A stretch of 64,000 bases of DNA, taken from positions 72,911-136,910 of the IMG/VR virus record IMGVR_UViG_3300036719_006047, one strand, 5' to 3'. Positions 1 through 64,000 of the stretch are shown one piece after another (position 1 is the first letter of the stretch; the number at the start of each line of letters is the position of its first letter). The notes beneath the pieces were generated by a model. That model was given only the letters and a program-made list of their open reading frames with translations, did not search any database and was not told the origin of the DNA. The DNA comes from a virus. The translations under genes and the position numbers were made by a program.

Positions 1-3
1 GTC

Positions 4-816
<813 letters not shown>

Positions 817-859
817 CCAGTGGGGGCTCCTTCGCCCTACGCAGACCGAGAGGATTACA

Positions 860-1360
860 ATGAATACCATCCTGTGCGTAGCCATGCATGTGCAGGAAGG
901 ACGCTTGCGTGGGCTCGGGGGAGCCCTCCTGGCTCGCCTTCCCGCTGGTTCTTGGGCTGTCATCGACGACGCCCTCTGGGAACACCCTGAGGGCATCAAC
1001 TTTGCCGATGCGTGGCTTCTCTTTCTCGAATGGGCCCGCGGCCTGTCCCGAGGCGATAAGCCTGTGCTTGCTGTGTGGGGGCGTCAAACCCTCACACAGC
1101 TTCGGCGGAACTGCTACGAGTTTGAGCTTAGCTTCCCTTGGACAGATGACTTCGTGTACGACGTAAGGGAGGCAGTTTCTTGCCAGTACCCTGCCCTCGA
1201 ACTCAACCAGATTCGCGTAGAGGCGGTCTGTCGAGACTTCGGTGTGGGGAATGGCGTCTACAACGTCCTTCTCGATGCTCGCGACCGCGCAAACGCTTTG
1301 GCGGGTGTCGCGAAGATGCTTCAGAATCACCGCTTGTTGGCCGCAGAAGCGGCAAAGTGA
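860..1360 (+). CDS. Possible degenerate DnaQ/ERI-1(KapD)-like 3'-5' exonuclease-fold protein
   Basis: SD GAGGA upstream; AVWGRQTLTQLRRNC.....FPW....YDVR resembles the ERI-1/KapD exoII region; catalytic acidic residues are not evident. Confidence 0.4.
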   Translation: MNTILCVAMHVQEGRLRGLGGALLARLPAGSWAVIDDALWEHPEGINFADAWLLFLEWARGLSRGDKPVLAVWGRQTLTQLRRNCYEFELSFPWTDDFVYDVREAVSCQYPALELNQIRVEAVCRDFGVGNGVYNVLLDARDRANALAGVAKMLQNHRLLAAEAAK

Positions 1361-1367
1361 GGCTCGT

Positions 1368-1766
1368 TTGAGCAAAGTTTTCGTGTGTCCCCACTGCGAC
1401 GTGGAAGTTTCCCGGAAGAATGTTGATGTCCCGTATCGTGTTAACGCTCTGCCTGACGTGATCATCGTCGGCGCGAAGTTGGCTCAGTGCCCGGGATGCC
1501 AGGAATACTACTTTTGCGATCCAGCCCACTACCGCTACATGACGCAGTGCATTGCACGCTCGATCGCGCTTCGCCCCGGCCGGCTGACCGACAGCGAAAA
1601 GTTGTTGCTCTTGCTGCGCTTCAAGAATCGTGTCGCGCCCGAGATGGCGCATATGTCAGAAGGTGCCGAAGCCAAGTACCGTGCGCTTCTGGCGGCAGTG
1701 CCTGTGACTGAGATCATGGCTGTCATGGCCATGCCACGCTGCAAAACTTTCACCATCACTCTGTAG
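1368..1766 (+). CDS. MqsA/YgiT-type zinc-finger protein
   Basis: CPHC-x~33-CPGCQEYY spacing followed by IARSIALRPGRLT, typical of MqsA-family antitoxin N-termini; TTG start inferred. Confidence 0.6.
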   Translation: MSKVFVCPHCDVEVSRKNVDVPYRVNALPDVIIVGAKLAQCPGCQEYYFCDPAHYRYMTQCIARSIALRPGRLTDSEKLLLLLRFKNRVAPEMAHMSEGAEAKYRALLAAVPVTEIMAVMAMPRCKTFTITL

Positions 1767-1774
1767 GAGACGCC

Positions 1775-2236
1775 ATGAAGAAGAAAGACGCGGAAGCTGT
1801 GTTTCGTGGGCTCGCCGAGGAAGTCCGCCGGCGCAAGAATGAAGGGGAAAGCATCCCCCACATCTTCTTCCTGCTGGTTCCTGGCGTGCAGCCACTGATG
1901 ATCGATGTGTCTGAGTTGCTGCGACTGCAGCCGGATCTGACGAAAGACGAGGTGGCTCAGTTCGTCAAGCTCGCGAGCTTGAACACGGGTGCTCGCTACG
2001 TCATTCAGATGACGGAAGCGTGGTGCCTCACGACGCACCAACACCCTGGCGACATCGAGATCTCGAAGCACCCCGACCGCCAGGAGATCATCATGCTCAC
2101 GGTCGACGGCGTCGACTACAACAGCACCATCATGATGGCCATCGAGAACGACCGCGTAGTCGGCGAGAACAAGGAAGTTGTCGGCACCTTCGACGGGCGC
2201 TTCTCCAACATGTCCGGCAACGTGGGGATCAACTGA
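1775..2236 (+). CDS. Hypothetical protein
   Basis: SD AGGAG; 153 aa ORF; TEAW...SKHPDRQE motif. Confidence 0.75.
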   Translation: MKKKDAEAVFRGLAEEVRRRKNEGESIPHIFFLLVPGVQPLMIDVSELLRLQPDLTKDEVAQFVKLASLNTGARYVIQMTEAWCLTTHQHPGDIEISKHPDRQEIIMLTVDGVDYNSTIMMAIENDRVVGENKEVVGTFDGRFSNMSGNVGIN

Positions 2237-2796
2237 TGCAGATCACGTTTCATCAAGCCGACATGCTCGAACTCGGCAAGAACGAAGCGGCCAAGGGCAA
2301 AATCACTGTCGTGCACGCGTTCTCGAGCGAGGACCAGTACCGCGGTAGCGGTCAGCTCGGACACCTGCTGCGAAACACCAGCCTCAAGAACCGTTCGCCT
2401 CCCGACGGCATCTACCCCATCGGCGAAAAAGAGGTGAAGACCTACTGCTTGTCAGCCTCCCACGACCAGTCGGGGACAGAGATGTTCTTCGTGTTCTCGC
2501 CGTGCGTGAAGTGGGGTGTGTCGAAGATGACCTACGATGAGAAAGTCGAGGTCATGGAAGCGAGGGCTTCGGCTGTTCGGGCAGCGGCGATGAGCCTGAA
2601 CGCAGAGACGCTTGTGTTGGGCGCTTGGGGCTGCGGCATCTACGGTGTGCCTGACCGTGTGTCTGCTCAAGTCCAGTTCGACAAGATCCTGACGGGAGGT
2701 GGTTTCAAGTCCGTCCTGTTCGGCTTCACTGACCGCAGACAGCGCCTCGCGTTCGAGCTGGAGCGCAATGCCTGGCAGAAGAAGTCTCAAGCATGA
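2236..2796 (+). CDS. PARG-like (TIGR02452/DUF2263) macrodomain protein, possibly degenerate
   Basis: LVLGAWGCGIYG motif; TGATG overlap start; the GGG..QEE loop is not recognisable. Confidence 0.65.
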   Translation: MQITFHQADMLELGKNEAAKGKITVVHAFSSEDQYRGSGQLGHLLRNTSLKNRSPPDGIYPIGEKEVKTYCLSASHDQSGTEMFFVFSPCVKWGVSKMTYDEKVEVMEARASAVRAAAMSLNAETLVLGAWGCGIYGVPDRVSAQVQFDKILTGGGFKSVLFGFTDRRQRLAFELERNAWQKKSQA

Positions 2797-3095
2797 AAGA
2801 AGCTGATTACACATCTGCGTTGATCGCGATGACTGCTTGTTTCGTCATTGCAAGCCTTGTGCTGCGGCGAGTTCAGGCCAAGGCGAAGGACACAGAACTA
2901 ACGCAAATGATCGACTCTGCGGCTGAAGTAGTCATGCTTTCGATGTACTTCGCAGGAACTGTTGTGGTGGCTGTCGTTGCGAGCGAAGTCTTGCCGCAAT
3001 GGGCCACCCTTCCTGTGGTAGAGCTGTGGATGTGGTTGTATGTCTATCCAGTGATCGCCTTGACGAAAGCTATTTTGCGAGTTCACAAGCCATGA
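2793..3095 (+). CDS. Small membrane protein
   Basis: About three hydrophobic segments; ATGA overlap. Confidence 0.7.
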   Translation: MKEADYTSALIAMTACFVIASLVLRRVQAKAKDTELTQMIDSAAEVVMLSMYFAGTVVVAVVASEVLPQWATLPVVELWMWLYVYPVIALTKAILRVHKP

Positions 3096-3334
3096 CGCCC
3101 CTGTCCGTATTCGTAATCTGCTTTATAGTCCTGCGAAACGTGAAGAACAGTTCGCAGGCAACAGGCTACGCAAAGATGATCAACTACGTCGTTGGCGTTC
3201 AGGCCGTCAACACAGTATACGTCATCGTGTCTCGTGTTGTCGGCCATAAGCCAACGGTCGCAGAAGTGATTGCATTGAGCTTGCCTTTCCTGTACGTGGC
3301 CAAGCTCGAACTCGAAATCAAGAAGGAGAAGTGA
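3092..3334 (+). CDS. Small membrane protein
   Basis: Hydrophobic ORF; ATGA overlap with the previous gene. Confidence 0.6.
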   Translation: MTPLSVFVICFIVLRNVKNSSQATGYAKMINYVVGVQAVNTVYVIVSRVVGHKPTVAEVIALSLPFLYVAKLELEIKKEK

Positions 3335-3663
3335 ACATGACCCCTCTGGACCTCGAGCGGCTTGCCGTTCGCATCGAATCCCTCGTCAACACTTCCACAA
3401 ACGGCTGGTCGGCAAGTGAAGCGTTCGATATGCTTCGCCTTCTGCCGGACCCTTCTGACGCAGAAGGTCGTGTCCGACTGCCGCAGACGAAGCGTCTTCG
3501 TGAAGCAGCAAAAAGGCAGGCTCCTTTCCCGACTCCGGTCGACTACCAGAGATGGCTTCGAGCCTGCATGGATCTCGAGCATCATGTGTCGCGCAACCGC
3601 CCCGGCAGTCCGACCCGCATGATGCGGGAAGCCATGCGCGGTCGCTTCCCCCTCACTAGGTAG
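3331..3663 (+). CDS. Hypothetical protein
   Basis: SD AAGGAG; GTGA overlap. Confidence 0.65.
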   Translation: MNMTPLDLERLAVRIESLVNTSTNGWSASEAFDMLRLLPDPSDAEGRVRLPQTKRLREAAKRQAPFPTPVDYQRWLRACMDLEHHVSRNRPGSPTRMMREAMRGRFPLTR

Positions 3664-3679
3664 GAAACAGGAATACACA

Positions 3680-4216
3680 ATGCCGAACGCAACGACATCT
3701 CAGTCTTCGCATCTTTCCCGCCTTCTTCGAGAGGCGGCCGATACCATCGACACTCTGGCGGCGAATCGATCGCAGGAAGTAGAACTCAAGAAGATTTACG
3801 AGCTGCTCGAATGGTCCGGATTCCCTGTTCAGGCCGACGTAGACAAGGCGACAGAGGACGACTTCGTTCGCTCAGTTCGGGCTCTGGCGAGAAGCAGAGA
3901 GAGCATCAGTCACGATTACGAAGCCCTGAAGCTCGAACTCGCCAAACTCCGCGAGACCATCGACCTGGCCAGCCGAACGCTGACTGCTTACGGATTCGGT
4001 GAATGCCAGCGCACGGCCCCCAGCGTGAATCACCTCGCCGATGCCATCTCCTCCATGCGAATGGCACACTTGACCACCATTCAAGGCCAAGAGAGAAGGA
4101 TCGCAGAGCACCGCAATCGGGCTGACACGAACCAAGACCGGGCGCGCGATCTCGAAAAAGAAGTCGAAAGGATGAAGGCTGGGCTGCGAAATCTCATCAC
4201 GGACAACAACAAGTAA
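3680..4216 (+). CDS. Coiled-coil hypothetical protein
   Basis: 178 aa, heptad-rich. Confidence 0.7.
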   Translation: MPNATTSQSSHLSRLLREAADTIDTLAANRSQEVELKKIYELLEWSGFPVQADVDKATEDDFVRSVRALARSRESISHDYEALKLELAKLRETIDLASRTLTAYGFGECQRTAPSVNHLADAISSMRMAHLTTIQGQERRIAEHRNRADTNQDRARDLEKEVERMKAGLRNLITDNNK

Positions 4217-4226
4217 GGGTGCCAAC

Positions 4227-4424
4227 ATGGAAGTAGCTGTCGCTGTCATCGTCGTTTGCTTTGTGCTCTACGTCTTGTTGGATCTGTACTCGCACTTCTC
4301 CAATCGCGCAGAAGAGGAGCGCCGCCAGAGACAGGCGCAGGAGCTGATCAACGAGGCGAAACTCAGACTCGAAGAAGCAGAACGCAACACCAGAGAAGTG
4401 CTGGACCTGTACAACAAGAAGTAG
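4227..4424 (+). CDS. Small protein with N-terminal TM segment and coiled coil
   Basis: VAVAVIVVCFVLYVLL followed by an E/R-rich helix. Confidence 0.7.
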   Translation: MEVAVAVIVVCFVLYVLLDLYSHFSNRAEEERRQRQAQELINEAKLRLEEAERNTREVLDLYNKK

Positions 4425-4490
4425 CGCAACAAACATAACGACAGTTTTGCGACCCGCATTGCGACATCTCTTTGAGTATTCGAGGTATGA

Positions 4491-4505
4491 CGTGTGCGAA
4501 GTATA
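4491..4505 (+). promoter_or_regulatory. Candidate promoter/regulatory motif copy 1 (CGTGTGCGAAGTATA)
   Basis: Intergenic; 14/15 identical to 53422-53436. Confidence 0.35.
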
Positions 4506-4621
4506 TCAGTCGCGGAATTGAAGGCTGCCCACAAAGCTCTTGCGGATCGGCTGCAAGAAGGTGTCTACGATTACGGCTTTTTGCGCAAGTAAGCAACAAC
4601 AAAACCACGAAGGACGAAGAA

Positions 4622-4903
4622 ATGAAGAACAGAATCATCAGCATCGGACTTGCGTTTGTGCTTTCCTGCACCGGCGAGAACCCTGAGTACGACTTGGGGT
4701 TTGAGCAGGGCTGTGAGAGCGGCCGGTATGACGCGTACAACTGCTACGCGAAGAACCCGCGGATCGACGGCCTCGAAAAGGAGGAGAGCGAATACGCTGA
4801 AGGGTTTTACGAAGGGTATGTCGACTGCTACGACGCTGCTGTGCTGCTGTCGAGCTGCAATGACTGGCAGACGAACAACGCCTGCAACGCCTGCGCAGAA
4901 TAG
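4622..4903 (+). CDS. Putative lipoprotein
   Basis: MKNRIISIGLAFVLSC lipobox-like signal; GxxxG/Y-rich mature part. Confidence 0.6.
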   Translation: MKNRIISIGLAFVLSCTGENPEYDLGFEQGCESGRYDAYNCYAKNPRIDGLEKEESEYAEGFYEGYVDCYDAAVLLSSCNDWQTNNACNACAE

Positions 4904-5023
4904 ACCTTCACCAAGAACGCGACAGAGGAAGAGCTTTTCAGTTACCTTTCTGCTTTCTGGAGCACGCGGGGCGGCAAACTCATGCAGTCTCGCTTTATCG
5001 ACAGCTAACACAAGAGGTGATTT

Positions 5024-5818
5024 ATGGCGTACAAGAAATCTGGTCCTCCTGAGTGGGTTCTTGCGGCTCGCCCCCTTCTCGGGACGATGCGGGACCCCGA
5101 GCTCGCCCGAATGCTCGGCGTCAACAAGGGCACGCTTCGCGCCCTCCGTCTGCGCGAAGGCATTGCGATGAGTCCGGACATTCCGAGAATCAAGCGAAGG
5201 AAGCCTGATGCCGAGGCTATGGCTTACGCAGACGAGAAGCATCCCGGAATCCTGGAGAAAGTAGGTCTTTTGTCGGACACTGACATCGCAAAGGAATACG
5301 GAATCTCGAGAGCACGGGTCCGAAACATCAGAAACCGGACCAACAAGAAGTCACCGGCCTCAAACGTCTTTTTCCCGAATCGCTTGGATCTGCCCCAAAG
5401 CGAAGTCGACAGGATCGGCAAAGAGCCTGACGCGAAGCTGGCGAAAGAGTGGGGCGTCTCCGCTTCTTCCGTCTGCAGATGGAGAAAACTCAACAGAATT
5501 GAGACCTTCGAGAACAACGATGCGTGGCTGAAGATTGCAGCAGCCCACGATCGCGTGGGGCAGGTGTCTGATCTCAAGCTGTCGTTGGAGTTGCAGGTTT
5601 CGCCACACACTATCATGAAGTACCGCAAAAAGCACAACATCAAGCCTGTGCGTGCTTCGCCTGCTTCAGAACACTTCGTGATTGTCGATAAGGACGAACT
5701 GAAGAGGCTGATCGACGAAGGAAAGAGTATCAAAGAGATCGCAACGCACTTCAACAGAAGCCCCGCTTGCATTCACGCCCACAAGAAGAGCTTGGGCCTT
5801 ACCCGGAAAAAACCATGA
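5024..5818 (+). CDS. Tandem helix-turn-helix repeat protein (5 repeats)
   Basis: Repeated G..sD.elA...gvS...v...R...gI units; SD GAGG. Confidence 0.75.
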   Translation: MAYKKSGPPEWVLAARPLLGTMRDPELARMLGVNKGTLRALRLREGIAMSPDIPRIKRRKPDAEAMAYADEKHPGILEKVGLLSDTDIAKEYGISRARVRNIRNRTNKKSPASNVFFPNRLDLPQSEVDRIGKEPDAKLAKEWGVSASSVCRWRKLNRIETFENNDAWLKIAAAHDRVGQVSDLKLSLELQVSPHTIMKYRKKHNIKPVRASPASEHFVIVDKDELKRLIDEGKSIKEIATHFNRSPACIHAHKKSLGLTRKKP

Positions 5819-6171
5819 ACAACGACACAAATCTTATGCGCGTCTGCAATGTCATTCGGCTGCTTCTCAACTTGGCCGATGACATCGAGAAATACTCTTT
5901 GCCCCCTGAGGGTATCAAAGCGAACGCCGCGAGCCTCCGTCATGTTATCATGCACTGGTGCGGAGAGTGCAAAGAGCTGAACTTCGTCAGAATCATGGAA
6001 ATCTTCTTGTCGGAAGATGCTCGTGTAGTAGAGACCCCGATGCTGTTGGCGGCTGCCATTGCGCGCTACGGAGGCTACATGGAGAGATCGGGCAACTTCA
6101 ACGACAAACTCGAAAAAGTGATTGCGCAGACCTTGTGGAACCTCACTGTTATCACGGAAGGAACACAATGA
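5815..6171 (+). CDS. Hypothetical protein
   Basis: ATGA overlap; 118 aa. Confidence 0.65.
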   Translation: MNNDTNLMRVCNVIRLLLNLADDIEKYSLPPEGIKANAASLRHVIMHWCGECKELNFVRIMEIFLSEDARVVETPMLLAAAIARYGGYMERSGNFNDKLEKVIAQTLWNLTVITEGTQ

Positions 6172-6401
6172 GCCCGTCAGAGAGAGCAGCCCGGAACTTC
6201 ACCCGGACGCGAGGCAAAGCTGCCTTTAGACTGTTCATACAGATGCTCTGCGAGAAGCAGAGTGGCACGGACATCGGGAAGCAGTTCGGCGTCTCCCGAG
6301 AACGCGTCAGACAGTGGAAAGAGATTTTCGGGACTACGATTTCGATCTACCAACCTCACGCAGAAGTGATGCGTGTTATCGGAGGCGGCAATGGACATTG
6401 A
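6168..6401 (+). CDS. Small HTH protein (sigma-70 region 4-like)
   Basis: DIGKQFGVSRERVRQW motif. Confidence 0.7.
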   Translation: MSPSERAARNFTRTRGKAAFRLFIQMLCEKQSGTDIGKQFGVSRERVRQWKEIFGTTISIYQPHAEVMRVIGGGNGH

Positions 6402-6738
6402 CGAGATCAAGAAGAACTTCATCGAGATGAAAGAGAGACGAGATGAGCAAGAGCTGCGGCTTCAGCAAGGTCGCGACACCTTGTGGCTCGCCAACAAGAT
6501 CCGCGAAATCCAGCACAATTCTCGCGCCAACGCGCAAGACATGATCGCGCTGGTCGAGGGTGATTCTCCTGATGAGTGCCGCCGCAGGCTCAAGCTTCTT
6601 GCGGAAGAGCTTCGCCTCGATCTCAGCAAGGGCGCGAACCTCAAGGTCCAAGAGATCCCACTGCACGCGAGACGCAGCCACTCTCCGAGCCCGTTCCTGA
6701 TCCAATGCAGCCTCGAAGACTTTATTGCGATGTTCTGA
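6391..6738 (+). CDS. Hypothetical helical protein
   Basis: SD GGAGG; 115 aa. Confidence 0.65.
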   Translation: MDIDEIKKNFIEMKERRDEQELRLQQGRDTLWLANKIREIQHNSRANAQDMIALVEGDSPDECRRRLKLLAEELRLDLSKGANLKVQEIPLHARRSHSPSPFLIQCSLEDFIAMF

Positions 6739-6765
6739 GTCCTGAGTACAGTACGAGAGGTAAAC

Positions 6766-7038
6766 ATGTTGAACGCGATTAGCCTGAACGAAGTGTTTTT
6801 CCACGCAACCCGGCTGGGGCTTAGCTTGTTTGACATCGTCGAAGACGCGGAAGAGCAGACGATTACTGCTGTCTTTCGCGGCAACGAGAGAATGGCGTTG
6901 GTTACGGTGTTCTTAGACGGGGAAGTTATCGTTAGCTGGAAAGCGGAAAAGCCCGTCTTTGTCGAGATACAGCCCGGAAGAACAGCGGCTCTCGACGCTG
7001 CTACCCGAGTACAGTCCTACCTTGCCACAGGAGAGTGA
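6766..7038 (+). CDS. Hypothetical protein
   Basis: SD GAGG; 90 aa. Confidence 0.7.
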   Translation: MLNAISLNEVFFHATRLGLSLFDIVEDAEEQTITAVFRGNERMALVTVFLDGEVIVSWKAEKPVFVEIQPGRTAALDAATRVQSYLATGE

Positions 7039-7039
7039 C

Positions 7040-8197
7040 ATGAACAAATTCGTTTTGCGCTGCTGGTTGTCGCGGTTGTCTTCCTTGAGGGACATCAACA
7101 AGGAGATCAGCTACTTGAGCCACGCGAAAGGCTGGGGAAGAGTTATTGCTTTTCCGGGTGCATTCTTCAGCATCGCTGATGTCCTTGCGGACATCGACCA
7201 CAGTGGGCCGCTCACTTCTCTGTACGACAAGGGGTGGAAGGATTCACCTTGGTCCTGCATTGGAAACGACTGGGTCGCGAGTTTGATCGCGGCGGATCGA
7301 AGCCTCTCTTGCATGAAGTTGCGTGTACCTAGCGGAGACAAGACCGACTACTACCCCGACCTTGGTATTGTCGTGGTTCATGAGTCAAACAACACAGCGT
7401 CTATTGTGGTCTCGCCCGACACAAGCGCTTTCCGCTCTTGGCTGAATGTGCGCCTCGCAGACAAGGCCCACGCGGCCCAGCAGATCATCCGGTTGCAGAA
7501 AGTCTCTGTTGTTTCCAGCTCCTCGTGGCGAGGGAGCAGCGAGATCACGAAGTGGGGCTTTCGCTCGGATGCTGCCGAAAAGAAAGAGCTTGTGCGAGGG
7601 ACGTGGGCTCCGAGTGTAGAAAACATCGCAGCCACCCTGAAGCCCGGAAACTCCATCCTGTTGTTCGGTCCCTCGGGCTGCGGCAAGACTGAGACCGCCA
7701 TTCAGGCGGCACTTCACAACGGGGCGTCTCGAGTTCTCGTCATTCCCGGTGGCGTCGTGGGGTCTGAGCTGTACGGCTCCTCTCTCGCAAGCCTCATGGA
7801 CCTGCTGGGCGCCTCGGTCCTCGTCATTGATGATCTGGCGGGGGACGCCACTGTCGCGATGCTTGATCACTTCGAGATGCTCAAGAACAACAACTTTAGC
7901 GTCATCGTCACCCTCATGACTGACAACGGCCCTGTGAGACTTCCCGGCTTGCGTCCTGGGCGAATCGATCAGTTCTTCTCGTTCGATACGCCCACAACGG
8001 AAGACCGACTCAACTTGCTTCACTACTACGCTCCGAACGTCAACTTTGCCGGGAGCGACCAGCTCACGAGAAAGTTCACGCCAGCCTACTTGAAAGAGCT
8101 GGCCAAGAGAGCCGTGGCTTCGGGTGACACCGACAAGAAAGCCTGGGAATCTGCCGCAAGGTCGCTTCAGATTCAACTCGACATCGTCAACCGATAG
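7040..8197 (+). CDS. AAA+ ATPase with N-terminal extension
   Basis: Walker A GPSGCGKT, Walker B VLVIDD, RPGRID second region of homology. Confidence 0.85.
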   Translation: MNKFVLRCWLSRLSSLRDINKEISYLSHAKGWGRVIAFPGAFFSIADVLADIDHSGPLTSLYDKGWKDSPWSCIGNDWVASLIAADRSLSCMKLRVPSGDKTDYYPDLGIVVVHESNNTASIVVSPDTSAFRSWLNVRLADKAHAAQQIIRLQKVSVVSSSSWRGSSEITKWGFRSDAAEKKELVRGTWAPSVENIAATLKPGNSILLFGPSGCGKTETAIQAALHNGASRVLVIPGGVVGSELYGSSLASLMDLLGASVLVIDDLAGDATVAMLDHFEMLKNNNFSVIVTLMTDNGPVRLPGLRPGRIDQFFSFDTPTTEDRLNLLHYYAPNVNFAGSDQLTRKFTPAYLKELAKRAVASGDTDKKAWESAARSLQIQLDIVNR

Positions 8198-8208
8198 AAG
8201 GAGCTGAC

Positions 8209-9204
8209 ATGAACACCGAGAAAGAAGAAGTCCGTCACGCTGACAAGACCTGGATCATGGTTCTCGACGATCTCGACGTCGAGGGGGCTCGCCAGAAGCT
8301 GATCGAGGCGGGCGTGGATGGCGACACTCTCGTCGTCGAGAAGGGTGACGAGTCTGATCTGTGGCAGAACCCCGACGTGGTGTTCCGCACCTCGCACATG
8401 CGACTCAACGACTTCACGTACACCCGAGTCCCGGAAAACTCGATCACGCTGAAGATGCTTGTCGAGCAGATCGCAGACGGCCAAAAAGCCCAGAGTGCGT
8501 GGCTCGTCGCACGACAGAAGCTCAAGAGCTTGGACACCGTGGCCCAGTGCCGCCTTCCGATGTCGGCCCTTACGCACCCCGGCTTCCAGGTCTTCCTCTC
8601 GGAGTGCGCCCGAGGCCAGACGCAGATCATCCGCTACTCCACGGTGCAGTCGAGCTGGTCGAAGCACCGCTACAACACGGTGTCTCTCGTCGCCGACATC
8701 ACCACGCGCAAGTTTGGCGATGATCGAGACGACGACTACAGCGAGGTGTCGGGGCAAGTCACTTTCGAGGTTCCCATCACCAAGGTGGTGATCGGCCTGG
8801 GTGACAGGGTGACCAAGAACGTGACCCACGTCGTCGTGATGAACAAGCTTGAGGCCGGGATGCCGGATTCGCGCTGCTCCTTGCCGCAGGTCCCGCAGAA
8901 TAGCTACAGCTTTCTGGCGACCCCTCGCAGCCATTTCGAGCGCAAGCTGCATTACGATCTTCGTCTCCTTCTCGGAATCGACGTGAATCCCGAAGAGTTG
9001 CCGTACTTCGTGCGATCCGAGACTCTTGTGCGAGACGGAACCAATCGTTACGTCTATCTCGTGAAGTTCATCGTCCGCAACGTTGGCTTCTCCCAGCAGA
9101 GGTCGAGCACGATCGAGACCGCTCAGATCCTGCCTCTGCAAGACGCAGTACTTCGGCTTCACCCCGAGGATGCGGGTTTGCTTTACGTGGCGTCCAACCT
9201 GTAA
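8209..9204 (+). CDS. Hypothetical protein
   Basis: SD AAGGAG; 331 aa with strongly coding-like codon usage. Confidence 0.8.
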   Translation: MNTEKEEVRHADKTWIMVLDDLDVEGARQKLIEAGVDGDTLVVEKGDESDLWQNPDVVFRTSHMRLNDFTYTRVPENSITLKMLVEQIADGQKAQSAWLVARQKLKSLDTVAQCRLPMSALTHPGFQVFLSECARGQTQIIRYSTVQSSWSKHRYNTVSLVADITTRKFGDDRDDDYSEVSGQVTFEVPITKVVIGLGDRVTKNVTHVVVMNKLEAGMPDSRCSLPQVPQNSYSFLATPRSHFERKLHYDLRLLLGIDVNPEELPYFVRSETLVRDGTNRYVYLVKFIVRNVGFSQQRSSTIETAQILPLQDAVLRLHPEDAGLLYVASNL

Positions 9205-9228
9205 CAGACAAGTCGAGAGGACGGGACA

Positions 9229-9909
9229 ATGAGAATTTGGCACATCTCTGATACGCACGGACTTCACGATCAGCTTGTTGTCCCTTCCGGCATCGACGTC
9301 GTCGTTCACAGCGGAGATGCGACCAACAGTCGTGCCAGCTGGGCAAACAAGAACGAGATGATTCGTTTCGTCGAGTGGTTTGCGCAGCTGGCCATCCCGC
9401 ACAAGATCTTTGTGCCCGGCAATCACGACAGCTCGGTCGCGGAACGAGAGTACAAGGCCGAGCTGTTCGAGGAGTTTGGCATTCACCTTCTCGTCGATGA
9501 AGATGTCACACTCGATAGCATCAAGTTCTGGGGCTCTCCTTGGGTTCCTCGTTACGGCGACTGGGTATACATGGCAGACCGCAGCAGCTTCACGCGGCGG
9601 TGGTCTTTCATCCCAGACGACACCGATGTGCTCATCACACACGGCCCTCCGTTCGGCGTGCTTGACGCCACTTACGGAAGCACCAACAAGTTCGAGTTGA
9701 CTGGTTGCCGGGCTCTGCAGAAAAGAGTTTTTGTGTTGCGGCCGAGATTGCACCTGTTCGGTCACATTCATTCGTGCGATGACATCAGAAATTCGGGTAC
9801 GCGAGTGCTGCCCGATGCAGGAGACACCGTATTTTCCAATGGCGCTTGCTGCGATGATGGTGTCTACGACAAACCAACGAGCAACGGCAATGTGCTTGAG
9901 CTCAACTGA
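9229..9909 (+). CDS. Metallophosphoesterase (calcineurin-like)
   Basis: SDTHG, GD, GNHD, THGPP and GHIH motifs. Confidence 0.92.
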   Translation: MRIWHISDTHGLHDQLVVPSGIDVVVHSGDATNSRASWANKNEMIRFVEWFAQLAIPHKIFVPGNHDSSVAEREYKAELFEEFGIHLLVDEDVTLDSIKFWGSPWVPRYGDWVYMADRSSFTRRWSFIPDDTDVLITHGPPFGVLDATYGSTNKFELTGCRALQKRVFVLRPRLHLFGHIHSCDDIRNSGTRVLPDAGDTVFSNGACCDDGVYDKPTSNGNVLELN

Positions 9910-9958
9910 ACTACGTCAGCACCGTGGTTGACTACTCCAACAAACTCCTCCCGGAGAA

Positions 9959-10462
9959 ATGAAGATGTTCGCTTTCCTTCTCGCTTCCTCGATTGCTTCT
10001 GCTCAAGACAGGCCCTACGACTGCTTGGCGGGAGTGTGCCTCAACGATGTGGCTGTTTCTGTGCAAGACAGCACGGTCTCGATGGCAGGCCGAACCTGGC
10101 AGCGCAGCATTGAGGTCTGTCAGAACCGAGTGGCTTCCATCGCGCTGAACACGGGGTGGTACCAGCCTGGGATCAAGCTCGATGGTGTGCTCCCTGGGGT
10201 CTACACGCTCACGCAGGGTGACGCAGGGCCGGAAGCGATGGCTTTGCGCAGCAAGGTAGACGCAACGATTCGCGCTCAGGAGTGGCGCGAGGTGACTGTG
10301 CAGGGCCCGGCCACTGTCTACAGGTTTGCCGTCTCCGCTTTGGGCGGTACGCGTATTCTCGCCCTCGAGAGGCTGGAAGCGACGGCTCCTCACGTCTGGA
10401 CCGTGACGCTGGGTTCGGCTCACCCCAACCGCACCGAGCTGTGCAAGACAGGAGGTCTGTGA
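9959..10462 (+). CDS. Secreted protein with YDCLAGVCLN domain
   Basis: Signal peptide MKMFAFLLASSIASA; homologous to the C-terminal domain of 37998-39155. Confidence 0.75.
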   Translation: MKMFAFLLASSIASAQDRPYDCLAGVCLNDVAVSVQDSTVSMAGRTWQRSIEVCQNRVASIALNTGWYQPGIKLDGVLPGVYTLTQGDAGPEAMALRSKVDATIRAQEWREVTVQGPATVYRFAVSALGGTRILALERLEATAPHVWTVTLGSAHPNRTELCKTGGL

Positions 10463-10806
10463 TGGGAAGGCGCGCGTGTCGAACGTGCCCTTGGCGGAAG
10501 TCGGTGCCTCCGGGCGGCTTTCCTGGGGGCTGCGTGAACGAAAAAGAGCTGAAGCAGATGGCCTCGGGTGTGCCCGTCCTCAAAGTCATGCAGTGCCACA
10601 GCACACCTGATGGGAAAGACGCCAAAGTCTGCGTCGGCTTTGCGATCAAGATCGGGACAAAGAGCGTCGGCTTTCGCTTTGCGGCAAGCCAAGGTCTGAT
10701 TGACGAGGTCGAAGACGACGGGGATCTCGTCGATAGCGTTCACGAGTTCATCCAGAAACACAACACGGGAAGGGGGTTGGTCTGCGACCCTTCTCGGAAA
10801 GAGTGA
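10462..10806 (+). CDS. DUF6283-like Cys/His zinc-binding protein
   Basis: CRTCPWRKS...MQCH...VCVGF pattern. Confidence 0.6.
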   Translation: MGRRACRTCPWRKSVPPGGFPGGCVNEKELKQMASGVPVLKVMQCHSTPDGKDAKVCVGFAIKIGTKSVGFRFAASQGLIDEVEDDGDLVDSVHEFIQKHNTGRGLVCDPSRKE

Positions 10807-10869
10807 CAAACGCGAATCGATGGCTTTCGTCACGAGTTCACTCTGTCGAAAAGAAGCCCAGGGAGGCTC

Positions 10870-11403
10870 ATGACACGGAAGGTACTTTTCTTGGACTTTG
10901 ACGGTGTGCTCAACGACAACGCGTGGTTCGAGACAGAGGAGAGAAAGAACCTCGAACGCGAGTACAGGAGGCGGGACAAAGCTCTGCCTCCGACAGAGAG
11001 TGAGATCACGATGAAGCTGGGGCTGGCGGACATTCGACCCCAGTACGCGGCAAGAGTAAGGGAGATTGTCGATAGGACTGGTTGTGAGGTCATCGTCTGC
11101 TCTGCTTGGAGGTACACCTTTACAGCAGAACAGATCTGGTACTTGCTTCAGTCTCAAGGCATCCCCTGCAACGGAGTGGTTCAACAGACAAGAAGACGTA
11201 AGTTGTCGGATTTGCTCGACTACCGTGTTCCCGACATCAAAGCTGTGGTTTCCACCTTTGCAGGAAAGACGAACTGGTGTGTCTTGGACGACAGCGTGAA
11301 TGCCAGCGAAGTGGACGGAAGAGCAGTCACTCCTGTGGATGGCGTGACTCGAGACAACGTAGAAGAAGTGGTTCGGATCCTCAACAACACTGACACCGAG
11401 TAG
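10870..11403 (+). CDS. HAD-family phosphatase (Swiss-Army-knife RNA-repair type)
   Basis: VLFLDFDGVLN, IVCSAWR and CVLDD motifs. Confidence 0.85.
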   Translation: MTRKVLFLDFDGVLNDNAWFETEERKNLEREYRRRDKALPPTESEITMKLGLADIRPQYAARVREIVDRTGCEVIVCSAWRYTFTAEQIWYLLQSQGIPCNGVVQQTRRRKLSDLLDYRVPDIKAVVSTFAGKTNWCVLDDSVNASEVDGRAVTPVDGVTRDNVEEVVRILNNTDTE

Positions 11404-11414
11404 CGGAGAAACAA

Positions 11415-12707
11415 ATGACCCTGCGTCGTTACCTTGATGGTCGCATCACCCTCAACACCCTCAACTACCAGCCCTGGGAGCTGGAGCCCGGTCAGGTCTA
11501 CACCTTCGAGAAGGACATGCAAGTCGGCTTGCACCTCGTCAAGAGCAAGGAGGGCTTGACCTTGCCCCCCAAGCTTTACGGCAACGTCGAAGCGCGCAGC
11601 CAGCGCGTGCTCAAGACGTTCGGCCTCCTGGGGCGCCTCGGTGTCGCGCTCTACGGGCTCAAGGGAAGCGGGAAGTCGCTGCTCGCGGCGCACATCCTCA
11701 AGTCGAGCAACCTGCCGATCATCAGCATGAACAAGCCGTTCTCGCCGTCCGAGTTCGGACCGTTCCTCGATTACGTCGGCCCGCACGCCGTGTTCTTCGA
11801 TGAGTTCGGCAAGATATACAATGATGCGGACCTGCAAGCTCAGCTCTTGCCGTTCTTCGACTCCGCCCATGCGGCCAAGCGCCTGGTCGTGGTCACGGAC
11901 AACACGGATCACGCGGTCTCGGATGCCAACCGCAACCGACCCGGTCGGTTCCACTACCTGTGGCGCTTCTCGGGACTCGAAGAGGCGTTCGTTCGGGACT
12001 ACATCAACGACCACTTGACGGCGCCTGCCGAGTACCGCGAAGCCGTGCTGCAGCGGGCCGAAGACATGAGGTCTGAGCTGTCCTTCGACATCCTGCGGGC
12101 CCTGGTGTGGGAGTGCAACAACTACCACACGGAGCTTTCGCCGGCTGACGTGCTGGCCCCGCTCAACGCCGAGGTCAAGCCGGTCTCGTACGGCTGGTCA
12201 GTAAGCTTTGAGTGGAGTGAGCCCTTCGCTGCTGTCGGCTTTCTCTGCAACGCGTCGAAGTACGCCGAAAACGTGGAGGAGATCATCGAGTCGGCCGGCT
12301 TGTACTCGGTCACTGTCCTCGTCAAGCGCGAGCATCCCAAGAAGCCGTTTAACGCAGAAAGCGGAGAGGACGAGGATGAGGACATCGACGAGGACTACTC
12401 CAACAGCATGACGGACGAAGAGTTCGCTCAGACCAACTACTGGGATTCGACCAAGTTCCAGCGGTACAGCACCTCGTTCAACTTCCCGTCCTCGTTCTTG
12501 GTTCAGGAGACTGCCAAGAAGCTCCAGTACCGTTTCCCCATCGTGGTCAACGGTCGCCTGGATTTCGCGCTTCTGCGTGACCTCAACCTCTTCTCCTACC
12601 TCTCTGCGTCGCATCTGGTCAAGGAGTTCAGGAAGCACCAGAACTTGGAGCTGAGCCTCTTCCTCGAGCGGAAGAATCGCGAAGTCTTCCGGTCGTGGGC
12701 CATGTGA
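11415..12707 (+). CDS. AAA+ ATPase
   Basis: Walker A GLKGSGKS, Walker B VFFDEF, NRPGRFHY; acidic insert. Confidence 0.88.
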   Translation: MTLRRYLDGRITLNTLNYQPWELEPGQVYTFEKDMQVGLHLVKSKEGLTLPPKLYGNVEARSQRVLKTFGLLGRLGVALYGLKGSGKSLLAAHILKSSNLPIISMNKPFSPSEFGPFLDYVGPHAVFFDEFGKIYNDADLQAQLLPFFDSAHAAKRLVVVTDNTDHAVSDANRNRPGRFHYLWRFSGLEEAFVRDYINDHLTAPAEYREAVLQRAEDMRSELSFDILRALVWECNNYHTELSPADVLAPLNAEVKPVSYGWSVSFEWSEPFAAVGFLCNASKYAENVEEIIESAGLYSVTVLVKREHPKKPFNAESGEDEDEDIDEDYSNSMTDEEFAQTNYWDSTKFQRYSTSFNFPSSFLVQETAKKLQYRFPIVVNGRLDFALLRDLNLFSYLSASHLVKEFRKHQNLELSLFLERKNREVFRSWAM

Positions 12708-12742
12708 GGTAGCGCAAGCAGGGTGGGGTTAGGCCCTGTGCG

Positions 12743-12764
12743 GCTTCCGGCTTCGGCCGGGAGC
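12743..12764 (+). terminator. C(UUCG)G tetraloop hairpin after the AAA gene
   Basis: GCTTCCGGC-TTCG-GCCGGGAGC 9 bp stem; no immediate U-tract. Confidence 0.45.
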
Positions 12765-12787
12765 GTCCCCGACGACAAACACTTTTC

Positions 12788-14875
12788 GTGCTTGCGAGGT
12801 ATCAGTTGACCACAGCAAAAAGCTATACTCTCCCCACTCTCCCCGCTCGGTACCGCATCAAAGACGCACTCCTCGAGGCGAAGATTCGGATCACTGACTG
12901 GAACGGCCACATGAAGCGCGGCTCGTACTGGTTAGAAGATTTCTGGAACGAGCCGCCAGAAGTGAGAGAGGAGAACTTGCTGACCTCGTCTTGGTTTTTT
13001 GGCGTGTCCGATGAAAAAGTCGACGAGCTGATCGAAGCGCTGAAAGGCGGTCCAGCTCTGACCGAGTTCGTGGAGATCGAGACCTCGTCAAATCGACTTC
13101 TTTGCCCTTTCTGCGACAAAAGACTCGATCTGGCCACAGACGGCCACATTCTTCGCGTTTCTGGTGCTCCTTGTCCCCTCCCAGAAGGGATCGACCACTT
13201 CGACGTAGAGCTGAACATCCCTTCGGGGCGCATCGTCGTCAGTGATGACCTGAGAGAGTGGTACAAGTCGGACCACAAGGACGAAAACATCAATCGCCTG
13301 AAAGGCCGCATCAATACGACTGCGGCCTACGCCGAAATCAACCTGGCTGTAGGGTGTATCGGGAACAGTGACCCGGGTCTTTACCGCAAAGGCGGGAAGA
13401 TCACGATCGGCCTCAAAGGCTCTTCTCGGAAGGGAAAGAAAAACTTGATGCCGTCCGCCCCTTGGGGCAGGAAGATTGCTGAGATCAGAACTCAGTTGTG
13501 GTGGTATTCACTGGCAGACCTCGATGACTTTACGGAGCGTCTGGCCTACTACACTCCGGACTTGTCGCTGAGCGACTGGGAAAAGGCATACGGCAACAGC
13601 GTCATCAAGGTAAAGCCTGGTGTGTACCGCGTTCGCTGGTATGCCAACTTCCAGGATACCGACCAAGGCGAGCGAATGGCTGAAGTGGAATGGATTCGGC
13701 CGGCTGACCCGAGAGTCGACCACTTGACTCGATACAAGAACACGAGGCTGACGGCTCTGGAGTGTTGCATCCAAAGTGTCTTGGACTGGCCGACGCTGTA
13801 TCTGCCTCACAGGACCGAACACGGCAGATACGAAGACCGTCTTTCGTGGGAGGAACTGGACGAGAGCCAGCGTCTTTACTCTATCGCAAGGGCAGCAGAT
13901 CACTTGATGTGTGTTCTTGGCGGTGGGGTCGAATGGCACGAAAACGGTCATGTTTTGACCCGTGTCAGTGCGGAAACAAAGAAGTTTGCCGCAGGAATCT
14001 CTGCGGACGGAATCGTGCCTCTCTTTGAAGAGGGTTACAACTGGTACCCTTTCAGCGAAGGCTACGGAGGGATGTGTCTCGGCGCTGGGTTGCAGAATCA
14101 CTACAGACAAGTGCCTGAGATCAACCTGAACCCTACGTTTGCCCTGTTGTCGCTCAACATCGCGGCCAACTACTTGCGGTACCCGCCGAAGCCGCGGCTG
14201 AACGGAGAGGCCTGGCCGCCAGTTTTCCTTGTCAGCGAAGTTCGCGATCGGATGAAGCTGGCTCTGCGAGTGTACCGCGAGACGCGAAAGAGGTACGACG
14301 TCGGTCCCATGGACCCTGTGTTTGATGCTCTTGCAATGGATGCCGCGTATGACGACGTGATCGAACAGTGCGACCTGGGCCCAGACCACCCGCCCGAAGA
14401 CCAGTGGGGTGATCCTCCTGGCATCCTTGAGTTCGAGAAGTTCAAGTTCGTCGAGTTCGACGCGAGCCTCAGCCAGAGCAAAGACGGATACTGCTGGCAC
14501 CCAAAGAACCCGGGCTGCTCCGGCTGCTGGGCTCGTCCCGAAGACGCTCAAAGGTATGCGATCAATTCAAATCAAAGAGAGGAGGGTTTCTACTCCAACG
14601 CGGGTAGGTCAGTACCGCTAAAGTTCGTCGCCAGAGTGGTCAAGATCGTTCCCACCCATATGGGCCCTGTTCTTGAGGTCAGTTTCGATTACGGCGACGA
14701 CAAGATGCACGGACCGAGTGCTTGCCGTTGGGCAATCGCGAAAAAACAAGCTGATGCCGTTAGAGGTTTCAACGACGAGGAAGAATACGAAAAACTTCTC
14801 GCTCCGATGAAGAAGGTCTTCGATGACATGGAACAGCTGATCGAGACCAAGAAAAAGCAGATTTTCGGGGGATGA
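12788..14875 (+). CDS. Large hypothetical protein (start uncertain)
   Basis: 695-codon ORF with CPFC..CP motif; true start probably downstream of 12788. Confidence 0.75.
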   Translation: MLARYQLTTAKSYTLPTLPARYRIKDALLEAKIRITDWNGHMKRGSYWLEDFWNEPPEVREENLLTSSWFFGVSDEKVDELIEALKGGPALTEFVEIETSSNRLLCPFCDKRLDLATDGHILRVSGAPCPLPEGIDHFDVELNIPSGRIVVSDDLREWYKSDHKDENINRLKGRINTTAAYAEINLAVGCIGNSDPGLYRKGGKITIGLKGSSRKGKKNLMPSAPWGRKIAEIRTQLWWYSLADLDDFTERLAYYTPDLSLSDWEKAYGNSVIKVKPGVYRVRWYANFQDTDQGERMAEVEWIRPADPRVDHLTRYKNTRLTALECCIQSVLDWPTLYLPHRTEHGRYEDRLSWEELDESQRLYSIARAADHLMCVLGGGVEWHENGHVLTRVSAETKKFAAGISADGIVPLFEEGYNWYPFSEGYGGMCLGAGLQNHYRQVPEINLNPTFALLSLNIAANYLRYPPKPRLNGEAWPPVFLVSEVRDRMKLALRVYRETRKRYDVGPMDPVFDALAMDAAYDDVIEQCDLGPDHPPEDQWGDPPGILEFEKFKFVEFDASLSQSKDGYCWHPKNPGCSGCWARPEDAQRYAINSNQREEGFYSNAGRSVPLKFVARVVKIVPTHMGPVLEVSFDYGDDKMHGPSACRWAIAKKQADAVRGFNDEEEYEKLLAPMKKVFDDMEQLIETKKKQIFGG

Positions 14876-14913
14876 ATGCTTCTCCCTCAACTCAACGCCA
14901 CAAGGAGTGAACT

Positions 14914-15096
14914 GTGATCGAATTCTTTGTTCACCTCATCTGCGCCGTAGCCTTGAGCGGCATCGTCTACCAGTTGATCCGTTTCGCATACTTCACTTGG
15001 CTGCTGTACAAGATAGAAAATCGACTTCACTTTCTGGAAACAGAAAGCCAGAAGCTCAGAAAGCGCCAGTGGGATGAACAACAACGCCAGGAATAG
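14914..15096 (+). CDS. Small membrane protein
   Basis: SD AAGGAG; N-terminal TM segment. Confidence 0.65.
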   Translation: MIEFFVHLICAVALSGIVYQLIRFAYFTWLLYKIENRLHFLETESQKLRKRQWDEQQRQE

Positions 15097-15104
15097 GAGG
15101 CGAC

Positions 15105-15680
15105 ATGCTGCGCGGAGAGATCGTACTGCACACAGAGCGCATCTGTGAGGTCGTCGATGTGATCGACGCCAAGTCAGTGAGGCTCAAAACACTTTTCTCG
15201 TCTTCATGCAAACCAGTGCAGAAGGACTCTGTACGAGCGGTACGGGTCGACGCCGTGGAGACAAGAGATCGCGCCGTCGTTCGTCTTAGAGCAAGGCGCG
15301 ATAGATGCGATGAGATCCTCAGCCTTCTCGAGGCGAGGTCTCCGTTTGTGCCGAGCTTCACCCGGCCTCGTCATGGCGAGTTGTCGTCGCGCATTGACTT
15401 CAGCTTGTCTTCGAGCTGGAGAGCAGTTACCTACCCTCACGGCACGACGCACCATTACTTGTTCTACGCGAAGTTTGTTGATGTCGTTGCTGTCGAAGTC
15501 ACAGAATACGATGCCTGCGTCAACTGGTGCTTCTTCTTGCCATTCGTGCCAGACGCGCCGGTACCAGACAGCGGCAACGTGTTCGTCACGAAGACGAAAT
15601 CACCGGCAGATGCTTTGCGAGAAGCGAAAAAAGTATCTGTCGAGAGACTACTCAAACATCTCTCGAAGGACACGAAATGA
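15105..15680 (+). CDS. Hypothetical protein
   Basis: SD GGAGG; 191 aa. Confidence 0.7.
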   Translation: MLRGEIVLHTERICEVVDVIDAKSVRLKTLFSSSCKPVQKDSVRAVRVDAVETRDRAVVRLRARRDRCDEILSLLEARSPFVPSFTRPRHGELSSRIDFSLSSSWRAVTYPHGTTHHYLFYAKFVDVVAVEVTEYDACVNWCFFLPFVPDAPVPDSGNVFVTKTKSPADALREAKKVSVERLLKHLSKDTK

Positions 15681-16234
15681 TGGTCTTGCTCTTGGCCCTT
15701 CAAGTTGCTTTCGCGGACGCGATCTGCCGCGACGGTTGGCGCAGCAGCTCGAGTGGTTCGGGAACGTGTTCGCACCACGGAGGAGTGGCTTACTGGATCC
15801 CGTCGACGTCTTCGCCAGGTACTGCGCCAAGTGGGTTGTATGTATACAAACCCCGCTACCCGCGATACGACTTCGGGCCATTCCAGAACTTCGTTCTCGA
15901 CGTCTACTCAGGGATAAACCCGGACTTGTACCTGGGTTGCTTGACGTGTGATCCCAATCACGACGACCCTGAAATTTGGCTGAAGAGCGTTCGTCGTCGC
16001 GAAGGGAAGTACCACGTCAACGGAAAGTTGTGGGGTTCCAGCACAGATGGATACGCTTCTTGGTATGACGATCACTCGATGTGCAACCCCAAAGCGAAAA
16101 ATCCACCGAAGGTGTTCAACCGTGAAACGAACGAATACGTCGGTAGGTTGACGCTGAACATGAACCTGCCGGACAGCATCAAGGTTCCCGAAGTCATCGG
16201 ATTCATCAACAAGTCTTGCGAGGAGTGGTTGTGA
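15677..16234 (+). CDS. Secreted protein with DUF3761-like N-terminal domain
   Basis: Signal peptide followed by CRDGWRS....GTCSHHGGVAYW. Confidence 0.7.
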   Translation: MMVLLLALQVAFADAICRDGWRSSSSGSGTCSHHGGVAYWIPSTSSPGTAPSGLYVYKPRYPRYDFGPFQNFVLDVYSGINPDLYLGCLTCDPNHDDPEIWLKSVRRREGKYHVNGKLWGSSTDGYASWYDDHSMCNPKAKNPPKVFNRETNEYVGRLTLNMNLPDSIKVPEVIGFINKSCEEWL

Positions 16235-16989
16235 TCAACAATAAAAACATGAAGTTGATGCGTCTCATCTCTGAGAGACAAAAAGCATCATCGGATCCAG
16301 AAAAGCTCGCCTTGACACAGATGATCAAGGCGAACGAAGAGCTGGGAGAGGCGGCGGCTGAGCTGTTGGCGCTGTCGAAATCGAAAAACGCTTCGGCGAG
16401 CGCTGCCGGCAACATCGAAGGCATGCTGGAAGAGCTGACTGACGTCCTCAGCTGTGTGATCGACATGCTCCTGACGCAAGGGGTCACGGAAGAGAAGCTC
16501 AACTCGATGCTTCTCCTCAAACTCAAGAAGTGGGGCTCGAAGCTGTTGCCTCGGCATCACAGCGACCTGGCCATGCATGGAAATCTCGCTGCTTGGACCT
16601 TGTGGGACCGCTCTTACATTGAAGTCCTCTCGTTCAACAAGCTCGACAAGTCGACCTCAGTCATGCCGCGTCCGTTGACTCTCGGCGAGCACAACAAGAT
16701 TTTGCTGGGAGCAACGCCCTACGTATACATGACCTCTCCCGAGAAGCCTATTGCATTGCACCGAAAGGAGGCAACCGACTTTATCGAAACGCTCAACTAC
16801 ATCCTTGCTTGCAATTCAACAGATATGTGGCAGGAAGGTTTTTGCTTCTGCCTTCCCACAAAGTCTGATTTGTTGCAGGCAGGCATTCTCGATGACGACA
16901 CGGACAAGTACTGGTTGTTTCCTCCCGACGACAACGGAACCGAAACGCCAGACACCAAGAAAATGGTCCTTGTCGTTTTCGGACTCTGA
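16231..16989 (+). CDS. MazG-like nucleotide pyrophosphohydrolase with C-terminal extension
   Basis: KANEELGEAAAELL...MLEELTDV (EExxE / EExxD) motifs. Confidence 0.75.
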   Translation: MINNKNMKLMRLISERQKASSDPEKLALTQMIKANEELGEAAAELLALSKSKNASASAAGNIEGMLEELTDVLSCVIDMLLTQGVTEEKLNSMLLLKLKKWGSKLLPRHHSDLAMHGNLAAWTLWDRSYIEVLSFNKLDKSTSVMPRPLTLGEHNKILLGATPYVYMTSPEKPIALHRKEATDFIETLNYILACNSTDMWQEGFCFCLPTKSDLLQAGILDDDTDKYWLFPPDDNGTETPDTKKMVLVVFGL

Positions 16990-17000
16990 AAGGACTACTC

Positions 17001-17300
17001 GTGCCGGTAGACACAAAAGAACTCAGAAAGCGCTTGAGGCGCTACGACAAGAGTGCACCACGGTGCAGCGGCGCGTCATTGCGCAAAACTTCTTGGGCTC
17101 CGGACTGGGTGCATAAACAAGATCCGGAAGCTGAGGAATTTTCTGTTACTCTGACCTCTCCGTGCGCATTGCCTGAAGGCCACGATGGGCCTTGCAGTTC
17201 AATTCGGCCTGTATTGAGCTGGCCTGGATACGACATCATCAACTCGATGCTCGATGAGATCGATTCACTCCGAAACAGCAGCAACGACCCTGAGCCCTGA
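17001..17300 (+). CDS. Hypothetical protein
   Basis: SD AAGGA; C..CALPEGHDGPC motif. Confidence 0.65.
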   Translation: MPVDTKELRKRLRRYDKSAPRCSGASLRKTSWAPDWVHKQDPEAEEFSVTLTSPCALPEGHDGPCSSIRPVLSWPGYDIINSMLDEIDSLRNSSNDPEP

Positions 17301-17408
17301 GGAGGGGACATGAGCAGCGACTGCTTAAACGGGGACGACAAGTTTGACGCTTTTGTGGGCGATTTCGTGCAGCAAGAGTTACTCAACCCCACACAAACAG
17401 GCAAGTAG

Positions 17409-17849
17409 ATGAGCAATTCTCTTGTACGTGACCCAAAGGTTGACTGGCGATTCAAGTCCCTCCTGAACACAGCTGACTCTTATCGGGCAGCGAAAGAGGA
17501 TCGCCTCAAGGCAGGAGAAATTCTTCGTTCCGATTCGGGGATGCGTTCGTTCTGGCGCAGCTCGCTCCCTTCTGAGGAGGAGCGTCAAGCTGCGAAAGAA
17601 ACCCTCGACGAAAAAGTAGGATTCAAGTCCTACTGTCCCTGTTGCAATCGGTACTACGGGTTCCCGTCTGCCTATTGCTCTGTCCAAGAACACGGACTTT
17701 GCGGTACGTGCCGCCTCTTTGAAGAAGGCAAGTTTGATGGAGTGGAATCTTTCCGCCATCCGACACTCGAAGAGGCGATGTCAGTCAAAGAGGTTCGCCC
17801 GGCCGAGGGCTACGTCCTTCAGCAAGCTATCCGAGAGTTGCGTAAATGA
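17409..17849 (+). CDS. Zinc-finger hypothetical protein
   Basis: CPCC...C..HGLCGTC. Confidence 0.7.
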   Translation: MSNSLVRDPKVDWRFKSLLNTADSYRAAKEDRLKAGEILRSDSGMRSFWRSSLPSEEERQAAKETLDEKVGFKSYCPCCNRYYGFPSAYCSVQEHGLCGTCRLFEEGKFDGVESFRHPTLEEAMSVKEVRPAEGYVLQQAIRELRK

Positions 17850-18133
17850 AGAATGACCTCGTTAGCGCAGGAAAGAATGAACTTGTTAGCAAGGGGAAGA
17901 AAGAAGTTGAGGCGCAGACAGAGAACTGCGCGAACAACAAAGGAAGCGACACTGACTGGCGGAAAGCCTACTTGACGTTGTGCCACTTGATCGCTACTGA
18001 TTTTATCTCCAGTCATAAAGTCTCGAACTATGTCGACAACATCAGAAAAACGTCAGGAGACGAAGCAGCAGATTCTCTCGTAAAAGTGTTCAATTCTCTT
18101 CGGACACAGTTCATGCAAGACTTCATGGGGTGA
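17846..18133 (+). CDS. Hypothetical protein
   Basis: Overlapping ATG start; 95 aa. Confidence 0.6.
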   Translation: MKNDLVSAGKNELVSKGKKEVEAQTENCANNKGSDTDWRKAYLTLCHLIATDFISSHKVSNYVDNIRKTSGDEAADSLVKVFNSLRTQFMQDFMG

Positions 18134-18136
18134 AAC

Positions 18137-18493
18137 ATGTTCACGTTCAGGTCGCCCGAATGGGCAAACAAAGAAGGCGCTCCTCGGGACGGAGCCGGAA
18201 TGCTGTCTCGCGCGCGCGACTTGGCGAGCAGCTACTACCCGCTCGGAGTCCAGACCGGTGTCCACGCCATGATTGAATGGTGTGGAGTCATGGGAGAGCA
18301 CGTGAAGATGCTGGAAGATGCGTTTGCTCAAGGAATTGAGCCCAACAACATCGATCAGCATTCAGGTGTGACCGTCAAAGCAAAACCCTACAGGGTTGCC
18401 TACATCTGCGAGAAAATCGGTTGTCAGCTGAAGCCTTTCGTCAAGGCGGACGCTGATTTGTGGAAGCGTGAAATCAACAAGTGGTTCGAGTAG
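18137..18493 (+). CDS. Hypothetical protein
   Basis: 118 aa; MIEWCG..DQHSG..YICEKIGC. Confidence 0.7.
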   Translation: MFTFRSPEWANKEGAPRDGAGMLSRARDLASSYYPLGVQTGVHAMIEWCGVMGEHVKMLEDAFAQGIEPNNIDQHSGVTVKAKPYRVAYICEKIGCQLKPFVKADADLWKREINKWFE

Positions 18494-18501
18494 GAGACAT
18501 C

Positions 18502-19008
18502 ATGAACAGCATCAAGACCTTTTTCGTGGCGGCTGCGCTTACCCTCCCCTCTGTCGCCTCTGCGGGCAAGCTCGCGGAGGGCATCTTCGGCATCCCTTGG
18601 GGCGAGAAGACAGAGTTTCCCGCACCTTTCGAGGATTGCGTCAAGGACACTTCGAGCATCACGCCGTGGGAGTGTCAGCGCGAAATCGACGGCATCAAGT
18701 TTGAGGTCGCTTTCGTGTGGGAGATGAACCTGTTTTACGGGGCCGCAATCCGCAGCAAGGACGGCTACGAGTCGTGTTCTCGCCTCCAGGACATGCTGGA
18801 GGCCGCTTGGGGCAAGTCGTTCCCGACGTCTCGCTACCTGACCGGGAAGATGGACAACCGGGCGTGGAACGACGGGAGAGTGTCGGCTACCTGGAAGTAC
18901 AACACAGTGACCCACCACTGTGATGTCTTCGTCTTCCACCTCGACATGCTCGATACGATCAAGGCCGAAAAGAAGAAGAAGGCTGCGGAGGCGGCGTCCA
19001 AGTTCTGA
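18502..19008 (+). CDS. Secreted hypothetical protein
   Basis: SD AGGAG; signal peptide, then FGIPWG. Confidence 0.75.
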   Translation: MNSIKTFFVAAALTLPSVASAGKLAEGIFGIPWGEKTEFPAPFEDCVKDTSSITPWECQREIDGIKFEVAFVWEMNLFYGAAIRSKDGYESCSRLQDMLEAAWGKSFPTSRYLTGKMDNRAWNDGRVSATWKYNTVTHHCDVFVFHLDMLDTIKAEKKKKAAEAASKF

Positions 19009-19024
19009 GCAGACAAAGAAGGAG

Positions 19025-19606
19025 ATGATGATGGGCGACACACTGACTGAGTTGTTCGACACCCTCAACAAAGAAGTCGAAAATGCTGTCCGCTCTGAGG
19101 TTAGCCCCGACGTCTTGCGCGCCACGGCAACAGAGTGGGTCAGAAAGGTCAGCAATCAGAAAAACGAAGAGCTTCTCTTCAAGTTCTGCTCGCAGGAAGA
19201 CGAACAGATCAAAGTGATCATCGAGGAAGCAGTCAGAGAATCAACAATGATTCACTTGGGACGTGAGATCGAAGACGCGATCACTCACGTCGTCGGGAAG
19301 CGGCTCCTCGAGATCACGAAGAAACGAAAGAAGAAGCTGGAGCAGATCCTCGAAGAGATGATCACTGTCGAGATGGTGGAAAACTACTTTCCTCGCGTCA
19401 TAGAGCTGACTCACAGCAAAGTCGACGAGATCGCGCACAGACGTTTGCTCAAGCATTGCATCAAAGCTATCGCAACTGCTCGCATCAACGCAATCGTAAA
19501 AAGAGCAGCAGAAGTTGGAGTGAAGCTCGGAAGAACTCAAAGCAAAAATCTACAGCACGCTATCGAAACAGAGCTGCACAACACGACCCGATGGAGGGGG
19601 CTGTGA
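19025..19606 (+). CDS. Helical hypothetical protein
   Basis: SD AAGGAG; 193 aa. Confidence 0.7.
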   Translation: MMMGDTLTELFDTLNKEVENAVRSEVSPDVLRATATEWVRKVSNQKNEELLFKFCSQEDEQIKVIIEEAVRESTMIHLGREIEDAITHVVGKRLLEITKKRKKKLEQILEEMITVEMVENYFPRVIELTHSKVDEIAHRRLLKHCIKAIATARINAIVKRAAEVGVKLGRTQSKNLQHAIETELHNTTRWRGL

Positions 19607-19992
19607 CGATCGAAGAATGGCTCAAAGAGAACAAAGTGAAATATGATGTTCTCTCCTTCCGCCACCTGGATACAGGGGAAGTCTTGGCGCGAACCAAGCT
19701 GGGAGAAGCGCCCAGTCGCAGGTTTCTGCGAGACCTGAACGGCGCTGTTCGTGAAATCACGACCTCAGAGAGGAAACACATCGCAGCGAAGGCGAAAGCT
19801 GATGCCCGCAAAACCCGAAATCGTGGATCTGTGCCTGTTCCGCCTGTGTCGCCAGATCAGCCGAGAGAAGGAGAAAGTGACGGCGAGAGTGCTTGTCTCC
19901 CACGCGTACTTCGAGCTCGTGGGCCCCACAAGCAAGCTTCGCGTAAGGTTCGCCATCACCCCCGATCTGCAAAGGCTCGCAGGAAGGGTTGA
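19603..19992 (+). CDS. Hypothetical protein; 3' half overlaps the next gene
   Basis: SD GGAGG and GTGA overlap start. Confidence 0.5.
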   Translation: MTIEEWLKENKVKYDVLSFRHLDTGEVLARTKLGEAPSRRFLRDLNGAVREITTSERKHIAAKAKADARKTRNRGSVPVPPVSPDQPREGESDGESACLPRVLRARGPHKQASRKVRHHPRSAKARRKG

Positions 19993-20371
19993 AGTTTCTC
20001 TGCCTCATGTCCAGTTTAGCTGGCAAGGCGCAACTGCTGGAAGGGAGCTGTTACAGCCTTTGGGCCGTTTGATGGGGAAAAACTACGGGATGTATCCCAT
20101 CACCTCCAAGGGTTACTACATCAACTATCCCGAGTTCGAAGAGATCGAAAAAGGAGAAAGAGAGACCGCGTGGAGGTCTCTTGTCTTGAGAGACAGCAAA
20201 GACAACGGAATACTTGTTTTTCGGTCGCCTGAATTCCAAGAGCGCAGGATTTCTTGGTTGCAGTCAACCGTCAGGCCGTTGGCCCCTGAACTTGCAGACG
20301 AAGAAGAAGTTCGGCAAGCGGACATTGAGGAAATCCTCCGTGTTCAGCACCTTCAATCCACCACCAAGTGA
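19802..20371 (+). CDS. Hypothetical protein
   Basis: 189 aa ORF ending in a GTGA overlap. Confidence 0.6.
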   Translation: MPAKPEIVDLCLFRLCRQISREKEKVTARVLVSHAYFELVGPTSKLRVRFAITPDLQRLAGRVEVSLPHVQFSWQGATAGRELLQPLGRLMGKNYGMYPITSKGYYINYPEFEEIEKGERETAWRSLVLRDSKDNGILVFRSPEFQERRISWLQSTVRPLAPELADEEEVRQADIEEILRVQHLQSTTK

Positions 20372-21069
20372 GATGCACAGAGATGCACTTTTCAAGCGCT
20401 GTTCAGTTGTGGGAGAGTGCTCGGCAGGGTCTTGTCCTTCCCGTCGAGACGATCCAGCAGTATGTGAGTGGCCTGGCTGCGCGTGCTGGCGGTGTTCATC
20501 GCGAGTGTTGGACTCGCTACCTGAAGCTGGCTCGCGCGCTCGATGTGCCGTGGGCAGTTCGTTTGCGGACTGCTCTCGATCGCCGGCTCCCCTGTCCCGG
20601 GGCTTGGTGCGGCCGCCATGAGTTTTACGAGTCGTGGCGTAGCCAGATGGTTGGCTGGTACGAGATGTTCTTGCTCGGCCCCATGAACATCAACAGCGAC
20701 ACCGCTCCTCCTGCAGTGCGAGAAGGTCTTGTCGTGTTCCGCGACAACGTCCTTTCTTGTGCTCAGTTCGACGGTTCTTTGCTGTTGGTGTTCATCGAGA
20801 ACGTCGACAAGGACAACGCCCGAATCACAAGCATCTTCGACATCTCGTTCGACGACACCATCACTGTTGCGTTCGGCAACAACACGGAGATGACAAAGTT
20901 CGAGGACACGCCTGAGCCCGTGCCTGTTGTCCGTGCCCACTTCAAGCTCAAGGACTTCCCCGATATCCTTTGGGGCCAGGCGTACGAGAGTGACAAACCT
21001 GTGCGTGATGACAGTGCGCAAGCACGCGAACTGATCGAGAAACTTGCCCCCAACACCCTGTCCAAGTGA
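20368..21069 (+). CDS. Hypothetical protein
   Basis: 233 aa; overlapped at both ends. Confidence 0.7.
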   Translation: MRCTEMHFSSAVQLWESARQGLVLPVETIQQYVSGLAARAGGVHRECWTRYLKLARALDVPWAVRLRTALDRRLPCPGAWCGRHEFYESWRSQMVGWYEMFLLGPMNINSDTAPPAVREGLVVFRDNVLSCAQFDGSLLLVFIENVDKDNARITSIFDISFDDTITVAFGNNTEMTKFEDTPEPVPVVRAHFKLKDFPDILWGQAYESDKPVRDDSAQARELIEKLAPNTLSK

Positions 21070-21080
21070 GGAACATCAAC

Positions 21081-23501
21081 ATGACCACCATCAAGTCCCT
21101 GACTGAGATCCGCTACACCAAGATCGACCTGTCCGACTTCGGCATCAAGCCCGCAGAGGTGCTGACCCCTGCGCACCACATCGTCGTCGTGGACCGCTCC
21201 GGTTCCATGTACTCCGACATCACTCACGCGCGCGACATGCTCATCCAGACCTTCGCCACCGCCACGGTGCTGAAGCCGCACGTCAAGGTGAGCTTGCTGT
21301 CCTTCTCCTCGGAAGGTGATCTGACGTCGCACTTCGAGAAGGTGCCGGCGACCGACGTCTCGGATCCCAAGTACGTCAGCGCGATCAAGAGCATTCACGC
21401 AACCGCGTTGACGTGCATCTCGCAAGGCATGCTCGCCGCGCTCAAGCTCGTGACGCCGGCAGAGCCGACGGCCATCACCTTGTTGACCGACGGCTACGCC
21501 AACGACCGCTCGCCGTCCACCGAGATCGCGAAGCTCAACGCCTTCGTCGAGGAGGCCCGCATCATCCCCGGCTTGTTCGTCAACTGCATCGGCTTCCGCA
21601 GCTGGTGCGATTGGAACCTGATGCAGAAGATCGCATCGAACTTGGGCGGCAAGTGCGGCGAGGCAAAGACCTTCCTGGACGTGCACAAGGTGCTGTTCGA
21701 GGTCAACACAGCGCTGTCCGGCAACGTCTCGCCCATCATCAGCATCGGGCAGCCGGACGCGGAAGGTACGCTCCTCGCGGTCTGCCTCAAGCCCGAGAAG
21801 GTGGTCATGGCCAAGAAGGGCAAAGAGCTGATCTTGCCTTTCTTCGACACGAGCCTTGGCGACATCGATAAGATCATTCAGGTGTTCAACATCACCCCGA
21901 AAGGCGCTGAGAGCTACAAGAAGGCGGCGAAGTTTACGAACACCCTCAAGGCGGACAACGCGGAAGAAGCTTTCCGGGTTCTCGCGGCCTACGCTTCCGC
22001 CCTCGTCGGTTCGCGTGAGCTGCGTCTGGCCAAGGAGTTGCTGTTCCTGAGCGGCAACAAGTCGCTTTACGAGGAGTACTGCACCGCCATCACGCCGCTC
22101 GACCTCGTCGGAATGCAGATGGCGCTCGAGGAGTGGGCCTACATCGGCAGCACCCACTACACGATGGGCAAGAACATGAAGCCCAAGCTCACGTTGTCGG
22201 ATCTCGAAAAGCTGCTGTCAGCGACGACACCGCATCTGGGTTTCGACTTCGAGATCGATACCGACAAGTTCTGGGAGGTGTACACCCGGCGCAGCACCTC
22301 CCGGGTCGAGGGCACCGTCAACGAGCACGGAGAGCACATCCCGTTGCAGTTTGAGCTGTACGCGACCAACGCGCCTCAGATTCGCGGCTTGTCGATCAAC
22401 ACGAGCGAGGCGACCATTCAGGTGGAGACGGTGTCGCCTGCACTGGTGCGGGACAAGACCAACGGTCAGACGCTGATGAACTGCGAAGGCGTCAGCCTCA
22501 TGAACCTCAAGAGCTACCGCAGCTTCACCCTCATGAGCAGCGGTGCTTGGAACATCCGCTACCTTCCCGTCAAGCCGGTCAACCGTGCCGGCGCCGAGAA
22601 GCTGTGCAGCATGTTCCCTGACGCCAACCGCAAGAGCGTCGATGTCGGTGACAGCTACCTGATCGACCTCAAGAAGTTCAACGCGGTCAATCCCGAGGCG
22701 ACTGCGACCTGGGCTGCGGTGCAGGCCGCAGCTTCCTCGATGGCAGTTTACACGGCCAACATCAAGTTCTACAGCGCGATGCTCAGCAAGGCCGATGCGT
22801 CTCCCTTCTCGGAGAAGCAGGTCAGTGAGCTGAAGCGCTTCTACTTGACGCCGGCCTTGTACTGGTCGCCGCCCACCGTCGAGAAGTACAAGATCAAGGA
22901 TGCCGACGGCGGGGTCGGTCTCGATCACGCCATCAAGACGGGCAAGGTCGACATGTACACCCGGTTCTCGGTGTCGTTCGGCACGAACAAGATCCTCACC
23001 AAGGACGAGTTCCCGAGCGCCAACGAGTTCCTGGCCAAGTTCTACTTCGTCACCGAGGCCGGAGGCGCCAAGATCGCCAAGCCCAAGGTGCAAGACCTCC
23101 TGCAAGGAGGGAAGTTCGAGCTCAAGCCCTTCGCAGAGAACCGCATGAGCCATGCGCACAAGCTGATGAAGGCCGTTCTCGAGAACATCGACTTCGGCAA
23201 GATCAAGCAGTCCGAGATCGCCACGAAGCTCAAGGGGTTCGAGGCCGACCGGGAACGGGCCTACAGCGAGCTTCAAGGCATCACGCTCTACATCGGCTGC
23301 CTCGGCATGCTGCCCGAAGAGCTGGAAGCCGAAGGCGTCGTCGCTCTCACTGGAGAGGAGCTGGAGCAGAAGACGGGCGGGAAGCTCTCGAAAGATGAGC
23401 GGAACGGGATGTTCTTCATGCTCAGCAACGGACACGAACAGGACGGGGGAGAGTACGGGATCATCGGAGTCACCCCCAGCAACGCGTACTTCTCCCGATA
23501 G
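21081..23501 (+). CDS. Large von Willebrand A (MIDAS) domain protein
   Basis: VVVVDRSGSM, conserved T and LLTDG MIDAS motifs; about 600 aa unannotated C-terminus; SD GAGGA. Confidence 0.85.
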   Translation: MTTIKSLTEIRYTKIDLSDFGIKPAEVLTPAHHIVVVDRSGSMYSDITHARDMLIQTFATATVLKPHVKVSLLSFSSEGDLTSHFEKVPATDVSDPKYVSAIKSIHATALTCISQGMLAALKLVTPAEPTAITLLTDGYANDRSPSTEIAKLNAFVEEARIIPGLFVNCIGFRSWCDWNLMQKIASNLGGKCGEAKTFLDVHKVLFEVNTALSGNVSPIISIGQPDAEGTLLAVCLKPEKVVMAKKGKELILPFFDTSLGDIDKIIQVFNITPKGAESYKKAAKFTNTLKADNAEEAFRVLAAYASALVGSRELRLAKELLFLSGNKSLYEEYCTAITPLDLVGMQMALEEWAYIGSTHYTMGKNMKPKLTLSDLEKLLSATTPHLGFDFEIDTDKFWEVYTRRSTSRVEGTVNEHGEHIPLQFELYATNAPQIRGLSINTSEATIQVETVSPALVRDKTNGQTLMNCEGVSLMNLKSYRSFTLMSSGAWNIRYLPVKPVNRAGAEKLCSMFPDANRKSVDVGDSYLIDLKKFNAVNPEATATWAAVQAAASSMAVYTANIKFYSAMLSKADASPFSEKQVSELKRFYLTPALYWSPPTVEKYKIKDADGGVGLDHAIKTGKVDMYTRFSVSFGTNKILTKDEFPSANEFLAKFYFVTEAGGAKIAKPKVQDLLQGGKFELKPFAENRMSHAHKLMKAVLENIDFGKIKQSEIATKLKGFEADRERAYSELQGITLYIGCLGMLPEELEAEGVVALTGEELEQKTGGKLSKDERNGMFFMLSNGHEQDGGEYGIIGVTPSNAYFSR

Positions 23502-23590
23502 GCGTAAGTGTTAATCGATATTGGTTAACACCTACCAAAATAGTACAACTACGTAGTCAACTTTGCTCCGAAAAGTGACTTAGCGGGCGG

Positions 23591-23621
23591 GCTACGACGT
23601 GCATCAGCGGCACGTCGTAGC
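23591..23621 (+). terminator. Perfect 12 bp hairpin downstream of the vWA gene
   Basis: GCTACGACGTGC-ATCAGCG-GCACGTCGTAGC; no canonical U-tract. Confidence 0.55.
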
Positions 23622-23661
23622 TAAACCGCGAACGTCAGATTTTTAGAAAAGTTGCGATAAC

Positions 23662-24057
23662 GTATAATAGGATAAACAAACACAGTTATCGCGTGCACAT
23701 CGGTCAGAGAAACAAGGACCTCAGACACCCCACACGGGCCCTCGAACCACCAAACAGGACCCTCCTTCCCCTTGACGGACCTTGACTCTCTCACTACGAC
23801 AGAACTCGCAGGAACCTCTCCCGACAGACTCCCTTCACCAGGGCTATCTCGACGGAATTCAAGCTCTTTGACACTCCAAAACCTGCACCAGCAGCCCCAT
23901 CATGCATGAGTATAAGACGAATGCAGGGTGGGGCGCTTTTGTTTTCACAAACGAATATGAAAGTCGTTTTCAGTTGCTTCTTGAATTACTGTTGGAGGGA
24001 TACTGATTTCTCTGACCGACGTGCACGCGATAACTGTGTTCTGTTAATCGATTATAC
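23662..24057. repeat. Long inverted repeat (34 bp core, 33/34 match; 51 bp with 7 mismatches) enclosing about 295 nt
   Basis: 23679-23712 is the reverse complement of 24007-24040 except for one base; each arm starts with GTATAAT. Confidence 0.92.
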
Positions 24058-24288
24058 ATTAACGGGACTGAGAGCAGCCGTTTATCGGGACTGCGAAGAG
24101 AGCTGTGTCGCCGAAGTTGTCGGCAGCGAGCACAACGCAGAGAAGAGCTGTCGCTGGGAAGGAAATAACGAGATGGGCGGGAAACGCACTTTTCGAGGCC
24201 AATTTTCGTAAGTGTTAATGGCTATATGGGTATTACTTACCCGAGTAGGTCGTGTGCCACACGATAGCTCTCACGAAGAGGAGGGTGT

Positions 24289-24720
24289 ATGTACTTCAAC
24301 TACAACGTGGCTCCGGGAAGAATAACGATCGTGAAATGGTCGAGTGAATACTTGATCGGCTTCTCGGTTGTGTTCGCGCCGAACGAGAACAACGAGATCG
24401 TGTCGGACAAGGTCATCATTCAGGCAAAGCAAGAGTTGTACGGTTGGTGCGTGAATGGCTCGATGGTAAGCTACTGTGGGCTACACAATGTCACCAACCC
24501 GATAATGCTGGATGGGATGAACGCCCTGTCTCTGCCCAAAATCAAGAAACTCCAAAAGTTGTTTGAGCCCTCATTCCAAGGAGAGCGCTTCGTATTCATC
24601 GCGGAGTGCGGATTGCACAGCGAGCCAGAGTTGTTGTTCCAGTGTGAGATGAAGCCTCTCGTAATACAGAGGGGCATGTACAACGTAGAAAGACCAGTGA
24701 CTCCATTCAAGCCGAAGTGA
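24289..24720 (+). CDS. Hypothetical protein, first gene of the paralogue operon
   Basis: SD GAGGAGG; 143 aa. Confidence 0.75.
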   Translation: MYFNYNVAPGRITIVKWSSEYLIGFSVVFAPNENNEIVSDKVIIQAKQELYGWCVNGSMVSYCGLHNVTNPIMLDGMNALSLPKIKKLQKLFEPSFQGERFVFIAECGLHSEPELLFQCEMKPLVIQRGMYNVERPVTPFKPK

Positions 24721-24729
24721 GGGAATGCG

Positions 24730-25596
24730 ATGAGCAAGCACGTAGAGCACAAAATTCAGGTAGTCGAGTCGACTTACTACGCTCGCGGGGTGACGTTGTC
24801 GTTCACGACTGAGCTGTGGCGAAACGAGAGCAAATTCGATTCCGAGCATCTGCTCGAATTGTTCTCAAAAATAATCAGCATCGTCGTGAGAGAGCGCACC
24901 GAAGAAATGAACGACATCCAGCCCAGGCTGGGATGGCGCGCAAAGAGGTTGCGCTTCTGCTTGGATTTTGGGTGCAGCACAGGGCAAATCTACAAGTTCA
25001 ACTCGCTGGCGAAAGACATTCACACAATACACTCAGAGGAAGAAAGCAAAGCCGAAGAGGAGAGGTTGATTTTCATCCCAGGGAACCTGCCCGACGTGAT
25101 GAAGAACATGTCCGCAGGAGAGCTCATAGCGCACTCCATTGAATCGGTCGATGCGGTAGAAATCAGCGTCGACACTTTGCTCGATAAGTCGTTATACGCA
25201 GTCATCTACAATGCGACCGAGCTCAGCAAGTACCGGTCAAGTTCGATTTTGTCGAGCAAAGAAAGCATAGTCGAGGAAGTGAAAGCGGTCAGGTCCAAGA
25301 TCAAAGTCTACCAAGAGAGGCAGCGCCTCAACGCTTTCCGCGCTCCTGAGAAGATTAAGGTAGAGATAAGAAACAAGCTGAGATCGCTGACGAACAAGGC
25401 CGGGGGCACTTTCTACTACGCAGAGCACAACGCAAACGACATCAAAGTGAGACTGAAGCTGGTCGAAGAAATGCTCGAGAAGAGCGGCGTCAGCGAGGAG
25501 ATGAAGAGCAATGTGCAGGCTGCTTTGAAGCGCATAGAAGCAGTTCGCGCAGAGCTGAAGGCAGTCAAAGAACTTGTCGAGAAGGAGCTGCTGTGA
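24730..25596 (+). CDS. Paralogue family member 1 (WRN-motif, C-terminal coiled coil)
   Basis: LWRNESKFDSEHLL; SAGELIAHS. Confidence 0.8.
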   Translation: MSKHVEHKIQVVESTYYARGVTLSFTTELWRNESKFDSEHLLELFSKIISIVVRERTEEMNDIQPRLGWRAKRLRFCLDFGCSTGQIYKFNSLAKDIHTIHSEEESKAEEERLIFIPGNLPDVMKNMSAGELIAHSIESVDAVEISVDTLLDKSLYAVIYNATELSKYRSSSILSSKESIVEEVKAVRSKIKVYQERQRLNAFRAPEKIKVEIRNKLRSLTNKAGGTFYYAEHNANDIKVRLKLVEEMLEKSGVSEEMKSNVQAALKRIEAVRAELKAVKELVEKELL

Positions 25597-26501
25597 CTGA
25601 AAGGGCTGACACAACCATAGTTTCGAGAAGCTTCACGATAGGCAGGCCACAAAATACAAGAACAATTTGTTTCGAGGTGTGGCGAAACAGGAGCCTTTTC
25701 GACAGCGAGGACCTGCTGAGCATCCTTTGCGGGTACTACAGCAAGTTGCTGAACTGCACGTTCGACGCTGATTTCGACCCAGAAGGCGAAGCTGCTTTCC
25801 TGGCAGGCATGCCAGAAAAAGTAGTTGTAGGCGTAGTAGCGGACTGTGTGGCCAACAACCATGCAGGCATAATTGTAATCCGGTTTGGCGAACTCACTGA
25901 GGCCGTTGTAGCGGAGAGACAGCTGGTAGAAAAGTCGACAAAAATGTTCTTCTTGAGAGTTTCGCTGCCCGACCCTCGAACTTCCCTTTCCGCGAGCGAG
26001 CTGTTCGCTGCTTCCACAGAAGAGAACGAAAGTCTGGTACTCAGCTTGAAGCAGCTCGGGATAAAAAGTCTACTCGATGCGTCTTCTGTCAGCGTGACGA
26101 CGAGCATGCTGAACAAGACGTTCTTCTACCGATCAGAACTGAAAGAGAAGTTTACTCTGGTTGCGGAAGCTCTTCAGAAAGAAATACCTACCGTTGTCGT
26201 CCACGCCAAAAAGAGGAACGTAGATGCGTTCTGCAGTGCGAGCACGAAGAGCTCGATCGCAGAGAACAGGTGCAGGCAGCTGTGGGAGTCTTCAGGGCCT
26301 CTCATGAAAGCATCGCAAGCGATCAAGAATGCTGAATTTATGTGTCTCGAAACGCAGCGACTCGCAGAAAGAGCGATGGACGCAGGGTCGAGCTCAGACG
26401 CGGTCCACAAAGTGAAGCGAATATCGAGTGAGTTAGCAGAAATCCAAAAAAGAATAGACGAAATCATCAGCGAGGCAGAGAAAATCGAATGGCAATCGTG
26501 A
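25593..26501 (+). CDS. Paralogue family member 2
   Basis: VWRNRSLFDSEDLL; SASELFAAS. Confidence 0.8.
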   Translation: MTERADTTIVSRSFTIGRPQNTRTICFEVWRNRSLFDSEDLLSILCGYYSKLLNCTFDADFDPEGEAAFLAGMPEKVVVGVVADCVANNHAGIIVIRFGELTEAVVAERQLVEKSTKMFFLRVSLPDPRTSLSASELFAASTEENESLVLSLKQLGIKSLLDASSVSVTTSMLNKTFFYRSELKEKFTLVAEALQKEIPTVVVHAKKRNVDAFCSASTKSSIAENRCRQLWESSGPLMKASQAIKNAEFMCLETQRLAERAMDAGSSSDAVHKVKRISSELAEIQKRIDEIISEAEKIEWQS

Positions 26502-27457
26502 CAGCGAAGCAGCCTCTAGTGAGCGAGATTCGCTCGCTCCGAGAAGCAGGAGGCACAGGAAAAAAGATCAAGGTCAGCGTGTGGCGCAACACCACGATCT
26601 TTGACGCAGGCGATGTTGCTCGCCTTTGCGCGGCTGTGTCGATCTGTACACAAGAAAGCAATTACTTCATCCAAGAAGAGCCGCAAGAGTACAAGTTCGT
26701 CTTGCTCAACAAGAAGCAGGAGAGATTCTTTGCGGTGAGTGCCTTGCAAAACGTATCGCTAGCAAAAGTAGCTGCTTGCCCTGACATGACCTTAGAGTGG
26801 TGGTCCTCGCCTCCGGGAACCACAGGCAGTAAAGTGATCTACGCGTCGAATCAGCTGGCTCAGTCGTCTGCAGCAGAGATCGTTAGCCGAGAACTCGACT
26901 GCTCAGACCCGAAAAGGCCCTTGTTCAAGCTCACGCGAGAAGAGGTGGCTTGCGTTGTGGGAACGATGTATTACGACATTATTTCTGCCTTCGATTATCG
27001 GGAAATCAAAGACTGGCCCATCAGCAGCATAGCGAAAAAGGCATCTCCAATCCGGGAACTGTTCGGGAGAATGCGGCAAAGCGAAAAAGAGATCAACCCG
27101 AACCACCCCGTCATCGCGGGCGTGATCGATCAGATCGAGGAAATGCTGCATCCGCACCCGCTACAGCTGAGATTCGCGAAGAAGCCATTCTCTTTCAGCG
27201 TGTCCCCCGAGAGAGAAAAGCTCCAATTGCTGGAAACGAAGCTGGACAACAGGCGCTGTCGAATCATGACAGCACAAAGAAAGTTGGTTCGACTGATGAG
27301 CAGCAAAAAAGCATTCATTAGCGAACCCTGGGCGTCAGAGGGGTACGATGAAGTGTTGAAGAAGATCGAGCAGTCGTATGAACTGCTACGTGCAGCAGAG
27401 CATGAAATCAGGCTAATGACCGAAAAAGCATTCACCAAGAGGCTTGAAATCAAATGA
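26489..27457 (+). CDS. Paralogue family member 3
   Basis: VWRNTTIFDAGDVA; SAAEIVSR; LRFAKKPFSFSVSPERE. Confidence 0.8.
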   Translation: MAIVTAKQPLVSEIRSLREAGGTGKKIKVSVWRNTTIFDAGDVARLCAAVSICTQESNYFIQEEPQEYKFVLLNKKQERFFAVSALQNVSLAKVAACPDMTLEWWSSPPGTTGSKVIYASNQLAQSSAAEIVSRELDCSDPKRPLFKLTREEVACVVGTMYYDIISAFDYREIKDWPISSIAKKASPIRELFGRMRQSEKEINPNHPVIAGVIDQIEEMLHPHPLQLRFAKKPFSFSVSPEREKLQLLETKLDNRRCRIMTAQRKLVRLMSSKKAFISEPWASEGYDEVLKKIEQSYELLRAAEHEIRLMTEKAFTKRLEIK

Positions 27458-28419
27458 GCTACACTCCGAAAGACCCTGTCGTTGCTCCCATCCGTGTGGA
27501 GTTCACTCCCGGCCCGTCCTTCAGCGCGAAACCCAGAAAACAAGTGGGCTTCTTGTGGAAGAACACGTCGATTTTCCACAGCGAAGATCTGTTGCGTTTG
27601 TTGCTCATCGTAGGCGCGATCACAGATGAAGACTCTCACTACGAGAATCCGAAAGAAGAAAAACACTTCGTCTTTAGTACCGACACCAGCGCAAACTGGG
27701 TCAACATCGAGCGGCCTTGGCGCAGGAGTGAGCACATGTACGACGTGTCTCCTGTGATGAAAGAATTGTTGACGGAACAACGCTCAAGCAGCTACTACTG
27801 CAAGATCGTGATTGCCACCAATCACCCGGCCAAAGAGACCAGCGCGGAGCTCTTCTCCCGAACCATCGACAACAGCGACGGCAAGTCTTACTTCCTCCTT
27901 CGCGACGAAGAAGTGATCGAATTGGCCGTTTCTGTCGTTAACTCCATGTACAACAGGGCGTCTGCCGAACTGCAAGCTATTTTCCGGGAGACGTTCTTCG
28001 GAGGCGTAGACATCAACAGCTTCCACAGCAGAAAATACACTGTGCAGTCTGCGCGAGAGACGTGCGCAAAAAGAGTCGAAGAATTCATTCGCATGGCCTG
28101 CGATGACAAGATCCCGAAGATCAGGTTCAGCAACAAGCAGCTCTTCTTCAGCACTTCCCCCGACAGAGAGCGGCTCGGTGAGATGCAAAGAGCCTTCAAG
28201 ACGAAGGCGTACGATGTGAGAGCTGTGCGAAAAAAGTTGCTCAGCATCAAGAAGGTGTCAGAAAAGCAGCTCAAGATTGAGTTTGCAAAGGAAGCGAACG
28301 AAGCGGCAAGACAGCACTTGATCAAGGCGGCGGAAGAGTTGATGAAAGCGGAACAAGCGATGCAGCATGCGATTGACGAAGCTGCGAAGAACTACGACAG
28401 GATCTCGGAGGTCAAGTGA
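27454..28419 (+). CDS. Paralogue family member 4
   Basis: LWKNTSIFHSEDLL; SAELFSR; IRFSNKQLFFSTSPDRE. Confidence 0.8.
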   Translation: MSYTPKDPVVAPIRVEFTPGPSFSAKPRKQVGFLWKNTSIFHSEDLLRLLLIVGAITDEDSHYENPKEEKHFVFSTDTSANWVNIERPWRRSEHMYDVSPVMKELLTEQRSSSYYCKIVIATNHPAKETSAELFSRTIDNSDGKSYFLLRDEEVIELAVSVVNSMYNRASAELQAIFRETFFGGVDINSFHSRKYTVQSARETCAKRVEEFIRMACDDKIPKIRFSNKQLFFSTSPDRERLGEMQRAFKTKAYDVRAVRKKLLSIKKVSEKQLKIEFAKEANEAARQHLIKAAEELMKAEQAMQHAIDEAAKNYDRISEVK

Positions 28420-29357
28420 AGAAAACTAACCCACAATCAGCAGAGCACAAAGGCCACACAGCTTTCGTCTGGAAGAACAACTCCAACCTGTACGGGCCCG
28501 ACTTGGCGCGGTTCGTGTTAGGCGTCATGTCTGTGTCGAATGAGCGCAAGTGCAGAGAGAGCGAAGAGGACAAGGAAGTTCACTTGATCTTGTTGTCCTC
28601 GAAGAGGCTAAACAAGGTTCAAACCGTTGGCAGTTACAGCCCTCTGCTGACGAAAAAGATGGTCGCAAGCTGCCCCAACATGCTGTACATGCTTGAGGGG
28701 GCGGGTCAGTTGCACTTCAATCACAGGATCTTCCACGTTCCCGACAGGTACTCAGAAGAATCGCACTCACAGAAAATCACGAGAAGGATGAGCAAAGAAG
28801 GCAAGTTAGACCTCTTCAGCCTCAACGGAGAGGAAATCGTCGACATAGCCATAGCGGTATTGAAGTACAGTTGGAACAGCTTGCCGTATGAAGGCACAAA
28901 AGAATTTTGCGATACTCTTGGCGTAGCGGCAGACGTGATGGCTCGCCTTCTGAACATCTCATGCCTCGAAACGTACTTTTACGACAGAGAGGTAGTTGAG
29001 TTCAGGCAGAATCTGGGAGACAAACTCCTCGCAGAGTTCAATGTCACGCGCATCGAAGACATCAACCTCCGCTTCAGGTACCGCAAGTTCAGCTTCCACA
29101 CTTGCAGAGACAGGGAAAGAATCAAGGAAGAGAACCAAGTACTGCTCAAAGACTGGCAAAATTTGAAGCAGAGTGCGAAGTACATCAAAATCTGCATCGA
29201 AAGGAAGCTCAGCGCTTTTGCAGGAGCGGCTGCGATCGAGGAATTTGAAGCGTCAAAGCCATTGCTACAAGAAGCTTTGCTCAATCTCCACAAGGCTATG
29301 CAGGCCTACGAACTCACCAACAACAAACTCCGGGATGCCTACGATGCGACTCTCTGA
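28416..29357 (+). CDS. Paralogue family member 5
   Basis: VWKNNSNLYGPDLA; LRFRYRKFSFHTCRDRE. Confidence 0.8.
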   Translation: MKKTNPQSAEHKGHTAFVWKNNSNLYGPDLARFVLGVMSVSNERKCRESEEDKEVHLILLSSKRLNKVQTVGSYSPLLTKKMVASCPNMLYMLEGAGQLHFNHRIFHVPDRYSEESHSQKITRRMSKEGKLDLFSLNGEEIVDIAIAVLKYSWNSLPYEGTKEFCDTLGVAADVMARLLNISCLETYFYDREVVEFRQNLGDKLLAEFNVTRIEDINLRFRYRKFSFHTCRDRERIKEENQVLLKDWQNLKQSAKYIKICIERKLSAFAGAAAIEEFEASKPLLQEALLNLHKAMQAYELTNNKLRDAYDATL

Positions 29358-30459
29358 TCTGGCTGATGTCATCTTCTCCACTTGGAAGCACAACCCCACT
29401 CAGTCCATCTTCGTCATGGGGCCGCCCGGCATCGGCAAGACCTCTGTCGCGGCCGCCGTTGTGGATCGCATCCGAAAGTACAACACAGACAACAACGTCC
29501 AGGGCCCCGTCGTCTGCCACATCAAGGACCTGTCGTCTTCGTTGCCCGAAGACCTCAACGGTCTGCCGAAAACGGACGGCGAGGTGATGCGCTTCGTTCC
29601 CGACACCTGGCTCGCCGAGTGCTGCAACCCTGAAGCCTCCGGCATCCTCATCCTCGACGACCTGCCGGCAGCGACTGCTTCCATTCAGGTGGCAGCGCGT
29701 CAGCTCGTTCTCGACAAGCGCATCCACGAGCACAGGCTGTCCAGCAAAGTCATCGTTGTCGTAACTGGCAATCGTCGTGAGGACGCTTCTGCGGCCAAGA
29801 CACTCCCCGCTCACTTCCGCAACTCCGTGTTGACGCTCGAAGCTGAGGCGAACTTGGCGGACTGGACTTCGTGGATGCGCTCCAAGGACGCAGACCGCTC
29901 CGTGACGGACTTCCTGGCCTTCCGGCCGCAGCACTTCTCTCGGCTGCCCGTCAATGCCGACCAGCGCGGGGTGTTCGCAACGCCTCGTACCTGGAAGATG
30001 CTGTCCGACCTGATGCCGGTCGCTCTCGAGACCAAGAAGCTGTTCGAGATCAGCGCCGGTCTCGTTGGCGAGGGTGTGAGCGCGGAGTTCGTGGCCTTCA
30101 AGGACATGAGTGATGCGCTGCCTGACCCCAAAGCCGTGCTCGAAGACCCCTACAAGCACTACCCCAGCAACCACGACATCTGGTCCAACCGCCCCGACTT
30201 GATGGTTGCCGTGCTGTCGGGCATCTCGTACTACGCAGGCAAGGCCAAGAAGACAAAAGACTTTGTTCCTGTCGACGCTTACGTGAAGGCTGTTGCCTAC
30301 TTGTGTTCCCGGTCCACCGAGTACTTCGAGTTCGCTTTCCAGGCTTTCCGCGACAGTGGCGGTCGCGAAATGGCTTTCTTGACGGCCGCGCAGCAGCTGT
30401 CGACGACTGACTCGCGTGTGGCCCAGCTCAAGGCCAAGCTCCGTGAGGTGTTCGCGTGA
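29344..30459 (+). CDS. MoxR-like AAA+ ATPase, copy 1
   Basis: GPPGIGKT, LILDDL, VTGNR, PAHFRN and TPRTW motifs. Confidence 0.88.
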   Translation: MRLSDLADVIFSTWKHNPTQSIFVMGPPGIGKTSVAAAVVDRIRKYNTDNNVQGPVVCHIKDLSSSLPEDLNGLPKTDGEVMRFVPDTWLAECCNPEASGILILDDLPAATASIQVAARQLVLDKRIHEHRLSSKVIVVVTGNRREDASAAKTLPAHFRNSVLTLEAEANLADWTSWMRSKDADRSVTDFLAFRPQHFSRLPVNADQRGVFATPRTWKMLSDLMPVALETKKLFEISAGLVGEGVSAEFVAFKDMSDALPDPKAVLEDPYKHYPSNHDIWSNRPDLMVAVLSGISYYAGKAKKTKDFVPVDAYVKAVAYLCSRSTEYFEFAFQAFRDSGGREMAFLTAAQQLSTTDSRVAQLKAKLREVFA

Positions 30460-31628
30460 CTAGCAGAGAAGAGACTTTCGCTCGTTTCTCGAAGGCGAGA
30501 ACTTGGTTGATCGGCCGGATGCCTTTCTTCGGGCACCTGGCTCTCAACCTCAAGCTCGATCCTGTGGCCGGGGAAGATCAAGGAGTAGAAACGGCTTGCA
30601 TCTACCCGACGGGTGAACTCATCCTCAACGACAAGTTCGTCGCGTCGTTGACCGATGCTCACTTCAGGTTCGTTCTGGCCCACGAAGTGCTGCATCCAGC
30701 ATTGTTGTGCCATGTGCGCCGCAAGGGCAGAGATCATCTCGTCTTCAACATGGCGCACGACTACGCCATCAACTTGATCATCACAGAGGCAGTCGAAACG
30801 GCAAAAGAGCACAACAACTGCTGTATGCCGCTCAAAGGGCTCATCGATAACGCTTACAAAGGCCTTTCCGCAGAAGAAATCTACGACAAGCTGTTGGAGA
30901 AAGCAAGCATCGCTTATTACGCAAAAGGAGGCTTCGATCAAGACGTCGCAGAGAAAGAAGCCAAGACTGAGGACAAGGAGCAAGACAGCATCTGGAAAAT
31001 GCGTCTCGCGGCTGCGAGCGTAGCGGCTTCTCGCTCGAAGAGAGGCAACATTCCTGCCGGGTTGCAGAAGATCATACAAGAGATTTTGCAGCCCCAGGTG
31101 TACTGGCTTGATGTTCTCGCGGAGTACGTGTCGGGTTGTTTGGGCGGAGACATTTTCACTTACAGCAGGCTGAACCGCCGGTCAGAGGGCGCAGGATGCA
31201 TCCTGGCCGGAAAGATCAGCGATGAGATGCCCGAAGTGACAGTGTTGTGGGACACGAGCGGTTCGCAGCAGGGGTGGGAAGACACCGTTTTCGCGGAGCT
31301 GAAAAAGCTGCAAGATGACATGGCGGTGCCCTTCCGGCTCATGATCATCGATACCGTGTTGTACGCAGACATGATGGTAGACGACGTCGACGATACTCTT
31401 TCACAGCTCAAAGGTGGCGGCGGCTCCGACTTCAAACCCGCTTTCGAGAAGCTCGAGCAAGAGAACAACCAGTCAGTCGTCATCGCATTCACAGACGGCG
31501 CGATCGGTGTGCCAGAGACACCGCCACCGTTGCTCAAAGATGTCATCTGGGTGCTGACGGGACACTATTCGAGCCCCCCGGCACAGTACGGCCGCTCGAT
31601 CTACATCGAGAAAGGAAAGTCGAAATGA
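30456..31628 (+). CDS. DUF2201-type HExxH metallopeptidase-like plus vWA protein, copy 1
   Basis: LAHEVLH, NMAHDYAIN, WDTSGS, GGGGSDF and FTDG motifs. Confidence 0.88.
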   Translation: MTSREETFARFSKARTWLIGRMPFFGHLALNLKLDPVAGEDQGVETACIYPTGELILNDKFVASLTDAHFRFVLAHEVLHPALLCHVRRKGRDHLVFNMAHDYAINLIITEAVETAKEHNNCCMPLKGLIDNAYKGLSAEEIYDKLLEKASIAYYAKGGFDQDVAEKEAKTEDKEQDSIWKMRLAAASVAASRSKRGNIPAGLQKIIQEILQPQVYWLDVLAEYVSGCLGGDIFTYSRLNRRSEGAGCILAGKISDEMPEVTVLWDTSGSQQGWEDTVFAELKKLQDDMAVPFRLMIIDTVLYADMMVDDVDDTLSQLKGGGGSDFKPAFEKLEQENNQSVVIAFTDGAIGVPETPPPLLKDVIWVLTGHYSSPPAQYGRSIYIEKGKSK

Positions 31629-32413
31629 AAGAAGGCGATGCCATCACGCACTTCGACAACTCTTTGCTAAACCCAGAACTGGAGGGAAATCCGAAATACT
31701 GCTTCCGGATTCGAGTGATCGGCAACAACACAGAGCTGAGCACACAGCACGTAGAGAACACGGTCAACAACGCGCTGCGGCTTGCCTGCGAAGAAGACAA
31801 GCTGCCCGCTTCTGTGTCAGAGAAGCTTGAGCCGGTTTACACGCTGTTGGTGCTGAACCGGTTGAGACGAACAAGCAAGCGGGACTGGCAGTTGTCGCGG
31901 TTTGTTGAAAGCTGTCGCCTGTTCGCCAAGGTGAGCTCCATTTACGCCCTGAAACAGGTAAAGCCAAAAATGAGAGTGTCACCTGCTCTGTTTGTGTTGG
32001 ACGTGTTTGACGCATCAAAGGTCTTCAGCGCGTCAGAGCTGATCGCTTTTTCTTCTCCCACAGGACTTGTTGTCCCCGGTAGTGAGATTGCAGGGCTTGC
32101 GTCATACGTGCTGCAGAGGCTCGAAAACCCCGACGATGTCAGATTTAAGCGGCGAGATGAGATACTGGTCCGAGTGTGCGCGGAAGCTCTGATTGCGACA
32201 AGGAAGCCGAAGCAAGAAGGTGTAACCGCCAAAGAAGCAGTAGCACTCGGCAAGAAAATCGCAGCGCACCGCACTCGGCGGCTGAAGATGGAAAGGCTGC
32301 AGAAGAACTTGAGAGAAGCACAAAGAACCCTAGCAAAGCTGTCCCGAGATAGCCGCAACGATCTCAAGCAAGACATGAAAGACTTCTACACAAAGGGGAC
32401 TCGCAAGAGATGA
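31625..32413 (+). CDS. Paralogue family member 6 (most divergent)
   Basis: IGNNTELSTQHV; FSASELIAFS; C-terminal coiled coil. Confidence 0.7.
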   Translation: MKEGDAITHFDNSLLNPELEGNPKYCFRIRVIGNNTELSTQHVENTVNNALRLACEEDKLPASVSEKLEPVYTLLVLNRLRRTSKRDWQLSRFVESCRLFAKVSSIYALKQVKPKMRVSPALFVLDVFDASKVFSASELIAFSSPTGLVVPGSEIAGLASYVLQRLENPDDVRFKRRDEILVRVCAEALIATRKPKQEGVTAKEAVALGKKIAAHRTRRLKMERLQKNLREAQRTLAKLSRDSRNDLKQDMKDFYTKGTRKR

Positions 32414-32994
32414 ACGACCGCACGTACCGCTTCCCTCTGAAAAAAGGCGCGAAGCTCAAGGAAGACAACGGCTACGCTCTGTTGGCGGGATTGACCTCCA
32501 TCGCTCCGTTCCTTCACGGCAGGGAGAGTGTCCAGATCGCACCTATCGCGGGATCTCGCGTCAGCAGCGGTGTTCTCGTGACTGACGCACGAAGCAAACT
32601 GCAGGTGAGAGGCATCACCCGGGAAGAAGCTGAACTGCTCCAGAAAAAGACTTTTCACGTTTCGGGAGAGGAGGTTGAGACTGGCCTGTTCCAGGAGGTG
32701 AAGTTTGCGTTCTTCCCCTGCTTGGCTTCTCGCCTTGTGATCTTCCGAGATGTGTTCAGCAAAGAGCAGTTCATCGAGAAGGTCAAAGAAGTTGCAAGGT
32801 CAGGCGATGTGGAGCTGGGGCGCCGGAGAGTGTTGACTCTCAAGAACAACAGCATGATCGGCTTCAGCGTGGTTTTGAAAGGACTGAAAGAAGAAGATTC
32901 GATCCGACTTCAGGCGGAAGGGATGGGCAAGTTCACGTCGATGGGTTGCGGGGTGTTTCACCACTTCCGACCGAACAGCACTCAACTGCGATAA
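32410..32994 (+). CDS. cas6: Solitary CRISPR-associated endoribonuclease Cas6, type I-MYXAN (Cmx6)-like
   Basis: FPL...L..DNGYALL, LASRLVIF, GFSV.L.GL..EDSIRLQ.EGMGKFTSMGCGVF (Cas6 G-rich loop). Confidence 0.85.
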   Translation: MNDRTYRFPLKKGAKLKEDNGYALLAGLTSIAPFLHGRESVQIAPIAGSRVSSGVLVTDARSKLQVRGITREEAELLQKKTFHVSGEEVETGLFQEVKFAFFPCLASRLVIFRDVFSKEQFIEKVKEVARSGDVELGRRRVLTLKNNSMIGFSVVLKGLKEEDSIRLQAEGMGKFTSMGCGVFHHFRPNSTQLR

Positions 32995-33074
32995 GCGGCA
33001 GAGGTAGACGATGAAAATGAACTTTGATTGTGTGCCGGAAGAGATGCTGTAGCCCCTGCCTGGAGGAACTGGAA

Positions 33075-33686
33075 ATGAAGTCAGTCGCTCATCCGAAAAT
33101 CCGCACCATGTGTGAGATGGCTTGCCGGATTCGAGACATGTACGGGTACAAGTGGGTCTTGCACAAACCCAAGCACATCGAATGGCTGTTGTCCGACTCT
33201 CCCATCGGCCCATTTTCGCTCAAGTTGACGGGAAGAAAGAGGAGCAACTTTGTAGTGCTGTTATCGGCCGGTCCTTTCGACGGATGGACCGGAGGCAGCG
33301 AAACCTGCCCCGAAGAGCAAAAGTACTACGCAGCTCTGATCCACGAGATGAGCCACCTGACGCTCATGGATGGTTCTCCTGAAGACATGGGCACCGAAGA
33401 AGAAGGTGTCGTGCTCGAGACCGCGTGGCTTGATGCTTTGAGACCGACAAGGGAGATCAGAGCCGGGTACCGGGAGTACTCTATCGACAAAACAGAGATA
33501 GTCATAGACTACGAGAAGTGGGCCACCATGAACTACTCCGATATTCGAGGCCCGAAGAAGATGAAGTGGTGGGAGGAAGCACAGAAAATTTTGATCGAGA
33601 AAGGCGTCTTGACCAAAGGTGGCGCCCCGACCTGGAAGCGTACGAGGATGGGAGATGCCAAACACTCTGCCCGAAAATTGGTTTGA
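33075..33686 (+). CDS. HExxH zinc metallopeptidase-like protein
   Basis: ALIHEMSH followed by a downstream EE motif; SD GGAGG. Confidence 0.65.
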   Translation: MKSVAHPKIRTMCEMACRIRDMYGYKWVLHKPKHIEWLLSDSPIGPFSLKLTGRKRSNFVVLLSAGPFDGWTGGSETCPEEQKYYAALIHEMSHLTLMDGSPEDMGTEEEGVVLETAWLDALRPTREIRAGYREYSIDKTEIVIDYEKWATMNYSDIRGPKKMKWWEEAQKILIEKGVLTKGGAPTWKRTRMGDAKHSARKLV

Positions 33687-33921
33687 GGTAACACCAGCCT
33701 GCTACGAGTACAGGTGCTTTCCGTTCGATACGGACAAATACGGCAAACCGAAGCCGGGAACAGCATACCTCACTGTCGTTACGGTACAGAAGCGAGAAAA
33801 CTCTATCGAGGTCAGCATAGACTCTTTTTCCGGAGGCTACGCTGACGGAGCAGCCGCACTGTCGACAGAGATACCGTTAGAGATTATAAATCGCTTGATA
33901 GCAAGCAGACCGAAGGAGTGA
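33655..33921 (+). CDS. Hypothetical protein; 3' end lies inside direct repeat 1
   Basis: 88 aa ORF. Confidence 0.6.
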   Translation: MPNTLPENWFEVTPACYEYRCFPFDTDKYGKPKPGTAYLTVVTVQKRENSIEVSIDSFSGGYADGAAALSTEIPLEIINRLIASRPKE

Positions 33922-33961
33922 CCGCATGACCCGCTCCCTGATCCCTTTCCTGGCTGTCGTT
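33863..33961 (+). repeat. 99 bp direct repeat, copy 1
   Basis: 97/99 identical to 36062-36160; includes the SD AAGGAG and 12 codons of a signal peptide. Confidence 0.95.
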
Positions 33962-34114
33962 TATGGACTACTTCTGAAGTCTGCGCCGGTTGCGGCGCAT
34001 GGTGGTGGCTTCGATGCGTCCAGGTTCAAAACCTGCGGGCAAAATCAAAATTGGCCGAAGTGGATGTTCAATCTTGATTGTCTGGAGTCAAAAAATGAAG
34101 TATCTGAACAATGA
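33926..34114 (+). CDS. Short ORF starting with the duplicated signal peptide (possible remnant)
   Basis: MTRSLIPFLAVV versus MTRSLFPFLAVV at 36125. Confidence 0.45.
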   Translation: MTRSLIPFLAVVYGLLLKSAPVAAHGGGFDASRFKTCGQNQNWPKWMFNLDCLESKNEVSEQ

Positions 34115-35507
34115 CGATGATCTCATTCTCCCTCCTCCTGAGAAATCACTCCCGCAAAGACATGCCGGGAGGGTGGGTTTGGGAGTAGGGGTTGCAACAA
34201 TAGTCGGGGTTATTACCTTTGGCACTATGGTCGATCTCAGGGCAGATCTTGAGAAAACCCAGAGTGAGATTATGAGGCTCAAAGACGCCCTCGCACTTGA
34301 AACCGAACTTCTGAACAGGAAGCTCAATAAAGTCCAGAGGGTCCAGGAGAAAACACTTCAAGTGGAGGCACGGCTCATCCAAGTAGGGAAGACGGGGCAC
34401 GAGGCTTGCGTGGAGGCGGGCTTTACTTGTGGCTTTGTCCTTTCTACGTCAGTCGTAGACTCAAAAACAGTAGACTTTGCTGGGTGGCATGTGAGCACCT
34501 GCGACTCGAAGGTCTACAAGTCCCGCGGAAAACATCTCCTCACTGGAGATTACATCCGTGGACCTGGCGTGAAGGGGGCTTATAGTGATGATCTCCTCCT
34601 TTTAGAGGGGGAAGATAGCTACACCGCATACTGTATCACCAACCCCAGCCGGGGTTCAGAGATTCCCTTTTCGCCCATTACTGGGGGTTCGGTGGATTAC
34701 CCGATGGTTCAAGTCCCAGCGGGCACCTTCGTGATGGGCTCCCCGGGGGACGAGGCAGGGCGGTACATCGACGAGGTGCAGCATTGGGTGACGCTGAGCC
34801 GCGGCATCTGGATGGGGACGACGGAGGTCACGCAGGGGCTGTGGCGGGCGGTGATGGGGAGCAACCCGTCCACCGCCGAGTACGAGGGTGTGTCGCTGGT
34901 GGGCGCCACGCTGCCGGCGCAGACCGTGAGCTGGTGCGAGGCGGTGGCCTTCGCGAACCGGCTGTCGGCGCGGGAGGGCCTGCCGGCGGCGTACCGCGGG
35001 GTGGACCAGTGCGAGGCCAGCGAAGGCACCAGCGTGGTCTGGGACCGGTCCAGCGCGGGCTACCGGCTGCCGACGGAGGCGGAGTGGGAGTACGCGGCCC
35101 GCGGGGGCGTGGGTGGCGCATATGCGGGCGGGGTGAAGGCGGAGGGGGTGTGCGCGGTGGCGAACGTGCTGAACCCGTCGGCGAAGCAGCGCTTCGGCTT
35201 CGACCATGAGGCCTTCGGGTGCGAAGACGGGCACGCGGGCGCGGCGCCGGTGGGGAGCTTCCGGGCGAACGGGTACGGCCTGCACGACATGACGGGCAAC
35301 GTGTGGGAGTGGTGCTGGGACTGGTACGGGGCCTACGGCGGCGCCAGCGCTGACCCCACGGGGGCCCAGTCCGGCCGCAACCGGGTGGTTCGCGGCGGCT
35401 CCTGGTTCGGCGACCCGCGCCGCGCCCGGGTCGCCCGCCGCGACGGGGGCGTGCCCGGCTTCCGCGTTGACTACCTCGGCTTGCGTCTCGTGAGGACGGT
35501 CTTTTGA
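34095..35507 (+). CDS. Membrane-anchored FGE-sulfatase (SUMF1/CLec-fold) domain protein; candidate DGR target
   Basis: TM and coiled coil, then GTFVMGS, RLPTEAEWEYAARGG, NGYGLHDMTGNVWEWCWD and RGGSW...GLRLVR motifs. Confidence 0.9.
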   Translation: MKYLNNDDDLILPPPEKSLPQRHAGRVGLGVGVATIVGVITFGTMVDLRADLEKTQSEIMRLKDALALETELLNRKLNKVQRVQEKTLQVEARLIQVGKTGHEACVEAGFTCGFVLSTSVVDSKTVDFAGWHVSTCDSKVYKSRGKHLLTGDYIRGPGVKGAYSDDLLLLEGEDSYTAYCITNPSRGSEIPFSPITGGSVDYPMVQVPAGTFVMGSPGDEAGRYIDEVQHWVTLSRGIWMGTTEVTQGLWRAVMGSNPSTAEYEGVSLVGATLPAQTVSWCEAVAFANRLSAREGLPAAYRGVDQCEASEGTSVVWDRSSAGYRLPTEAEWEYAARGGVGGAYAGGVKAEGVCAVANVLNPSAKQRFGFDHEAFGCEDGHAGAAPVGSFRANGYGLHDMTGNVWEWCWDWYGAYGGASADPTGAQSGRNRVVRGGSWFGDPRRARVARRDGGVPGFRVDYLGLRLVRTVF

Positions 35508-35520
35508 TCGCAGGGCATGA

Positions 35521-35548
35521 CTTGGATCGGGAATTGTCCTGATCCAAG
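35521..35548 (+). other. 12 bp stem / 4 nt loop hairpin 13 nt after the FGE stop codon
   Basis: CTTGGATCGGGA-ATTG-TCCTGATCCAAG with one G-T pair; no U-tract. Confidence 0.7.
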
Positions 35549-35602
35549 CATCAGTAAGGCTTCTTCAAAGCTTTACTTGACCAGTCACTTAAGGAGGATC
35601 AA

Positions 35603-36013
35603 ATGGAAACCCGCAAAACTGCCACGTTCAAGAATCACTTGTGGCTCAAGCATTACGAAAAGTTGATTGTTTTGGCTACGCTGCTCCAAATAACGGCATC
35701 CGTCATTAATTCGTTGGGACAAATAAGTCGCAACGTCGACCTCAGCAATGCGAATGGGGCAATCATCGTGACGGGACTCTCGCTGGGGTTAGTGATCCAC
35801 GCTGCTGCAGGGTTTGGTCTTATGGCTATAGCGTCTAACCTTCAGGCCTCCAACAGCAGGGCAATCAGGCTTGTCTTAGCCGTGCTACTTTCCATTTACC
35901 CTTTCGTTTGCTTCATGGTGCCCTTCAATCTTATTGCGGGGTTGGTGGTGGGCGTAAACGAGATCGGGGGTTGGTGGAAGTCAAGGTCTTCGGACTCTGA
36001 CCCCCGCAAGTAG
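35603..36013 (+). CDS. Multi-pass membrane protein
   Basis: SD AAGGAGG; three to four hydrophobic segments. Confidence 0.75.
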   Translation: METRKTATFKNHLWLKHYEKLIVLATLLQITASVINSLGQISRNVDLSNANGAIIVTGLSLGLVIHAAAGFGLMAIASNLQASNSRAIRLVLAVLLSIYPFVCFMVPFNLIAGLVVGVNEIGGWWKSRSSDSDPRK

Positions 36014-36061
36014 GGGATTTTGGTCAGCATATCCCCAGTCTGATTTCTCGCGCTGCCTTGG

Positions 36062-36160
36062 CGACAGAGATACCGTTAGAGATTATCAATCGCTTGATAG
36101 CAAGCAGACCGAAGGAGTGACCGCATGACCCGCTCCCTGTTCCCTTTCCTGGCTGTCGTT
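36062..36160 (+). repeat. 99 bp direct repeat, copy 2
   Basis: Matches 33863-33961 with 2 substitutions. Confidence 0.95.
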
Positions 36161-37945
36161 GCTGGGTGCAACTCGAAGCAAGTCATTGAAGACGCGCAGT
36201 GCTCTGATGAGGAGCAGGGCATGTTTATGGCGTGCCTTTCCTCAGGGTGTTCCGCCTCCTACGCGCAGGACCTCAGCGGCGCGGACTCCTGTTCGGTCGA
36301 AGGTGGCGGTACAGTTGTCTCAGTCGAAGCTGGCGGAGAGTGTGGTTTTACGTCTTCCGGCTCATGCTACGTCTTGTGTGATTGCCCCGATGGAGTGGGC
36401 GTAGAGTTCAACACCGCGGACCGAGAACCGCAAGAATCTCCTTCTGAGTATGAAGGCGACATGGCAGGAGAGTGCTCAGACAGGGCAGACAATGATCGAG
36501 ATGGCCTGTACGACTGCAACGATCCCGACTGCGAGGGAAGCCCGGACTGCGCGGAAAGTGTGGACACTGCGGATAGTTCGGAGGAACCCGGCACGGAGGA
36601 CACTGGCGCTCCGGAAGACACAGGAGAAACTGGGGGAGAAGACCCTGCAGTAGACGCCGACGGTGACGGGTACACCGTGGGCGACGGAGACTGCAACGAC
36701 CGCAATCCGGCGATCAACCCCTCCTCCACGGATATCGTCGGCGACCTGATCGATCAGAACTGCGACGGGATTGACGGCACCGACATGGACCGCGATGGGT
36801 TTGCTTCCGAAGCCAGCGGCGGCAGCGACTGCGACGACTTCGACGCAGTGATCAACCCCAACTACGGAATTTGGGATGAGACGGATTACGTAGATTCAAA
36901 CTGTGACGGAGAGGACGGTCTGAACTGGACATACAAATCATTAACGCTTTCTCACCTGTACATCCGGAATACGGGTGACTTTGACGGAGACTCTAAAACT
37001 GATTTAGTTCTGTACGAAACAAGAACAGGGGATGTATGTATAATTTTCGGCTCATCTCTATCTTCTTCTGCTGTCAGTGTGATGACTGCATCAGATTGTG
37101 ATATTCTAACAGATATTGGGGGACAAGAATTTTCTGTCGGCGATGTTGATTCTGACGGAAAAGACGACCTCCTACACAAAAATTATTCGACGGGAACCGG
37201 ATACTTGTTTTACGGGTCCACAATAGCAACATCAACAGCATTATGGTCTGGGTCTAATCACGACATTGTTATTTCTCCCGGTTGGGGGTCGATCACATAT
37301 TTTCAGATTATCGAAGACGTCAATGGTGATTCTGTCGATGACATTTTTGTCTACGCATCTTCTTACGTGCACATTCTTGTGTCGCCTTTCACTCGTTCGT
37401 CTTTGACCGTATCAACAGACAAGCTTGTGTCCTTGACAGGAACCTACGCCTATGACGGGATAACTGTCTTACCACTGGATCTAAACTACAACGGTAAAAT
37501 GGATTTTCTATTTGATCGAGGCTATGCGGATGTGAGTACCAGCAAACGAAATTTCTCGACATTTTTCCCAACAGGTGTGTTGCCTGATATTGATGGGGAC
37601 GGAAACAAAGAAATAACAGACGGAAATTGCGTTCAGAACGCTAGCAACTACTCAGACAGTTCTTTTTGTGACTACTACGTAAGCTACACATTGACCGCGC
37701 GGCAACTGGCAGATTTTGATGGAGACGGACTTGCAGACGACTACTTCTACTGTTCTGTGATCCACTCAACATATTACGACTGCTACATTAAGAAAGACAT
37801 TCTGTTGGCGCCGGGCTCAAATGTACACATCCACGGAGCTCACGCTAACGAGAACTATTTCTTCTCTGGTGACTTTAACGGAGATGGAAAGGACGAGATC
37901 GTTGCGTCTGATGGCAGTAGCAGCAATATAATCGGATTCAGGTAA
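36125..37945 (+). CDS. Lipoprotein with myxobacterial-type Ca/metal-binding (MopE-like) repeats and FG-GAP/VCBS-like repeats
   Basis: Lipobox VAGC; DCNDRNPAINP..DQNCDG repeats; GDFDGD, GDVDSDGKDD and GDFNGDGKDE motifs. Confidence 0.85.
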   Translation: MTRSLFPFLAVVAGCNSKQVIEDAQCSDEEQGMFMACLSSGCSASYAQDLSGADSCSVEGGGTVVSVEAGGECGFTSSGSCYVLCDCPDGVGVEFNTADREPQESPSEYEGDMAGECSDRADNDRDGLYDCNDPDCEGSPDCAESVDTADSSEEPGTEDTGAPEDTGETGGEDPAVDADGDGYTVGDGDCNDRNPAINPSSTDIVGDLIDQNCDGIDGTDMDRDGFASEASGGSDCDDFDAVINPNYGIWDETDYVDSNCDGEDGLNWTYKSLTLSHLYIRNTGDFDGDSKTDLVLYETRTGDVCIIFGSSLSSSAVSVMTASDCDILTDIGGQEFSVGDVDSDGKDDLLHKNYSTGTGYLFYGSTIATSTALWSGSNHDIVISPGWGSITYFQIIEDVNGDSVDDIFVYASSYVHILVSPFTRSSLTVSTDKLVSLTGTYAYDGITVLPLDLNYNGKMDFLFDRGYADVSTSKRNFSTFFPTGVLPDIDGDGNKEITDGNCVQNASNYSDSSFCDYYVSYTLTARQLADFDGDGLADDYFYCSVIHSTYYDCYIKKDILLAPGSNVHIHGAHANENYFFSGDFNGDGKDEIVASDGSSSNIIGFR

Positions 37946-37997
37946 CAAGAGAACAACACAGGCTGAATGCTTAATTACAGCACATTGGAGGTAAAAA

Positions 37998-39155
37998 ATG
38001 CTTTTGTCGCTGTTCGTAGTGCTGTCCCTGTCCGCACAGGCGAGAGATATCACACACTACTTTGCCGCTTGCAAAGACGGTTCACTGCACTACGTAGGGC
38101 ACGAAAAAGAAATGACTTTTGAGGATGCAGAGAGAAGCGGGTGGTCTCTCTGTGATATGTTTATTTTGTCAGATAGAGGCGAAAATAACTACAGAGGAAT
38201 ATACAGCAGGCAGGCGCCGCACAATGATTACAAGAAGATTTTTTATGAGCTGACTTTAGCCTACGAAAAGAAAGTTTACTTAGAGATACAGGAAAAGATT
38301 GCTTACAGAGAGCAGCAGAAAAGGCTGGAGGATGAGCGCAAAGCTGATTTAGAATTAGAAGAGAGGCGAGATTGTTCCCGAAAGAAAACAAAACCCGCAA
38401 TAGTTTATGCCTGCCCTTTGGGCTCTTATGCTTTACACCCTTCAAACTGTGAAGTTGTCATAGGTCACGTTTCTACGGGCGCTCATGCGGTTGAACTCGA
38501 TACAGGAATAAAAATACTTCCAGAAGGCCAGTCTTGTCAAATTTCAGGAAAAACTATTGATAGTGCTTACTTAGACGAAGCTTTGCTGTGTTCTGTAAAC
38601 AACAACTGTTCTCGCAATGTTGTTCCTCTGACTATAAGTGTGGATTTAAAGGAACCGCTCAAAAAAGCAAAGGAAGATTGGTCCAGAGCTGACCAAGAAA
38701 ACGAAAAGAAAAAAACATATGATTGTCTCGCTGGTGTGTGTTTAAATGCGCCCGCATCAAGTATTTCTTCTAAGTTAGTCACAGTTTCAGAAGTGGTCAT
38801 GCACAGAGCGGTAGAAGTTTGCTCTGGTCGAATCGTTCGCATCAGACTGTGGGCAGGTTGGGTCGAAGAGGGCTATGGGGGTTGGGTAGACGTTCTACCA
38901 GGTGCGCAACACAAAGGTTACAACTACGGCGCGGAAAAAGCGAACAATCACATGGTTCAAATGGATAGTGAATTGGCAAAAATGGGGTGGGTAGTCGGCT
39001 GGCACAAGGAAAGACGAGTACACCCAAGCAAAATGGGTTGGCGTATAATAGAAAGCGCAGAAGGAGGCAACGGCGGAAGTTGGTTAGTAAGCCTTGAGTC
39101 GATTCATGCCGACCACCTTACCCTTTGCGAGCAAAAACGACAAGAGGGACTTTAG
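37998..39155 (+). CDS. Secreted protein with C-terminal YDCLAGVCLN domain; low GC
   Basis: Signal peptide; C-terminal domain homologous to 9959-10462. Confidence 0.75.
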   Translation: MLLSLFVVLSLSAQARDITHYFAACKDGSLHYVGHEKEMTFEDAERSGWSLCDMFILSDRGENNYRGIYSRQAPHNDYKKIFYELTLAYEKKVYLEIQEKIAYREQQKRLEDERKADLELEERRDCSRKKTKPAIVYACPLGSYALHPSNCEVVIGHVSTGAHAVELDTGIKILPEGQSCQISGKTIDSAYLDEALLCSVNNNCSRNVVPLTISVDLKEPLKKAKEDWSRADQENEKKKTYDCLAGVCLNAPASSISSKLVTVSEVVMHRAVEVCSGRIVRIRLWAGWVEEGYGGWVDVLPGAQHKGYNYGAEKANNHMVQMDSELAKMGWVVGWHKERRVHPSKMGWRIIESAEGGNGGSWLVSLESIHADHLTLCEQKRQEGL

Positions 39156-39228
39156 GTTAGACCTTGTGCAAGCGAGGAGGGCTCGGAGCTTACTTTGACA
39201 TCAACAAAACGTTTGCGGGGAAGAAGTA

Positions 39229-40329
39229 ATGCAGTACGTCATGATACCTTTCGCGTTCGACACGCGCGTGAAGCCAGAAGCTCTCTACAACAACAGCATC
39301 CAGCCTGAAGCCAAGATGGACTTCTTCCCGGCGAAGGTTGTCGGATTCTGTATCGACCCGGGCAAGAAGATTGAGGTGATTGTCGAAGCCATCATCGACA
39401 CCAGCCAAACCCAGACGGGTCGGTTCTACGACGTGCCGTTGAGCTTCCTGGGGAACGACAGGGAAGCAGGCATGTCCTACGACAACCTTGCTCCCGACAC
39501 GAAAGAAGTGCCCTTCTACACAGCCGAGACTTGGGTGAGGATGGTCAACGTCTACCGCGAGGGCCGAGTTATTGAAGGAAACAGGGTAGGAAGCCTCACC
39601 TGGAACTACGCAGACGTGACGCTCAACATCGTGGTCACGTCAGCAGGAACAGTCATCATCGCCCCGCCCCACAAGATCACAGTCGGTTATCACCCGACTT
39701 TTCTGCCGTCTTGGATGCGGAAGCGTTACGATGACAGCCAATTTCCTCTCGAGCTGACTCGAGTGTATGACCCGCCGAAGAAGAAGGCTGAAGAAGCAAG
39801 AAAACTTGCTGTTCGTGCTCTGGAGTCCGACGAAGGTTGGAGGTCTCACGGCTTAGGGCTTATCCAGAAGTATGTAGACGGTCTTCGTGTTCATGTCTGG
39901 TCGAAGGGCGACGTGAAGATCGGGCTCAACGGAGGCATCCACAACCACCGCTACTCGCTCAACAGCATCGTGGTTCTGGGCGTCATCACGCAGGAGGAGT
40001 GGGAAGCTACAGAAAATCCGAAAGGGATGTGGTCGGAGTTCCGCCACGACAACGCTACCTGGGAAGTAGAGTTTACGGGGAAGAGGTATGACTTGACCCC
40101 AAGGACGCAAGATATTTACGCAGGTCAGATGTACTCTTTCCCGCGTCACTGCTTCCATCGCACACTTCCCAGAAGCGAGATTGCAATTACAGTGGTGGAC
40201 CGGGAAGGTGTTGAGGGCAAGTCTTGTGCTTTGGCTCCTTTGGGGGTCAACATCGTCAACGGGCAGTCGATTGAGCTGGACGTAAAGAAGATTGTCAGCT
40301 CGGCTCGAAAGCACCTGGGGGTAAAGTGA
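39229..40329 (+). CDS. Two-domain protein with a C-terminal cupin-like domain
   Basis: IHNHRY...IVVLG and YSFPRHCFHR His motifs. Confidence 0.6.
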   Translation: MQYVMIPFAFDTRVKPEALYNNSIQPEAKMDFFPAKVVGFCIDPGKKIEVIVEAIIDTSQTQTGRFYDVPLSFLGNDREAGMSYDNLAPDTKEVPFYTAETWVRMVNVYREGRVIEGNRVGSLTWNYADVTLNIVVTSAGTVIIAPPHKITVGYHPTFLPSWMRKRYDDSQFPLELTRVYDPPKKKAEEARKLAVRALESDEGWRSHGLGLIQKYVDGLRVHVWSKGDVKIGLNGGIHNHRYSLNSIVVLGVITQEEWEATENPKGMWSEFRHDNATWEVEFTGKRYDLTPRTQDIYAGQMYSFPRHCFHRTLPRSEIAITVVDREGVEGKSCALAPLGVNIVNGQSIELDVKKIVSSARKHLGVK

Positions 40330-40748
40330 GTGCAACGCCCAAGTACCTCTACTGCATCGAAGCCAAGCTGTCCGATAACCGTTGGACCACGGTCGTAGGG
40401 GAGCAGGACGGGTCACTTGAATACATGCGCGGCCGCTTCGATGCATTTCGAGAGAGGCCAGGCCCGCAACCTGCCTTCCGTCTCTTGCGGATGAACGTTA
40501 AAGACGCTTCCGCAGGCGCCAAGGTATTGTACGAGATCCACGAAAAAACTGAGCTTTCTGTAGGCGCGATGCCACAAACAGTCGGGTTTCAGTGGTCGAG
40601 GTATGCCAGTGCTGCGGCTGACGCACTTCACACGGCAGCGCATGATGTTCGATATGCGGCCCGAAACAACCCCGAGCTGCAACAGCATCACGAAAAACTC
40701 ATAGCTCTCGCCTCCGAAGTAGAGAGACTTCTGCCGACAAGTGGTTAA
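40326..40748 (+). CDS. Hypothetical protein
   Basis: GTGA overlap; 140 aa. Confidence 0.65.
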   Translation: MSATPKYLYCIEAKLSDNRWTTVVGEQDGSLEYMRGRFDAFRERPGPQPAFRLLRMNVKDASAGAKVLYEIHEKTELSVGAMPQTVGFQWSRYASAAADALHTAAHDVRYAARNNPELQQHHEKLIALASEVERLLPTSG

Positions 40749-40772
40749 GAGGTAAGGCAGAGAGGTATAAGT

Positions 40773-41564
40773 ATGGAAGGCGAAGAAAATCTGCTTGAGT
40801 CACCTGATTTGACTTTCATTTTGGGTGACACGACGTCAGTGTGTTCGGCGCTACCCGACGAGAGCTTCAGTCTCATACACTCAGACTTGCCGTTCAATAC
40901 GGGGAGAGTGCAGAAGGGTAGTGCCGGGCAGTACGAAGACAAGTTTGACGACTTCAGTGCCTGGTTGACGGAACAAGTCACGCTTTACCGTAGACTTCTG
41001 GCTCCGAAAGGTGTGCTTGCTCTACAGCTTGATGACAGAGAGTATGTAACGCTTCGGTCTGTGTGCAACGCAGTTATGGGACCTGAGAACTACAGAGGTA
41101 CGCTGATCTGGCATTACGACACAGGGGGTCTTGCGAAGAACTGGTGGTCGATGAAGCACCAGTACATCGTGCTCTACGGTTCAGGCAAAGAGGAACCTGT
41201 CTTTCACGCAGACCAAGTGCCTCTGGTGCCACGAAAAGCTCTTCCAAAGAAAGTCGTAAACGCGGCCGGAGAAGAGAAGGTTTACGGCGGAGACAAAAGG
41301 CTTTGCTCTGTGTGGAACATGAACTGGTCCACGACAGACCCACAACGGTGCGGTTACCCGAGTCAAAAGCCTTCTTCGCTCGCAGAGACCTTAATCCGAG
41401 TGCATACGAACGAAGGTGATTGGGTGCTTGATCCTTGTTGCGGTTCAGGCACGACAGGCTTCGCGGCTCATGCGCTGCGCAGAAATGCAGTGATCGTCGA
41501 CAAAAACCCAGAAGCTCTTCTTTCTGCAAAAGCAAGAGCCAAGAAGAAGCAGGAGACAACGTGA
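40773..41564 (+). CDS. DNA amino-methyltransferase (N6A/N4C, beta class)
   Basis: IHSDLPFNTG (DPPY-like), YPSQKP and VLDPCCGSGTT motifs. Confidence 0.9.
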   Translation: MEGEENLLESPDLTFILGDTTSVCSALPDESFSLIHSDLPFNTGRVQKGSAGQYEDKFDDFSAWLTEQVTLYRRLLAPKGVLALQLDDREYVTLRSVCNAVMGPENYRGTLIWHYDTGGLAKNWWSMKHQYIVLYGSGKEEPVFHADQVPLVPRKALPKKVVNAAGEEKVYGGDKRLCSVWNMNWSTTDPQRCGYPSQKPSSLAETLIRVHTNEGDWVLDPCCGSGTTGFAAHALRRNAVIVDKNPEALLSAKARAKKKQETT

Positions 41565-41848
41565 ACGCGGCAGAGAAAGTCGCCAAGATCAGAGAAGCGC
41601 AAAAAGATCTATTCCTACAGGAGATGCGGATCAGGGCAGAGATCGAATGGGTAATCAACGAGGAGTTTGGGGCAGAGTACGAATCGTTGGTTTCCTTGGC
41701 CCACATGCAACAAGGAGTTTTGCTCGGAGCGAACAAGATAACTATTTTCTTGTCTACGGGACCCCCTTTAGCTTCGCAGGAAATCCTCCAGCAAAAGATG
41801 AAGAATGTTGAGCAGAAGACTGGAATTCCAACAGTACTTGGGCTGTGA
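41561..41848 (+). CDS. Hypothetical protein
   Basis: SD AGGAG; GTGA overlap. Confidence 0.6.
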   Translation: MNAAEKVAKIREAQKDLFLQEMRIRAEIEWVINEEFGAEYESLVSLAHMQQGVLLGANKITIFLSTGPPLASQEILQQKMKNVEQKTGIPTVLGL

Positions 41849-41888
41849 CCACGACTGAACCGCAAACACAATAGGCAGGAAGAAAGTT

Positions 41889-42272
41889 ATGCCGATCTAC
41901 GTGTGTTCTGATGGCAATGGTGTGCTCGAGATCGAGGCGGATAGCGGGGAAGCAGCCGCCCATGATTACGTCGACGGAGGCGAGTGGGGCCACAACAACA
42001 AAACCTTCTGGATCAACGTCCGCGTCACCGAGAAGGGCACCAACGACACTGAGCTTCACAAGATCGAAGTGGAACCCGAGGAGCCCGAGTGTGAGGACGG
42101 CAACGATCACCACTGGCGTGAGGTTTCGATGAGGGGCAACGCAGGCGGCGTGATTACCACGTCTCGTTGTGTGCATTGTGGCAAGGAAGTGACAGTGAAC
42201 ACCTGGGATTACGATCCGCAAGATGGACAGCAAGCACTTTGCAGCGTCGAGTACGGGATGCAGGAATGCTGA
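41889..42272 (+). CDS. Hypothetical protein with Zn-ribbon-like C..H..CVHC
   Basis: 127 aa. Confidence 0.7.
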   Translation: MPIYVCSDGNGVLEIEADSGEAAAHDYVDGGEWGHNNKTFWINVRVTEKGTNDTELHKIEVEPEEPECEDGNDHHWREVSMRGNAGGVITTSRCVHCGKEVTVNTWDYDPQDGQQALCSVEYGMQEC

Positions 42273-42835
42273 TCGCTTTCTCTGGTAAGAAGGGAGCAGG
42301 CAAGGACACTTGTGCGGTCATCCTCGACTTCATCGCAAAGTCGGAAGGGATGCAGACCTACACTGTTGGCTTTGCTGATGCGATGAAGAGCATTCTCGGC
42401 ATGATCTTCCGGGTGAACCCAAAGATCTTTTACGACAACAAGGACACGCCCAACGAAAGCCTCAAAGGCAAGACGCCCAGAGGTGTGCTGATCTCTTTCG
42501 CCAAGTGGGTGCGGGAGACCAAGGACGACGCTTGGGTGTCTCACGTGCAAGTGGCACTTGAGAGTTTGGGTGGTCCTGACAAGCTCAATATGGTGACGGA
42601 CTTGAGGCACGTCATCGAATACGAGGCTCTTCGAGGCAAAGGAGCCATCCTCGTTCGAGTCATCCGTCCTGGCACGGAGAACGAAGACGACATCTCAGAG
42701 ACCGCGCTCGACGACCACGAGTTCGACTACGTCGTCTACAACAACGGCACAATCTTAGACCTCACGAAGACTCTCCAGAAGTTGTGGCAGGACATCAAAG
42801 ACAAGGAGCAGGAACATGCACTTTCTTTCTCCTGA
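42266..42835 (+). CDS. Deoxynucleoside monophosphate kinase
   Basis: IAFSGKKGAGKDT, FADAMK, VTDLR..EY and SETALD motifs. Confidence 0.88.
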   Translation: MLIAFSGKKGAGKDTCAVILDFIAKSEGMQTYTVGFADAMKSILGMIFRVNPKIFYDNKDTPNESLKGKTPRGVLISFAKWVRETKDDAWVSHVQVALESLGGPDKLNMVTDLRHVIEYEALRGKGAILVRVIRPGTENEDDISETALDDHEFDYVVYNNGTILDLTKTLQKLWQDIKDKEQEHALSFS

Positions 42836-43904
42836 AGAGATTATGGAAAAGTTCGGCGGCACCTTTTCCGCTTCGGAGAAGAAAAGCTTCTGGAAGTGGC
42901 GTGAAGAAGGAAATCAGTTTTTGCAGCCCTTCACAGAGAGGATCGTGCGCTCGCAGCAAATGGGTTTCCCTCGGTCTGCCGACAGCGTGCTGCGTGATTG
43001 GCGAGAGAGCATGCCGCGACCCGATAATGGGTACGCGGAAGCTCGCTTCAAGCGATGGCCGGACTACGCGAAGGACTGCCAAAGAGCAGTCGTCTTGAGA
43101 TCTGCCGAGCACTACGACAAAACACATTGCATAGGCTTTGTGACGGCCGACGGCAACGTGAAGCATGAAGTCTTCTTCTGCAAGAAATCAGGAAGACACT
43201 GGAACCGAAAACTCGGTCATTCCAAGCATCACGCTTGGCTCGACGTAGAAGCAACCAGAAGGAATATCACAACCGAGGAAAGGACGACGCAGGAAAGGCG
43301 GAGCTTCTTCGATCTGTTCCCGTCTGCGTGTTCTCGAGAAATCAAGTTCAAAGCCCTTCATTCCTTGGGCGGGTGGGCTTGTTTTCTTCCGACGGACGAA
43401 GGCATGGCCATCGAGGGTGGATTCTTGCCTTGCCCAGAGCCACACAGGCCCAAGGGTGTTTATCTCTACCAGCTACGAAGCAAGAAGTACGCGAGAAGCA
43501 ATGAGTTCAACGAGATGCTGTGGGGCTGGCGGTACGCTTCGCCTGAGATCACAGAAGAAGAGCTCAAAGCTGCCTCGCTGTTCCGCCCTCCCACACCAGA
43601 GCAGGAAAGAGCAGAGTTTTACACCCGAGGGCAACTGGAAGAGCTTGCGACCAAGCTCGGAGTTGAAGCCGCGGTCAACGCGAATGGTTGGTTGCAGTTG
43701 ACGTGGAAAGGCATTTACGGCAAGTACATCTTGGGCGTTGTTGTGGACGGCAAGACTCACCTAACGGAAGAAAGAGAAGTGCTTGACCTGCTCGAGAAAG
43801 AGTTGAACGCTTCTACCGAAAAAGCGAAAGCCGACATCGCCAAGTTGCAGGAAGGTCTTTCTGGTGACCTGAGTTTGCTCGAAAAGATTCGATCTTTGCG
43901 TTAG
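42816..43904 (+). CDS. Hypothetical protein
   Basis: SD AGGAG; 362 aa. Confidence 0.75.
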   Translation: MHFLSPEEIMEKFGGTFSASEKKSFWKWREEGNQFLQPFTERIVRSQQMGFPRSADSVLRDWRESMPRPDNGYAEARFKRWPDYAKDCQRAVVLRSAEHYDKTHCIGFVTADGNVKHEVFFCKKSGRHWNRKLGHSKHHAWLDVEATRRNITTEERTTQERRSFFDLFPSACSREIKFKALHSLGGWACFLPTDEGMAIEGGFLPCPEPHRPKGVYLYQLRSKKYARSNEFNEMLWGWRYASPEITEEELKAASLFRPPTPEQERAEFYTRGQLEELATKLGVEAAVNANGWLQLTWKGIYGKYILGVVVDGKTHLTEEREVLDLLEKELNASTEKAKADIAKLQEGLSGDLSLLEKIRSLR

Positions 43905-43929
43905 TCTGTACGAGCACTCTGGAGGTCCC

Positions 43930-44172
43930 GTGGCGAAAGCGAACTACATCTTCCTCTTGGAACGTCTCGAAGGGGGGACGTGGGATTCAGTGTACGAAGT
44001 AGTCGCAATCGGACCAGACGAAGAGACTGTTCGTGAGATGGTGCTCGAAAAGTTTGATTACGACCCAAGCAGGTGGCCCACCTGGGAAAGCGGTGTCGAG
44101 GTGAAGAAAGTCGGAATCGCCTTCCCAGGTGAGGGGCCTCGCATACTCACCTACTACCAAACGCATGGATGA
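43930..44172 (+). CDS. Hypothetical protein
   Basis: SD GGAGG. Confidence 0.65.
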   Translation: MAKANYIFLLERLEGGTWDSVYEVVAIGPDEETVREMVLEKFDYDPSRWPTWESGVEVKKVGIAFPGEGPRILTYYQTHG

Positions 44173-44698
44173 AACAATGGCAAAGTACAAGTTCACGATC
44201 GAGATTGACGAAGAGATGCTTCAGCTGATGCTCGAAGCGCTCGAGTTCTACGAGCGTGTCGTGGGGCTCGGGCAGATCGAAGAGGTCGGTTACGCCTACA
44301 GGATCAAAAAGAAACTCACGACTTCTTGGACAGAGCACAACGAGAGGATGAAGATCGCGGATCTCGCGCTCGACACGTTCAAGATGGCCGTTGTCGGAAT
44401 GCCGCGGAACCAAAGCCACGGTATCTACAGCCCCGAGGTGAACGACAACATCAAGAAGATGTACGACATGTACAAGACCTTGCGCAAGAGCCTTGCAGAG
44501 TCCCGATTGCGCGAGGCGATCGAAGCAGGGAACACAGAAACTGCCAACCACTTGAGGATGACGGTAGACATGCAAGGCTTCAGCGGCGTCTACTTCTCAG
44601 AGCCGCCCGTGCATGTCAGTTTCGTGCCCATGGCGCAAGAATCTCAGGCCGAGCCCGAAGAGGTGAACGATGCAACTCCCGAAGAAGTCGAACCTTGA
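44165..44698 (+). CDS. Hypothetical protein
   Basis: 177 aa, overlapped start. Confidence 0.7.
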   Translation: MDETMAKYKFTIEIDEEMLQLMLEALEFYERVVGLGQIEEVGYAYRIKKKLTTSWTEHNERMKIADLALDTFKMAVVGMPRNQSHGIYSPEVNDNIKKMYDMYKTLRKSLAESRLREAIEAGNTETANHLRMTVDMQGFSGVYFSEPPVHVSFVPMAQESQAEPEEVNDATPEEVEP

Positions 44699-44915
44699 CG
44701 CTTACGTGCTTCGAGGCCGAGATCCAAACCAGTTAGACGCTTCCTTTTGGGAGGGACAAGAAGCAGCAAAGAACGCGCTCAAGCCATTCCGAGATGTTCG
44801 GTATGAGCTTCTGAGAGTGCAGGTAAACGACAACGTGGTTTGGGCTCTCGACCAAGTGTGGGTCACACTACCCACAGGCAAAGTCAACTACATTCCCGAG
44901 GTGGATGATGCGTGA
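44670..44915 (+). CDS. Hypothetical protein
   Basis: SD GAGG; 81 aa. Confidence 0.55.
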   Translation: MQLPKKSNLDAYVLRGRDPNQLDASFWEGQEAAKNALKPFRDVRYELLRVQVNDNVVWALDQVWVTLPTGKVNYIPEVDDA

Positions 44916-45099
44916 CGACGATATGAAGTTTCAGGATCCGGGCGGTCGCTCTGCTCTGCGCCGGGCAAGCAAGAGCAATCCGAGAAAGTATCCTTGTCCG
45001 ACCTGCAAACAGCCTGACCGACTGACCCCTGCGGATGTTCGGCTTGGTTACCAGTGCGATACTTGTGCAGACAAGTTGGAGATGGGATGGGACTACTGA
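44905..45099 (+). CDS. Small zinc-finger protein
   Basis: CPTC...CDTC. Confidence 0.7.
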   Translation: MMRDDDMKFQDPGGRSALRRASKSNPRKYPCPTCKQPDRLTPADVRLGYQCDTCADKLEMGWDY

Positions 45100-45257
45100 A
45101 AAAGGTGTTTGTGTGGTGCACTCGATGCCACGGTTCGGGTATCTCCTACACGACGCCCGGCAACAAGCCTGCCGATGGGCCTGATGATTGCCCTGCCTGC
45201 AGAGGCATGGGTCAAGTCGAGCAGCTTGTCGACGAAACAGACCCGGAACAAGATTGA
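45087..45257 (+). CDS. Small DnaJ-type zinc-finger protein
   Basis: CTRCHGSG...CPACRGMG (CxxCxGxG twice). Confidence 0.7.
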   Translation: MGLLKKVFVWCTRCHGSGISYTTPGNKPADGPDDCPACRGMGQVEQLVDETDPEQD

Positions 45258-45259
45258 GT

Positions 45260-45718
45260 GTGAAAAAGCTGTTCGCGACGGGTGTGCACGAGCCCGTTGC
45301 GAACATACTTCCCGGTAAGTTCTTCTATTGCAGCATGTCCTTTTCGTATGCGGCGCTACGCGAGTACCCGAAGCTGACTGAGCAGCTCACTCGAATGAGC
45401 GATGGCTTGCAACAGCCGAAAGTATCCTTCTGGCGAGAAGACCTCGAGCCAGGAGGTCACTTCGGGCCGACGCGAATGCACGTAGATGGGAAAGGGGACA
45501 TTTCTGAGATCCACAGATTGTTTATCGTAGGCGGGCTTCCCACCGAAGCACACGACGGAAGCTTGTTACAGACAGGAGCTGTGTGGGAATACTCAGGTGA
45601 CTTTGTTCACCGCGGCTTACCCGTCACGCAACCTTGTCAGCGCCTGATGCTGAGAGTGTCACAAACAACAATGCACACGAGGGAGACGTTTTGCTTGAGA
45701 ACAAAGCACAAGAAGTGA
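45260..45718 (+). CDS. Putative 2OG-Fe(II) oxygenase/DSBH-fold protein
   Basis: MHVD (HxD), VHRG and RLMLRVS motifs. Confidence 0.55.
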   Translation: MKKLFATGVHEPVANILPGKFFYCSMSFSYAALREYPKLTEQLTRMSDGLQQPKVSFWREDLEPGGHFGPTRMHVDGKGDISEIHRLFIVGGLPTEAHDGSLLQTGAVWEYSGDFVHRGLPVTQPCQRLMLRVSQTTMHTRETFCLRTKHKK

Positions 45719-45990
45719 AGAAGGAACTGCAAAAGCTTGTTCCTGACGCCGAGGTCGAGATCTCAGAGACAACGGACAAGGAAGAGTACGCTTACCTGAT
45801 AATCTCGGCGGACTACGTTATCGAAGACGAAGTCAGCGTCATTTTGGGCTATGCCAAAGAAGACGAAAGCTTCTTCGTGGGATTGGATGACGGGTACAAT
45901 TCAGACGAGGATGAGCAAAGTATTTTGTTTATCACTGTGAAGGATGAAGTTGTCGTTCCCGTTGCGGTCCGTTTCCTGGTAGGAGAGTGA
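45715..45990 (+). CDS. Acidic hypothetical protein
   Basis: GTGA overlap; 91 aa. Confidence 0.6.
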   Translation: MKKELQKLVPDAEVEISETTDKEEYAYLIISADYVIEDEVSVILGYAKEDESFFVGLDDGYNSDEDEQSILFITVKDEVVVPVAVRFLVGE

Positions 45991-45991
45991 T

Positions 45992-46543
45992 ATGGGAAGG
46001 GATGAGGCCAAGAAAGTTGACGTAGGCACTCGGCTGTACGTCGCCCCTGGCACTACGATCAAGAGCGCTATTTCGGGAAAGACGTTCAAGTTGACCGTAA
46101 ACCGCATTCTTGGTCTTGACTACGACAATCTTCTGGAAGAAGGCAAAGTCTATCGCGTAGTCAAACGTGAAAATGGTCTGTACTTGTGCCCCGTCGGTAT
46201 GTCTGCCATCACAGACGAAGAGCTGTTGGACGTATTCCTTGAGACAGAGATCGTCGACTGTCCTCGCTACTATGCGTCAAAGCAGACGAAAGAAGAGCTG
46301 CGAAAGAGGATCGTTGCGCACGTGAGCCGCGTGAACCATCAGTTCTTGAACGTGTGCCTCCTCACGCGAAGCTTGCTGGAAGAGATCACAGTATCGTACA
46401 TCTACGCGGAGTCGGATTTCAGTGTGAAGCGATTGTTCGAGAAGATGGAGGGAGGCAACGAAAAGCTGAAAACGATGGCGAAATCGGTAGAAGTGAAGAT
46501 AAAGCGTTCCATGATCGAGGAGGCGAGAGGGAAAAATGGATGA
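45992..46543 (+). CDS. Hypothetical protein
   Basis: SD AGGAG; 183 aa. Confidence 0.7.
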   Translation: MGRDEAKKVDVGTRLYVAPGTTIKSAISGKTFKLTVNRILGLDYDNLLEEGKVYRVVKRENGLYLCPVGMSAITDEELLDVFLETEIVDCPRYYASKQTKEELRKRIVAHVSRVNHQFLNVCLLTRSLLEEITVSYIYAESDFSVKRLFEKMEGGNEKLKTMAKSVEVKIKRSMIEEARGKNG

Positions 46544-47366
46544 GATCTACACCCCCATTCTGTGGTCTTCGTGGTACATGCACAAGCAGATGTTCGCGGA
46601 AGGTGAGGAGAAGGTCAAGGCTCTTTTCGCGGAAAAGAAGCACGAACGGGACAACTTCCACTTCTCGTTCGGAAGTCGCAACAAGTTCATGCTGTCCAGT
46701 CACTCTGACGGCTACGGCGGAGACGGACTTGTGGTGCTGCTTTCGTACAGCAAACCAGAAGCGGGTCGAGGCCAAACGCACAGCCACTCGTGCTACATCA
46801 ACATCAAGCTGGCTGTGAGGAGGAAGAAGAAAGGCAAGGACGCAATGCCCACGAACGAAGAGACTTTCACCACTATCTTCGAGGGGCGAGAGGCTGTCAG
46901 CATAGAGACGATGTTTAGTGCTGCGGCAGGAGAAAAGAGCGCGAACGACACGCGCATCTTGCTGAAGTTTGTGGGTATGAACAAGAATCTGGACGATTGG
47001 GATGAAATCATCCAGAACCCGTTTCCTTCCTCCTTGTTCGACGTAAACTTGTCCAGAAAGGACGCAGAAAGGCTGTGCATTATGCTGCTTAGCCCAGACC
47101 AAAGCACATTCCACACAGGCAAAGAGCTGGCGAAAGTCTACCCCGGCTTGTCTGCACTCTTCTACGTGAACGATATCATGACAGAGGAAATGAACTACTC
47201 TTGGGGCAGCCGAGATGACTGGAGCCGCGTGAACAAATACTTCGCCAAGCCGGCGGACGGAGTTGTTGACGCTTCGAAAGCGTTCGGTTCGATCTACGCG
47301 GAGTGCATTGAAGCCATGTTTGCATGCAAGAAATTGCGTAGGCTGTATAACCCTAAGACGAAATAG
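46536..47366 (+). CDS. Hypothetical protein
   Basis: SD GAGGGG; 276 aa. Confidence 0.75.
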   Translation: MDEIYTPILWSSWYMHKQMFAEGEEKVKALFAEKKHERDNFHFSFGSRNKFMLSSHSDGYGGDGLVVLLSYSKPEAGRGQTHSHSCYINIKLAVRRKKKGKDAMPTNEETFTTIFEGREAVSIETMFSAAAGEKSANDTRILLKFVGMNKNLDDWDEIIQNPFPSSLFDVNLSRKDAERLCIMLLSPDQSTFHTGKELAKVYPGLSALFYVNDIMTEEMNYSWGSRDDWSRVNKYFAKPADGVVDASKAFGSIYAECIEAMFACKKLRRLYNPKTK

Positions 47367-47441
47367 CATCGGCCAACCAGCTTGACTCCCCGTGACGCAG
47401 AGTTAGAATTCTCACGCCCACTTTCGGGCCGTGAGGAAGAT

Positions 47442-47717
47442 ATGTCTAGCTTGCAAATCCAGTTCCCGATGAGCCCAAAGATCGATCGGGAAGACAACGA
47501 GTACTTTATCGGTTCCGCCCACGGACCCTTCACCGTGGACTTGAGCAACGCAACGTTCCTCTTCTTCCCTCCCGTCGACGACGATCCCAAGTCTCGCGGG
47601 ACCTTGCTCATTCGGCCGAGCAACTACGTGAACCGCCACAAAGTCAAAGATGATCGCCCGAACGAGCAGTCGAACTGGGCTGACGACGACAGAGACGGGG
47701 ATCGCGATCGTGATTGA
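47442..47717 (+). CDS. Hypothetical protein
   Basis: SD GAGGA. Confidence 0.6.
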   Translation: MSSLQIQFPMSPKIDREDNEYFIGSAHGPFTVDLSNATFLFFPPVDDDPKSRGTLLIRPSNYVNRHKVKDDRPNEQSNWADDDRDGDRDRD

Positions 47718-47744
47718 TTGACCCGAAAATTGTTTGACAGCAGT

Positions 47745-47781
47745 CACCCCCGAAGGACGCTTGCAGGCGCCTTCGGGGGTG
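47745..47781 (+). terminator. Strong intergenic hairpin
   Basis: CACCCCCGAAGG...CCTTCGGGGGTG 12 bp stem. Confidence 0.65.
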
Positions 47782-47815
47782 TAGCTTTACCTACAACGCA
47801 AGAGGGCTACAGAGA

Positions 47816-48169
47816 ATGCACAAGGAAAAGTTCGACATCGTCTTCATCCACACCAAGAACGCAGGCGAGATGACGATCGCCCGGTCGTTTCGGTCGAGCA
47901 GAGCTGCTACCGAGGTGTGGTTCCCCTCGAAGAAGATCAGAGCCGCCATCAAGAAGGTGATGAACAAGAAGTCCGACATCAAGAACGTGAAGAATGTTGT
48001 CTTTTCAAACATCTCTTCGGACGACTTGTTCGAGATCATTCGACTGCTCGGTGGCCTCGACGATAGCATGCACGAAGACGGTCAGCTTCCTGCAGGCTGC
48101 ATCAGCACAAAGCTGACCGAGCTTGAGCTCATCGCGAAAAACTACGACTTCGCGCTGTCGCTTGTGTAG
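47816..48169 (+). CDS. Hypothetical protein
   Basis: 117 aa. Confidence 0.65.
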   Translation: MHKEKFDIVFIHTKNAGEMTIARSFRSSRAATEVWFPSKKIRAAIKKVMNKKSDIKNVKNVVFSNISSDDLFEIIRLLGGLDDSMHEDGQLPAGCISTKLTELELIAKNYDFALSLV

Positions 48170-48171
48170 AC

Positions 48172-48681
48172 ATGATCACAGTTCTAGGAGAACACACACT
48201 GAAACTGGACGGGCAAGACGTAGTGCTCGTCGAGCTGAAAGATGAGACGACGGGGGCAATCTCTTTCGTAACCAAGTATCCGGTGACGAGAGACTTGTTT
48301 CCTGCGATTGAACCAAGCGGGAAAGCCAGCGAAGCCCTGCAAATCGAGGAGAGGAACTTCAACTTAGGCACGACAGAAGCTGTGATCGAAGAGGTTGCGA
48401 AGCAAGATCCTATCCTTTCGCACTACCAGTACCCCGAGAGAACAGACCACCTGCTCCGAGCGGTAAGCGAAGACAGTGGTCTGAGAGCATCTTTGCTCTC
48501 GAGCAGCTTGCTGAAAAAGATGTTTTTGACCGAGAGGATGTTCGGAAACGATCTTGTCTTGTCCCATGAAGTTGCGTTCAAAGAGAACAGATTGCCATTC
48601 CGTCTGAGCCACGCAACACAGAGTGTTTGCGGAGTGCTCTTTATCCCCTGCAACATCCCTGTCCTAGTGAGGAAGTCATGA
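48172..48681 (+). CDS. Hypothetical protein
   Basis: 169 aa. Confidence 0.65.
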   Translation: MITVLGEHTLKLDGQDVVLVELKDETTGAISFVTKYPVTRDLFPAIEPSGKASEALQIEERNFNLGTTEAVIEEVAKQDPILSHYQYPERTDHLLRAVSEDSGLRASLLSSSLLKKMFLTERMFGNDLVLSHEVAFKENRLPFRLSHATQSVCGVLFIPCNIPVLVRKS

Positions 48682-49784
48682 AGTTCGCCCAAGCTGTCCG
48701 TCTCGTCTGCGCCAACCACAAGTCCAGCACGAAGCAGACGTTGTTTTTCCTCGGCCCGCCCGGCATCGGCAAGAGCAGCATCGCTTACGAGGCGAAGCGG
48801 GTGCTGAAAGAAACTGACTTGATCGACGTTGACGTGGTTGTTGTCGACCTCAGCAACGCTTTGCCCGAAGACCTCAACGGTCTGCCGAAGACTGAAGGCG
48901 AGGTGATGCGCTTCATTCCAGACGAATGGCTGCACCGCCTTTGTCGGCCGGGGGCACAAGCTATTTTGGTGCTCGACGACCTCGCAGCGGCCTCGTCTGC
49001 CATTCAGGTGGCCACTCGTCAGCTTGCGCTCGATCGCAGGATTCACAATCACATCTTGTCTGATGGCGTAAGCATCATCGTCACGGGTAACAGGTCAACA
49101 GACGGCGCGAAAGCCACACAGCTTCCGAGCCACTTCCGCAACTCAGTGCTTCTGATCTCGATCGATCCCGACTTTGATGCGTGGGTTTCGTGGTACAGGC
49201 ACCAAGAGAACGTCGACCGCTCTATTGTCTCGTTCCTGTTATTCGCAAAGAAGTTCTTCAGCACTGTGCCGCAAGAAGCCGACAAGCTCGGAGCTTTCGC
49301 TACTCCCCGTTCGTGGTCGATGCTGGGTAGGTTGCTGCCACAAGTCGTGCCCTTGGGGGACGAAGACATTCTTCGCGAGACAGTCCACGGCCTCGTCGGC
49401 ACAGGGCCGGGCGTAGAGTACTTGGCCTTCCGGTCCATGCAGAACGACACTGTCGACATCCAAGACTTCTTGCGAGACCCGAAAAGGACGCTGCCTGCTC
49501 CTTCCGACCTCGAGCGCTCCTACTTGATCGCGATCTGCTCGGCTGCCGTGACTCGCGTGGTCGAGGGCAAAGGGTCCGATGACTACGACAAGTTGGTCTA
49601 CGCGATGGCGCACGTGGCGACCGACAAAAGAGACTTGTTTGCTTACGCCTTCCAGCTCGCTGAGTCGCTCGGAGGCAAGGAAGCTCGCCAGAGGTTCAGC
49701 TTTGCCGTGAGCCGGGTGGCGAAGCAAGACAAGTCGGTTCTCAGCTTGGTCAAGACCATCTCTGACTTGCTGGGTCAGTTCTGA
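48678..49784 (+). CDS. MoxR-like AAA+ ATPase, copy 2
   Basis: GPPGIGKS, LPEDLNGLPKTEGEVMRF, LVLDDL and TPRSW motifs. Confidence 0.88.
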   Translation: MKFAQAVRLVCANHKSSTKQTLFFLGPPGIGKSSIAYEAKRVLKETDLIDVDVVVVDLSNALPEDLNGLPKTEGEVMRFIPDEWLHRLCRPGAQAILVLDDLAAASSAIQVATRQLALDRRIHNHILSDGVSIIVTGNRSTDGAKATQLPSHFRNSVLLISIDPDFDAWVSWYRHQENVDRSIVSFLLFAKKFFSTVPQEADKLGAFATPRSWSMLGRLLPQVVPLGDEDILRETVHGLVGTGPGVEYLAFRSMQNDTVDIQDFLRDPKRTLPAPSDLERSYLIAICSAAVTRVVEGKGSDDYDKLVYAMAHVATDKRDLFAYAFQLAESLGGKEARQRFSFAVSRVAKQDKSVLSLVKTISDLLGQF

Positions 49785-51040
49785 TGCAAGACTTGAACAA
49801 TAAGTGGGAAGCAGCTCTGCTTTCTCTGTCCTTCGCGTATCCCTTCTACGCGCACTTGCTCTACAAGGCGAAGCTGCAGTTTGTCGACAACGACAAGTTG
49901 ACTGCAAAGGTCAACCACAAGCTTGAGATCAAGATGGGAGCGAAGTTTGCGCGAAGCCTGTCGCAGACAGAGTTCTCGGGAGTTGTTCTTCACGAGGTAT
50001 TGCACGTTGTGCTCGGATACCACGAACGGCTCAACACCAAAGACCATGTTTTGTTCAATATCGCTCACGACTACATCGTGAACGGCCTTGTGCAAGAAGC
50101 GCAGAAACACAAGTTCCGAGGGAATGACGTAGTCTGCTTGGCGGATGGATGTCTTCTCGAGCCGACGTGGTCGCACCTGGCTGCAGAAGAGATCTATGCT
50201 TTCTTGTCGGAGAGAGTCGAGAACAACGGAGGCAAAAGGAAGGTTAAGCTCAAATGCTACAACAAGACGAAGGGCAACTCGGAAGAAGTTGAAGTCGATC
50301 TCAACGAAAGCATGTACACGGACGTGGAAGAGTACGATCTACTGAGCGAATCTGAGATCAGGCAGCTGTCCTTGGAGATGGCGCAGCTACTCAAAGAAGC
50401 AGAAATGCATCACAAGAGCAGCCGAGGAACTCTGCCCAGCGAGCTGCAGATCCGCATCGACGCTATTTGCACGCCGAAGATCCACTGGAACTCCTTCATA
50501 CGGAATCATGTGGGTAGTCGAATCGGTTCGCCCCATCCCACCTACATGCGCCGAAGCAGGAGGTCGGAAGCAGTAGGAGAGATACTTCCTGGATGGCGCA
50601 AAGATTCAGCCTCAAACATCATCTTGTTGTGGGACACCAGCGGGTCGATGTACGGGATGCACGAAGTTATTCTTTCTGAGTTTCGGTCTCTCGTGAGAGA
50701 GATGGGCTACTCGCTGCGCCTCATTCAGTGCGACGCGGCCGTGCAGTCAGACATGCTCCTCGAAGACGAGACTGTCATCGTCAAAGGCCACGGCGGCTCC
50801 GATTTCCAGCCAGCGTTCAAGCTGCTGGAAGAGGAAAACGAGGATGTGTACGTCATCGCAATGACGGACGGGGAGATTGGGTACCCAGAAGACAAGCCAA
50901 GCTGCGTAAAGGACATTTTGTGGGTCTACACAAGGCTTTATTCCGGCTACCCGCCGCCTTACTTGTTCTCTTACGGAGACTGCATTCAGTTCGACGTCAA
51001 AGAAGGGACCGTCACTATCTTGCGTCGAGGTCACGCCTAA
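49784..51040 (+). CDS. DUF2201-type HExxH plus vWA protein, copy 2
   Basis: VLHEVLH, NIAHDY, WDTSGS, GHGGSDF and MTDG motifs. Confidence 0.88.
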   Translation: MQDLNNKWEAALLSLSFAYPFYAHLLYKAKLQFVDNDKLTAKVNHKLEIKMGAKFARSLSQTEFSGVVLHEVLHVVLGYHERLNTKDHVLFNIAHDYIVNGLVQEAQKHKFRGNDVVCLADGCLLEPTWSHLAAEEIYAFLSERVENNGGKRKVKLKCYNKTKGNSEEVEVDLNESMYTDVEEYDLLSESEIRQLSLEMAQLLKEAEMHHKSSRGTLPSELQIRIDAICTPKIHWNSFIRNHVGSRIGSPHPTYMRRSRRSEAVGEILPGWRKDSASNIILLWDTSGSMYGMHEVILSEFRSLVREMGYSLRLIQCDAAVQSDMLLEDETVIVKGHGGSDFQPAFKLLEEENEDVYVIAMTDGEIGYPEDKPSCVKDILWVYTRLYSGYPPPYLFSYGDCIQFDVKEGTVTILRRGHA

Positions 51041-51546
51041 TGCCGAGGAGAGTAATCATCGAGGAGCGCACGTCGCCCGACCTGCAACAGCTTTTGCTGT
51101 CTTCGGGAGCCCTCGATATTGCGGAAGCCATCGACAACAGCCGGTTTCATGTGAACCAGCCGATAGCGATCACGAGGCCGGAAATCGTAGCAGTCACACT
51201 GAGGGGCAAGAGAGACAAGTTGTTTCTGCACGCGGAATGGGCGTTTACGCCACAACAGCTGCAGGAAGCAGTTTGGGTCTCGCAGTGCTCTGAGCCCCGC
51301 GTAGGAGACAGAGTACGGTCGTCTTTCGTGAGAAAGTCAGTCAAAATACATGCATTTTACCCTCACCCGTCGAAGGACGGATCTGTGTTCAAGAACATGA
51401 TCGCCCTTTTCGACAACGACTTCGAGCGCTCAGAGAAGGTCGAGAAAAGGTTTGAGACGGAGATGAGGCGTGCTCGCTGCCACCACCTCGGCATGACCTA
51501 CAACTTGTCCTTTGCTACCGTCTTTGCGAGAGAGTTGTTGCCGTGA
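51040..51546 (+). CDS. Hypothetical protein
   Basis: TAATG overlap; 168 aa. Confidence 0.65.
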   Translation: MPRRVIIEERTSPDLQQLLLSSGALDIAEAIDNSRFHVNQPIAITRPEIVAVTLRGKRDKLFLHAEWAFTPQQLQEAVWVSQCSEPRVGDRVRSSFVRKSVKIHAFYPHPSKDGSVFKNMIALFDNDFERSEKVEKRFETEMRRARCHHLGMTYNLSFATVFARELLP

Positions 51547-51719
51547 CAGAAAAAACAGAGTCTGTCATTCCGTTCGACTTTGACGTGAAAACTGATTCAG
51601 AACCGCTTCGCGTCGAGTTCGACGTGATGGGAATCAATACGGATTGTGCCGTGAACTTTGTTTACTTGGTTTTCGAAGATACGCAAAAACTCAGAAATGC
51701 TCTGGAGAAAAAGTCATGA
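51543..51719 (+). CDS. Small hypothetical protein (58 aa, below the ORF-track cut-off)
   Basis: GTGA overlap at the start and ATGA overlap at the end. Confidence 0.6.
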   Translation: MTEKTESVIPFDFDVKTDSEPLRVEFDVMGINTDCAVNFVYLVFEDTQKLRNALEKKS

Positions 51720-52843
51720 ACGCCACGCCTATCAACAACCTCACCGTCTCCTCTCGCGGTCTCGTCGACATGCGTAGCACGCGCACTCAGCCCATGAACA
51801 GGAGCCTCGAGGAGGTTCGTGACTACCTCAAGGCGCTCAACACCAAGCAGGATCCCGAAGACATCGTCCGCCCCGGCAGCCACTTGGCTGTGTTCTTCGA
51901 GAATGGAGTGATGACTGGTCGCTTCCTCACCCCTTCTGGCCTCGGGGACCAGGTGTACTCGTTCAGCTCCACGGGCGCCGCACAGTTGGCGAGCGAAGTG
52001 TTGCCGTCTCACTTCTTCCGCGGTCTTCGCGGCTTCGTCCAGATCGACGACGACGCCAAGAAGCTGGCTTCGCTCGTGTGGAACAAGTGCGCCACGCAGA
52101 GCAAGAACAACCTCTTGTTCCGCACCGTGAACTACAAGGATCCGGTCGACGGTGCCGTCAAGCGGATGATCCGGGCGGTCGTCAGCGAGAAGTACGCCGA
52201 CTACTCGAACTTGCAGTACGTGCAGACGCTGCTCGACCACGGCGGCGACTTGATCCGCAACGCAAATGTTCTTGAGATGCGTGTTACCGACGATCTCATG
52301 CGTCTTCGCGTGGCGATCGATCCTTTCGCCGAAGTCAACAAGCCCATTCGCATGGTCGAGCTGTGGAACTCGGAGGTCGCCAAGCGGCGCGTGTCGCTGC
52401 GCTCGGGCATCTACAAGCTCATCTGCACCAACGGTATGGGCCACTGGGACAAGGCCAACGACCACTCTTGGGTCCATCGCGGGGAGACGGGCAAGTTCCG
52501 GGATCGCGTCGAAAGTGCGGTCAAGGGGGCCATCACTGACGCGTCTGGCGTTGTCCACATGTACGAGATGGCGATCAACACTGTCATCAACAAAGCGTTT
52601 GAGTTCATGACGGCGCAGATGACTCTCGAAGGCTTGACCCCCAACCACATCGCGGCTTCCGTCAAAGCTCTTGACGACACCACGACGACGCCCGGGAGCA
52701 AGCTCGCGTCGGTTGTCGACGCCATCACTCTGGCCGCTCAGGCCGAAGATCTCGAAACCCAAGACATGATGGAGGTGGCCGCAAGCAAGATCATGTTCCG
52801 CGGCTTGCGTATGGCTCGCAATAACATCATCGAAATGGCGTGA
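51716..52843 (+). CDS. DUF932-family protein
   Basis: RAVVSEKY..YSN and LWNSEV....SGIYKLICTNGM motifs. Confidence 0.8.
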   Translation: MNATPINNLTVSSRGLVDMRSTRTQPMNRSLEEVRDYLKALNTKQDPEDIVRPGSHLAVFFENGVMTGRFLTPSGLGDQVYSFSSTGAAQLASEVLPSHFFRGLRGFVQIDDDAKKLASLVWNKCATQSKNNLLFRTVNYKDPVDGAVKRMIRAVVSEKYADYSNLQYVQTLLDHGGDLIRNANVLEMRVTDDLMRLRVAIDPFAEVNKPIRMVELWNSEVAKRRVSLRSGIYKLICTNGMGHWDKANDHSWVHRGETGKFRDRVESAVKGAITDASGVVHMYEMAINTVINKAFEFMTAQMTLEGLTPNHIAASVKALDDTTTTPGSKLASVVDAITLAAQAEDLETQDMMEVAASKIMFRGLRMARNNIIEMA

Positions 52844-53406
52844 AGGTAGAGATCAGCAGCATGTCAAACCAGTTCCCGTACGAAGTGTTCTCAAATAGTG
52901 TAGAAAGTTGGCTCGAAGGTAAGGAGTATTGGTGCTGTTGGGCCGTGTGGGAGAGGATGAAGGGTACGGTTCGAGTGAACGCAAACATTGACTACGGATA
53001 CGACTTGGCGAAGAGCCCAGAAGCGCGTGAGGTAGCGCTCGGCTTTGCTTGGGAAGACCTCGTCAATGCATTTTGCGGTTGCGGTACCAACCACCTGAAC
53101 GGTCTTGTTGCTGATCTGTTTTTCGCTATGCCTAAACCAGCTGAGACTTGGCCGGTGTTTTCGGCTCACGTCACAAAAGCTGTGAAAGATGTGGAGGGAC
53201 GACTCGAAATCAACAAATACCCGCGTCGCTATCGCCGAGAGGCTCGTGACCGAGGCTGCATCAGCGGGCCCACAAACGGCGCTTTCAGGAGCGCAGCTGT
53301 CCAAGAAGGAGGCTATCCTTACGCATTTTGGGAGAAGCGTTTCAGAGCTCGTGGTGCTGTTGTTCAAGCTATTGATACAAACGTGATCCGCTTTCCGAGA
53401 AAGTAG
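52840..53406 (+). CDS. Hypothetical protein
   Basis: 188 aa; start could be ATG 52861. Confidence 0.65.
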   Translation: MKVEISSMSNQFPYEVFSNSVESWLEGKEYWCCWAVWERMKGTVRVNANIDYGYDLAKSPEAREVALGFAWEDLVNAFCGCGTNHLNGLVADLFFAMPKPAETWPVFSAHVTKAVKDVEGRLEINKYPRRYRREARDRGCISGPTNGAFRSAAVQEGGYPYAFWEKRFRARGAVVQAIDTNVIRFPRK

Positions 53407-53421
53407 TTTGTTCGTGTGTTC

Positions 53422-53436
53422 CGTGTCCGAAGTATA
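53422..53436 (+). promoter_or_regulatory. Candidate promoter/regulatory motif copy 2 (CGTGTCCGAAGTATA)
   Basis: Intergenic; 14/15 identical to 4491-4505. Confidence 0.35.
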
Positions 53437-53456
53437 CAAAATGACGGGAAGTATCA

Positions 53457-54638
53457 ATGTCAAAGCGGCTCAAGTCTCTCCGCGAGATCGTCAACAGCGT
53501 CAGTGAGCATGAGTACAGAACAGCAATCAACAACCCGCTCAAAGTCCTTTCCGACTGGGACAAGTTCAAAGTCGACAAGGGAGGTGGTCGCTTCTTGACG
53601 ATGATCACGGACATCGACCCCCGCGATCGCGCAAGCAACAGCAAAATCGGAAAAAACAGAAACTCAGAGCACTTGATGATCCGCCAGACGCATCAGATGA
53701 GCATGGCGTTGGCGCAGGCGGACAGCAGCGGAGTGTTCGAGGCGTGTCACGGGTGTCGGACGAAGCAGTGCAGCTTGCTCTGCAACGCCCGCTCCGGTCA
53801 CATGCGCATCGAGCACGGCACTGCTGAACGCGCGAAGAAGATTCGTTCAATGTACTGGGCCGAGAACCCCCAGTTCGCGGGCGCCCTTGCGGTCATCGAA
53901 TCCCGCAAAGGTGCTTTGCTCGCTGGGTCTCTCGGCTTGATCCCCATCATTCGGTCGAACACTTGGTCGGACGTGCCTTGGTACTTGACGACACTTGCTG
54001 GTCCTTGGATCCACGACTTCACGCAGGTCAACGCTGACTTCATCGGTCTCGCTGCCGAGTATCCGATGCTGAGCCACAGCAACTACACGAAGCACACCGC
54101 AAGCCGCAACCTCAAGACCGGAGAGAAGGAGCCCGACGAGGCTGCTCCGCCCAACTACTACATGACGCTCAGCATCAACGAGAACACGCCTGTCGCCCGT
54201 ATTCGTGCGCGGATCGCGAGTGGCAGGACTGCGATTGCGGTTGTTTGGGCCACCCCGAGCACGCCGCTTCCGCAGGAGTGGACGATGGTCGATCGCTGGG
54301 GGAAGCGTGAAACCTTCCCCTGCTACAACGCCAATCTCGACGACGCCCGCATTCACGACGCTGAAGTGGGCCGTCACGGGGTCGGCTTGTTGACGAAAAA
54401 GACGGTCAACAACCTTCCCCTCTTCAAGGGGATGGCTGAGGTCTCGTCTTTCATCCGTCCGATTGATCCTGACGCGCCCGTGGGCTCGAAGTTCGGCATC
54501 CCCAAGGAGTACGCGAAGAGTGAACATATTCGTACTGGAACACTGCCCGAAGAAGTCAGCAAGCAGTCAGTGCAACCGTCACGTAGTGAAGATGTGCTTG
54601 GAGACAGCGCAGATTCTGAGCACTGCACTTTTCACTAA
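53457..54638 (+). CDS. GP88-like protein (Cys cluster, radical-SAM-like)
   Basis: CHGC..KQC..LC, IRSNTWSDVPW, NYTK and NYYMTLSINE motifs. Confidence 0.7.
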   Translation: MSKRLKSLREIVNSVSEHEYRTAINNPLKVLSDWDKFKVDKGGGRFLTMITDIDPRDRASNSKIGKNRNSEHLMIRQTHQMSMALAQADSSGVFEACHGCRTKQCSLLCNARSGHMRIEHGTAERAKKIRSMYWAENPQFAGALAVIESRKGALLAGSLGLIPIIRSNTWSDVPWYLTTLAGPWIHDFTQVNADFIGLAAEYPMLSHSNYTKHTASRNLKTGEKEPDEAAPPNYYMTLSINENTPVARIRARIASGRTAIAVVWATPSTPLPQEWTMVDRWGKRETFPCYNANLDDARIHDAEVGRHGVGLLTKKTVNNLPLFKGMAEVSSFIRPIDPDAPVGSKFGIPKEYAKSEHIRTGTLPEEVSKQSVQPSRSEDVLGDSADSEHCTFH

Positions 54639-55008
54639 CGGAGTGGCCGGCGTTCCGTACAAGCCCACGCACAAAAAGCATCCTTGCTGTGTGTGGGCGG
54701 CTGAAACGAAAGACAACTTCGACTGGCTCGTGATTCACGGTATCGCTTTGTGCGACGAATACACCAGAAGGTTCGGCAAGGTACACGCTTCCAGAAAAGT
54801 GATTGAGTTCTGTGGCGCGCACTCCTATTTGATGCCGCCAGGACCGATCACGCCGTTTGCCCAGGCCATGCCTGATGTCTACAAAGATGCTTGTGCTGTC
54901 ACTGCGTACCGCAACTACTACAAGGCGCAAAAAGCTTCCTTCGCTACTTGGGCCTCCAAGACTGGCGTGGAAGTTGAGCCACCAGAGTGGTTTCTGTCGG
55001 TGCTGTAG
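54520..55008 (+). CDS. Pyrimidine-dimer DNA glycosylase / endonuclease V-like protein
   Basis: NIFVL...HVVKMCLETAQILST...YKPTHKKHPCCVWA; SD AAGGAG. Confidence 0.85.
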   Translation: MNIFVLEHCPKKSASSQCNRHVVKMCLETAQILSTALFTNGVAGVPYKPTHKKHPCCVWAAETKDNFDWLVIHGIALCDEYTRRFGKVHASRKVIEFCGAHSYLMPPGPITPFAQAMPDVYKDACAVTAYRNYYKAQKASFATWASKTGVEVEPPEWFLSVL

Positions 55009-55140
55009 CACTCAAGCTAAAACGTAGCACATCCCTTCCCTGTCTATCCGAGGCCGAGCACACTATGCTGTGTTCGCGCTTTCGGAGTTGTGTGAGATCT
55101 CTCCGCGCTCCGCCCCACCACCAGCTCATCGGGAGTTCTC

Positions 55141-56232
55141 ATGCGCAACGCCCTCGAAAATTGTGTGTCCTGCGGCGAAGGCAGCTACGGCGGCTTCGCT
55201 CACGAAAACGGCAAAAAGGCCCAAAAGAAGGCAACGGTTTCCTCCAACCTCGCCGCAGCTTACCAGAACAACAGCGCTGGCCTTCGCGTCGTCGCCGGCC
55301 AGGCCGGACTTTTCGCGAAGGACGCGGGCAAGGGGAGTGGCGAGCAGTCGGGGCTTTCTCGACTGGACAGTGCCTACACCTACAAAGGTCGCAAAGCTTC
55401 TGTTCGGGTTCACGCTGTTCAGATTGCTGACCCGGAAGACCGCATCCGTTTCGTGGCGTACGCTGTTGCAACTCTCCTCGGTCTGGGAGACTCTACCGCA
55501 AACAGCTGCGCCAACTACGTTGTCGCTCGTGCGGCCGGCGTGTTCAACAGCAGCGCGAAGGCTTGGCGCAAGCTCAGCGACAGCGACAGAGCTCGTCTGG
55601 TCTCCTTGGCAGAGACTAAGAACATCACTGCCACAAACACCTTCGATCCGAGCCAGTACGCAAGCTCCGAGCAGGTGGCGGCTGAAGAGAAGGCGGCTTC
55701 TTATGCGGCTGATCCTCAGCGGTTGGCGCGCTTGTCTGCAGTGGACCGCGGGATCTTCCGCTACCTGATGGCTCGTCGCGCAGCTCGCATGGCGAACAAC
55801 GCTCTTGCGCCGCGCTTTGCCATGATCCAGCAGCAGTTCGGCCAGTTTGGCGGTCGTCGGGGTGCTCGTGGGCTGCTCCAGCGGGGCGGCGGCGGCCCGA
55901 TGCAGCAGAAGCTCGCGGCTCTCGAAGCAGAGCTCGCAGCGCTCAAGCTGCAGCAGGAGGAGGCGGCCGCTGCTGCGAAGGCTCAGGCGGACGCTGCTCT
56001 CGCCGCAGCGCAGAACGCTCAGGCCATCGCTTCGGCCCCCATCAACGTGCAGGTCTCGCTGCCTGGCGCGACGACGGCGACTGCTCCTCAGGGTGCTACT
56101 TCCGTCGGGGCCCCCGCGACCACGACTGTGCCGGCTCCTGTGCAGGGTGACGTGGCTGTTGACCCCATCTCGGGTCAGGCTTACGGGTACTACGGCTACC
56201 CCGGTCGCTGGTACCGCATGGGTCACCGCTGA
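55141..56232 (+). CDS. Ala/Gly/Gln-rich putative structural protein
   Basis: SD GGAG; highly biased codon usage; coiled coil and Y/G-rich C-terminus. Confidence 0.75.
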   Translation: MRNALENCVSCGEGSYGGFAHENGKKAQKKATVSSNLAAAYQNNSAGLRVVAGQAGLFAKDAGKGSGEQSGLSRLDSAYTYKGRKASVRVHAVQIADPEDRIRFVAYAVATLLGLGDSTANSCANYVVARAAGVFNSSAKAWRKLSDSDRARLVSLAETKNITATNTFDPSQYASSEQVAAEEKAASYAADPQRLARLSAVDRGIFRYLMARRAARMANNALAPRFAMIQQQFGQFGGRRGARGLLQRGGGGPMQQKLAALEAELAALKLQQEEAAAAAKAQADAALAAAQNAQAIASAPINVQVSLPGATTATAPQGATSVGAPATTTVPAPVQGDVAVDPISGQAYGYYGYPGRWYRMGHR

Positions 56233-56239
56233 GCCAAAG

Positions 56240-56275
56240 CGAGCCTCCTGTCGGCAGCGTCTGGCAGGAGGCTCG
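56240..56275 (+). terminator. 15 bp hairpin after 55141-56232
   Basis: CGAGCCTCCTGTCGG-CAGCGT-CTGGCAGGAGGCTCG with two G-U pairs. Confidence 0.6.
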
Positions 56276-56306
56276 AAGCCTTTCCCTCGCACCCTTGAGA
56301 CGTCTG

Positions 56307-56810
56307 ATGCTGTACGCAAAAAGCAATAATTTCGGCAGCTTCGGAGCTCCGTTCTACGGGATGAGTCCTTCTTCCGCCCAGCACGAGGCTGCCTTGGCTG
56401 CAGCGGAAGAGGCGAAAAAGAAAGAAAAAGCGAAGAAGAAGAAGAAGAAAGACAAGAAGACAGAAGAGAAGGCAGCAAAGGAAAAGGCTGAACGGGATGC
56501 TGCTCGACTTGCCGCCATGCAAGGCGGTAGCTGGAAGGGAAAGGATCTGCCCAAAGCGTACACTCCCGGGTCTGATGAGGACGCCACAGGGGGCAGAAAA
56601 GGTTCTGGCAGAGCTTCTCGCAGTTCCCTTGAAGAGGGAGGATACGAGGTCCCCAGCGACGAGGAGATCGACGAGGAGCTGGAGGATTTCGAAGACGACG
56701 AAGAGGCAGGGGAAGAGGAAGAAGAGGGGCCCAACATCGCGTTGATTGCAGGCGGCGGTTTGGCCGTGGTCGGTGTGCTGGCTGCCATCTACTTGATCAC
56801 AAAGAAGTGA
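56307..56810 (+). CDS. Basic/acidic protein with C-terminal TM anchor
   Basis: Poly-K, then poly-E, then IALIAGGGLAVVGVLAAIYLITKK. Confidence 0.8.
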   Translation: MLYAKSNNFGSFGAPFYGMSPSSAQHEAALAAAEEAKKKEKAKKKKKKDKKTEEKAAKEKAERDAARLAAMQGGSWKGKDLPKAYTPGSDEDATGGRKGSGRASRSSLEEGGYEVPSDEEIDEELEDFEDDEEAGEEEEEGPNIALIAGGGLAVVGVLAAIYLITKK

Positions 56811-56813
56811 ATC

Positions 56814-57134
56814 ATGTTTCAGCCTTCGGCCATGTCCTTGTACCGGTACGGAGCTGCCGCCGAACTGTACACAGACAACAGCGCCGCGCTCGAGAACGGC
56901 AAGAAAAAGAAGAAGAAGAGAGCGAAGAAAGCTCAAACTTCTTCTGAGCCGATCATCGAAACTGGCGCTGAGGGCGATCCTGGCCCAACTGCGCCGCAAG
57001 AAGACAATTCGCTATCACTGATGTTCTACGTATTCGGAGTAGGGACCATCATTGTGGGCGGCGGGGTAGCTGCCTACTACACCTACAAGAAGAAGCAGCA
57101 GGCTCAAGCCGAGCAAGATGAAGGTGAAGAATGA
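56814..57134 (+). CDS. Small protein with poly-K and C-terminal TM anchor
   Basis: ENGKKKKKK...FYVFGVGTIIVGGGVAAYYTYKKK. Confidence 0.8.
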   Translation: MFQPSAMSLYRYGAAAELYTDNSAALENGKKKKKKRAKKAQTSSEPIIETGAEGDPGPTAPQEDNSLSLMFYVFGVGTIIVGGGVAAYYTYKKKQQAQAEQDEGEE

Positions 57135-58066
57135 GCCCCTACTACAAAATCGTAGCCATCGAGAACGGCAATGAAGGCAGAGAGCGCCGCGCTGATTGGA
57201 GAGCGGACAGAGCGGAGAAAGCTCTCGAGAAAGGCAACAAAGAAAAAGCAGAGAAGCTGGCGGCCAAGTCCGAACTGCTGCAAGCCACTACGATAAAGAG
57301 AGCAGACACGATCTCTGGTAGAAAGACAGCAAGAGCGAAGTATTCAGAGCTTGTGTATAAATACTACAAAAAGAAAGAGTACAAGAAGGCCCAGGCAAAC
57401 CTAATTTATGCCACGAACAACGGCGCGAGCTTGGGTCGGGTCGAAAGAGATTGGGACGGCAAATTCAAGAAGGGGAAGGACAGAGATAAGTGGGAGGAGT
57501 TTGTTAAGAGAGGCAAGAACTACTGCCCTGCCGTGAACCGCAGAAGAAACATCGCGATCAATGCACTTACAATCACAGCGGTCGTCGCCGCTGTTGGTGC
57601 GGGTGTTCTGACAGGAGGAGCTGCTTTTGCTGCAGGAGGTTCTGTAGCAGCCTCGATGGCCGCCGGGGGTGGCGCGGCTGTGGGGATTGCAGGCGCTTCG
57701 GTGGCCGGCATCAAGGGGGGTCAAGCTGCTGCGCGGGGCGGGTCAGTCAGAAAAACATCTATCGATGTGGTTGAGAAGGCAAAGAGAAAGTCAGAGGCGA
57801 TCGAAAAAGGCAGCGAGAAACACACATCTGATGTGAGAAAAGAGCTTGAGAAGAAGCCGACCAAAAAGAGACCTTCGAAAGATGGCGGAGGCGATGATTA
57901 CTTCGACGATTCTGGAGAAGAGGGAGTTGTCGAAGAAGAAATTACATTCGCAGAAGAAGACGACAGCAGCACCACACTCATGATCGCAGGTGCCGGCTTG
58001 TTGATCCTCGGCGGAGCGGCGTTCGGCTTCTACCAGTACAGGAAACGCCAGCAGTCTGCGGAATAA
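57131..58066 (+). CDS. Membrane protein with a Gly/Ala-rich hydrophobic core and C-terminal TM anchor
   Basis: AVVAAVGAGVLTGGAAFAAGG...; LMIAGAGLLILGGAAFGFYQYRKR. Confidence 0.8.
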   Translation: MSPYYKIVAIENGNEGRERRADWRADRAEKALEKGNKEKAEKLAAKSELLQATTIKRADTISGRKTARAKYSELVYKYYKKKEYKKAQANLIYATNNGASLGRVERDWDGKFKKGKDRDKWEEFVKRGKNYCPAVNRRRNIAINALTITAVVAAVGAGVLTGGAAFAAGGSVAASMAAGGGAAVGIAGASVAGIKGGQAAARGGSVRKTSIDVVEKAKRKSEAIEKGSEKHTSDVRKELEKKPTKKRPSKDGGGDDYFDDSGEEGVVEEEITFAEEDDSSTTLMIAGAGLLILGGAAFGFYQYRKRQQSAE

Positions 58067-58078
58067 GCAGCGTGAAGC

Positions 58079-58106
58079 AAAAAGGGGGCGCGTGCCCCCT
58101 TTTTTT
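58079..58106. terminator. Bidirectional Rho-independent terminator
   Basis: AAAAAGGGGGC-GCGT-GCCCCCTTTTTTT between convergent genes. Confidence 0.9.
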
Positions 58107-58155
58107 GTTCCCGCGGCTGAATTCGCACGTACGTGCGATTTTCTGCCCGGGAAGA

Positions 58156-58785
58156 CTACTCGTCGTCTCTGTCTACGAGCTTTGCGCCGATGTTCGTGTG
58201 CATGACGTAGAAGATAGACTTTCGGATAAAGTCGCTGATCGACCGAAAGTTGTTCGTGTAGATGTAAGACCGGATTTGGTACTCTTCTTCCGGGGTAAGA
58301 GAAACCGCCAGAGCCTGTCGCCGCTTGAGATGCTCCGGCTTGAGCCCATGTCGAGTTTGTCTCCTGTACTGGTTGAGCTCATCGGGACTGTCGGGTTTCC
58401 CGTACTGCTTCATCTTGTAGTTCTTGGCGGCCGCATCTTGCTGGCGGAGGCTTTCGGGAATCTCCTCAGGCGAAGGTACGTTCTTGGGAAGAAGATCAGC
58501 ACGAGTGGTTGTAACAGGAGGCGGAGGAGGCTCCTTCTTCTTCGGAACCTCGTTCTGCTTCAATCTCCAGGAGTCAGGAATAACTGAACCATCGAGCTTC
58601 CGCTGCGATTTCGCCTCCGGGGGGAGTTCGCTGTACCTAACGGGCGTGATACGCTCTCTGGGAAGCGAACCGGCGCTACTGGATGCGTTCGTTTGCCCTA
58701 AATCAGGAGGGGCAGTGACCCCCGAAGCCTCCTGCTTGGACTTTTGAATTTTCTGCTCCAAATACGCGCGTGCGAATTCTCTCAT
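58156..58785 (-). CDS. Pro-rich protein with a C-terminal ribbon-helix-helix-like domain; only minus-strand gene
   Basis: LAVSLTPEEEYQIRSY....FRSISDFIRKSI; ends at the bidirectional terminator. Confidence 0.7.
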   Translation of the reverse strand: MREFARAYLEQKIQKSKQEASGVTAPPDLGQTNASSSAGSLPRERITPVRYSELPPEAKSQRKLDGSVIPDSWRLKQNEVPKKKEPPPPPVTTTRADLLPKNVPSPEEIPESLRQQDAAAKNYKMKQYGKPDSPDELNQYRRQTRHGLKPEHLKRRQALAVSLTPEEEYQIRSYIYTNNFRSISDFIRKSIFYVMHTNIGAKLVDRDDE

Positions 58786-58895
58786 GGTACGAGCTCCGGG
58801 TTCGCGAACCGAATATATCTCGTTTGAGCTGGTCGGGCACGGAAAGCGTGATAAAGATGTGTGCCCGATCCACTGCTTCCAGAAAGGGAGAACTG

Positions 58896-61715
58896 ATGAG
58901 CGGTAAGAGGCAGACTGAAGACACTGAATCGATGGCAATGACGATGAGCAGCCGAAAGGCGCCGGCTGCAAAGAGGAGAAACAGACAAGAGGAAGAACCA
59001 GACGAAGAGCTTGACAGCTTCGCCTCAGAGAACCCGGAGCTCAATTCACTTTTGAACAGCCGCGAAATGCAGCAGTTCATGGCTGACGACGACCTCGAAG
59101 GCCTCAATGACGAGAATGTCACGCATTTGCCTGACGCGCCGCTCATCGGAGGGCGGTCTACTACGTCAGACATGTGGGGGACTTCGGCCGAGCAGATGGG
59201 CCGGGCGATGTCGCCCAAGTTGTACAGCTCTGCTGCAAGTCATCCGACCGCGACGCAGTTCAAAGTGTGGCGATGGGAGAGTGGTGTTCCTACACTGCTG
59301 GGCGCGATTGATATCGAAGCGTCCGAAGATGATTTCATCAAGCGGTTTTTGCCCGCCATGCCTGAGAAAGGGGATGGCCGTTTTCAGTTCCGCATGCGTC
59401 CTGTCGACATCTCAGGAAAAGAGCTTGGCAAAGAGATTACGATCAACATCTCCGAGCATCACGCAACCTTGCACTACCTGAGGAGAAAGGAACAGAACCG
59501 CAAAGACGAGGAGAACGCTCCCATGCACCACGGGTATCCTTCAGGCCAGCCCATTGTCATCAATCAGCCCCCTGCGCCTGTGATGTCAGATTCCTCCAGC
59601 GGAATGGAGGAAATGGGCCGGATGTTCGAGAAAGCAGTTGACTCGGCGGAACAGAGAGCGGAGGCTCTGCAGCGAGCTCTCGAAGACGAGCGAGAGCGGC
59701 TTCGTATCGAAGAAGGGCGCCGAGCAGAAGAGCGCGTGAAGATGGCCGTCTCGTCGTCTGAGATTGTTCAACGCATGACTGAGCGCCTGATGCAGGTGGA
59801 TCAGTCACGCGCAGCCGAGCAGCTCAACGCGCAGAAAGATCAAGCAAATCTGCTGATGACTACGCTGACGACTGTGTTTCAGCAGCAGCAGGAAGCCTCC
59901 CGTGCTCAGGCCGAGCGGCTTCGTGAATCAGACATGCAGCGCATGAACATGGATCGTGAGTTCTTCCAGCAGCAGCGCTCAATGCAAGAAGAGCGTCGTC
60001 ATCAGGAGAAGCAAGAGGCAGAAGCTCGGATGATGATGGAGCGCGACCGGCTCCAGCAAGAGCAGAAGCGCATGGAGAGCCAAAGAGCTTTTGAGCTTGA
60101 GCAGATGCGCATCGAGGCCCAACGCCGTGACGCTGAGCTTGAGCGCAAGCGCTCTTCGGAAAAAGAGGAGCAGCAGCTTCGGCTTGAGCGCGAGCGAATG
60201 GAGATGGAACGCGCTCGACAGCAGATGATCGAAGAGCGTGAGCGTTGGCGAGTGGAGGTCGAAGAGCGTCGTCGGCAAGAGACGATGGAGTGGGAGCGCA
60301 AACGTTCCCAAGAGCGAGAAGAGGCTGAACGCCGTCGCCAGATCGAGAAGGAGGAAGCGGACCGCAAGGAGCGCGAATCTCGAGAGCGCTTCGAGCGTGA
60401 GCGCATGATGTGGCAGCAGCAAGTCGAGATGCAGAAGGCTGAGCTTGATAAGTCTCGAATGGCCGAAGAGCGTCGTGCTCGAGAAGAGCGCGAGGCTTGG
60501 GAACGCAGACTTCTCGTCGAGAAGCAAGAAGCTGATCGCAAGGAGCAACTGAGAAGAGAGGAACTCCAGCTTCAGATGAAGCAGATGGAGATGCAGGCCC
60601 AGCGAGATCGTGAGCATCAAGAAAAGATGATGGAGATGGCTCGTCTCGAACGTGAAGCCCAGCGCGAAGCGCAGCTGGCTCGCGAGAAAGTTGAAGCTGA
60701 ACAGCGTGCTCTTGCTGAAGCCGAACGCACTCGTCAGCATCAGCTGACCATGCGCGAGATGGAGTTGACGAAGGAGCGTGATCGCGAGCACGCAGAAAGA
60801 ATGATCCAGCTCAGCAAAGCGCAGCAGTCGGGCGGCTTCGGTCAGATGGGCGAACTGCTCGGCATGGAGACGCCTGAGCTGTTGTCCCGCATCTTTGGCG
60901 GTGGCGGAGCAGGAGGGGAAAGCAACAGCAGTTGGTCAGACGCAATTCCTAAGGTTCTCGGTGGTATCGCGGATGTCGCTAAGGCTGCTGTTTCTGTCAA
61001 GGCGCCGCCTCAGCCGGCTCAGCCTGCTCCTCGGGAGAGACCCGCGCCTCAGAAGCGCCGTCCTGAGCTTGAATCGCAGCCGATGGTCCAGATTCAGACG
61101 CCCGAAGGCCCTCGCATCATTCCGTTGGCTCTCGCGCAACAGCTCGGCTACAAGCCCGAGCCCGAAAAGGAGCCTGTCGCAGCCCAGGCTGAGTCTCCTG
61201 CCGCCAGACAAGCGCAGCAAGCTCCTAATCCGCAAAAGCCCGCAGCCTCTGTGCCGCGTCCGGCTCCCGTCAAAGAAGAGAGCATCGACGAGGAGACTGA
61301 AGGCAACGATGACCAGGCCTCGCCGTTCCTCGCGGCCCTCGGTCCCATCGGCTTCGACGATGACTATCCGTCCTACGGAGCAACGGATACGAGCACTCTC
61401 GCCCGAATGGCTGGTATCAAGCTCGTCGAGCAGAAGAGTGCCAGGAAAGGACTCAAGGCGCTGTGCGACAAGCTGCGGTCCAGTGATACGGGTGAGTGGA
61501 GCGGGCACATCACAGCGGCTTTGATGCAAAACGCGAGAATGTGGGACTACATCAATGCAGTCTCGCTCAAGGCATGTCTCTACGAGGCAGGTGCCGAGGA
61601 AGATCTCGCGAACAAGATCGTGGCGGAACTCAGGAACAGCCCGCTCGTTCCTGATGACCTGCCCTACACGAAGAGAGAGCTCATCGCCAAGAAAGAGAAG
61701 GAAGGTGAAAAGTGA
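58896..61715 (+). CDS. Large E/R/Q-rich coiled-coil protein (about 940 aa)
   Basis: SD GGGAG; about 450 aa charged helix flanked by globular ends and a Pro-rich linker. Confidence 0.85.
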   Translation: MSGKRQTEDTESMAMTMSSRKAPAAKRRNRQEEEPDEELDSFASENPELNSLLNSREMQQFMADDDLEGLNDENVTHLPDAPLIGGRSTTSDMWGTSAEQMGRAMSPKLYSSAASHPTATQFKVWRWESGVPTLLGAIDIEASEDDFIKRFLPAMPEKGDGRFQFRMRPVDISGKELGKEITINISEHHATLHYLRRKEQNRKDEENAPMHHGYPSGQPIVINQPPAPVMSDSSSGMEEMGRMFEKAVDSAEQRAEALQRALEDERERLRIEEGRRAEERVKMAVSSSEIVQRMTERLMQVDQSRAAEQLNAQKDQANLLMTTLTTVFQQQQEASRAQAERLRESDMQRMNMDREFFQQQRSMQEERRHQEKQEAEARMMMERDRLQQEQKRMESQRAFELEQMRIEAQRRDAELERKRSSEKEEQQLRLERERMEMERARQQMIEERERWRVEVEERRRQETMEWERKRSQEREEAERRRQIEKEEADRKERESRERFERERMMWQQQVEMQKAELDKSRMAEERRAREEREAWERRLLVEKQEADRKEQLRREELQLQMKQMEMQAQRDREHQEKMMEMARLEREAQREAQLAREKVEAEQRALAEAERTRQHQLTMREMELTKERDREHAERMIQLSKAQQSGGFGQMGELLGMETPELLSRIFGGGGAGGESNSSWSDAIPKVLGGIADVAKAAVSVKAPPQPAQPAPRERPAPQKRRPELESQPMVQIQTPEGPRIIPLALAQQLGYKPEPEKEPVAAQAESPAARQAQQAPNPQKPAASVPRPAPVKEESIDEETEGNDDQASPFLAALGPIGFDDDYPSYGATDTSTLARMAGIKLVEQKSARKGLKALCDKLRSSDTGEWSGHITAALMQNARMWDYINAVSLKACLYEAGAEEDLANKIVAELRNSPLVPDDLPYTKRELIAKKEKEGEK

Positions 61716-62272
61716 GTTTGGTCGACTTGTTCATGTATGCCTTGAACCGAATCAGAAGGTTTTTTGTCAAGGACCAGCCTGTTCGGTACATCAGCATCGG
61801 AGAACCGATCCGCAGGCCAGGAGAAGATGGGGAATCTCTGATCGAGTTGCGTGTTGTGGCGCCCACTCCGGCGCAAGTTCGGCAGGGAAAACACATTTTC
61901 ATGGAACTTCTGAAGTTCTGGTGCTCGCCCTTCACCGAGAACCCGCACAACTTGCCCGTCCCCGATCGCGTGAAGCGCCTCGAAGAACTCGCTCGCGGCG
62001 ATGATTCCGTTCGATTGAAGCAGTACGTTCTGACTGTCGGCAGTTTGAACGCGTCAGTCTATTTGGGGTTAGAGCACTTTGCTCGAAGTGAGCCTACCTT
62101 TATGCTCAACTTCTCTGAGAAAGAGCGAAACAACTTGTGGGAGCTGTCTGATTTGGTTTCAGGGAACATGGCGTCGGTGTCACACATGCCGATGCCTGAG
62201 CTTCGCGTTCTTCACGACTACACACTCAAGTGGCGCAGAAAGCTGCTTGTCTCCGAGAAGAGGGACTTCTGA
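61712..62272 (+). CDS. Hypothetical protein
   Basis: GTGA overlap; 186 aa. Confidence 0.7.
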   Translation: MSLVDLFMYALNRIRRFFVKDQPVRYISIGEPIRRPGEDGESLIELRVVAPTPAQVRQGKHIFMELLKFWCSPFTENPHNLPVPDRVKRLEELARGDDSVRLKQYVLTVGSLNASVYLGLEHFARSEPTFMLNFSEKERNNLWELSDLVSGNMASVSHMPMPELRVLHDYTLKWRRKLLVSEKRDF

Positions 62273-62766
62273 TGCCTATCGACGAAAATGGTAACTACGA
62301 GTGCGCGTTGTCTGGTGTTCGCTCCGCGCCCGGGGTGCTCTACGAGGCCGATGGTCTCGACGACATCCCGCCGGGTTGGGTGCAGGTTTCTTTTCGGCGC
62401 CGCTTGCCGAACCCAGACTACGTGCTGGTGCAAGAAGCCAAGAGAGACATGATCAACGGAGCGCTCGCGTCTGTTCCGGCAAATGTGCCTGACGAGGTTC
62501 GCGTCAGGCAGAAGAGGCTGATTGAACTCCAAGTCGAGTCTCAATTTGCGGGAGTAGAGCGCGGTATTGCGCCTTTCGTCCTCGTCGAAGAAATCGCAGT
62601 GATTGCGCCTCCCGAAGACAACGAAGACCTGCTCGAAGCAGTCAACGCCATGCGCACTGATCTTGGCCTCTCTGTTCTCGAAGCTGATTTCTTGTTTGGC
62701 GGCAAAGACGAGGCTGCGTCTGAGGAAGATGAGGAAGAAGGCGACGGGGACGCAGCAGACGAATAA
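62272..62766 (+). CDS. Hypothetical protein with acidic tail
   Basis: TGATG overlap; 164 aa. Confidence 0.7.
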   Translation: MPIDENGNYECALSGVRSAPGVLYEADGLDDIPPGWVQVSFRRRLPNPDYVLVQEAKRDMINGALASVPANVPDEVRVRQKRLIELQVESQFAGVERGIAPFVLVEEIAVIAPPEDNEDLLEAVNAMRTDLGLSVLEADFLFGGKDEAASEEDEEEGDGDAADE

Positions 62767-62841
62767 AATAGGTTTGCTTGTAGCACCCACAGAATTCGCC
62801 GTACCCTCCGTGTTGGAGTACACTCCCGCACGGAGGGTTTC

Positions 62842-63801
62842 GTGCCTGCCGACTTCGATATCTCAAAACTGCCTGCTCGCGTGACGACGATCGCCGAGTA
62901 CGCAGGCACGAAAGTTCATCACCTGCCCGATTGGGGCGGGTACGATGACCCCAAAAAACTTGCTGTCATCAGACAGATCGCGCAATCGAGGGGTCGGGAC
63001 CCCAGAATCGCCAAGCAAGCGGTCGAGATTCTGCGCCAGTATAAGGTCCCCCCACGAGAGTATAGCAAGCAAGCAGCGGCTCTCCTGAAGTGGGTCCAGA
63101 ACCCGAAGAACGTCTACTACGTCAACGAGCCTGGCGAGCGGCTGCAAGATCCCATCTACACGCTGAAGATCAAGATGGGTGATTGCGATGACCTCGCGAT
63201 CCTTTTGTGCTCTTTCTTCGAGAGCATCATGCTGCCGTGGAGGCTTGTTATCTCTGGAAGAGACAAGGCTACTAAGCAAAAAGTTCGTTTCATTGAAGGC
63301 GGAGTCTACCCAAAGAATGTAGACTGGACGCACATTTACTGCATGGTCGGTACGCCTCCTTTCGGCCCCAAAGTGTGGTACTACTGCGAACCCACTGTCC
63401 GAGGCGTGCCTTTGGGGTGGGACGTAGTTGACGGAGACCCCGGCTACATCCCCGAGATGGACAAGCCCAGACCCGGCCCGGCCCAGATCGCCAAACCTCC
63501 GCCGCTCAACGGGAAAAAGGTCGAAGCCCATTACGGGTCGGATCTGGCCGCATCAGTAGCTTCGGCTGTAGCAGAAGATTCCGAGCAAAGCGCCGCACAG
63601 CAGCAAGGCGACAAGAAGTTCAAGATCAATTACGGGGCCTTGTTCCAGTCGGTATTCATCGGCGTAACAATCAGCGTGACAACTCAGGTTATTCTTGACT
63701 GGATTCGCGGGACAGGCGCCTACGAGGGACATGAGCCCGGCTTCAAGAAAGTCCGAAAAGTCTTTAGCTCCAGCGCAAAAAATACAGAGAAGGTGGCCTG
63801 A
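62842..63801 (+). CDS. Transglutaminase-like (papain-fold) protein with C-terminal hydrophobic segment
   Basis: GDCDDLAILL (Cys), WTHIY (His), WYYCEPT (acidic); SD GGAGG. Confidence 0.8.
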   Translation: MPADFDISKLPARVTTIAEYAGTKVHHLPDWGGYDDPKKLAVIRQIAQSRGRDPRIAKQAVEILRQYKVPPREYSKQAAALLKWVQNPKNVYYVNEPGERLQDPIYTLKIKMGDCDDLAILLCSFFESIMLPWRLVISGRDKATKQKVRFIEGGVYPKNVDWTHIYCMVGTPPFGPKVWYYCEPTVRGVPLGWDVVDGDPGYIPEMDKPRPGPAQIAKPPPLNGKKVEAHYGSDLAASVASAVAEDSEQSAAQQQGDKKFKINYGALFQSVFIGVTISVTTQVILDWIRGTGAYEGHEPGFKKVRKVFSSSAKNTEKVA

Positions 63802-63802
63802 C

Positions 63803-64000
63803 ATGATAAAGATCGCCCGCCAAAACGTAAGTAAGGCTGCTGCTTGTGTTGAAGTAGCGAGCGAGCATCTCCCTGCAGCTTACGTCATTCCGATTCCGTT
63901 CGCTTTGGCGGTTCAGGTAAGCAAATTTTGGAGTAGGCAGAACACGAAACCTCTTCGGGCTAGGCTGGCCGCGAGCGAAGAATACAGAAACCGCATGGGT
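63803..64000 (+). CDS. Hypothetical protein, 3'-truncated by the window edge
   Basis: ATG after the previous stop; open to the window end. Confidence 0.5.
   Translation, partial: MIKIARQNVSKAAACVEVASEHLPAAYVIPIPFALAVQVSKFWSRQNTKPLRARLAASEEYRNRMG

Follow-up and report, generated by a model that had tools for sequence, protein, structure and literature searches.

The window analyzed (64,000 nucleotides) is part of a 137-kb contig from an uncultured lake-water phage. Positions 24289–33921 form a single plus strand operon in the non-structural part of that contig, and the open reading frame list gave mostly 4-nt stop/start overlaps between its genes (Table 1). Six junctions, located between p1 and the Cas6 gene, are 4-nt overlaps, two are overlaps of 13–14 nt and two are short gaps. 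Hence, a sequence-only reading of this DNA, in which all genes overlapped at stop and start codons, was nearly right. No promoter or terminator signals above chance were found inside the operon. Genes for replication and nucleotide metabolism and genes of the rIIA type surround it, among them those for DNA polymerase, helicases, primase, ParB, rIIA, and dNMP kinase, whereas no capsid, portal, or terminase gene was seen in the 137-kb contig.

Table 1 Genes of the operon. The start of the ATPase was set by its orthologue, which begins MRLSD.
Feature	Position	Strand	Description
orf143	24289..24720	+	First gene; no Pfam, PHROG, NCBIfam, or PADLOC match
p1	24730..25596	+	Paralogue, subgroup A, 288 aa
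p2	25593..26501	+	Paralogue, subgroup A, 302 aa
p3	26489..27457	+	Paralogue, subgroup B, 322 aa
p4	27454..28419	+	Paralogue, subgroup B, 321 aa; modelled member
p5	28416..29357	+	Paralogue, subgroup B, 313 aa
MoxR-like AAA+ ATPase, N4 gp24 type	29344..30459	+	Walker A GPPGIGKT, Walker B LILDD
Zincin (HEVLH) + vWA-like protein, N4 gp25 type	30456..31628	+	Pfam, PHROG 1314
p6	31625..32413	+	262 aa; possible very divergent sixth member, strongly basic helical tail
Solitary Cas6/Cmx6, type I-MYXAN Cas6	32410..32994	+	Pfam PF09559, NCBIfam TIGR02807
Small HEMSH (HExxH) protein, candidate zincin	33024..33686 (alternative start 33075)	+	220 aa; motif in translation
orf100, putative ORF	33619..33921	+	Last small ORF, from the ORF list; no family match

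As judged by sequence comparison, p1–p5 are true paralogues that fall into two subgroups, p1–p2 and p3–p5. BLAST paired p1 with p2 (E 7e-7, 221 aa aligned) and linked p3, p4, and p5 to one another at E 1e-12 to 4e-7 (p3–p4 1.6e-12, p5–p4 1.3e-11, and p5–p3 3.7e-7), and nothing but the W[RK]NxS/TxF signature at the N-terminal end connects the subgroups (hhalign E 1.7e-4, probability 49%). A six-frame search of the whole contig (137 kb) with the pattern W[RK]N.[ST].[FLIVM] picked out exactly p1–p5 and no other site. A second motif, SAxE[LI], is found in p1 (SAGEL), p2, p3, and p6, but in p4 the S-A-E-L is displaced by one residue and the p5 copy is degenerate. The third, RFxx[KR]x[FL]xFxxxx[DE]RE, is present in p3 (as RF..K.F.F....ERE), p4, p5, and the p5 orthologue. 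Of the two motifs previously ascribed to all six proteins, the N-terminal one holds for five genes, p6 having no W[RK]N match, and SAxEL is less regular than claimed; the RF motif holds for three genes, as had been stated. The W and N of the signature are the only residues invariant across the family and no catalytic motif is conserved across it, a pattern that fits binding rather than catalysis.

In all six members the C-terminal tail, proposed earlier to be a coiled coil, is rich in helix-forming residues and contains little Pro or Gly. Only p1 and p4 show a clear heptad pattern. Five of the six tails are basic (pI 8.6–11.2), that of p2 being the exception (pI 5.9). Each protein consists of an alpha/beta domain (~220 aa) with the W[RK]NxS/T signature, followed by the helical tail, with a short conserved linker in p3–p5. 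The sixth protein, p6, carries VIGNNTEL at position 30 and SASEL at position 134, in the collinear arrangement expected for the family, and its last 90 aa have a pI of 11.2, but hhalign gave only E 0.03 and a probability of 1.7%. We regard p6, which has orthologues of its own (75% and 39% identity), as a probable but unproven and very divergent sixth member that lacks statistical support.

The paralogues matched nothing in Pfam, PHROGs (including the structural families), NCBIfam, or PADLOC, among others, in agreement with the earlier statement that no described system was recognizable. A search of 1.84 billion representative proteins found the family in this phage lineage alone. A related phage retains the order p2-p3-p4-p5-ATPase, and its paralogues are 1:1 orthologous at 35–57% identity: p1 with P0010 (44%), p2 with a C-terminus that precedes the p3 orthologue on L009 (35–37%), p3 with a protein on L009 (41–42%, dN/dS 0.26), p4 with P0004 (57%, dN/dS 0.22), and p5 with P0009/L008 (39–43%, dN/dS 0.31). 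Because each paralogue has its own orthologue there, the duplications are older than the split of the two phages, as expected of the old, diversified family that had been proposed. The dN/dS values of 0.22–0.31 denote purifying selection, indicating that the paralogues are real, constrained proteins. They diverge far faster than does the adjoining ATPase, the N-terminus of which is 89% identical in the relative, and dS jumps at the p5/AAA border (1.7–2.3 for the paralogues versus 0.55 for the ATPase), although part of this difference could stem from the higher GC3 of the ATPase. The sharp change suggests that the paralogue block and the ATPase may have separate histories. The GC dip reported for the block is real (0.50–0.52 versus 0.60 upstream), but it is not the sign of a foreign island: GC3 (0.58–0.70) is normal for the genome (0.63 ± 0.09) and thus the dip reflects amino-acid composition.

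The two genes embedded between p5 and p6 form a pair that is common among phages, if still little understood. The ATPase matched PHROG 1297 (E 6e-57) and Pfam AAA (E 1e-4), scored 18.5 bits against Pfam AAA_5, which is under the family cut-off, and hit 728 phage records in a tblastn search; N4 gp24-like and rV5-like ‘MoxR ATPase’ genes were among these. The zincin-vWA protein matched Pfam DUF2201_N (E 8e-24), DUF2201 (E 1e-10), and PHROG 1314 (E 1e-66) plus 318 phage records. With NCBIfam, these matches back the AAA and vWA identities given earlier and place the pair, adjacent with a 4-nt overlap, in the known, widespread module (PHROG 1297 plus 1314) typified by phage N4 gp24 (AAA ATPase) and gp25 (vWFA), homologues of which occur in hundreds of phage records, among them N4-like and rV5-like phages, S-TIM5, phage G, and phiFa. 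The pair is thus not specific to this operon, and this phage has three diverged copies of it. The other two copies adjoin no W[RK]N-family member, although a 16-copy pentapeptide-repeat array is located 1.4 kb away from pair 1 (contig 41843–45076).

In Thermus phage phiFa four paralogues (phiFa_27/26/25/23, 250–360 aa, hypothetical; pairwise E 4e-4 to 2e-26) lie 1.2 kb downstream of the zincin-vWA gene, which is the GenBank homologue closest to that of the operon. Tandem orphan paralogues near AAA/zincin-vWA genes are thus common to both phages, but the protein families are unrelated (hhalign probability 0.06%) and the phiFa array is downstream rather than upstream. Of the four other phages inspected, three (N4-like CB1, S-TIM5, and Bas57) have no paralogue array beside the pair. 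Note that large phages often contain tandem paralogue arrays in any case.

The gene at 32410–32994 matched Pfam PF09559 (E 3e-32), NCBIfam TIGR02807 (103.6 bits, above the equivalog cut-off of 98.85), and the type I-B Cas6 of PDB entry 8fcj_B (E 2e-13), and it retains the glycine-rich loop and most family-invariant residues. By these measures it is a bona fide type I-MYXAN Cas6/Cmx6, which confirms the earlier assignment. It is coupled to non-CRISPR genes, no CRISPR array or other cas gene being present in the 64-kb window or the 137-kb contig. The ‘HExxH peptidase’ following it does contain the HEMSH motif, but it matched nothing in Pfam, PHROG, NCBIfam, PDB, or PADLOC.

The whole looks like one co-translated accessory operon of a freshwater phage with a putative, host-directed function. 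At a probability of roughly 0.35, our best reading is that the paralogues have no enzymatic activity of their own and act on host targets, as either adaptors or clients of an ATPase-vWA-peptidase machine. In the cellular and viral MoxR-vWA chaperones RavA-ViaA, CbbQ-CbbO, NorQ-NorD, and ATV p618-p892 a vWA adaptor docks the client and the MoxR hexamer remodels it. These systems are the source of the working model, although the operon ATPase is under the AAA_5 cut-off and its vWA partner has a zincin domain. The conserved engine would be the MoxR-like ATPase plus the HExxH zincin-vWA fusion protein; the vWA domain would dock the paralogues, and the ATPase would remodel, and/or the zincin cut, the paralogues or host proteins held by them. 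Through the array a single machine would acquire several specificities, to be used in host takeover or counter-defence. The operon would carry Cas6 and the small HExxH protein as additional cargo, Cas6 most plausibly binding or cutting host type I-MYXAN pre-crRNA or phage RNA. The physical link of paralogues and machine, the host-directed role, and the role of Cas6 are inferred. In favor of the reading as a whole are the coupled junctions, the conserved synteny with individual orthologues, the constrained yet rapidly diverging and lineage-limited paralogues with only W and N invariant, the unrelated arrays near the module in phiFa and at pair 1, and the non-structural context. Some outside support for counter-defence concerns the embedded module: the MoxR ATPase bas54_0063 of the rV5-like coliphage Bas54 is required to overcome the predicted defence system DS-28 (HIDEN-SEQ, Nat Microbiol 2026, PMC13716836). 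The operon ATPase belongs distantly to that family, as compared via the sister phages Bas50 and Bas57, whose homologues (E 3e-13, ~28% identity; beside rIIA) have the same annotation and gene index as bas54_0063; an array of the operon paralogue family is absent there.

The absence of the family beside the other two pairs in this phage and of any paralogue array beside the pair in CB1, S-TIM5, and Bas57, the frequency of such arrays in large phages, and the dS change at the p5/AAA border weigh against the adaptor or client reading. It is conceivable, if on balance unlikely, that the paralogues act on their own as accessory proteins, for instance by binding nucleic acids or host factors via their basic helical tails, and that their only tie to the pair, Cas6, and the remaining genes is a common transcript. 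Phage operons commonly combine unrelated accessory genes, and a sharp change in dS and protein divergence is expected of independently exchanged modules. However, translation is tightly coupled across the junctions, the p5-AAA order is conserved in the relative, orphan arrays recur near the module elsewhere, and the probable member p6 lies beyond the pair, so that the family encloses the pair instead of simply adjoining it. Unlikely too, but deserving of weight, is a role in the virion, with the paralogues being structural, scaffold, or packaged (ejected) proteins and the MoxR-vWA-zincin pair handling assembly and proteolytic maturation. MoxR-vWA chaperone involvement in tail growth is known for Acidianus two-tailed virus. 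Exactly such a role was proposed for the jumbo-phage MoxR AAA+ and metallopeptidase-vWA proteins as a chaperone/co-chaperone pair (Iyer et al. 2021, PMC7824862). The present pair is embedded among five to six orphan paralogues plus Cas6 and occurs in three diverged copies, neither of which that publication describes. The long, partly heptad-patterned tails would suit oligomerization, the S-TIM5 pair adjoins Hsp20 and a virion structural gene, and surface-type domains (FGE-sulfatase/CLec and FG-GAP) are encoded downstream. In contrast, the replication and rIIA-type setting without recognizable virion genes, the early/middle location of the pair beside rIIA in N4-like and rV5-like phages, the lack of a PHROG structural match to the paralogues, and the HIDEN-SEQ result argue against assembly and, with the last of these, for anti-defence.

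Two further alternatives concern the nature of the paralogues themselves. That Cas6 and the ~300-aa paralogues form a CRISPR-derived complex guided by or bound to RNA, in which the paralogues would make up a heteromeric backbone resembling Cas7/RAMP, is scarcely probable and already disfavored. A complete Cas6/Cmx6 in the same coupled operon, Cas7-like size, basic tails, and a beta-alpha-beta-beta-alpha-beta segment in the structural model would agree with such a complex, but the 137 kb contains no repeat-spacer array or further cas gene, no Cas7/RAMP chain appeared in any fold search, the paralogues matched no Pfam or NCBIfam Cas family, and no Rfam match was obtained. Rather doubtful is a pseudo-peptidase, in which the N-terminal domain would be an inactivated zincin-like fold with SAxEL at the HExxH site (Glu kept, both His lost) and the paralogues would act on the active zincins of the operon as decoys or inhibitors or would hold their substrates. 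The AF2 model of p4 (mean pLDDT 72.8) has an alpha/beta domain (13–215), a linker, and helices at 236–266 and 270–320; the domain alone gave a pLDDT of just 67, and searches with the p4 model allowed no fold assignment. Every score was below the stated noise level of the tool (best Z typically 7–8 without a true match), hhalign to the operon zincin-vWA and 220-aa HExxH proteins gave probabilities of 0.1–0.2%, and other weak, mutually inconsistent leads were AAA+ and Mrr-like PD-(D/E)xK. The zincin-like signal is thus a weak lead only, although zincin catalytic domains, spanning most of the domain, were the sole recurrent theme: M1 aminopeptidases (Z 4.6–4.9, rmsd ~4 Å over 104–121 residues; Foldseek probability 0.44–0.54 for aminopeptidase N), YbeY, Wss1, lugdulysin, and collagenase were among the structural matches, the BFVD rows included SprT-like proteins, one peptidase, and one IrrE-like protein, and the beta-alpha-beta-beta-(alpha)-beta-helix order of the model is compatible with a zincin.

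The ORF map of the region gave an unbroken row of plus-strand genes, listed in order in the table, and so confirmed the sequence-only reading of overlapping genes comprising five paralogues (p1-p5), an AAA/vWA pair, a Cas6 and an HExxH protein. Junctions in the row include six overlaps of 4 nt and two of 13-14 nt. The true start of the ATPase gene is position 29344, which was chosen because the orthologue begins MRLSD there. Promoter-like and terminator-like sites are no more frequent within the row than in shuffled sequence. Directly upstream of the operon's control region lies the gene of an 811-aa protein having a classical vWA domain and a GC3 of 0.88.

Features of the operon and of the other loci discussed (window coordinates unless the contig or another record is named).
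Feature	Position	Strand	Remarks
Complete gene row	24289-33921	+	
orf143	24289-24720	+	First gene of the row
p1-p5	24730-29357	+	Five ~300-aa paralogues; subgroups p1-p2 and p3-p5
p5	28416-29357	+	
MoxR-like AAA+ ATPase	29344-30459	+	
Zincin-vWA protein, 390 aa	30456-31628	+	4-nt overlap with ATPase gene (30456-30459)
p6	31625-32413	+	
Cas6	32410-32994	+	4-nt overlap with p6
220-aa HEMSH protein	33024/33075-33686	+	
orf100	33619-33921	+	Last ORF of the row
811-aa vWA protein	21066-23501		
AAA ATPase, PHROG 2376	11415-12707		
ATPase/zincin-vWA pair, first copy	contig 41843-45076		
ATPase/zincin-vWA pair, further copy	48627-51040		
Sixteen tandem paralogues	contig G000:C1:46475-61137 (L005/L006)	minus	
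Two 850-aa paralogues	contig G000:C1:3653-8760 (L003)		
1601-aa DNA polymerase	contig G000:C1:11776-16581 (L003)		
Iteron-like cluster	contig G000:C1:63445-63618 (L006)		
Three ~530-bp repeats	contig G000:C1:64785-66015 (L006)		
Thermus phage phiFa array	MH673672.2 (L002) 10303-14321		

The drop in GC content that had been noted at the paralogues is real (0.50-0.52 in the block versus 0.60 upstream). GC3 of the paralogues (0.58-0.70) is at the genome norm (0.63 +/- 0.09) and the dip arises at codon positions 1 and 2. It is therefore a matter of amino-acid composition, and a foreign-island reading was rejected.

Mutual homology of the five adjacent genes was borne out by BLAST within the subgroups (p1 with p2, E 7e-7 over 221 aa; p3, p4 and p5, E 1.6e-12 to 3.7e-7) and between them by a 30-residue N-terminal signature alone (profile comparison, hhalign E 1.7e-4, probability 49%). 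In six frames of the contig, W[RK]N.[ST].[FLIVM] occurs in the five ORFs p1-p5 only. The W and N of this signature are the sole invariant residues across the family, which makes a binding or scaffolding role more likely than an enzymatic one. The motif RF..K.F.F....DRE attributed to three members is likewise real and is borne by p3-p5. The tails of p1-p6 are rich in helix formers with few Pro or Gly residues and are basic in five of the six proteins. The proposed sixth member, p6, has VIGNNTEL and SASEL, collinear, where p1-p3 have their two motifs, but profile comparisons with the family gave E 0.03-0.5, so its membership is probable and unproven.

No described system of this organisation had been recognised, and for the paralogues searches of Pfam, PHROG, NCBIfam, PADLOC and the PDB sequences gave no family match. 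Pfam found nothing in common among all 12 members, PADLOC matches were at P-loop level only and a PDB profile search returned coiled-coil noise only. In the p4 model (pLDDT 72.8) an alpha/beta domain extends to about residue 215 and is followed by a poorly modelled linker containing the RF...DRE motif and by long helices at 236-266 and 270-320. The structure searches that the earlier reading had proposed found no significant relative, so no fold is assigned: Foldseek gave nothing at E 0.001 or better in the PDB and BFVD, VIA-align matches of the full model were dominated by the C-terminal helix, and the best Z for a domain-only model (pLDDT 67), 4.6, lies below the tool's own noise level.

The one theme recurring below that noise level was zincin catalytic domains: M1 aminopeptidases (Z 4.6-4.9, rmsd ~4 A, 104-121 residues over model residues 9-220), with further weak rows for YbeY, Wss1, lugdulysin, collagenase and SprT-like and IrrE-like viral models. 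Such an alignment would set the central SAxEL motif at the HExxH position, with the Glu kept and neither His. The N-domains lack HExxH and have no conserved His, the candidate position reading [SAG]E[LI][IFV][AS]. We regard a zincin-like N-domain as an improbable lead. Derivation of the paralogues from the operon's own ATPase, zincin-vWA or 220-aa HExxH protein was rejected at sequence level (hhalign probabilities 0.1-0.2%). An AAA+ fold, to which Foldseek had pointed (TRIP13, Rpt, spastin), was also rejected (TM <=0.15, rmsd ~20 A, none in the VIA search). Protein-atlas matches to Mrr-like nucleases scored 0.78-0.83, the range of shuffled controls, and are a lead only.

The family is very rare. 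Apart from near-identical copies, a single 57% relative of p4 was all that a word-indexed search returned from 5.8 billion proteins. The profile search that the sequence-only reading had proposed, run with HMMER on 1.84 billion representatives, gave eight proteins, five of them the window's own paralogues or near-copies. Orthologues of p4, p5 and p1 at ~39-57% identity were among the matches, whereas a plant repeat protein was discarded as spurious. In GenBank phages tblastn with p4 found no match, and in IMG/VR no close relative turned up with p4, Cas6 or the ATPase as query. A scan of IMG/VR with the ATPase alignment gave a single distant locus (L010, 31% identity) that showed no obvious array.

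The order p2-p3-p4-p5-ATPase is kept in a related phage, on two metagenome contigs (L008 and L009), and to this extent the expected synteny was found. Orthologue identities are 35-37% for the p2 C-terminus, 41% for p3, 57% for p4 and 39-43% for p5, and conservation is strongest in the N-terminal signature and in the RF...DRE linker. Nei-Gojobori dN/dS is 0.26 for p3, 0.22 for p4 and 0.31 for p5, with dS saturated at 1.7-2.3. These ratios, together with a separate orthologue for each paralogue, indicate real, constrained genes whose duplications are older than the split of the two phages, in agreement with the earlier claim of an old, diversified orphan family. Over its first 108 residues the ATPase shares 89% identity with that of the related phage (dN 0.06, dS 0.55), and by these sequence comparisons the paralogues diverge several-fold faster than their neighbour. 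At the p5/ATPase border dS falls from ~1.8 to 0.55 over a few bases. A recombination breakpoint may explain the drop, as may the higher GC3 of the ATPase (0.80); the drop leaves room for separate recombination histories of the paralogue block and the ATPase.

The AAA+ ATPase and vWA-peptidase identities given to the embedded pair were upheld. The ATPase matches PHROG 1297 (E 6e-57) and has the Walker A GPPGIGKT and Walker B LILDD; its homologues carry the depositors' label "MoxR ATPase". Against Pfam AAA_5 (PF07728) it scores 18.5 bits (cut-off 22) and the contig's first copy 30.8 bits. Its partner matches PHROG 1314 (E 1e-66), PF13203 (DUF2201_N, putative metallopeptidase, N-terminal, E 8e-24) and PF09967 (vWA-like DUF2201, C-terminal, E 1e-10). 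However, the pair is not peculiar to this operon. It is the known N4 gp24/gp25-type pair, and the contig has three diverged copies, in all of which the HEVLH of the zincin-vWA protein is invariant; compared with the operon pair, the two genes at 48627-51040 show 40% and 35% identity. Three pairs in one phage are unusual. By tblastn, 318 GenBank phage records contain the zincin-vWA protein and 728 the ATPase, and carriers of the pair include N4-like phages (annotated N4 gp24-like/gp25-like), rV5-like coliphages, cyanophage S-TIM5, Bacillus phage G and phiFa. In S-TIM5 the two genes are adjacent, as in the operon, whereas in CB1 they share a cluster with two ORFs between. Few phage gene pairs of unknown mechanism are, to our knowledge, as widespread as the gp24/gp25-type pair. 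The core pair is known already; the novelty lies in the orphan family, the embedding of the pair with a solitary Cas6 and its triplication in one phage. The window also encodes an additional AAA ATPase of PHROG 2376.

The Cas6 reported in the row was confirmed by NCBIfam TIGR02807 (type I-MYXAN Cas6/Cmx6, 103.6 bits, cut-off 98.85), PF09559 (112.7 bits, cut-off 26.7, E 3e-32) and 8fcj_B, a solved type I-B Cas6 (E 2e-13). Conserved in it are the glycine-rich loop and most of the residues that do not vary among relatives at 37-44% identity. PF09559 was the sole cas match, and neither the window nor the 137-kb contig as a whole contains a repeat-spacer array; Rfam found nothing on the whole window, and a scan of genome contigs with the Cas6 alignment gave no match. 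Cas6 is solitary and apparently intact, and is a candidate for protein-based interference with host crRNA processing. The operon is a clear example of a phage that retains a complete Cas6 but no CRISPR array.

In our best reading, to which we give a probability of only about 0.35, the operon is accessory and directed at the host, and its paralogues would serve as adaptors or clients of the ATPase-vWA-zincin machine, the conserved engine. A link between array and pair is favoured because all junctions are coupled and p5 is followed by the ATPase in the related phage too. The pair, moreover, is flanked by p1-p5 on one side and by the probable member p6 on the other. The layout recurs in Thermus phage phiFa. 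Its zincin-vWA gene, the nearest homologue in GenBank, is followed 1.2 kb downstream by four tandem paralogues (phiFa_27, 26, 25 and 23; 250-360 aa, pairwise E 4e-4 to 2e-26) that the record does not label as a family; the two families are unrelated although similarly laid out beside the pair. On our contig, 1.4 kb separates the first pair from a 16-copy pentapeptide-repeat array. These arguments weigh against the paralogues being unrelated co-transcribed passengers, a view that we hold to be unlikely, though by no means negligible. It accommodates the dS discontinuity at the p5/ATPase border and the absence of the p1-p5 family beside the other two pairs of the same phage. Also counting against a link, arrays of paralogues are a frequent feature of large phages, and none lies beside the pair in three other phages checked (CB1, S-TIM5, Bas57). 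If the paralogues are passengers, they are simply another orphan family in a large phage.

A virion-assembly role was proposed for the MoxR and metallopeptidase-vWA pair of jumbo phages by Iyer et al. 2021 (PMC7824862), and the paralogues could then be assembly or cargo proteins. No virion gene was recognised in the 137-kb contig, and we find this alternative unlikely, marginally more so than the passengers. In the HIDEN-SEQ study (PMC13716836) the MoxR ATPase bas54_0063 of coliphage Bas54 was specifically needed to overcome a predicted defence system, DS-28. Its counterparts in the sister phages Bas57 and Bas50 (bas57_0062 and bas50_0064), which the operon ATPase matches at E 3e-13, lie next to rIIA. 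A counter-defence role of the module is experimentally supported in one distant relative, and the sequence-only interpretation is to this extent upheld; that each paralogue would act on a host protein of its own and would be loaded by the ATPase/vWA pair is an inference. A bolder and rather improbable extension would make the module a general phage platform that uses lineage-specific, fast-evolving adaptor or cargo arrays against host defences, the operon being a rich example with six new-fold adaptors and a captured Cas6/Cmx6 as an anti-CRISPR component against type I-MYXAN. A CRISPR-derived RNP of Cas6 and the paralogues is very improbable: there is no array or RAMP signal, no Cas7 profile matched the paralogues and no RAMP chain was listed in the fold searches. 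Should the arrays be adaptors or clients, the substrates of a pair of which one member has recently been linked to counter-defence would be identified and its mechanism would become testable.

The window is the final 64 kb of a 136,910-bp IMG/VR virus contig that was found almost unchanged in 24 metagenome runs, all of lake-water DNA and with no RNA dataset among them; contigs from four of these runs hold near-identical copies. Nameable genes encode a family-A-type DNA polymerase, several helicases, a primase, ParB, an endolysin-like protein, rIIA, a dNMP kinase and a GP88-like protein. None of the genes on the contig could be recognised as a capsid, portal, terminase or tail gene, and therefore the operon lies in the non-structural part of what is probably a large phage. 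CheckV estimates completeness at 85%; the genome may in truth be far larger, or the structural genes may be too divergent for detection.

Several other features of the contig were observed. The 16 tandem paralogues upstream of the window (150-320 aa, 30-60% identical) are interrupted by an SNF2-like helicase gene and spaced by 8 nt at about half of their junctions. Their 15-nt internal periodicity, GGTGAGGTTGGCGCC and variants, encodes pentapeptide-type repeats. Two adjoining 850-aa paralogues, 46% identical and without a PHROG match, have a common repeated 25-nt sequence. An iteron-like cluster of the short repeat ACGTGTCGCACGTGACGT at 27-nt spacing precedes three copies of a ~530-bp repeat. 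Such repeats may be of origin type or regulatory; they are not CRISPR-like. Residues 359-513 of the 1601-aa DNA polymerase match pieces of unrelated PHROGs (PhoH, RNR and thymidylate synthase), a pattern as would be expected of an intein insertion.

Follow-up and report, generated by a model that had tools for sequence, protein, structure and literature searches.

What function can a single cas6 gene have for a virus? The question is raised by an open reading frame at 32410..32994 (+) of the window, i.e., the whole 64-kb stretch of DNA that was analyzed, which corresponds to positions 105320-105904 of a linear viral record of 136,910 bp (IMG/VR). The record is viral and includes genes for a phage-type DNA polymerase, helicases, a primase, an rIIA-like protein and nine tRNAs. 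A previous, sequence-only reading of the window regarded the gene as a solitary Cas6 of the phage in which the loss of an N-terminal histidine may have left a binding-only protein directed against host CRISPR systems.

Affiliation of the phage protein

The reading frame is a complete cas6 gene coding for 194 amino acids. The protein matched Pfam PF09559 ('Cas6 Crispr') with an E-value of 2.9e-32, covering profile positions 8-187 of 191, at a score of 112.7 bits (cut-off 26.7 bits); the NCBIfam equivalog TIGR02807 (cas6_cmx6) yielded 103.6 bits (cut-off 98.85 bits) and the PADLOC Cas6 models an E-value of 2e-33. A C-terminal glycine-rich loop (GMGKFTSMGCG, residues 171-181) is encoded at 32920..32952 (+), and its residues G171, G173 and G181 are conserved among the relatives. 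The reading frame and the profile matches thus agree with the earlier description of a complete Cas6 with this loop, and the gene belongs to the Cmx6 branch of the family, which serves type I-B ('I-MYXAN') CRISPR-Cas systems. An AlphaFold2 model (mean pLDDT 88.6, pTM 0.81) predicts the double ferredoxin-like (RAMP) fold of Cas6. The highest-ranking Foldseek matches of the model were 8fcu_B (TM 0.84) and 8fcj_B (TM 0.83), followed by structures of classical Cas6 and Cas6e.

Chain B of 8FCJ and 8FCU is the Cas6 subunit of a type I-B CAST Cascade. It shares 28-29% identity with the phage protein (profile E-value 1.9e-29), together with the DNGY motif discussed below, the conserved histidine after helix 1 and the glycine-rich loop, which is of the cyanobacterial type in the CAST protein and reads KFTSMGCG in the phage. 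The CAST Cas6, however, is part of a complete Cascade that contains crRNA, whereas the phage Cas6 has neither Cascade partners nor an array on its record. Regarding cellular systems, the type I-B (formerly I-MYXAN, Cmx8) Cas6b from plasmid pSYLB of Synechocystis sp. PCC 6714, annotated as Cas6/Cmx6, is 27% identical over the full length. Co-expression of this Cas6b and an array in Escherichia coli yielded a 71-nt crRNA and a Cascade with one Cas6b (PMC11096372), which indicates that the Cmx6 family matures crRNA. The Synechocystis protein differs from that of the phage by the motif DHNY, in which the histidine is present, and by its location in a cas6-cas3-cmx8-cas7-cas5-cas4/1-cas2 locus.

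The DNGY motif and the conserved residues

The N-terminal motif of the phage protein is DNGY (D19-N20-G21-Y22, codons at 32464..32475 (+)). DHGY had previously been named as typical, which is correct for the family as a whole: position 20 is occupied by His in 109 of 150 relatives (73%), with Asn (11), Ser (11), Cys (4), Tyr (4) and Gly (3) among the remainder, and by His in 89% of the distant part of the family. The 31 closest relatives, with His (13), Ser (7), Asn (6) and Cys (3), include just 13 with His20, so that the subclade is not defined by the histidine of DHGY. Three other residues are nearly invariant, namely Tyr22 (137/150), Arg67 (146/150) and His36 (147/150; PFLHG, codon at 32515..32517 (+)). 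All three are kept in the phage protein, which agrees with the family consensus at 39 of the 47 conserved positions and also retains the Arg-rich strand. His36 is probably the catalytic histidine, as suggested by its conservation and its position after helix 1. A search for a compensating histidine in relatives without His20 detected clade markers only.

The four metagenomic relatives with DNA available (36-40% identity) all follow cas5 immediately within operons of type I-B, three of which have downstream repeats. DNGY is found in two of these, L004 (Cas3-Cas8-Cas7-Cas5-Cas6 and repeats) and L002 (Cas5-Cas6), DSGY in L003 (full locus and 10 repeats) and DCGY in L005; the repeats of the L003, L004 and L005 loci end in TTGGCAAC / TTTGCAAC. 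The descent of the phage gene from a CRISPR-linked Cas6, as apparent from the location of its relatives after cas5, is an observation in favor of a role against host CRISPR.

These relatives bear directly on the proposal of the sequence-only reading that the exchange of His for Asn resulted in a cleavage-dead decoy, which would sequester pre-crRNA or displace the host Cas6. The majority of His at position 20, most pronounced among distant family members, and the presence of Asn in all variants of the phage clade are in line with such a decoy. Asn, Ser, Cys and Gly are, however, common at this position in the phage protein's own subclade, all four metagenomic relatives from type I-B operons lack the histidine (three of these loci have downstream repeats), as does the Cas6 of the CAST Cascade, and both His36 and Tyr22 are intact in the phage protein. 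A high frequency of Asn in active Cmx6 proteins had been named as evidence that would speak against the decoy, and this is largely what was observed, as relatives in CRISPR operons and the CAST Cas6 carry Asn. Judging from these comparisons, Asn at position 20 is an ordinary variant of the subclade rather than an inactivating exchange. Since Asn, Ser and Cys occur in relatives from type I-B operons, DNGY occurs in the CAST Cascade, and the near-invariant residues are kept, the phage Cas6 looks catalytically competent and not restricted to binding; a decoy created by the loss of the histidine is considered very unlikely.

Orphan status and distribution

No CRISPR-like array and no solitary repeat were detected in the window or in the entire record, the completeness of which was estimated as about 85% by CheckV, and the Rfam CRISPR-DR families yielded zero matches on the phage DNA. 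Within the record there were no Pfam matches to Cas7/DevR, Cas5, Cas1, Cas4, generic RAMP or classical Cas6 families, and searches with the Cas3, Cas8, Cas7 and Cas5 proteins from a related type I-B locus revealed no relative (best E-value 0.096). With no match to Cas8b/Cmx8, Cas7, Cas5 and Cas3 alongside cas6 in the 136.9 kb, a type I-B system was not detected on the record. The best match between the repeats of the related type I-B loci and the phage was 24/36, which corresponds to chance level (shuffle maxima 21-24). The 3' end of these repeats, TTGGCAAC, is absent from the window, the dispersed repeats of the phage genome do not resemble them, and the spacers of the related loci did not match the phage. 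The absence of other cas genes and of a repeat-spacer array, previously stated for the 64 kb, thus extends to the whole record, within which the phage cas6 is an orphan gene.

The gene is located 31 kb from the end of the contig and qualifies as an orphan viral cas gene in the sense of Katz et al., who proposed 358 such genes in IMG/VR as anti-CRISPR candidates, about 13 of them cas6 or cas6e (bioRxiv 10.1101/2023.06.24.545427). Table S3 of the same study includes a UViG from Lake Mendota in which a cas6 hit is located at 105341-105868; very probably it is the gene described here. Like the other entries of that catalogue, the phage gene is a viral cas homologue that is accompanied by neither an array nor a cas operon. 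The proven cas-derived anti-CRISPRs are AcrIB3 (Cas5-like), AcrIB4 (Cas8b-like) and AcrVIA2 (Cas3-like), and their proposed logic is either a faulty or foreign subunit or the sequestration of crRNA (bioRxiv 10.1101/2023.06.24.545427). The cas6 entries, in contrast, are candidates, and no acr or aca gene was apparent from the Pfam, PHROG and PADLOC matches beside the phage cas6. An experimentally demonstrated Cas6-derived anti-CRISPR was not found in the literature search.

The incompleteness of the record leaves room for a Cas6 that assists CRISPR, maturing crRNAs from an array in the unsequenced part (about 15%) or from host or orphan arrays and turning the host Cascade on competing phages or mobile elements. 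Virus-borne mini-arrays which rely on host Cas proteins are documented (reviewed in PMC8616872), immunity may initially be stimulated by cas genes that viruses have captured, according to an idea of Katz et al. (bioRxiv 10.1101/2023.06.24.545427), and the apparently intact catalytic residues of the phage protein would suit this role. Little credence is given to it nevertheless, as neither an array nor a solitary repeat or CRISPR-DR match is present in the 136.9 kb and the benefit to a type I-B host, which already owns a Cas6, is doubtful.

Outside its own clade the gene is without close viral relatives: no match was found in 50,697 GenBank phage records, no viral relatives in scans of IMG/VR with the phage Cas6, a 12-sequence alignment or the neighboring DUF2201 protein, and no structural relative in BFVD. 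A scan of the GTDB representative genomes with the Cas6 alignment detected nothing. In 1,504 sampled genomes of Myxococcota, Planctomycetota, Verrucomicrobiota and Acidobacteriota the best matches had 31-34% identity, below that of the metagenomic relatives. When the FGE-sulfatase protein was used as a host probe against GTDB, the matches (31-49%) were scattered across many phyla, so that no host could be assigned. In a FastTree phylogeny the phage clade (support 0.999) is nested within a larger clade of its subfamily (53 tips) without a clear sister group.

The identical sequence was recovered from lake metagenomes under 20 separate study codes, released between 2020 and 2024; no RNA dataset is among the sequencing runs listed with it. 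The contigs of four lake runs equal the window with one difference, located outside cas6, and therefore carry no information on selection. Variants of the phage clade with 95% and 87% identity are of full length, with mostly conservative exchanges, and keep N20, Y22, H36 and the loop; their substitutions avoid the family-conserved columns weakly (5/47 vs. 31/147, p = 0.13). As judged from these variants, the gene is maintained and not decaying. The identity of 39-44% to the nearest cellular, CRISPR-linked relatives indicates that the capture is old, and the RNA specificity may have shifted relative to these relatives. A recently acquired passenger gene without function in the phage would explain why the gene is unique among the GenBank phage records and has no close relatives in IMG/VR. 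It is the least probable explanation and hardly credible given the full-length frame with every family-invariant residue kept, the conservative nature of the variants, the distance from any cellular relative and the embedding in an operon by a 4-nt overlap.

Gene neighborhood and candidate functions

The start codon of cas6 and the stop codon of the preceding gene share the sequence ATGA at 32410..32413 (+), in agreement with the translational coupling into a phage operon that had been noted before. The genes of this neighborhood are encoded on the same strand as cas6 and belong to a tightly packed string at 24289..33921 (+), a putative operon of 9.6 kb according to the layout of the reading frames. 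The upstream gene (31625..32413 (+), 262 aa) belongs to no known family, without Pfam, PADLOC or PHROG match; its structure search gave chance-level matches only, and its Atlas model is poor (pLDDT 0.44). It is preceded by an AAA+ (MoxR-like) ATPase (29173..30459 (+), phrog_1297) and a DUF2201 protein with putative metallopeptidase and vWA-like domains (30456..31628 (+), phrog_1314), both assigned by profile matches. The downstream gene (33075..33686 (+), 203 aa) has no Pfam match, and its translation contains the HExxH motif HEMSH. Promoter-like and terminator-like sites in the string did not exceed those in shuffled sequences. Neither HTH/Aca-like nor other informative Pfam, PHROG or PADLOC matches were found among the neighbors of cas6, and the gene does not lie in a typical anti-defense islet, in which small genes are accompanied by an Aca-type regulator. 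The coupling of cas6 inside a long string of unknown genes that also encodes a MoxR-like ATPase and a vWA protein suggests that it may work with its neighbors, an observation against an anti-CRISPR role.

Such cooperation would be expected if Cas6 were a working part of the gene string, which also includes six paralogous proteins of about 300 aa, and handled phage RNA without involvement of host CRISPR. It might cut the polycistronic transcript or structured leaders elsewhere in the genome, or contribute RNA binding to a phage system not yet described. Both the ATGA coupling and the close spacing of the genes on one strand point to joint expression with the neighbors, among which no known anti-CRISPR features were recognized by Pfam, PADLOC or PHROG matches. 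The phage also contains repeated elements resembling structured RNA, namely three leaders of about 180 nt (L009, 5367-6626) and, shortly before the string, a control locus with inverted repeats (23650-24069). Recurrent short hairpins similar to Cas6 substrates were, however, found neither in the string nor beside it; the 80-nt spacer 3' of cas6 folds no better than shuffled sequences (z = -1.5), and the dispersed repeats of the genome are unlike those of the type I-B loci. The score above the TIGR02807 equivalog cut-off and the nearest relatives, all of them cas-operon genes, also argue against a role confined to the phage, which is considered rather unlikely. Its more specific form, in which Cas6 would handle RNA for an undescribed phage system of several proteins (the six divergent paralogues, the MoxR-like ATPase and the vWA/DUF2201 and HExxH proteins), is distinctly unlikely; if true, a virus would have recruited the Cmx6 fold outside CRISPR.

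The best explanation, held tentatively and at somewhat less than an even chance, is that a large lake phage captured an intact Cas6 of the Cmx6 branch and kept it as an orphan which acts on host crRNA as an anti-CRISPR protein. The broader proposal, in which the phage uses Cas6 either against CRISPR or as an RNA-hairpin enzyme for purposes of its own, is plausible and agrees with the published view of orphan viral cas genes as anti-CRISPRs (bioRxiv 10.1101/2023.06.24.545427). With its near-invariant residues Tyr22, His36 and Arg67 kept, along with the Arg-rich strand and the loop, the protein most likely binds, and probably cuts, an RNA hairpin similar to a CRISPR repeat. As no such substrate is encoded on the phage record, host pre-crRNA would be the most likely target. 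The type I-B Cas6 captured by the freshwater phage would occupy the host repeats, or cut them and remain bound, leaving 3' handles capped by a foreign Cas6 that could not nucleate a working host Cascade; the probable outcome would be lowered CRISPR interference.

A mechanism of this kind is known from Thermus thermophilus HB27, in which the active, non-cognate, type III-associated Cas6-2 binds mature crRNA and Cas5 and competes while Cascade is assembled, which reduces type I-B interference (PMC12102369). The mechanism is the one proposed for the phage protein, whereas Cas6-2 is a regulator encoded by the host and belongs to the classical Cas6 family, being neither viral nor of the Cmx6 type. 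The Cas6 of mobile CAST elements is able to use heterologous host repeats (PMC11300857). RNA anti-CRISPRs, i.e., solitary repeat units (Camara-Wilpert et al. 2023, PMC10651486), likewise represent an attack of phages on the step between Cas6 and repeat in class 1 systems, but in these cases the phages carry repeat RNA instead of a protein, and no repeat-like sequence was found on the phage studied here.

For the annotation of the family, the histidine of DHGY is not a reliable marker of Cmx6 activity; the conserved histidine is His36. At present the phage gene is a well-documented example of an already catalogued class in an unusual gene neighborhood. If host type I-B crRNA maturation is blocked or hijacked by its product, the protein would be the first Cas6-derived anti-CRISPR, and the proven cas-derived inhibitors, which are Cas5-, Cas8b- and Cas3-like, would be extended to the crRNA-processing step.

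Protein family, fold and motifs of the phage Cas6

The ORF at window positions 32410-32994 (+) encodes a protein of 194 aa that was matched by the Pfam family PF09559 ("Cas6 Crispr") over nearly the entire profile (E-value 2.9e-32), by several PADLOC Cas6 models and by TIGR02807 (NCBIfam, "type I-MYXAN Cas6/Cmx6"), for which its score of 103.6 bits passed the curated equivalog cut-off of 98.85. These matches confirm the complete Cas6 of the earlier sequence-only reading; both motifs described there are present, the glycine-rich loop GMGKFTSMGCG at residues 171-181 and DNGY at residues 19-22, and the proposed translational coupling is borne out by an ATGA overlap of the cas6 start with the preceding stop. 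A confident model was obtained with AlphaFold2 from 12 relatives (mean pLDDT 88.6, pTM 0.81), with 8FCU chain B (TM 0.84) and 8FCJ chain B (TM 0.83) as top structural matches, followed by classical Cas6 and Cas6e structures. Both chains are the Cas6 subunit of a type I-B CRISPR-associated-transposon (CAST) Cascade, the nearest structure to the phage protein, and the same subunit was found in a PDB sequence-profile search (E-value 1.9e-29). Directly after the loop, the phage clade carries His-His at residues 184-185 (GCGVFHHF; window 32959-32964). In the family, position 185 is Pro in 104 of 150 aligned sequences and position 184 mostly V, Y or L; the His pair might change the RNA-binding face.

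Residues at the putative active site and conservation among variants

An exhaustive search yielded 567 relatives at E <= 0.001; the alignment comprised the query and 149 relatives of 150-260 aa among the matches listed. Across these aligned, listed relatives the Asn20 position was occupied by His (109), Asn (11), Ser (11), Cys (4), Tyr (4) and Gly (3), and the statement that DHGY is typical thus applies to the family overall. Regarding the 31 representatives nearest to the phage protein (>= 36% identity), however, only 13 carry His (Ser 7, Asn 6, Cys 3), whereas 62 of the 70 most distant ones (< 30% identity) do so, a clade-dependent distribution. All four metagenomic relatives with readable DNA belong to type I-B operons in which cas6 immediately follows cas5. 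DNGY occurs in two of them (L004, Cas3-Cas8-Cas7-Cas5-Cas6 followed by repeats; L002, Cas5-Cas6 on a short contig), DSGY in the third (L003, a full operon with a 10-repeat array) and DCGY in the fourth (L005, Cas7-Cas5-Cas6 with one repeat). The sole CRISPR repeat of the last piece is located at its positions 10750-10790, and no further copy lies within 4 kb. DNGY is likewise the motif of Cas6 in the solved CAST Cascade. Because Asn is present in CRISPR-linked relatives and in a solved complex, it can be regarded as common in active Cmx6 proteins. The His-to-Asn change had been read as the mark of a cleavage-dead, binding-only Cas6; this does not hold against the genomic context and the solved complex, the sequence gives no ground for calling the protein cleavage-dead, and a binding-only decoy is a less likely reading.

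The phage protein retains His36 (PFLHG; His in 147 of 150 aligned sequences), Tyr22 (137 of 150) and Arg67 (146 of 150). Tyr22 stands at the start of the modelled helix 1 (residues 21-31), with His36 after it, an arrangement that we take to be the Cas6 active-site layout as in Tyr31/His46 of Pyrococcus furiosus Cas6.

The 90% cluster of the protein contains ten variants, the exact protein being found on 31 contigs, and a further variant is 87% identical. N20, Y22, H36 and the loop are kept in every full-length variant, the differences are mostly conservative (V/I/T, K/R, S/T/A, L/I), and at 39 of 47 conserved columns the phage protein has the consensus residue of the family; a functionless passenger gene is less likely. 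The closest cellular relatives are only 39-44% identical, so the gene was not captured recently. No match was found in 50,697 GenBank phage records, and in one PF09559 cluster of the ESM Atlas the commonest labelled taxon is Uroviricota.

Genomic setting and solitary status

The virus record is linear, 136,910 bp long and about 85% complete (CheckV), the window being its final 64 kb. It encodes a phage-type DNA polymerase, helicases, a ParB-like protein, a primase, an rIIA-like protein and a nine-tRNA cluster; the viral assignment rests on these genes and on IMG/VR, capsid and terminase genes not having been identified. Essentially identical DNA occurs in lake-water metagenomes under 20 separate study codes (released 2020-2024), with no variation among the lake runs. 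Katz et al. list this record (IMGVR_UViG_3300036719_006047, Lake Mendota) in Table S3 with a cas6 match at 105341-105868, among about 13 cas6/cas6e entries, several from freshwater viruses (bioRxiv 10.1101/2023.06.24.545427). The gene lies at 105320-105904 of the record (Pfam match 105353-105871) and is very probably the listed one; it has therefore already been catalogued as a candidate orphan viral cas gene.

No CRISPR array was found in the window by tandem and direct-repeat searches. K-mer spacing, scanned over the entire record, brought up nothing but pentapeptide-type coding repeats, tRNAs and an ACGTG-rich iteron-like cluster; all CRISPR-like spacing signals came from a long run of genes made of 15-nt (pentapeptide-type) repeats at genome positions of about 47,000-61,000 (L008, a piece of the record). 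Rfam CRISPR-DR gave no match in any part of the record, and nothing was found with Pfam models for Cas7/DevR, Cas5, Cas1, Cas4, generic RAMPs and classical Cas6. None of the ten neighbours in the operon was called a Cas protein by PADLOC, Cas3, Cas8, Cas7 and Cas5 of a related type I-B locus had no relative among all six-frame ORFs (best E-value 0.096), and repeats from arrays adjoining related Cas6 genes gave only chance-level matches to the phage genome. The absence of other cas genes and of an array, noted previously for the window, thus extends to the whole record. The gene is alone as far as the record reaches, about 15% of the genome being unseen; a pro-CRISPR helper for an array in that part is less likely.

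Within the window, cas6 belongs to a tightly packed same-strand string (about 24289-33921) together with a 143-aa ORF, five proteins of about 300 aa with unassigned family, an AAA+ ATPase (phrog_1297), a DUF2201 metallopeptidase-like/vWA protein (phrog_1314), a 262-aa protein without family and a 203-aa HExxH-containing protein without family. Promoter-like and terminator-like sites inside the string were not above shuffles. The ATPase-DUF2201/vWA pair occurs three times in the genome, at window 29173-31628 and 48627-51040 and at genome 41843-45076 (L008 2243-5473), and a 63-nt stretch is 92% identical between two of the three ATPase genes. A 102-nt direct repeat (97% identical; window 33860-33961 and 36059-36160) comprises the 3'-terminal ~60 nt of a coding region together with a GGAG ribosome-binding site and the initial codons of a signal peptide (MTRSL.PFLAVV). 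Its copies flank a GC-richer 2.2-kb segment (about 0.60 vs 0.50-0.53) with an FGE-sulfatase-domain gene and a membrane-protein gene, an arrangement suggestive of a cassette that recombination has inserted or duplicated.

Elsewhere in the record, the DNA polymerase (1,601 aa, phrog_17; L006 11776-16581, -) shows, at residues ~359-513, short matches to PHROGs annotated as PhoH, ribonucleotide reductase and thymidylate synthase, a pattern expected of a putative intein insertion. Upstream of a primase-like gene, short repeats of the ACGTG / CGTGTCGCACGTGA type are densely clustered (L009 4035-4320; genome about 63,435-63,720) and resemble iterons or an origin region. Three ~180-nt structured leader copies with nested hairpins (86-91% identical; L009 5367-6626, genome 64,767-66,024) each end in a ribosome-binding site and ATGACC followed by a different gene, and the nine tRNA genes lie 3' of them (L009 7611-8693).

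Possible role

Co-expression of the Cmx6-type Cas6b of Synechocystis PCC 6714 with its array gave a 71-nt crRNA and a Cascade with one Cas6b (PMC11096372). Since the Cmx6 family matures crRNA, the phage protein is likely to bind, and likely also to cut, a repeat-like hairpin; as the phage record holds no such hairpin, host pre-crRNA would be the obvious substrate on which it may act. An inhibitory outcome for host CRISPR is made plausible by three published results. Anti-CRISPR activity is proven for phage proteins of Cas5, Cas8b and Cas3 origin, which give rise to defective Cascades or sequester crRNA, and 358 orphan viral cas genes in IMG/VR are listed as anti-CRISPR candidates (bioRxiv 10.1101/2023.06.24.545427). 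Type I-B interference in Thermus thermophilus is suppressed by a non-cognate Cas6, which binds Cas5 as well as mature crRNA and acts as a competitor while Cascade is being assembled (PMC12102369). In mobile CAST elements, Cas6 can work with heterologous host repeats (PMC11300857). Inhibitory action on host crRNA is the favoured, still tentative, reading. The main rival, a less likely role in which cas6 and the genes around it in the operon act together on phage RNA, draws on the translational coupling within the string, on surroundings without recognisable acr/aca context, and on the structured leaders and an inverted-repeat control locus (window 23650-24069) elsewhere in the phage, but no candidate substrate hairpin was found.

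The general anti-CRISPR idea would fit a known published class. The gene is an orphan viral cas gene for a Cmx6-type Cas6, notable because no Cas6-derived anti-CRISPR is yet known to have been demonstrated, and for its unusual MoxR/vWA operon setting.
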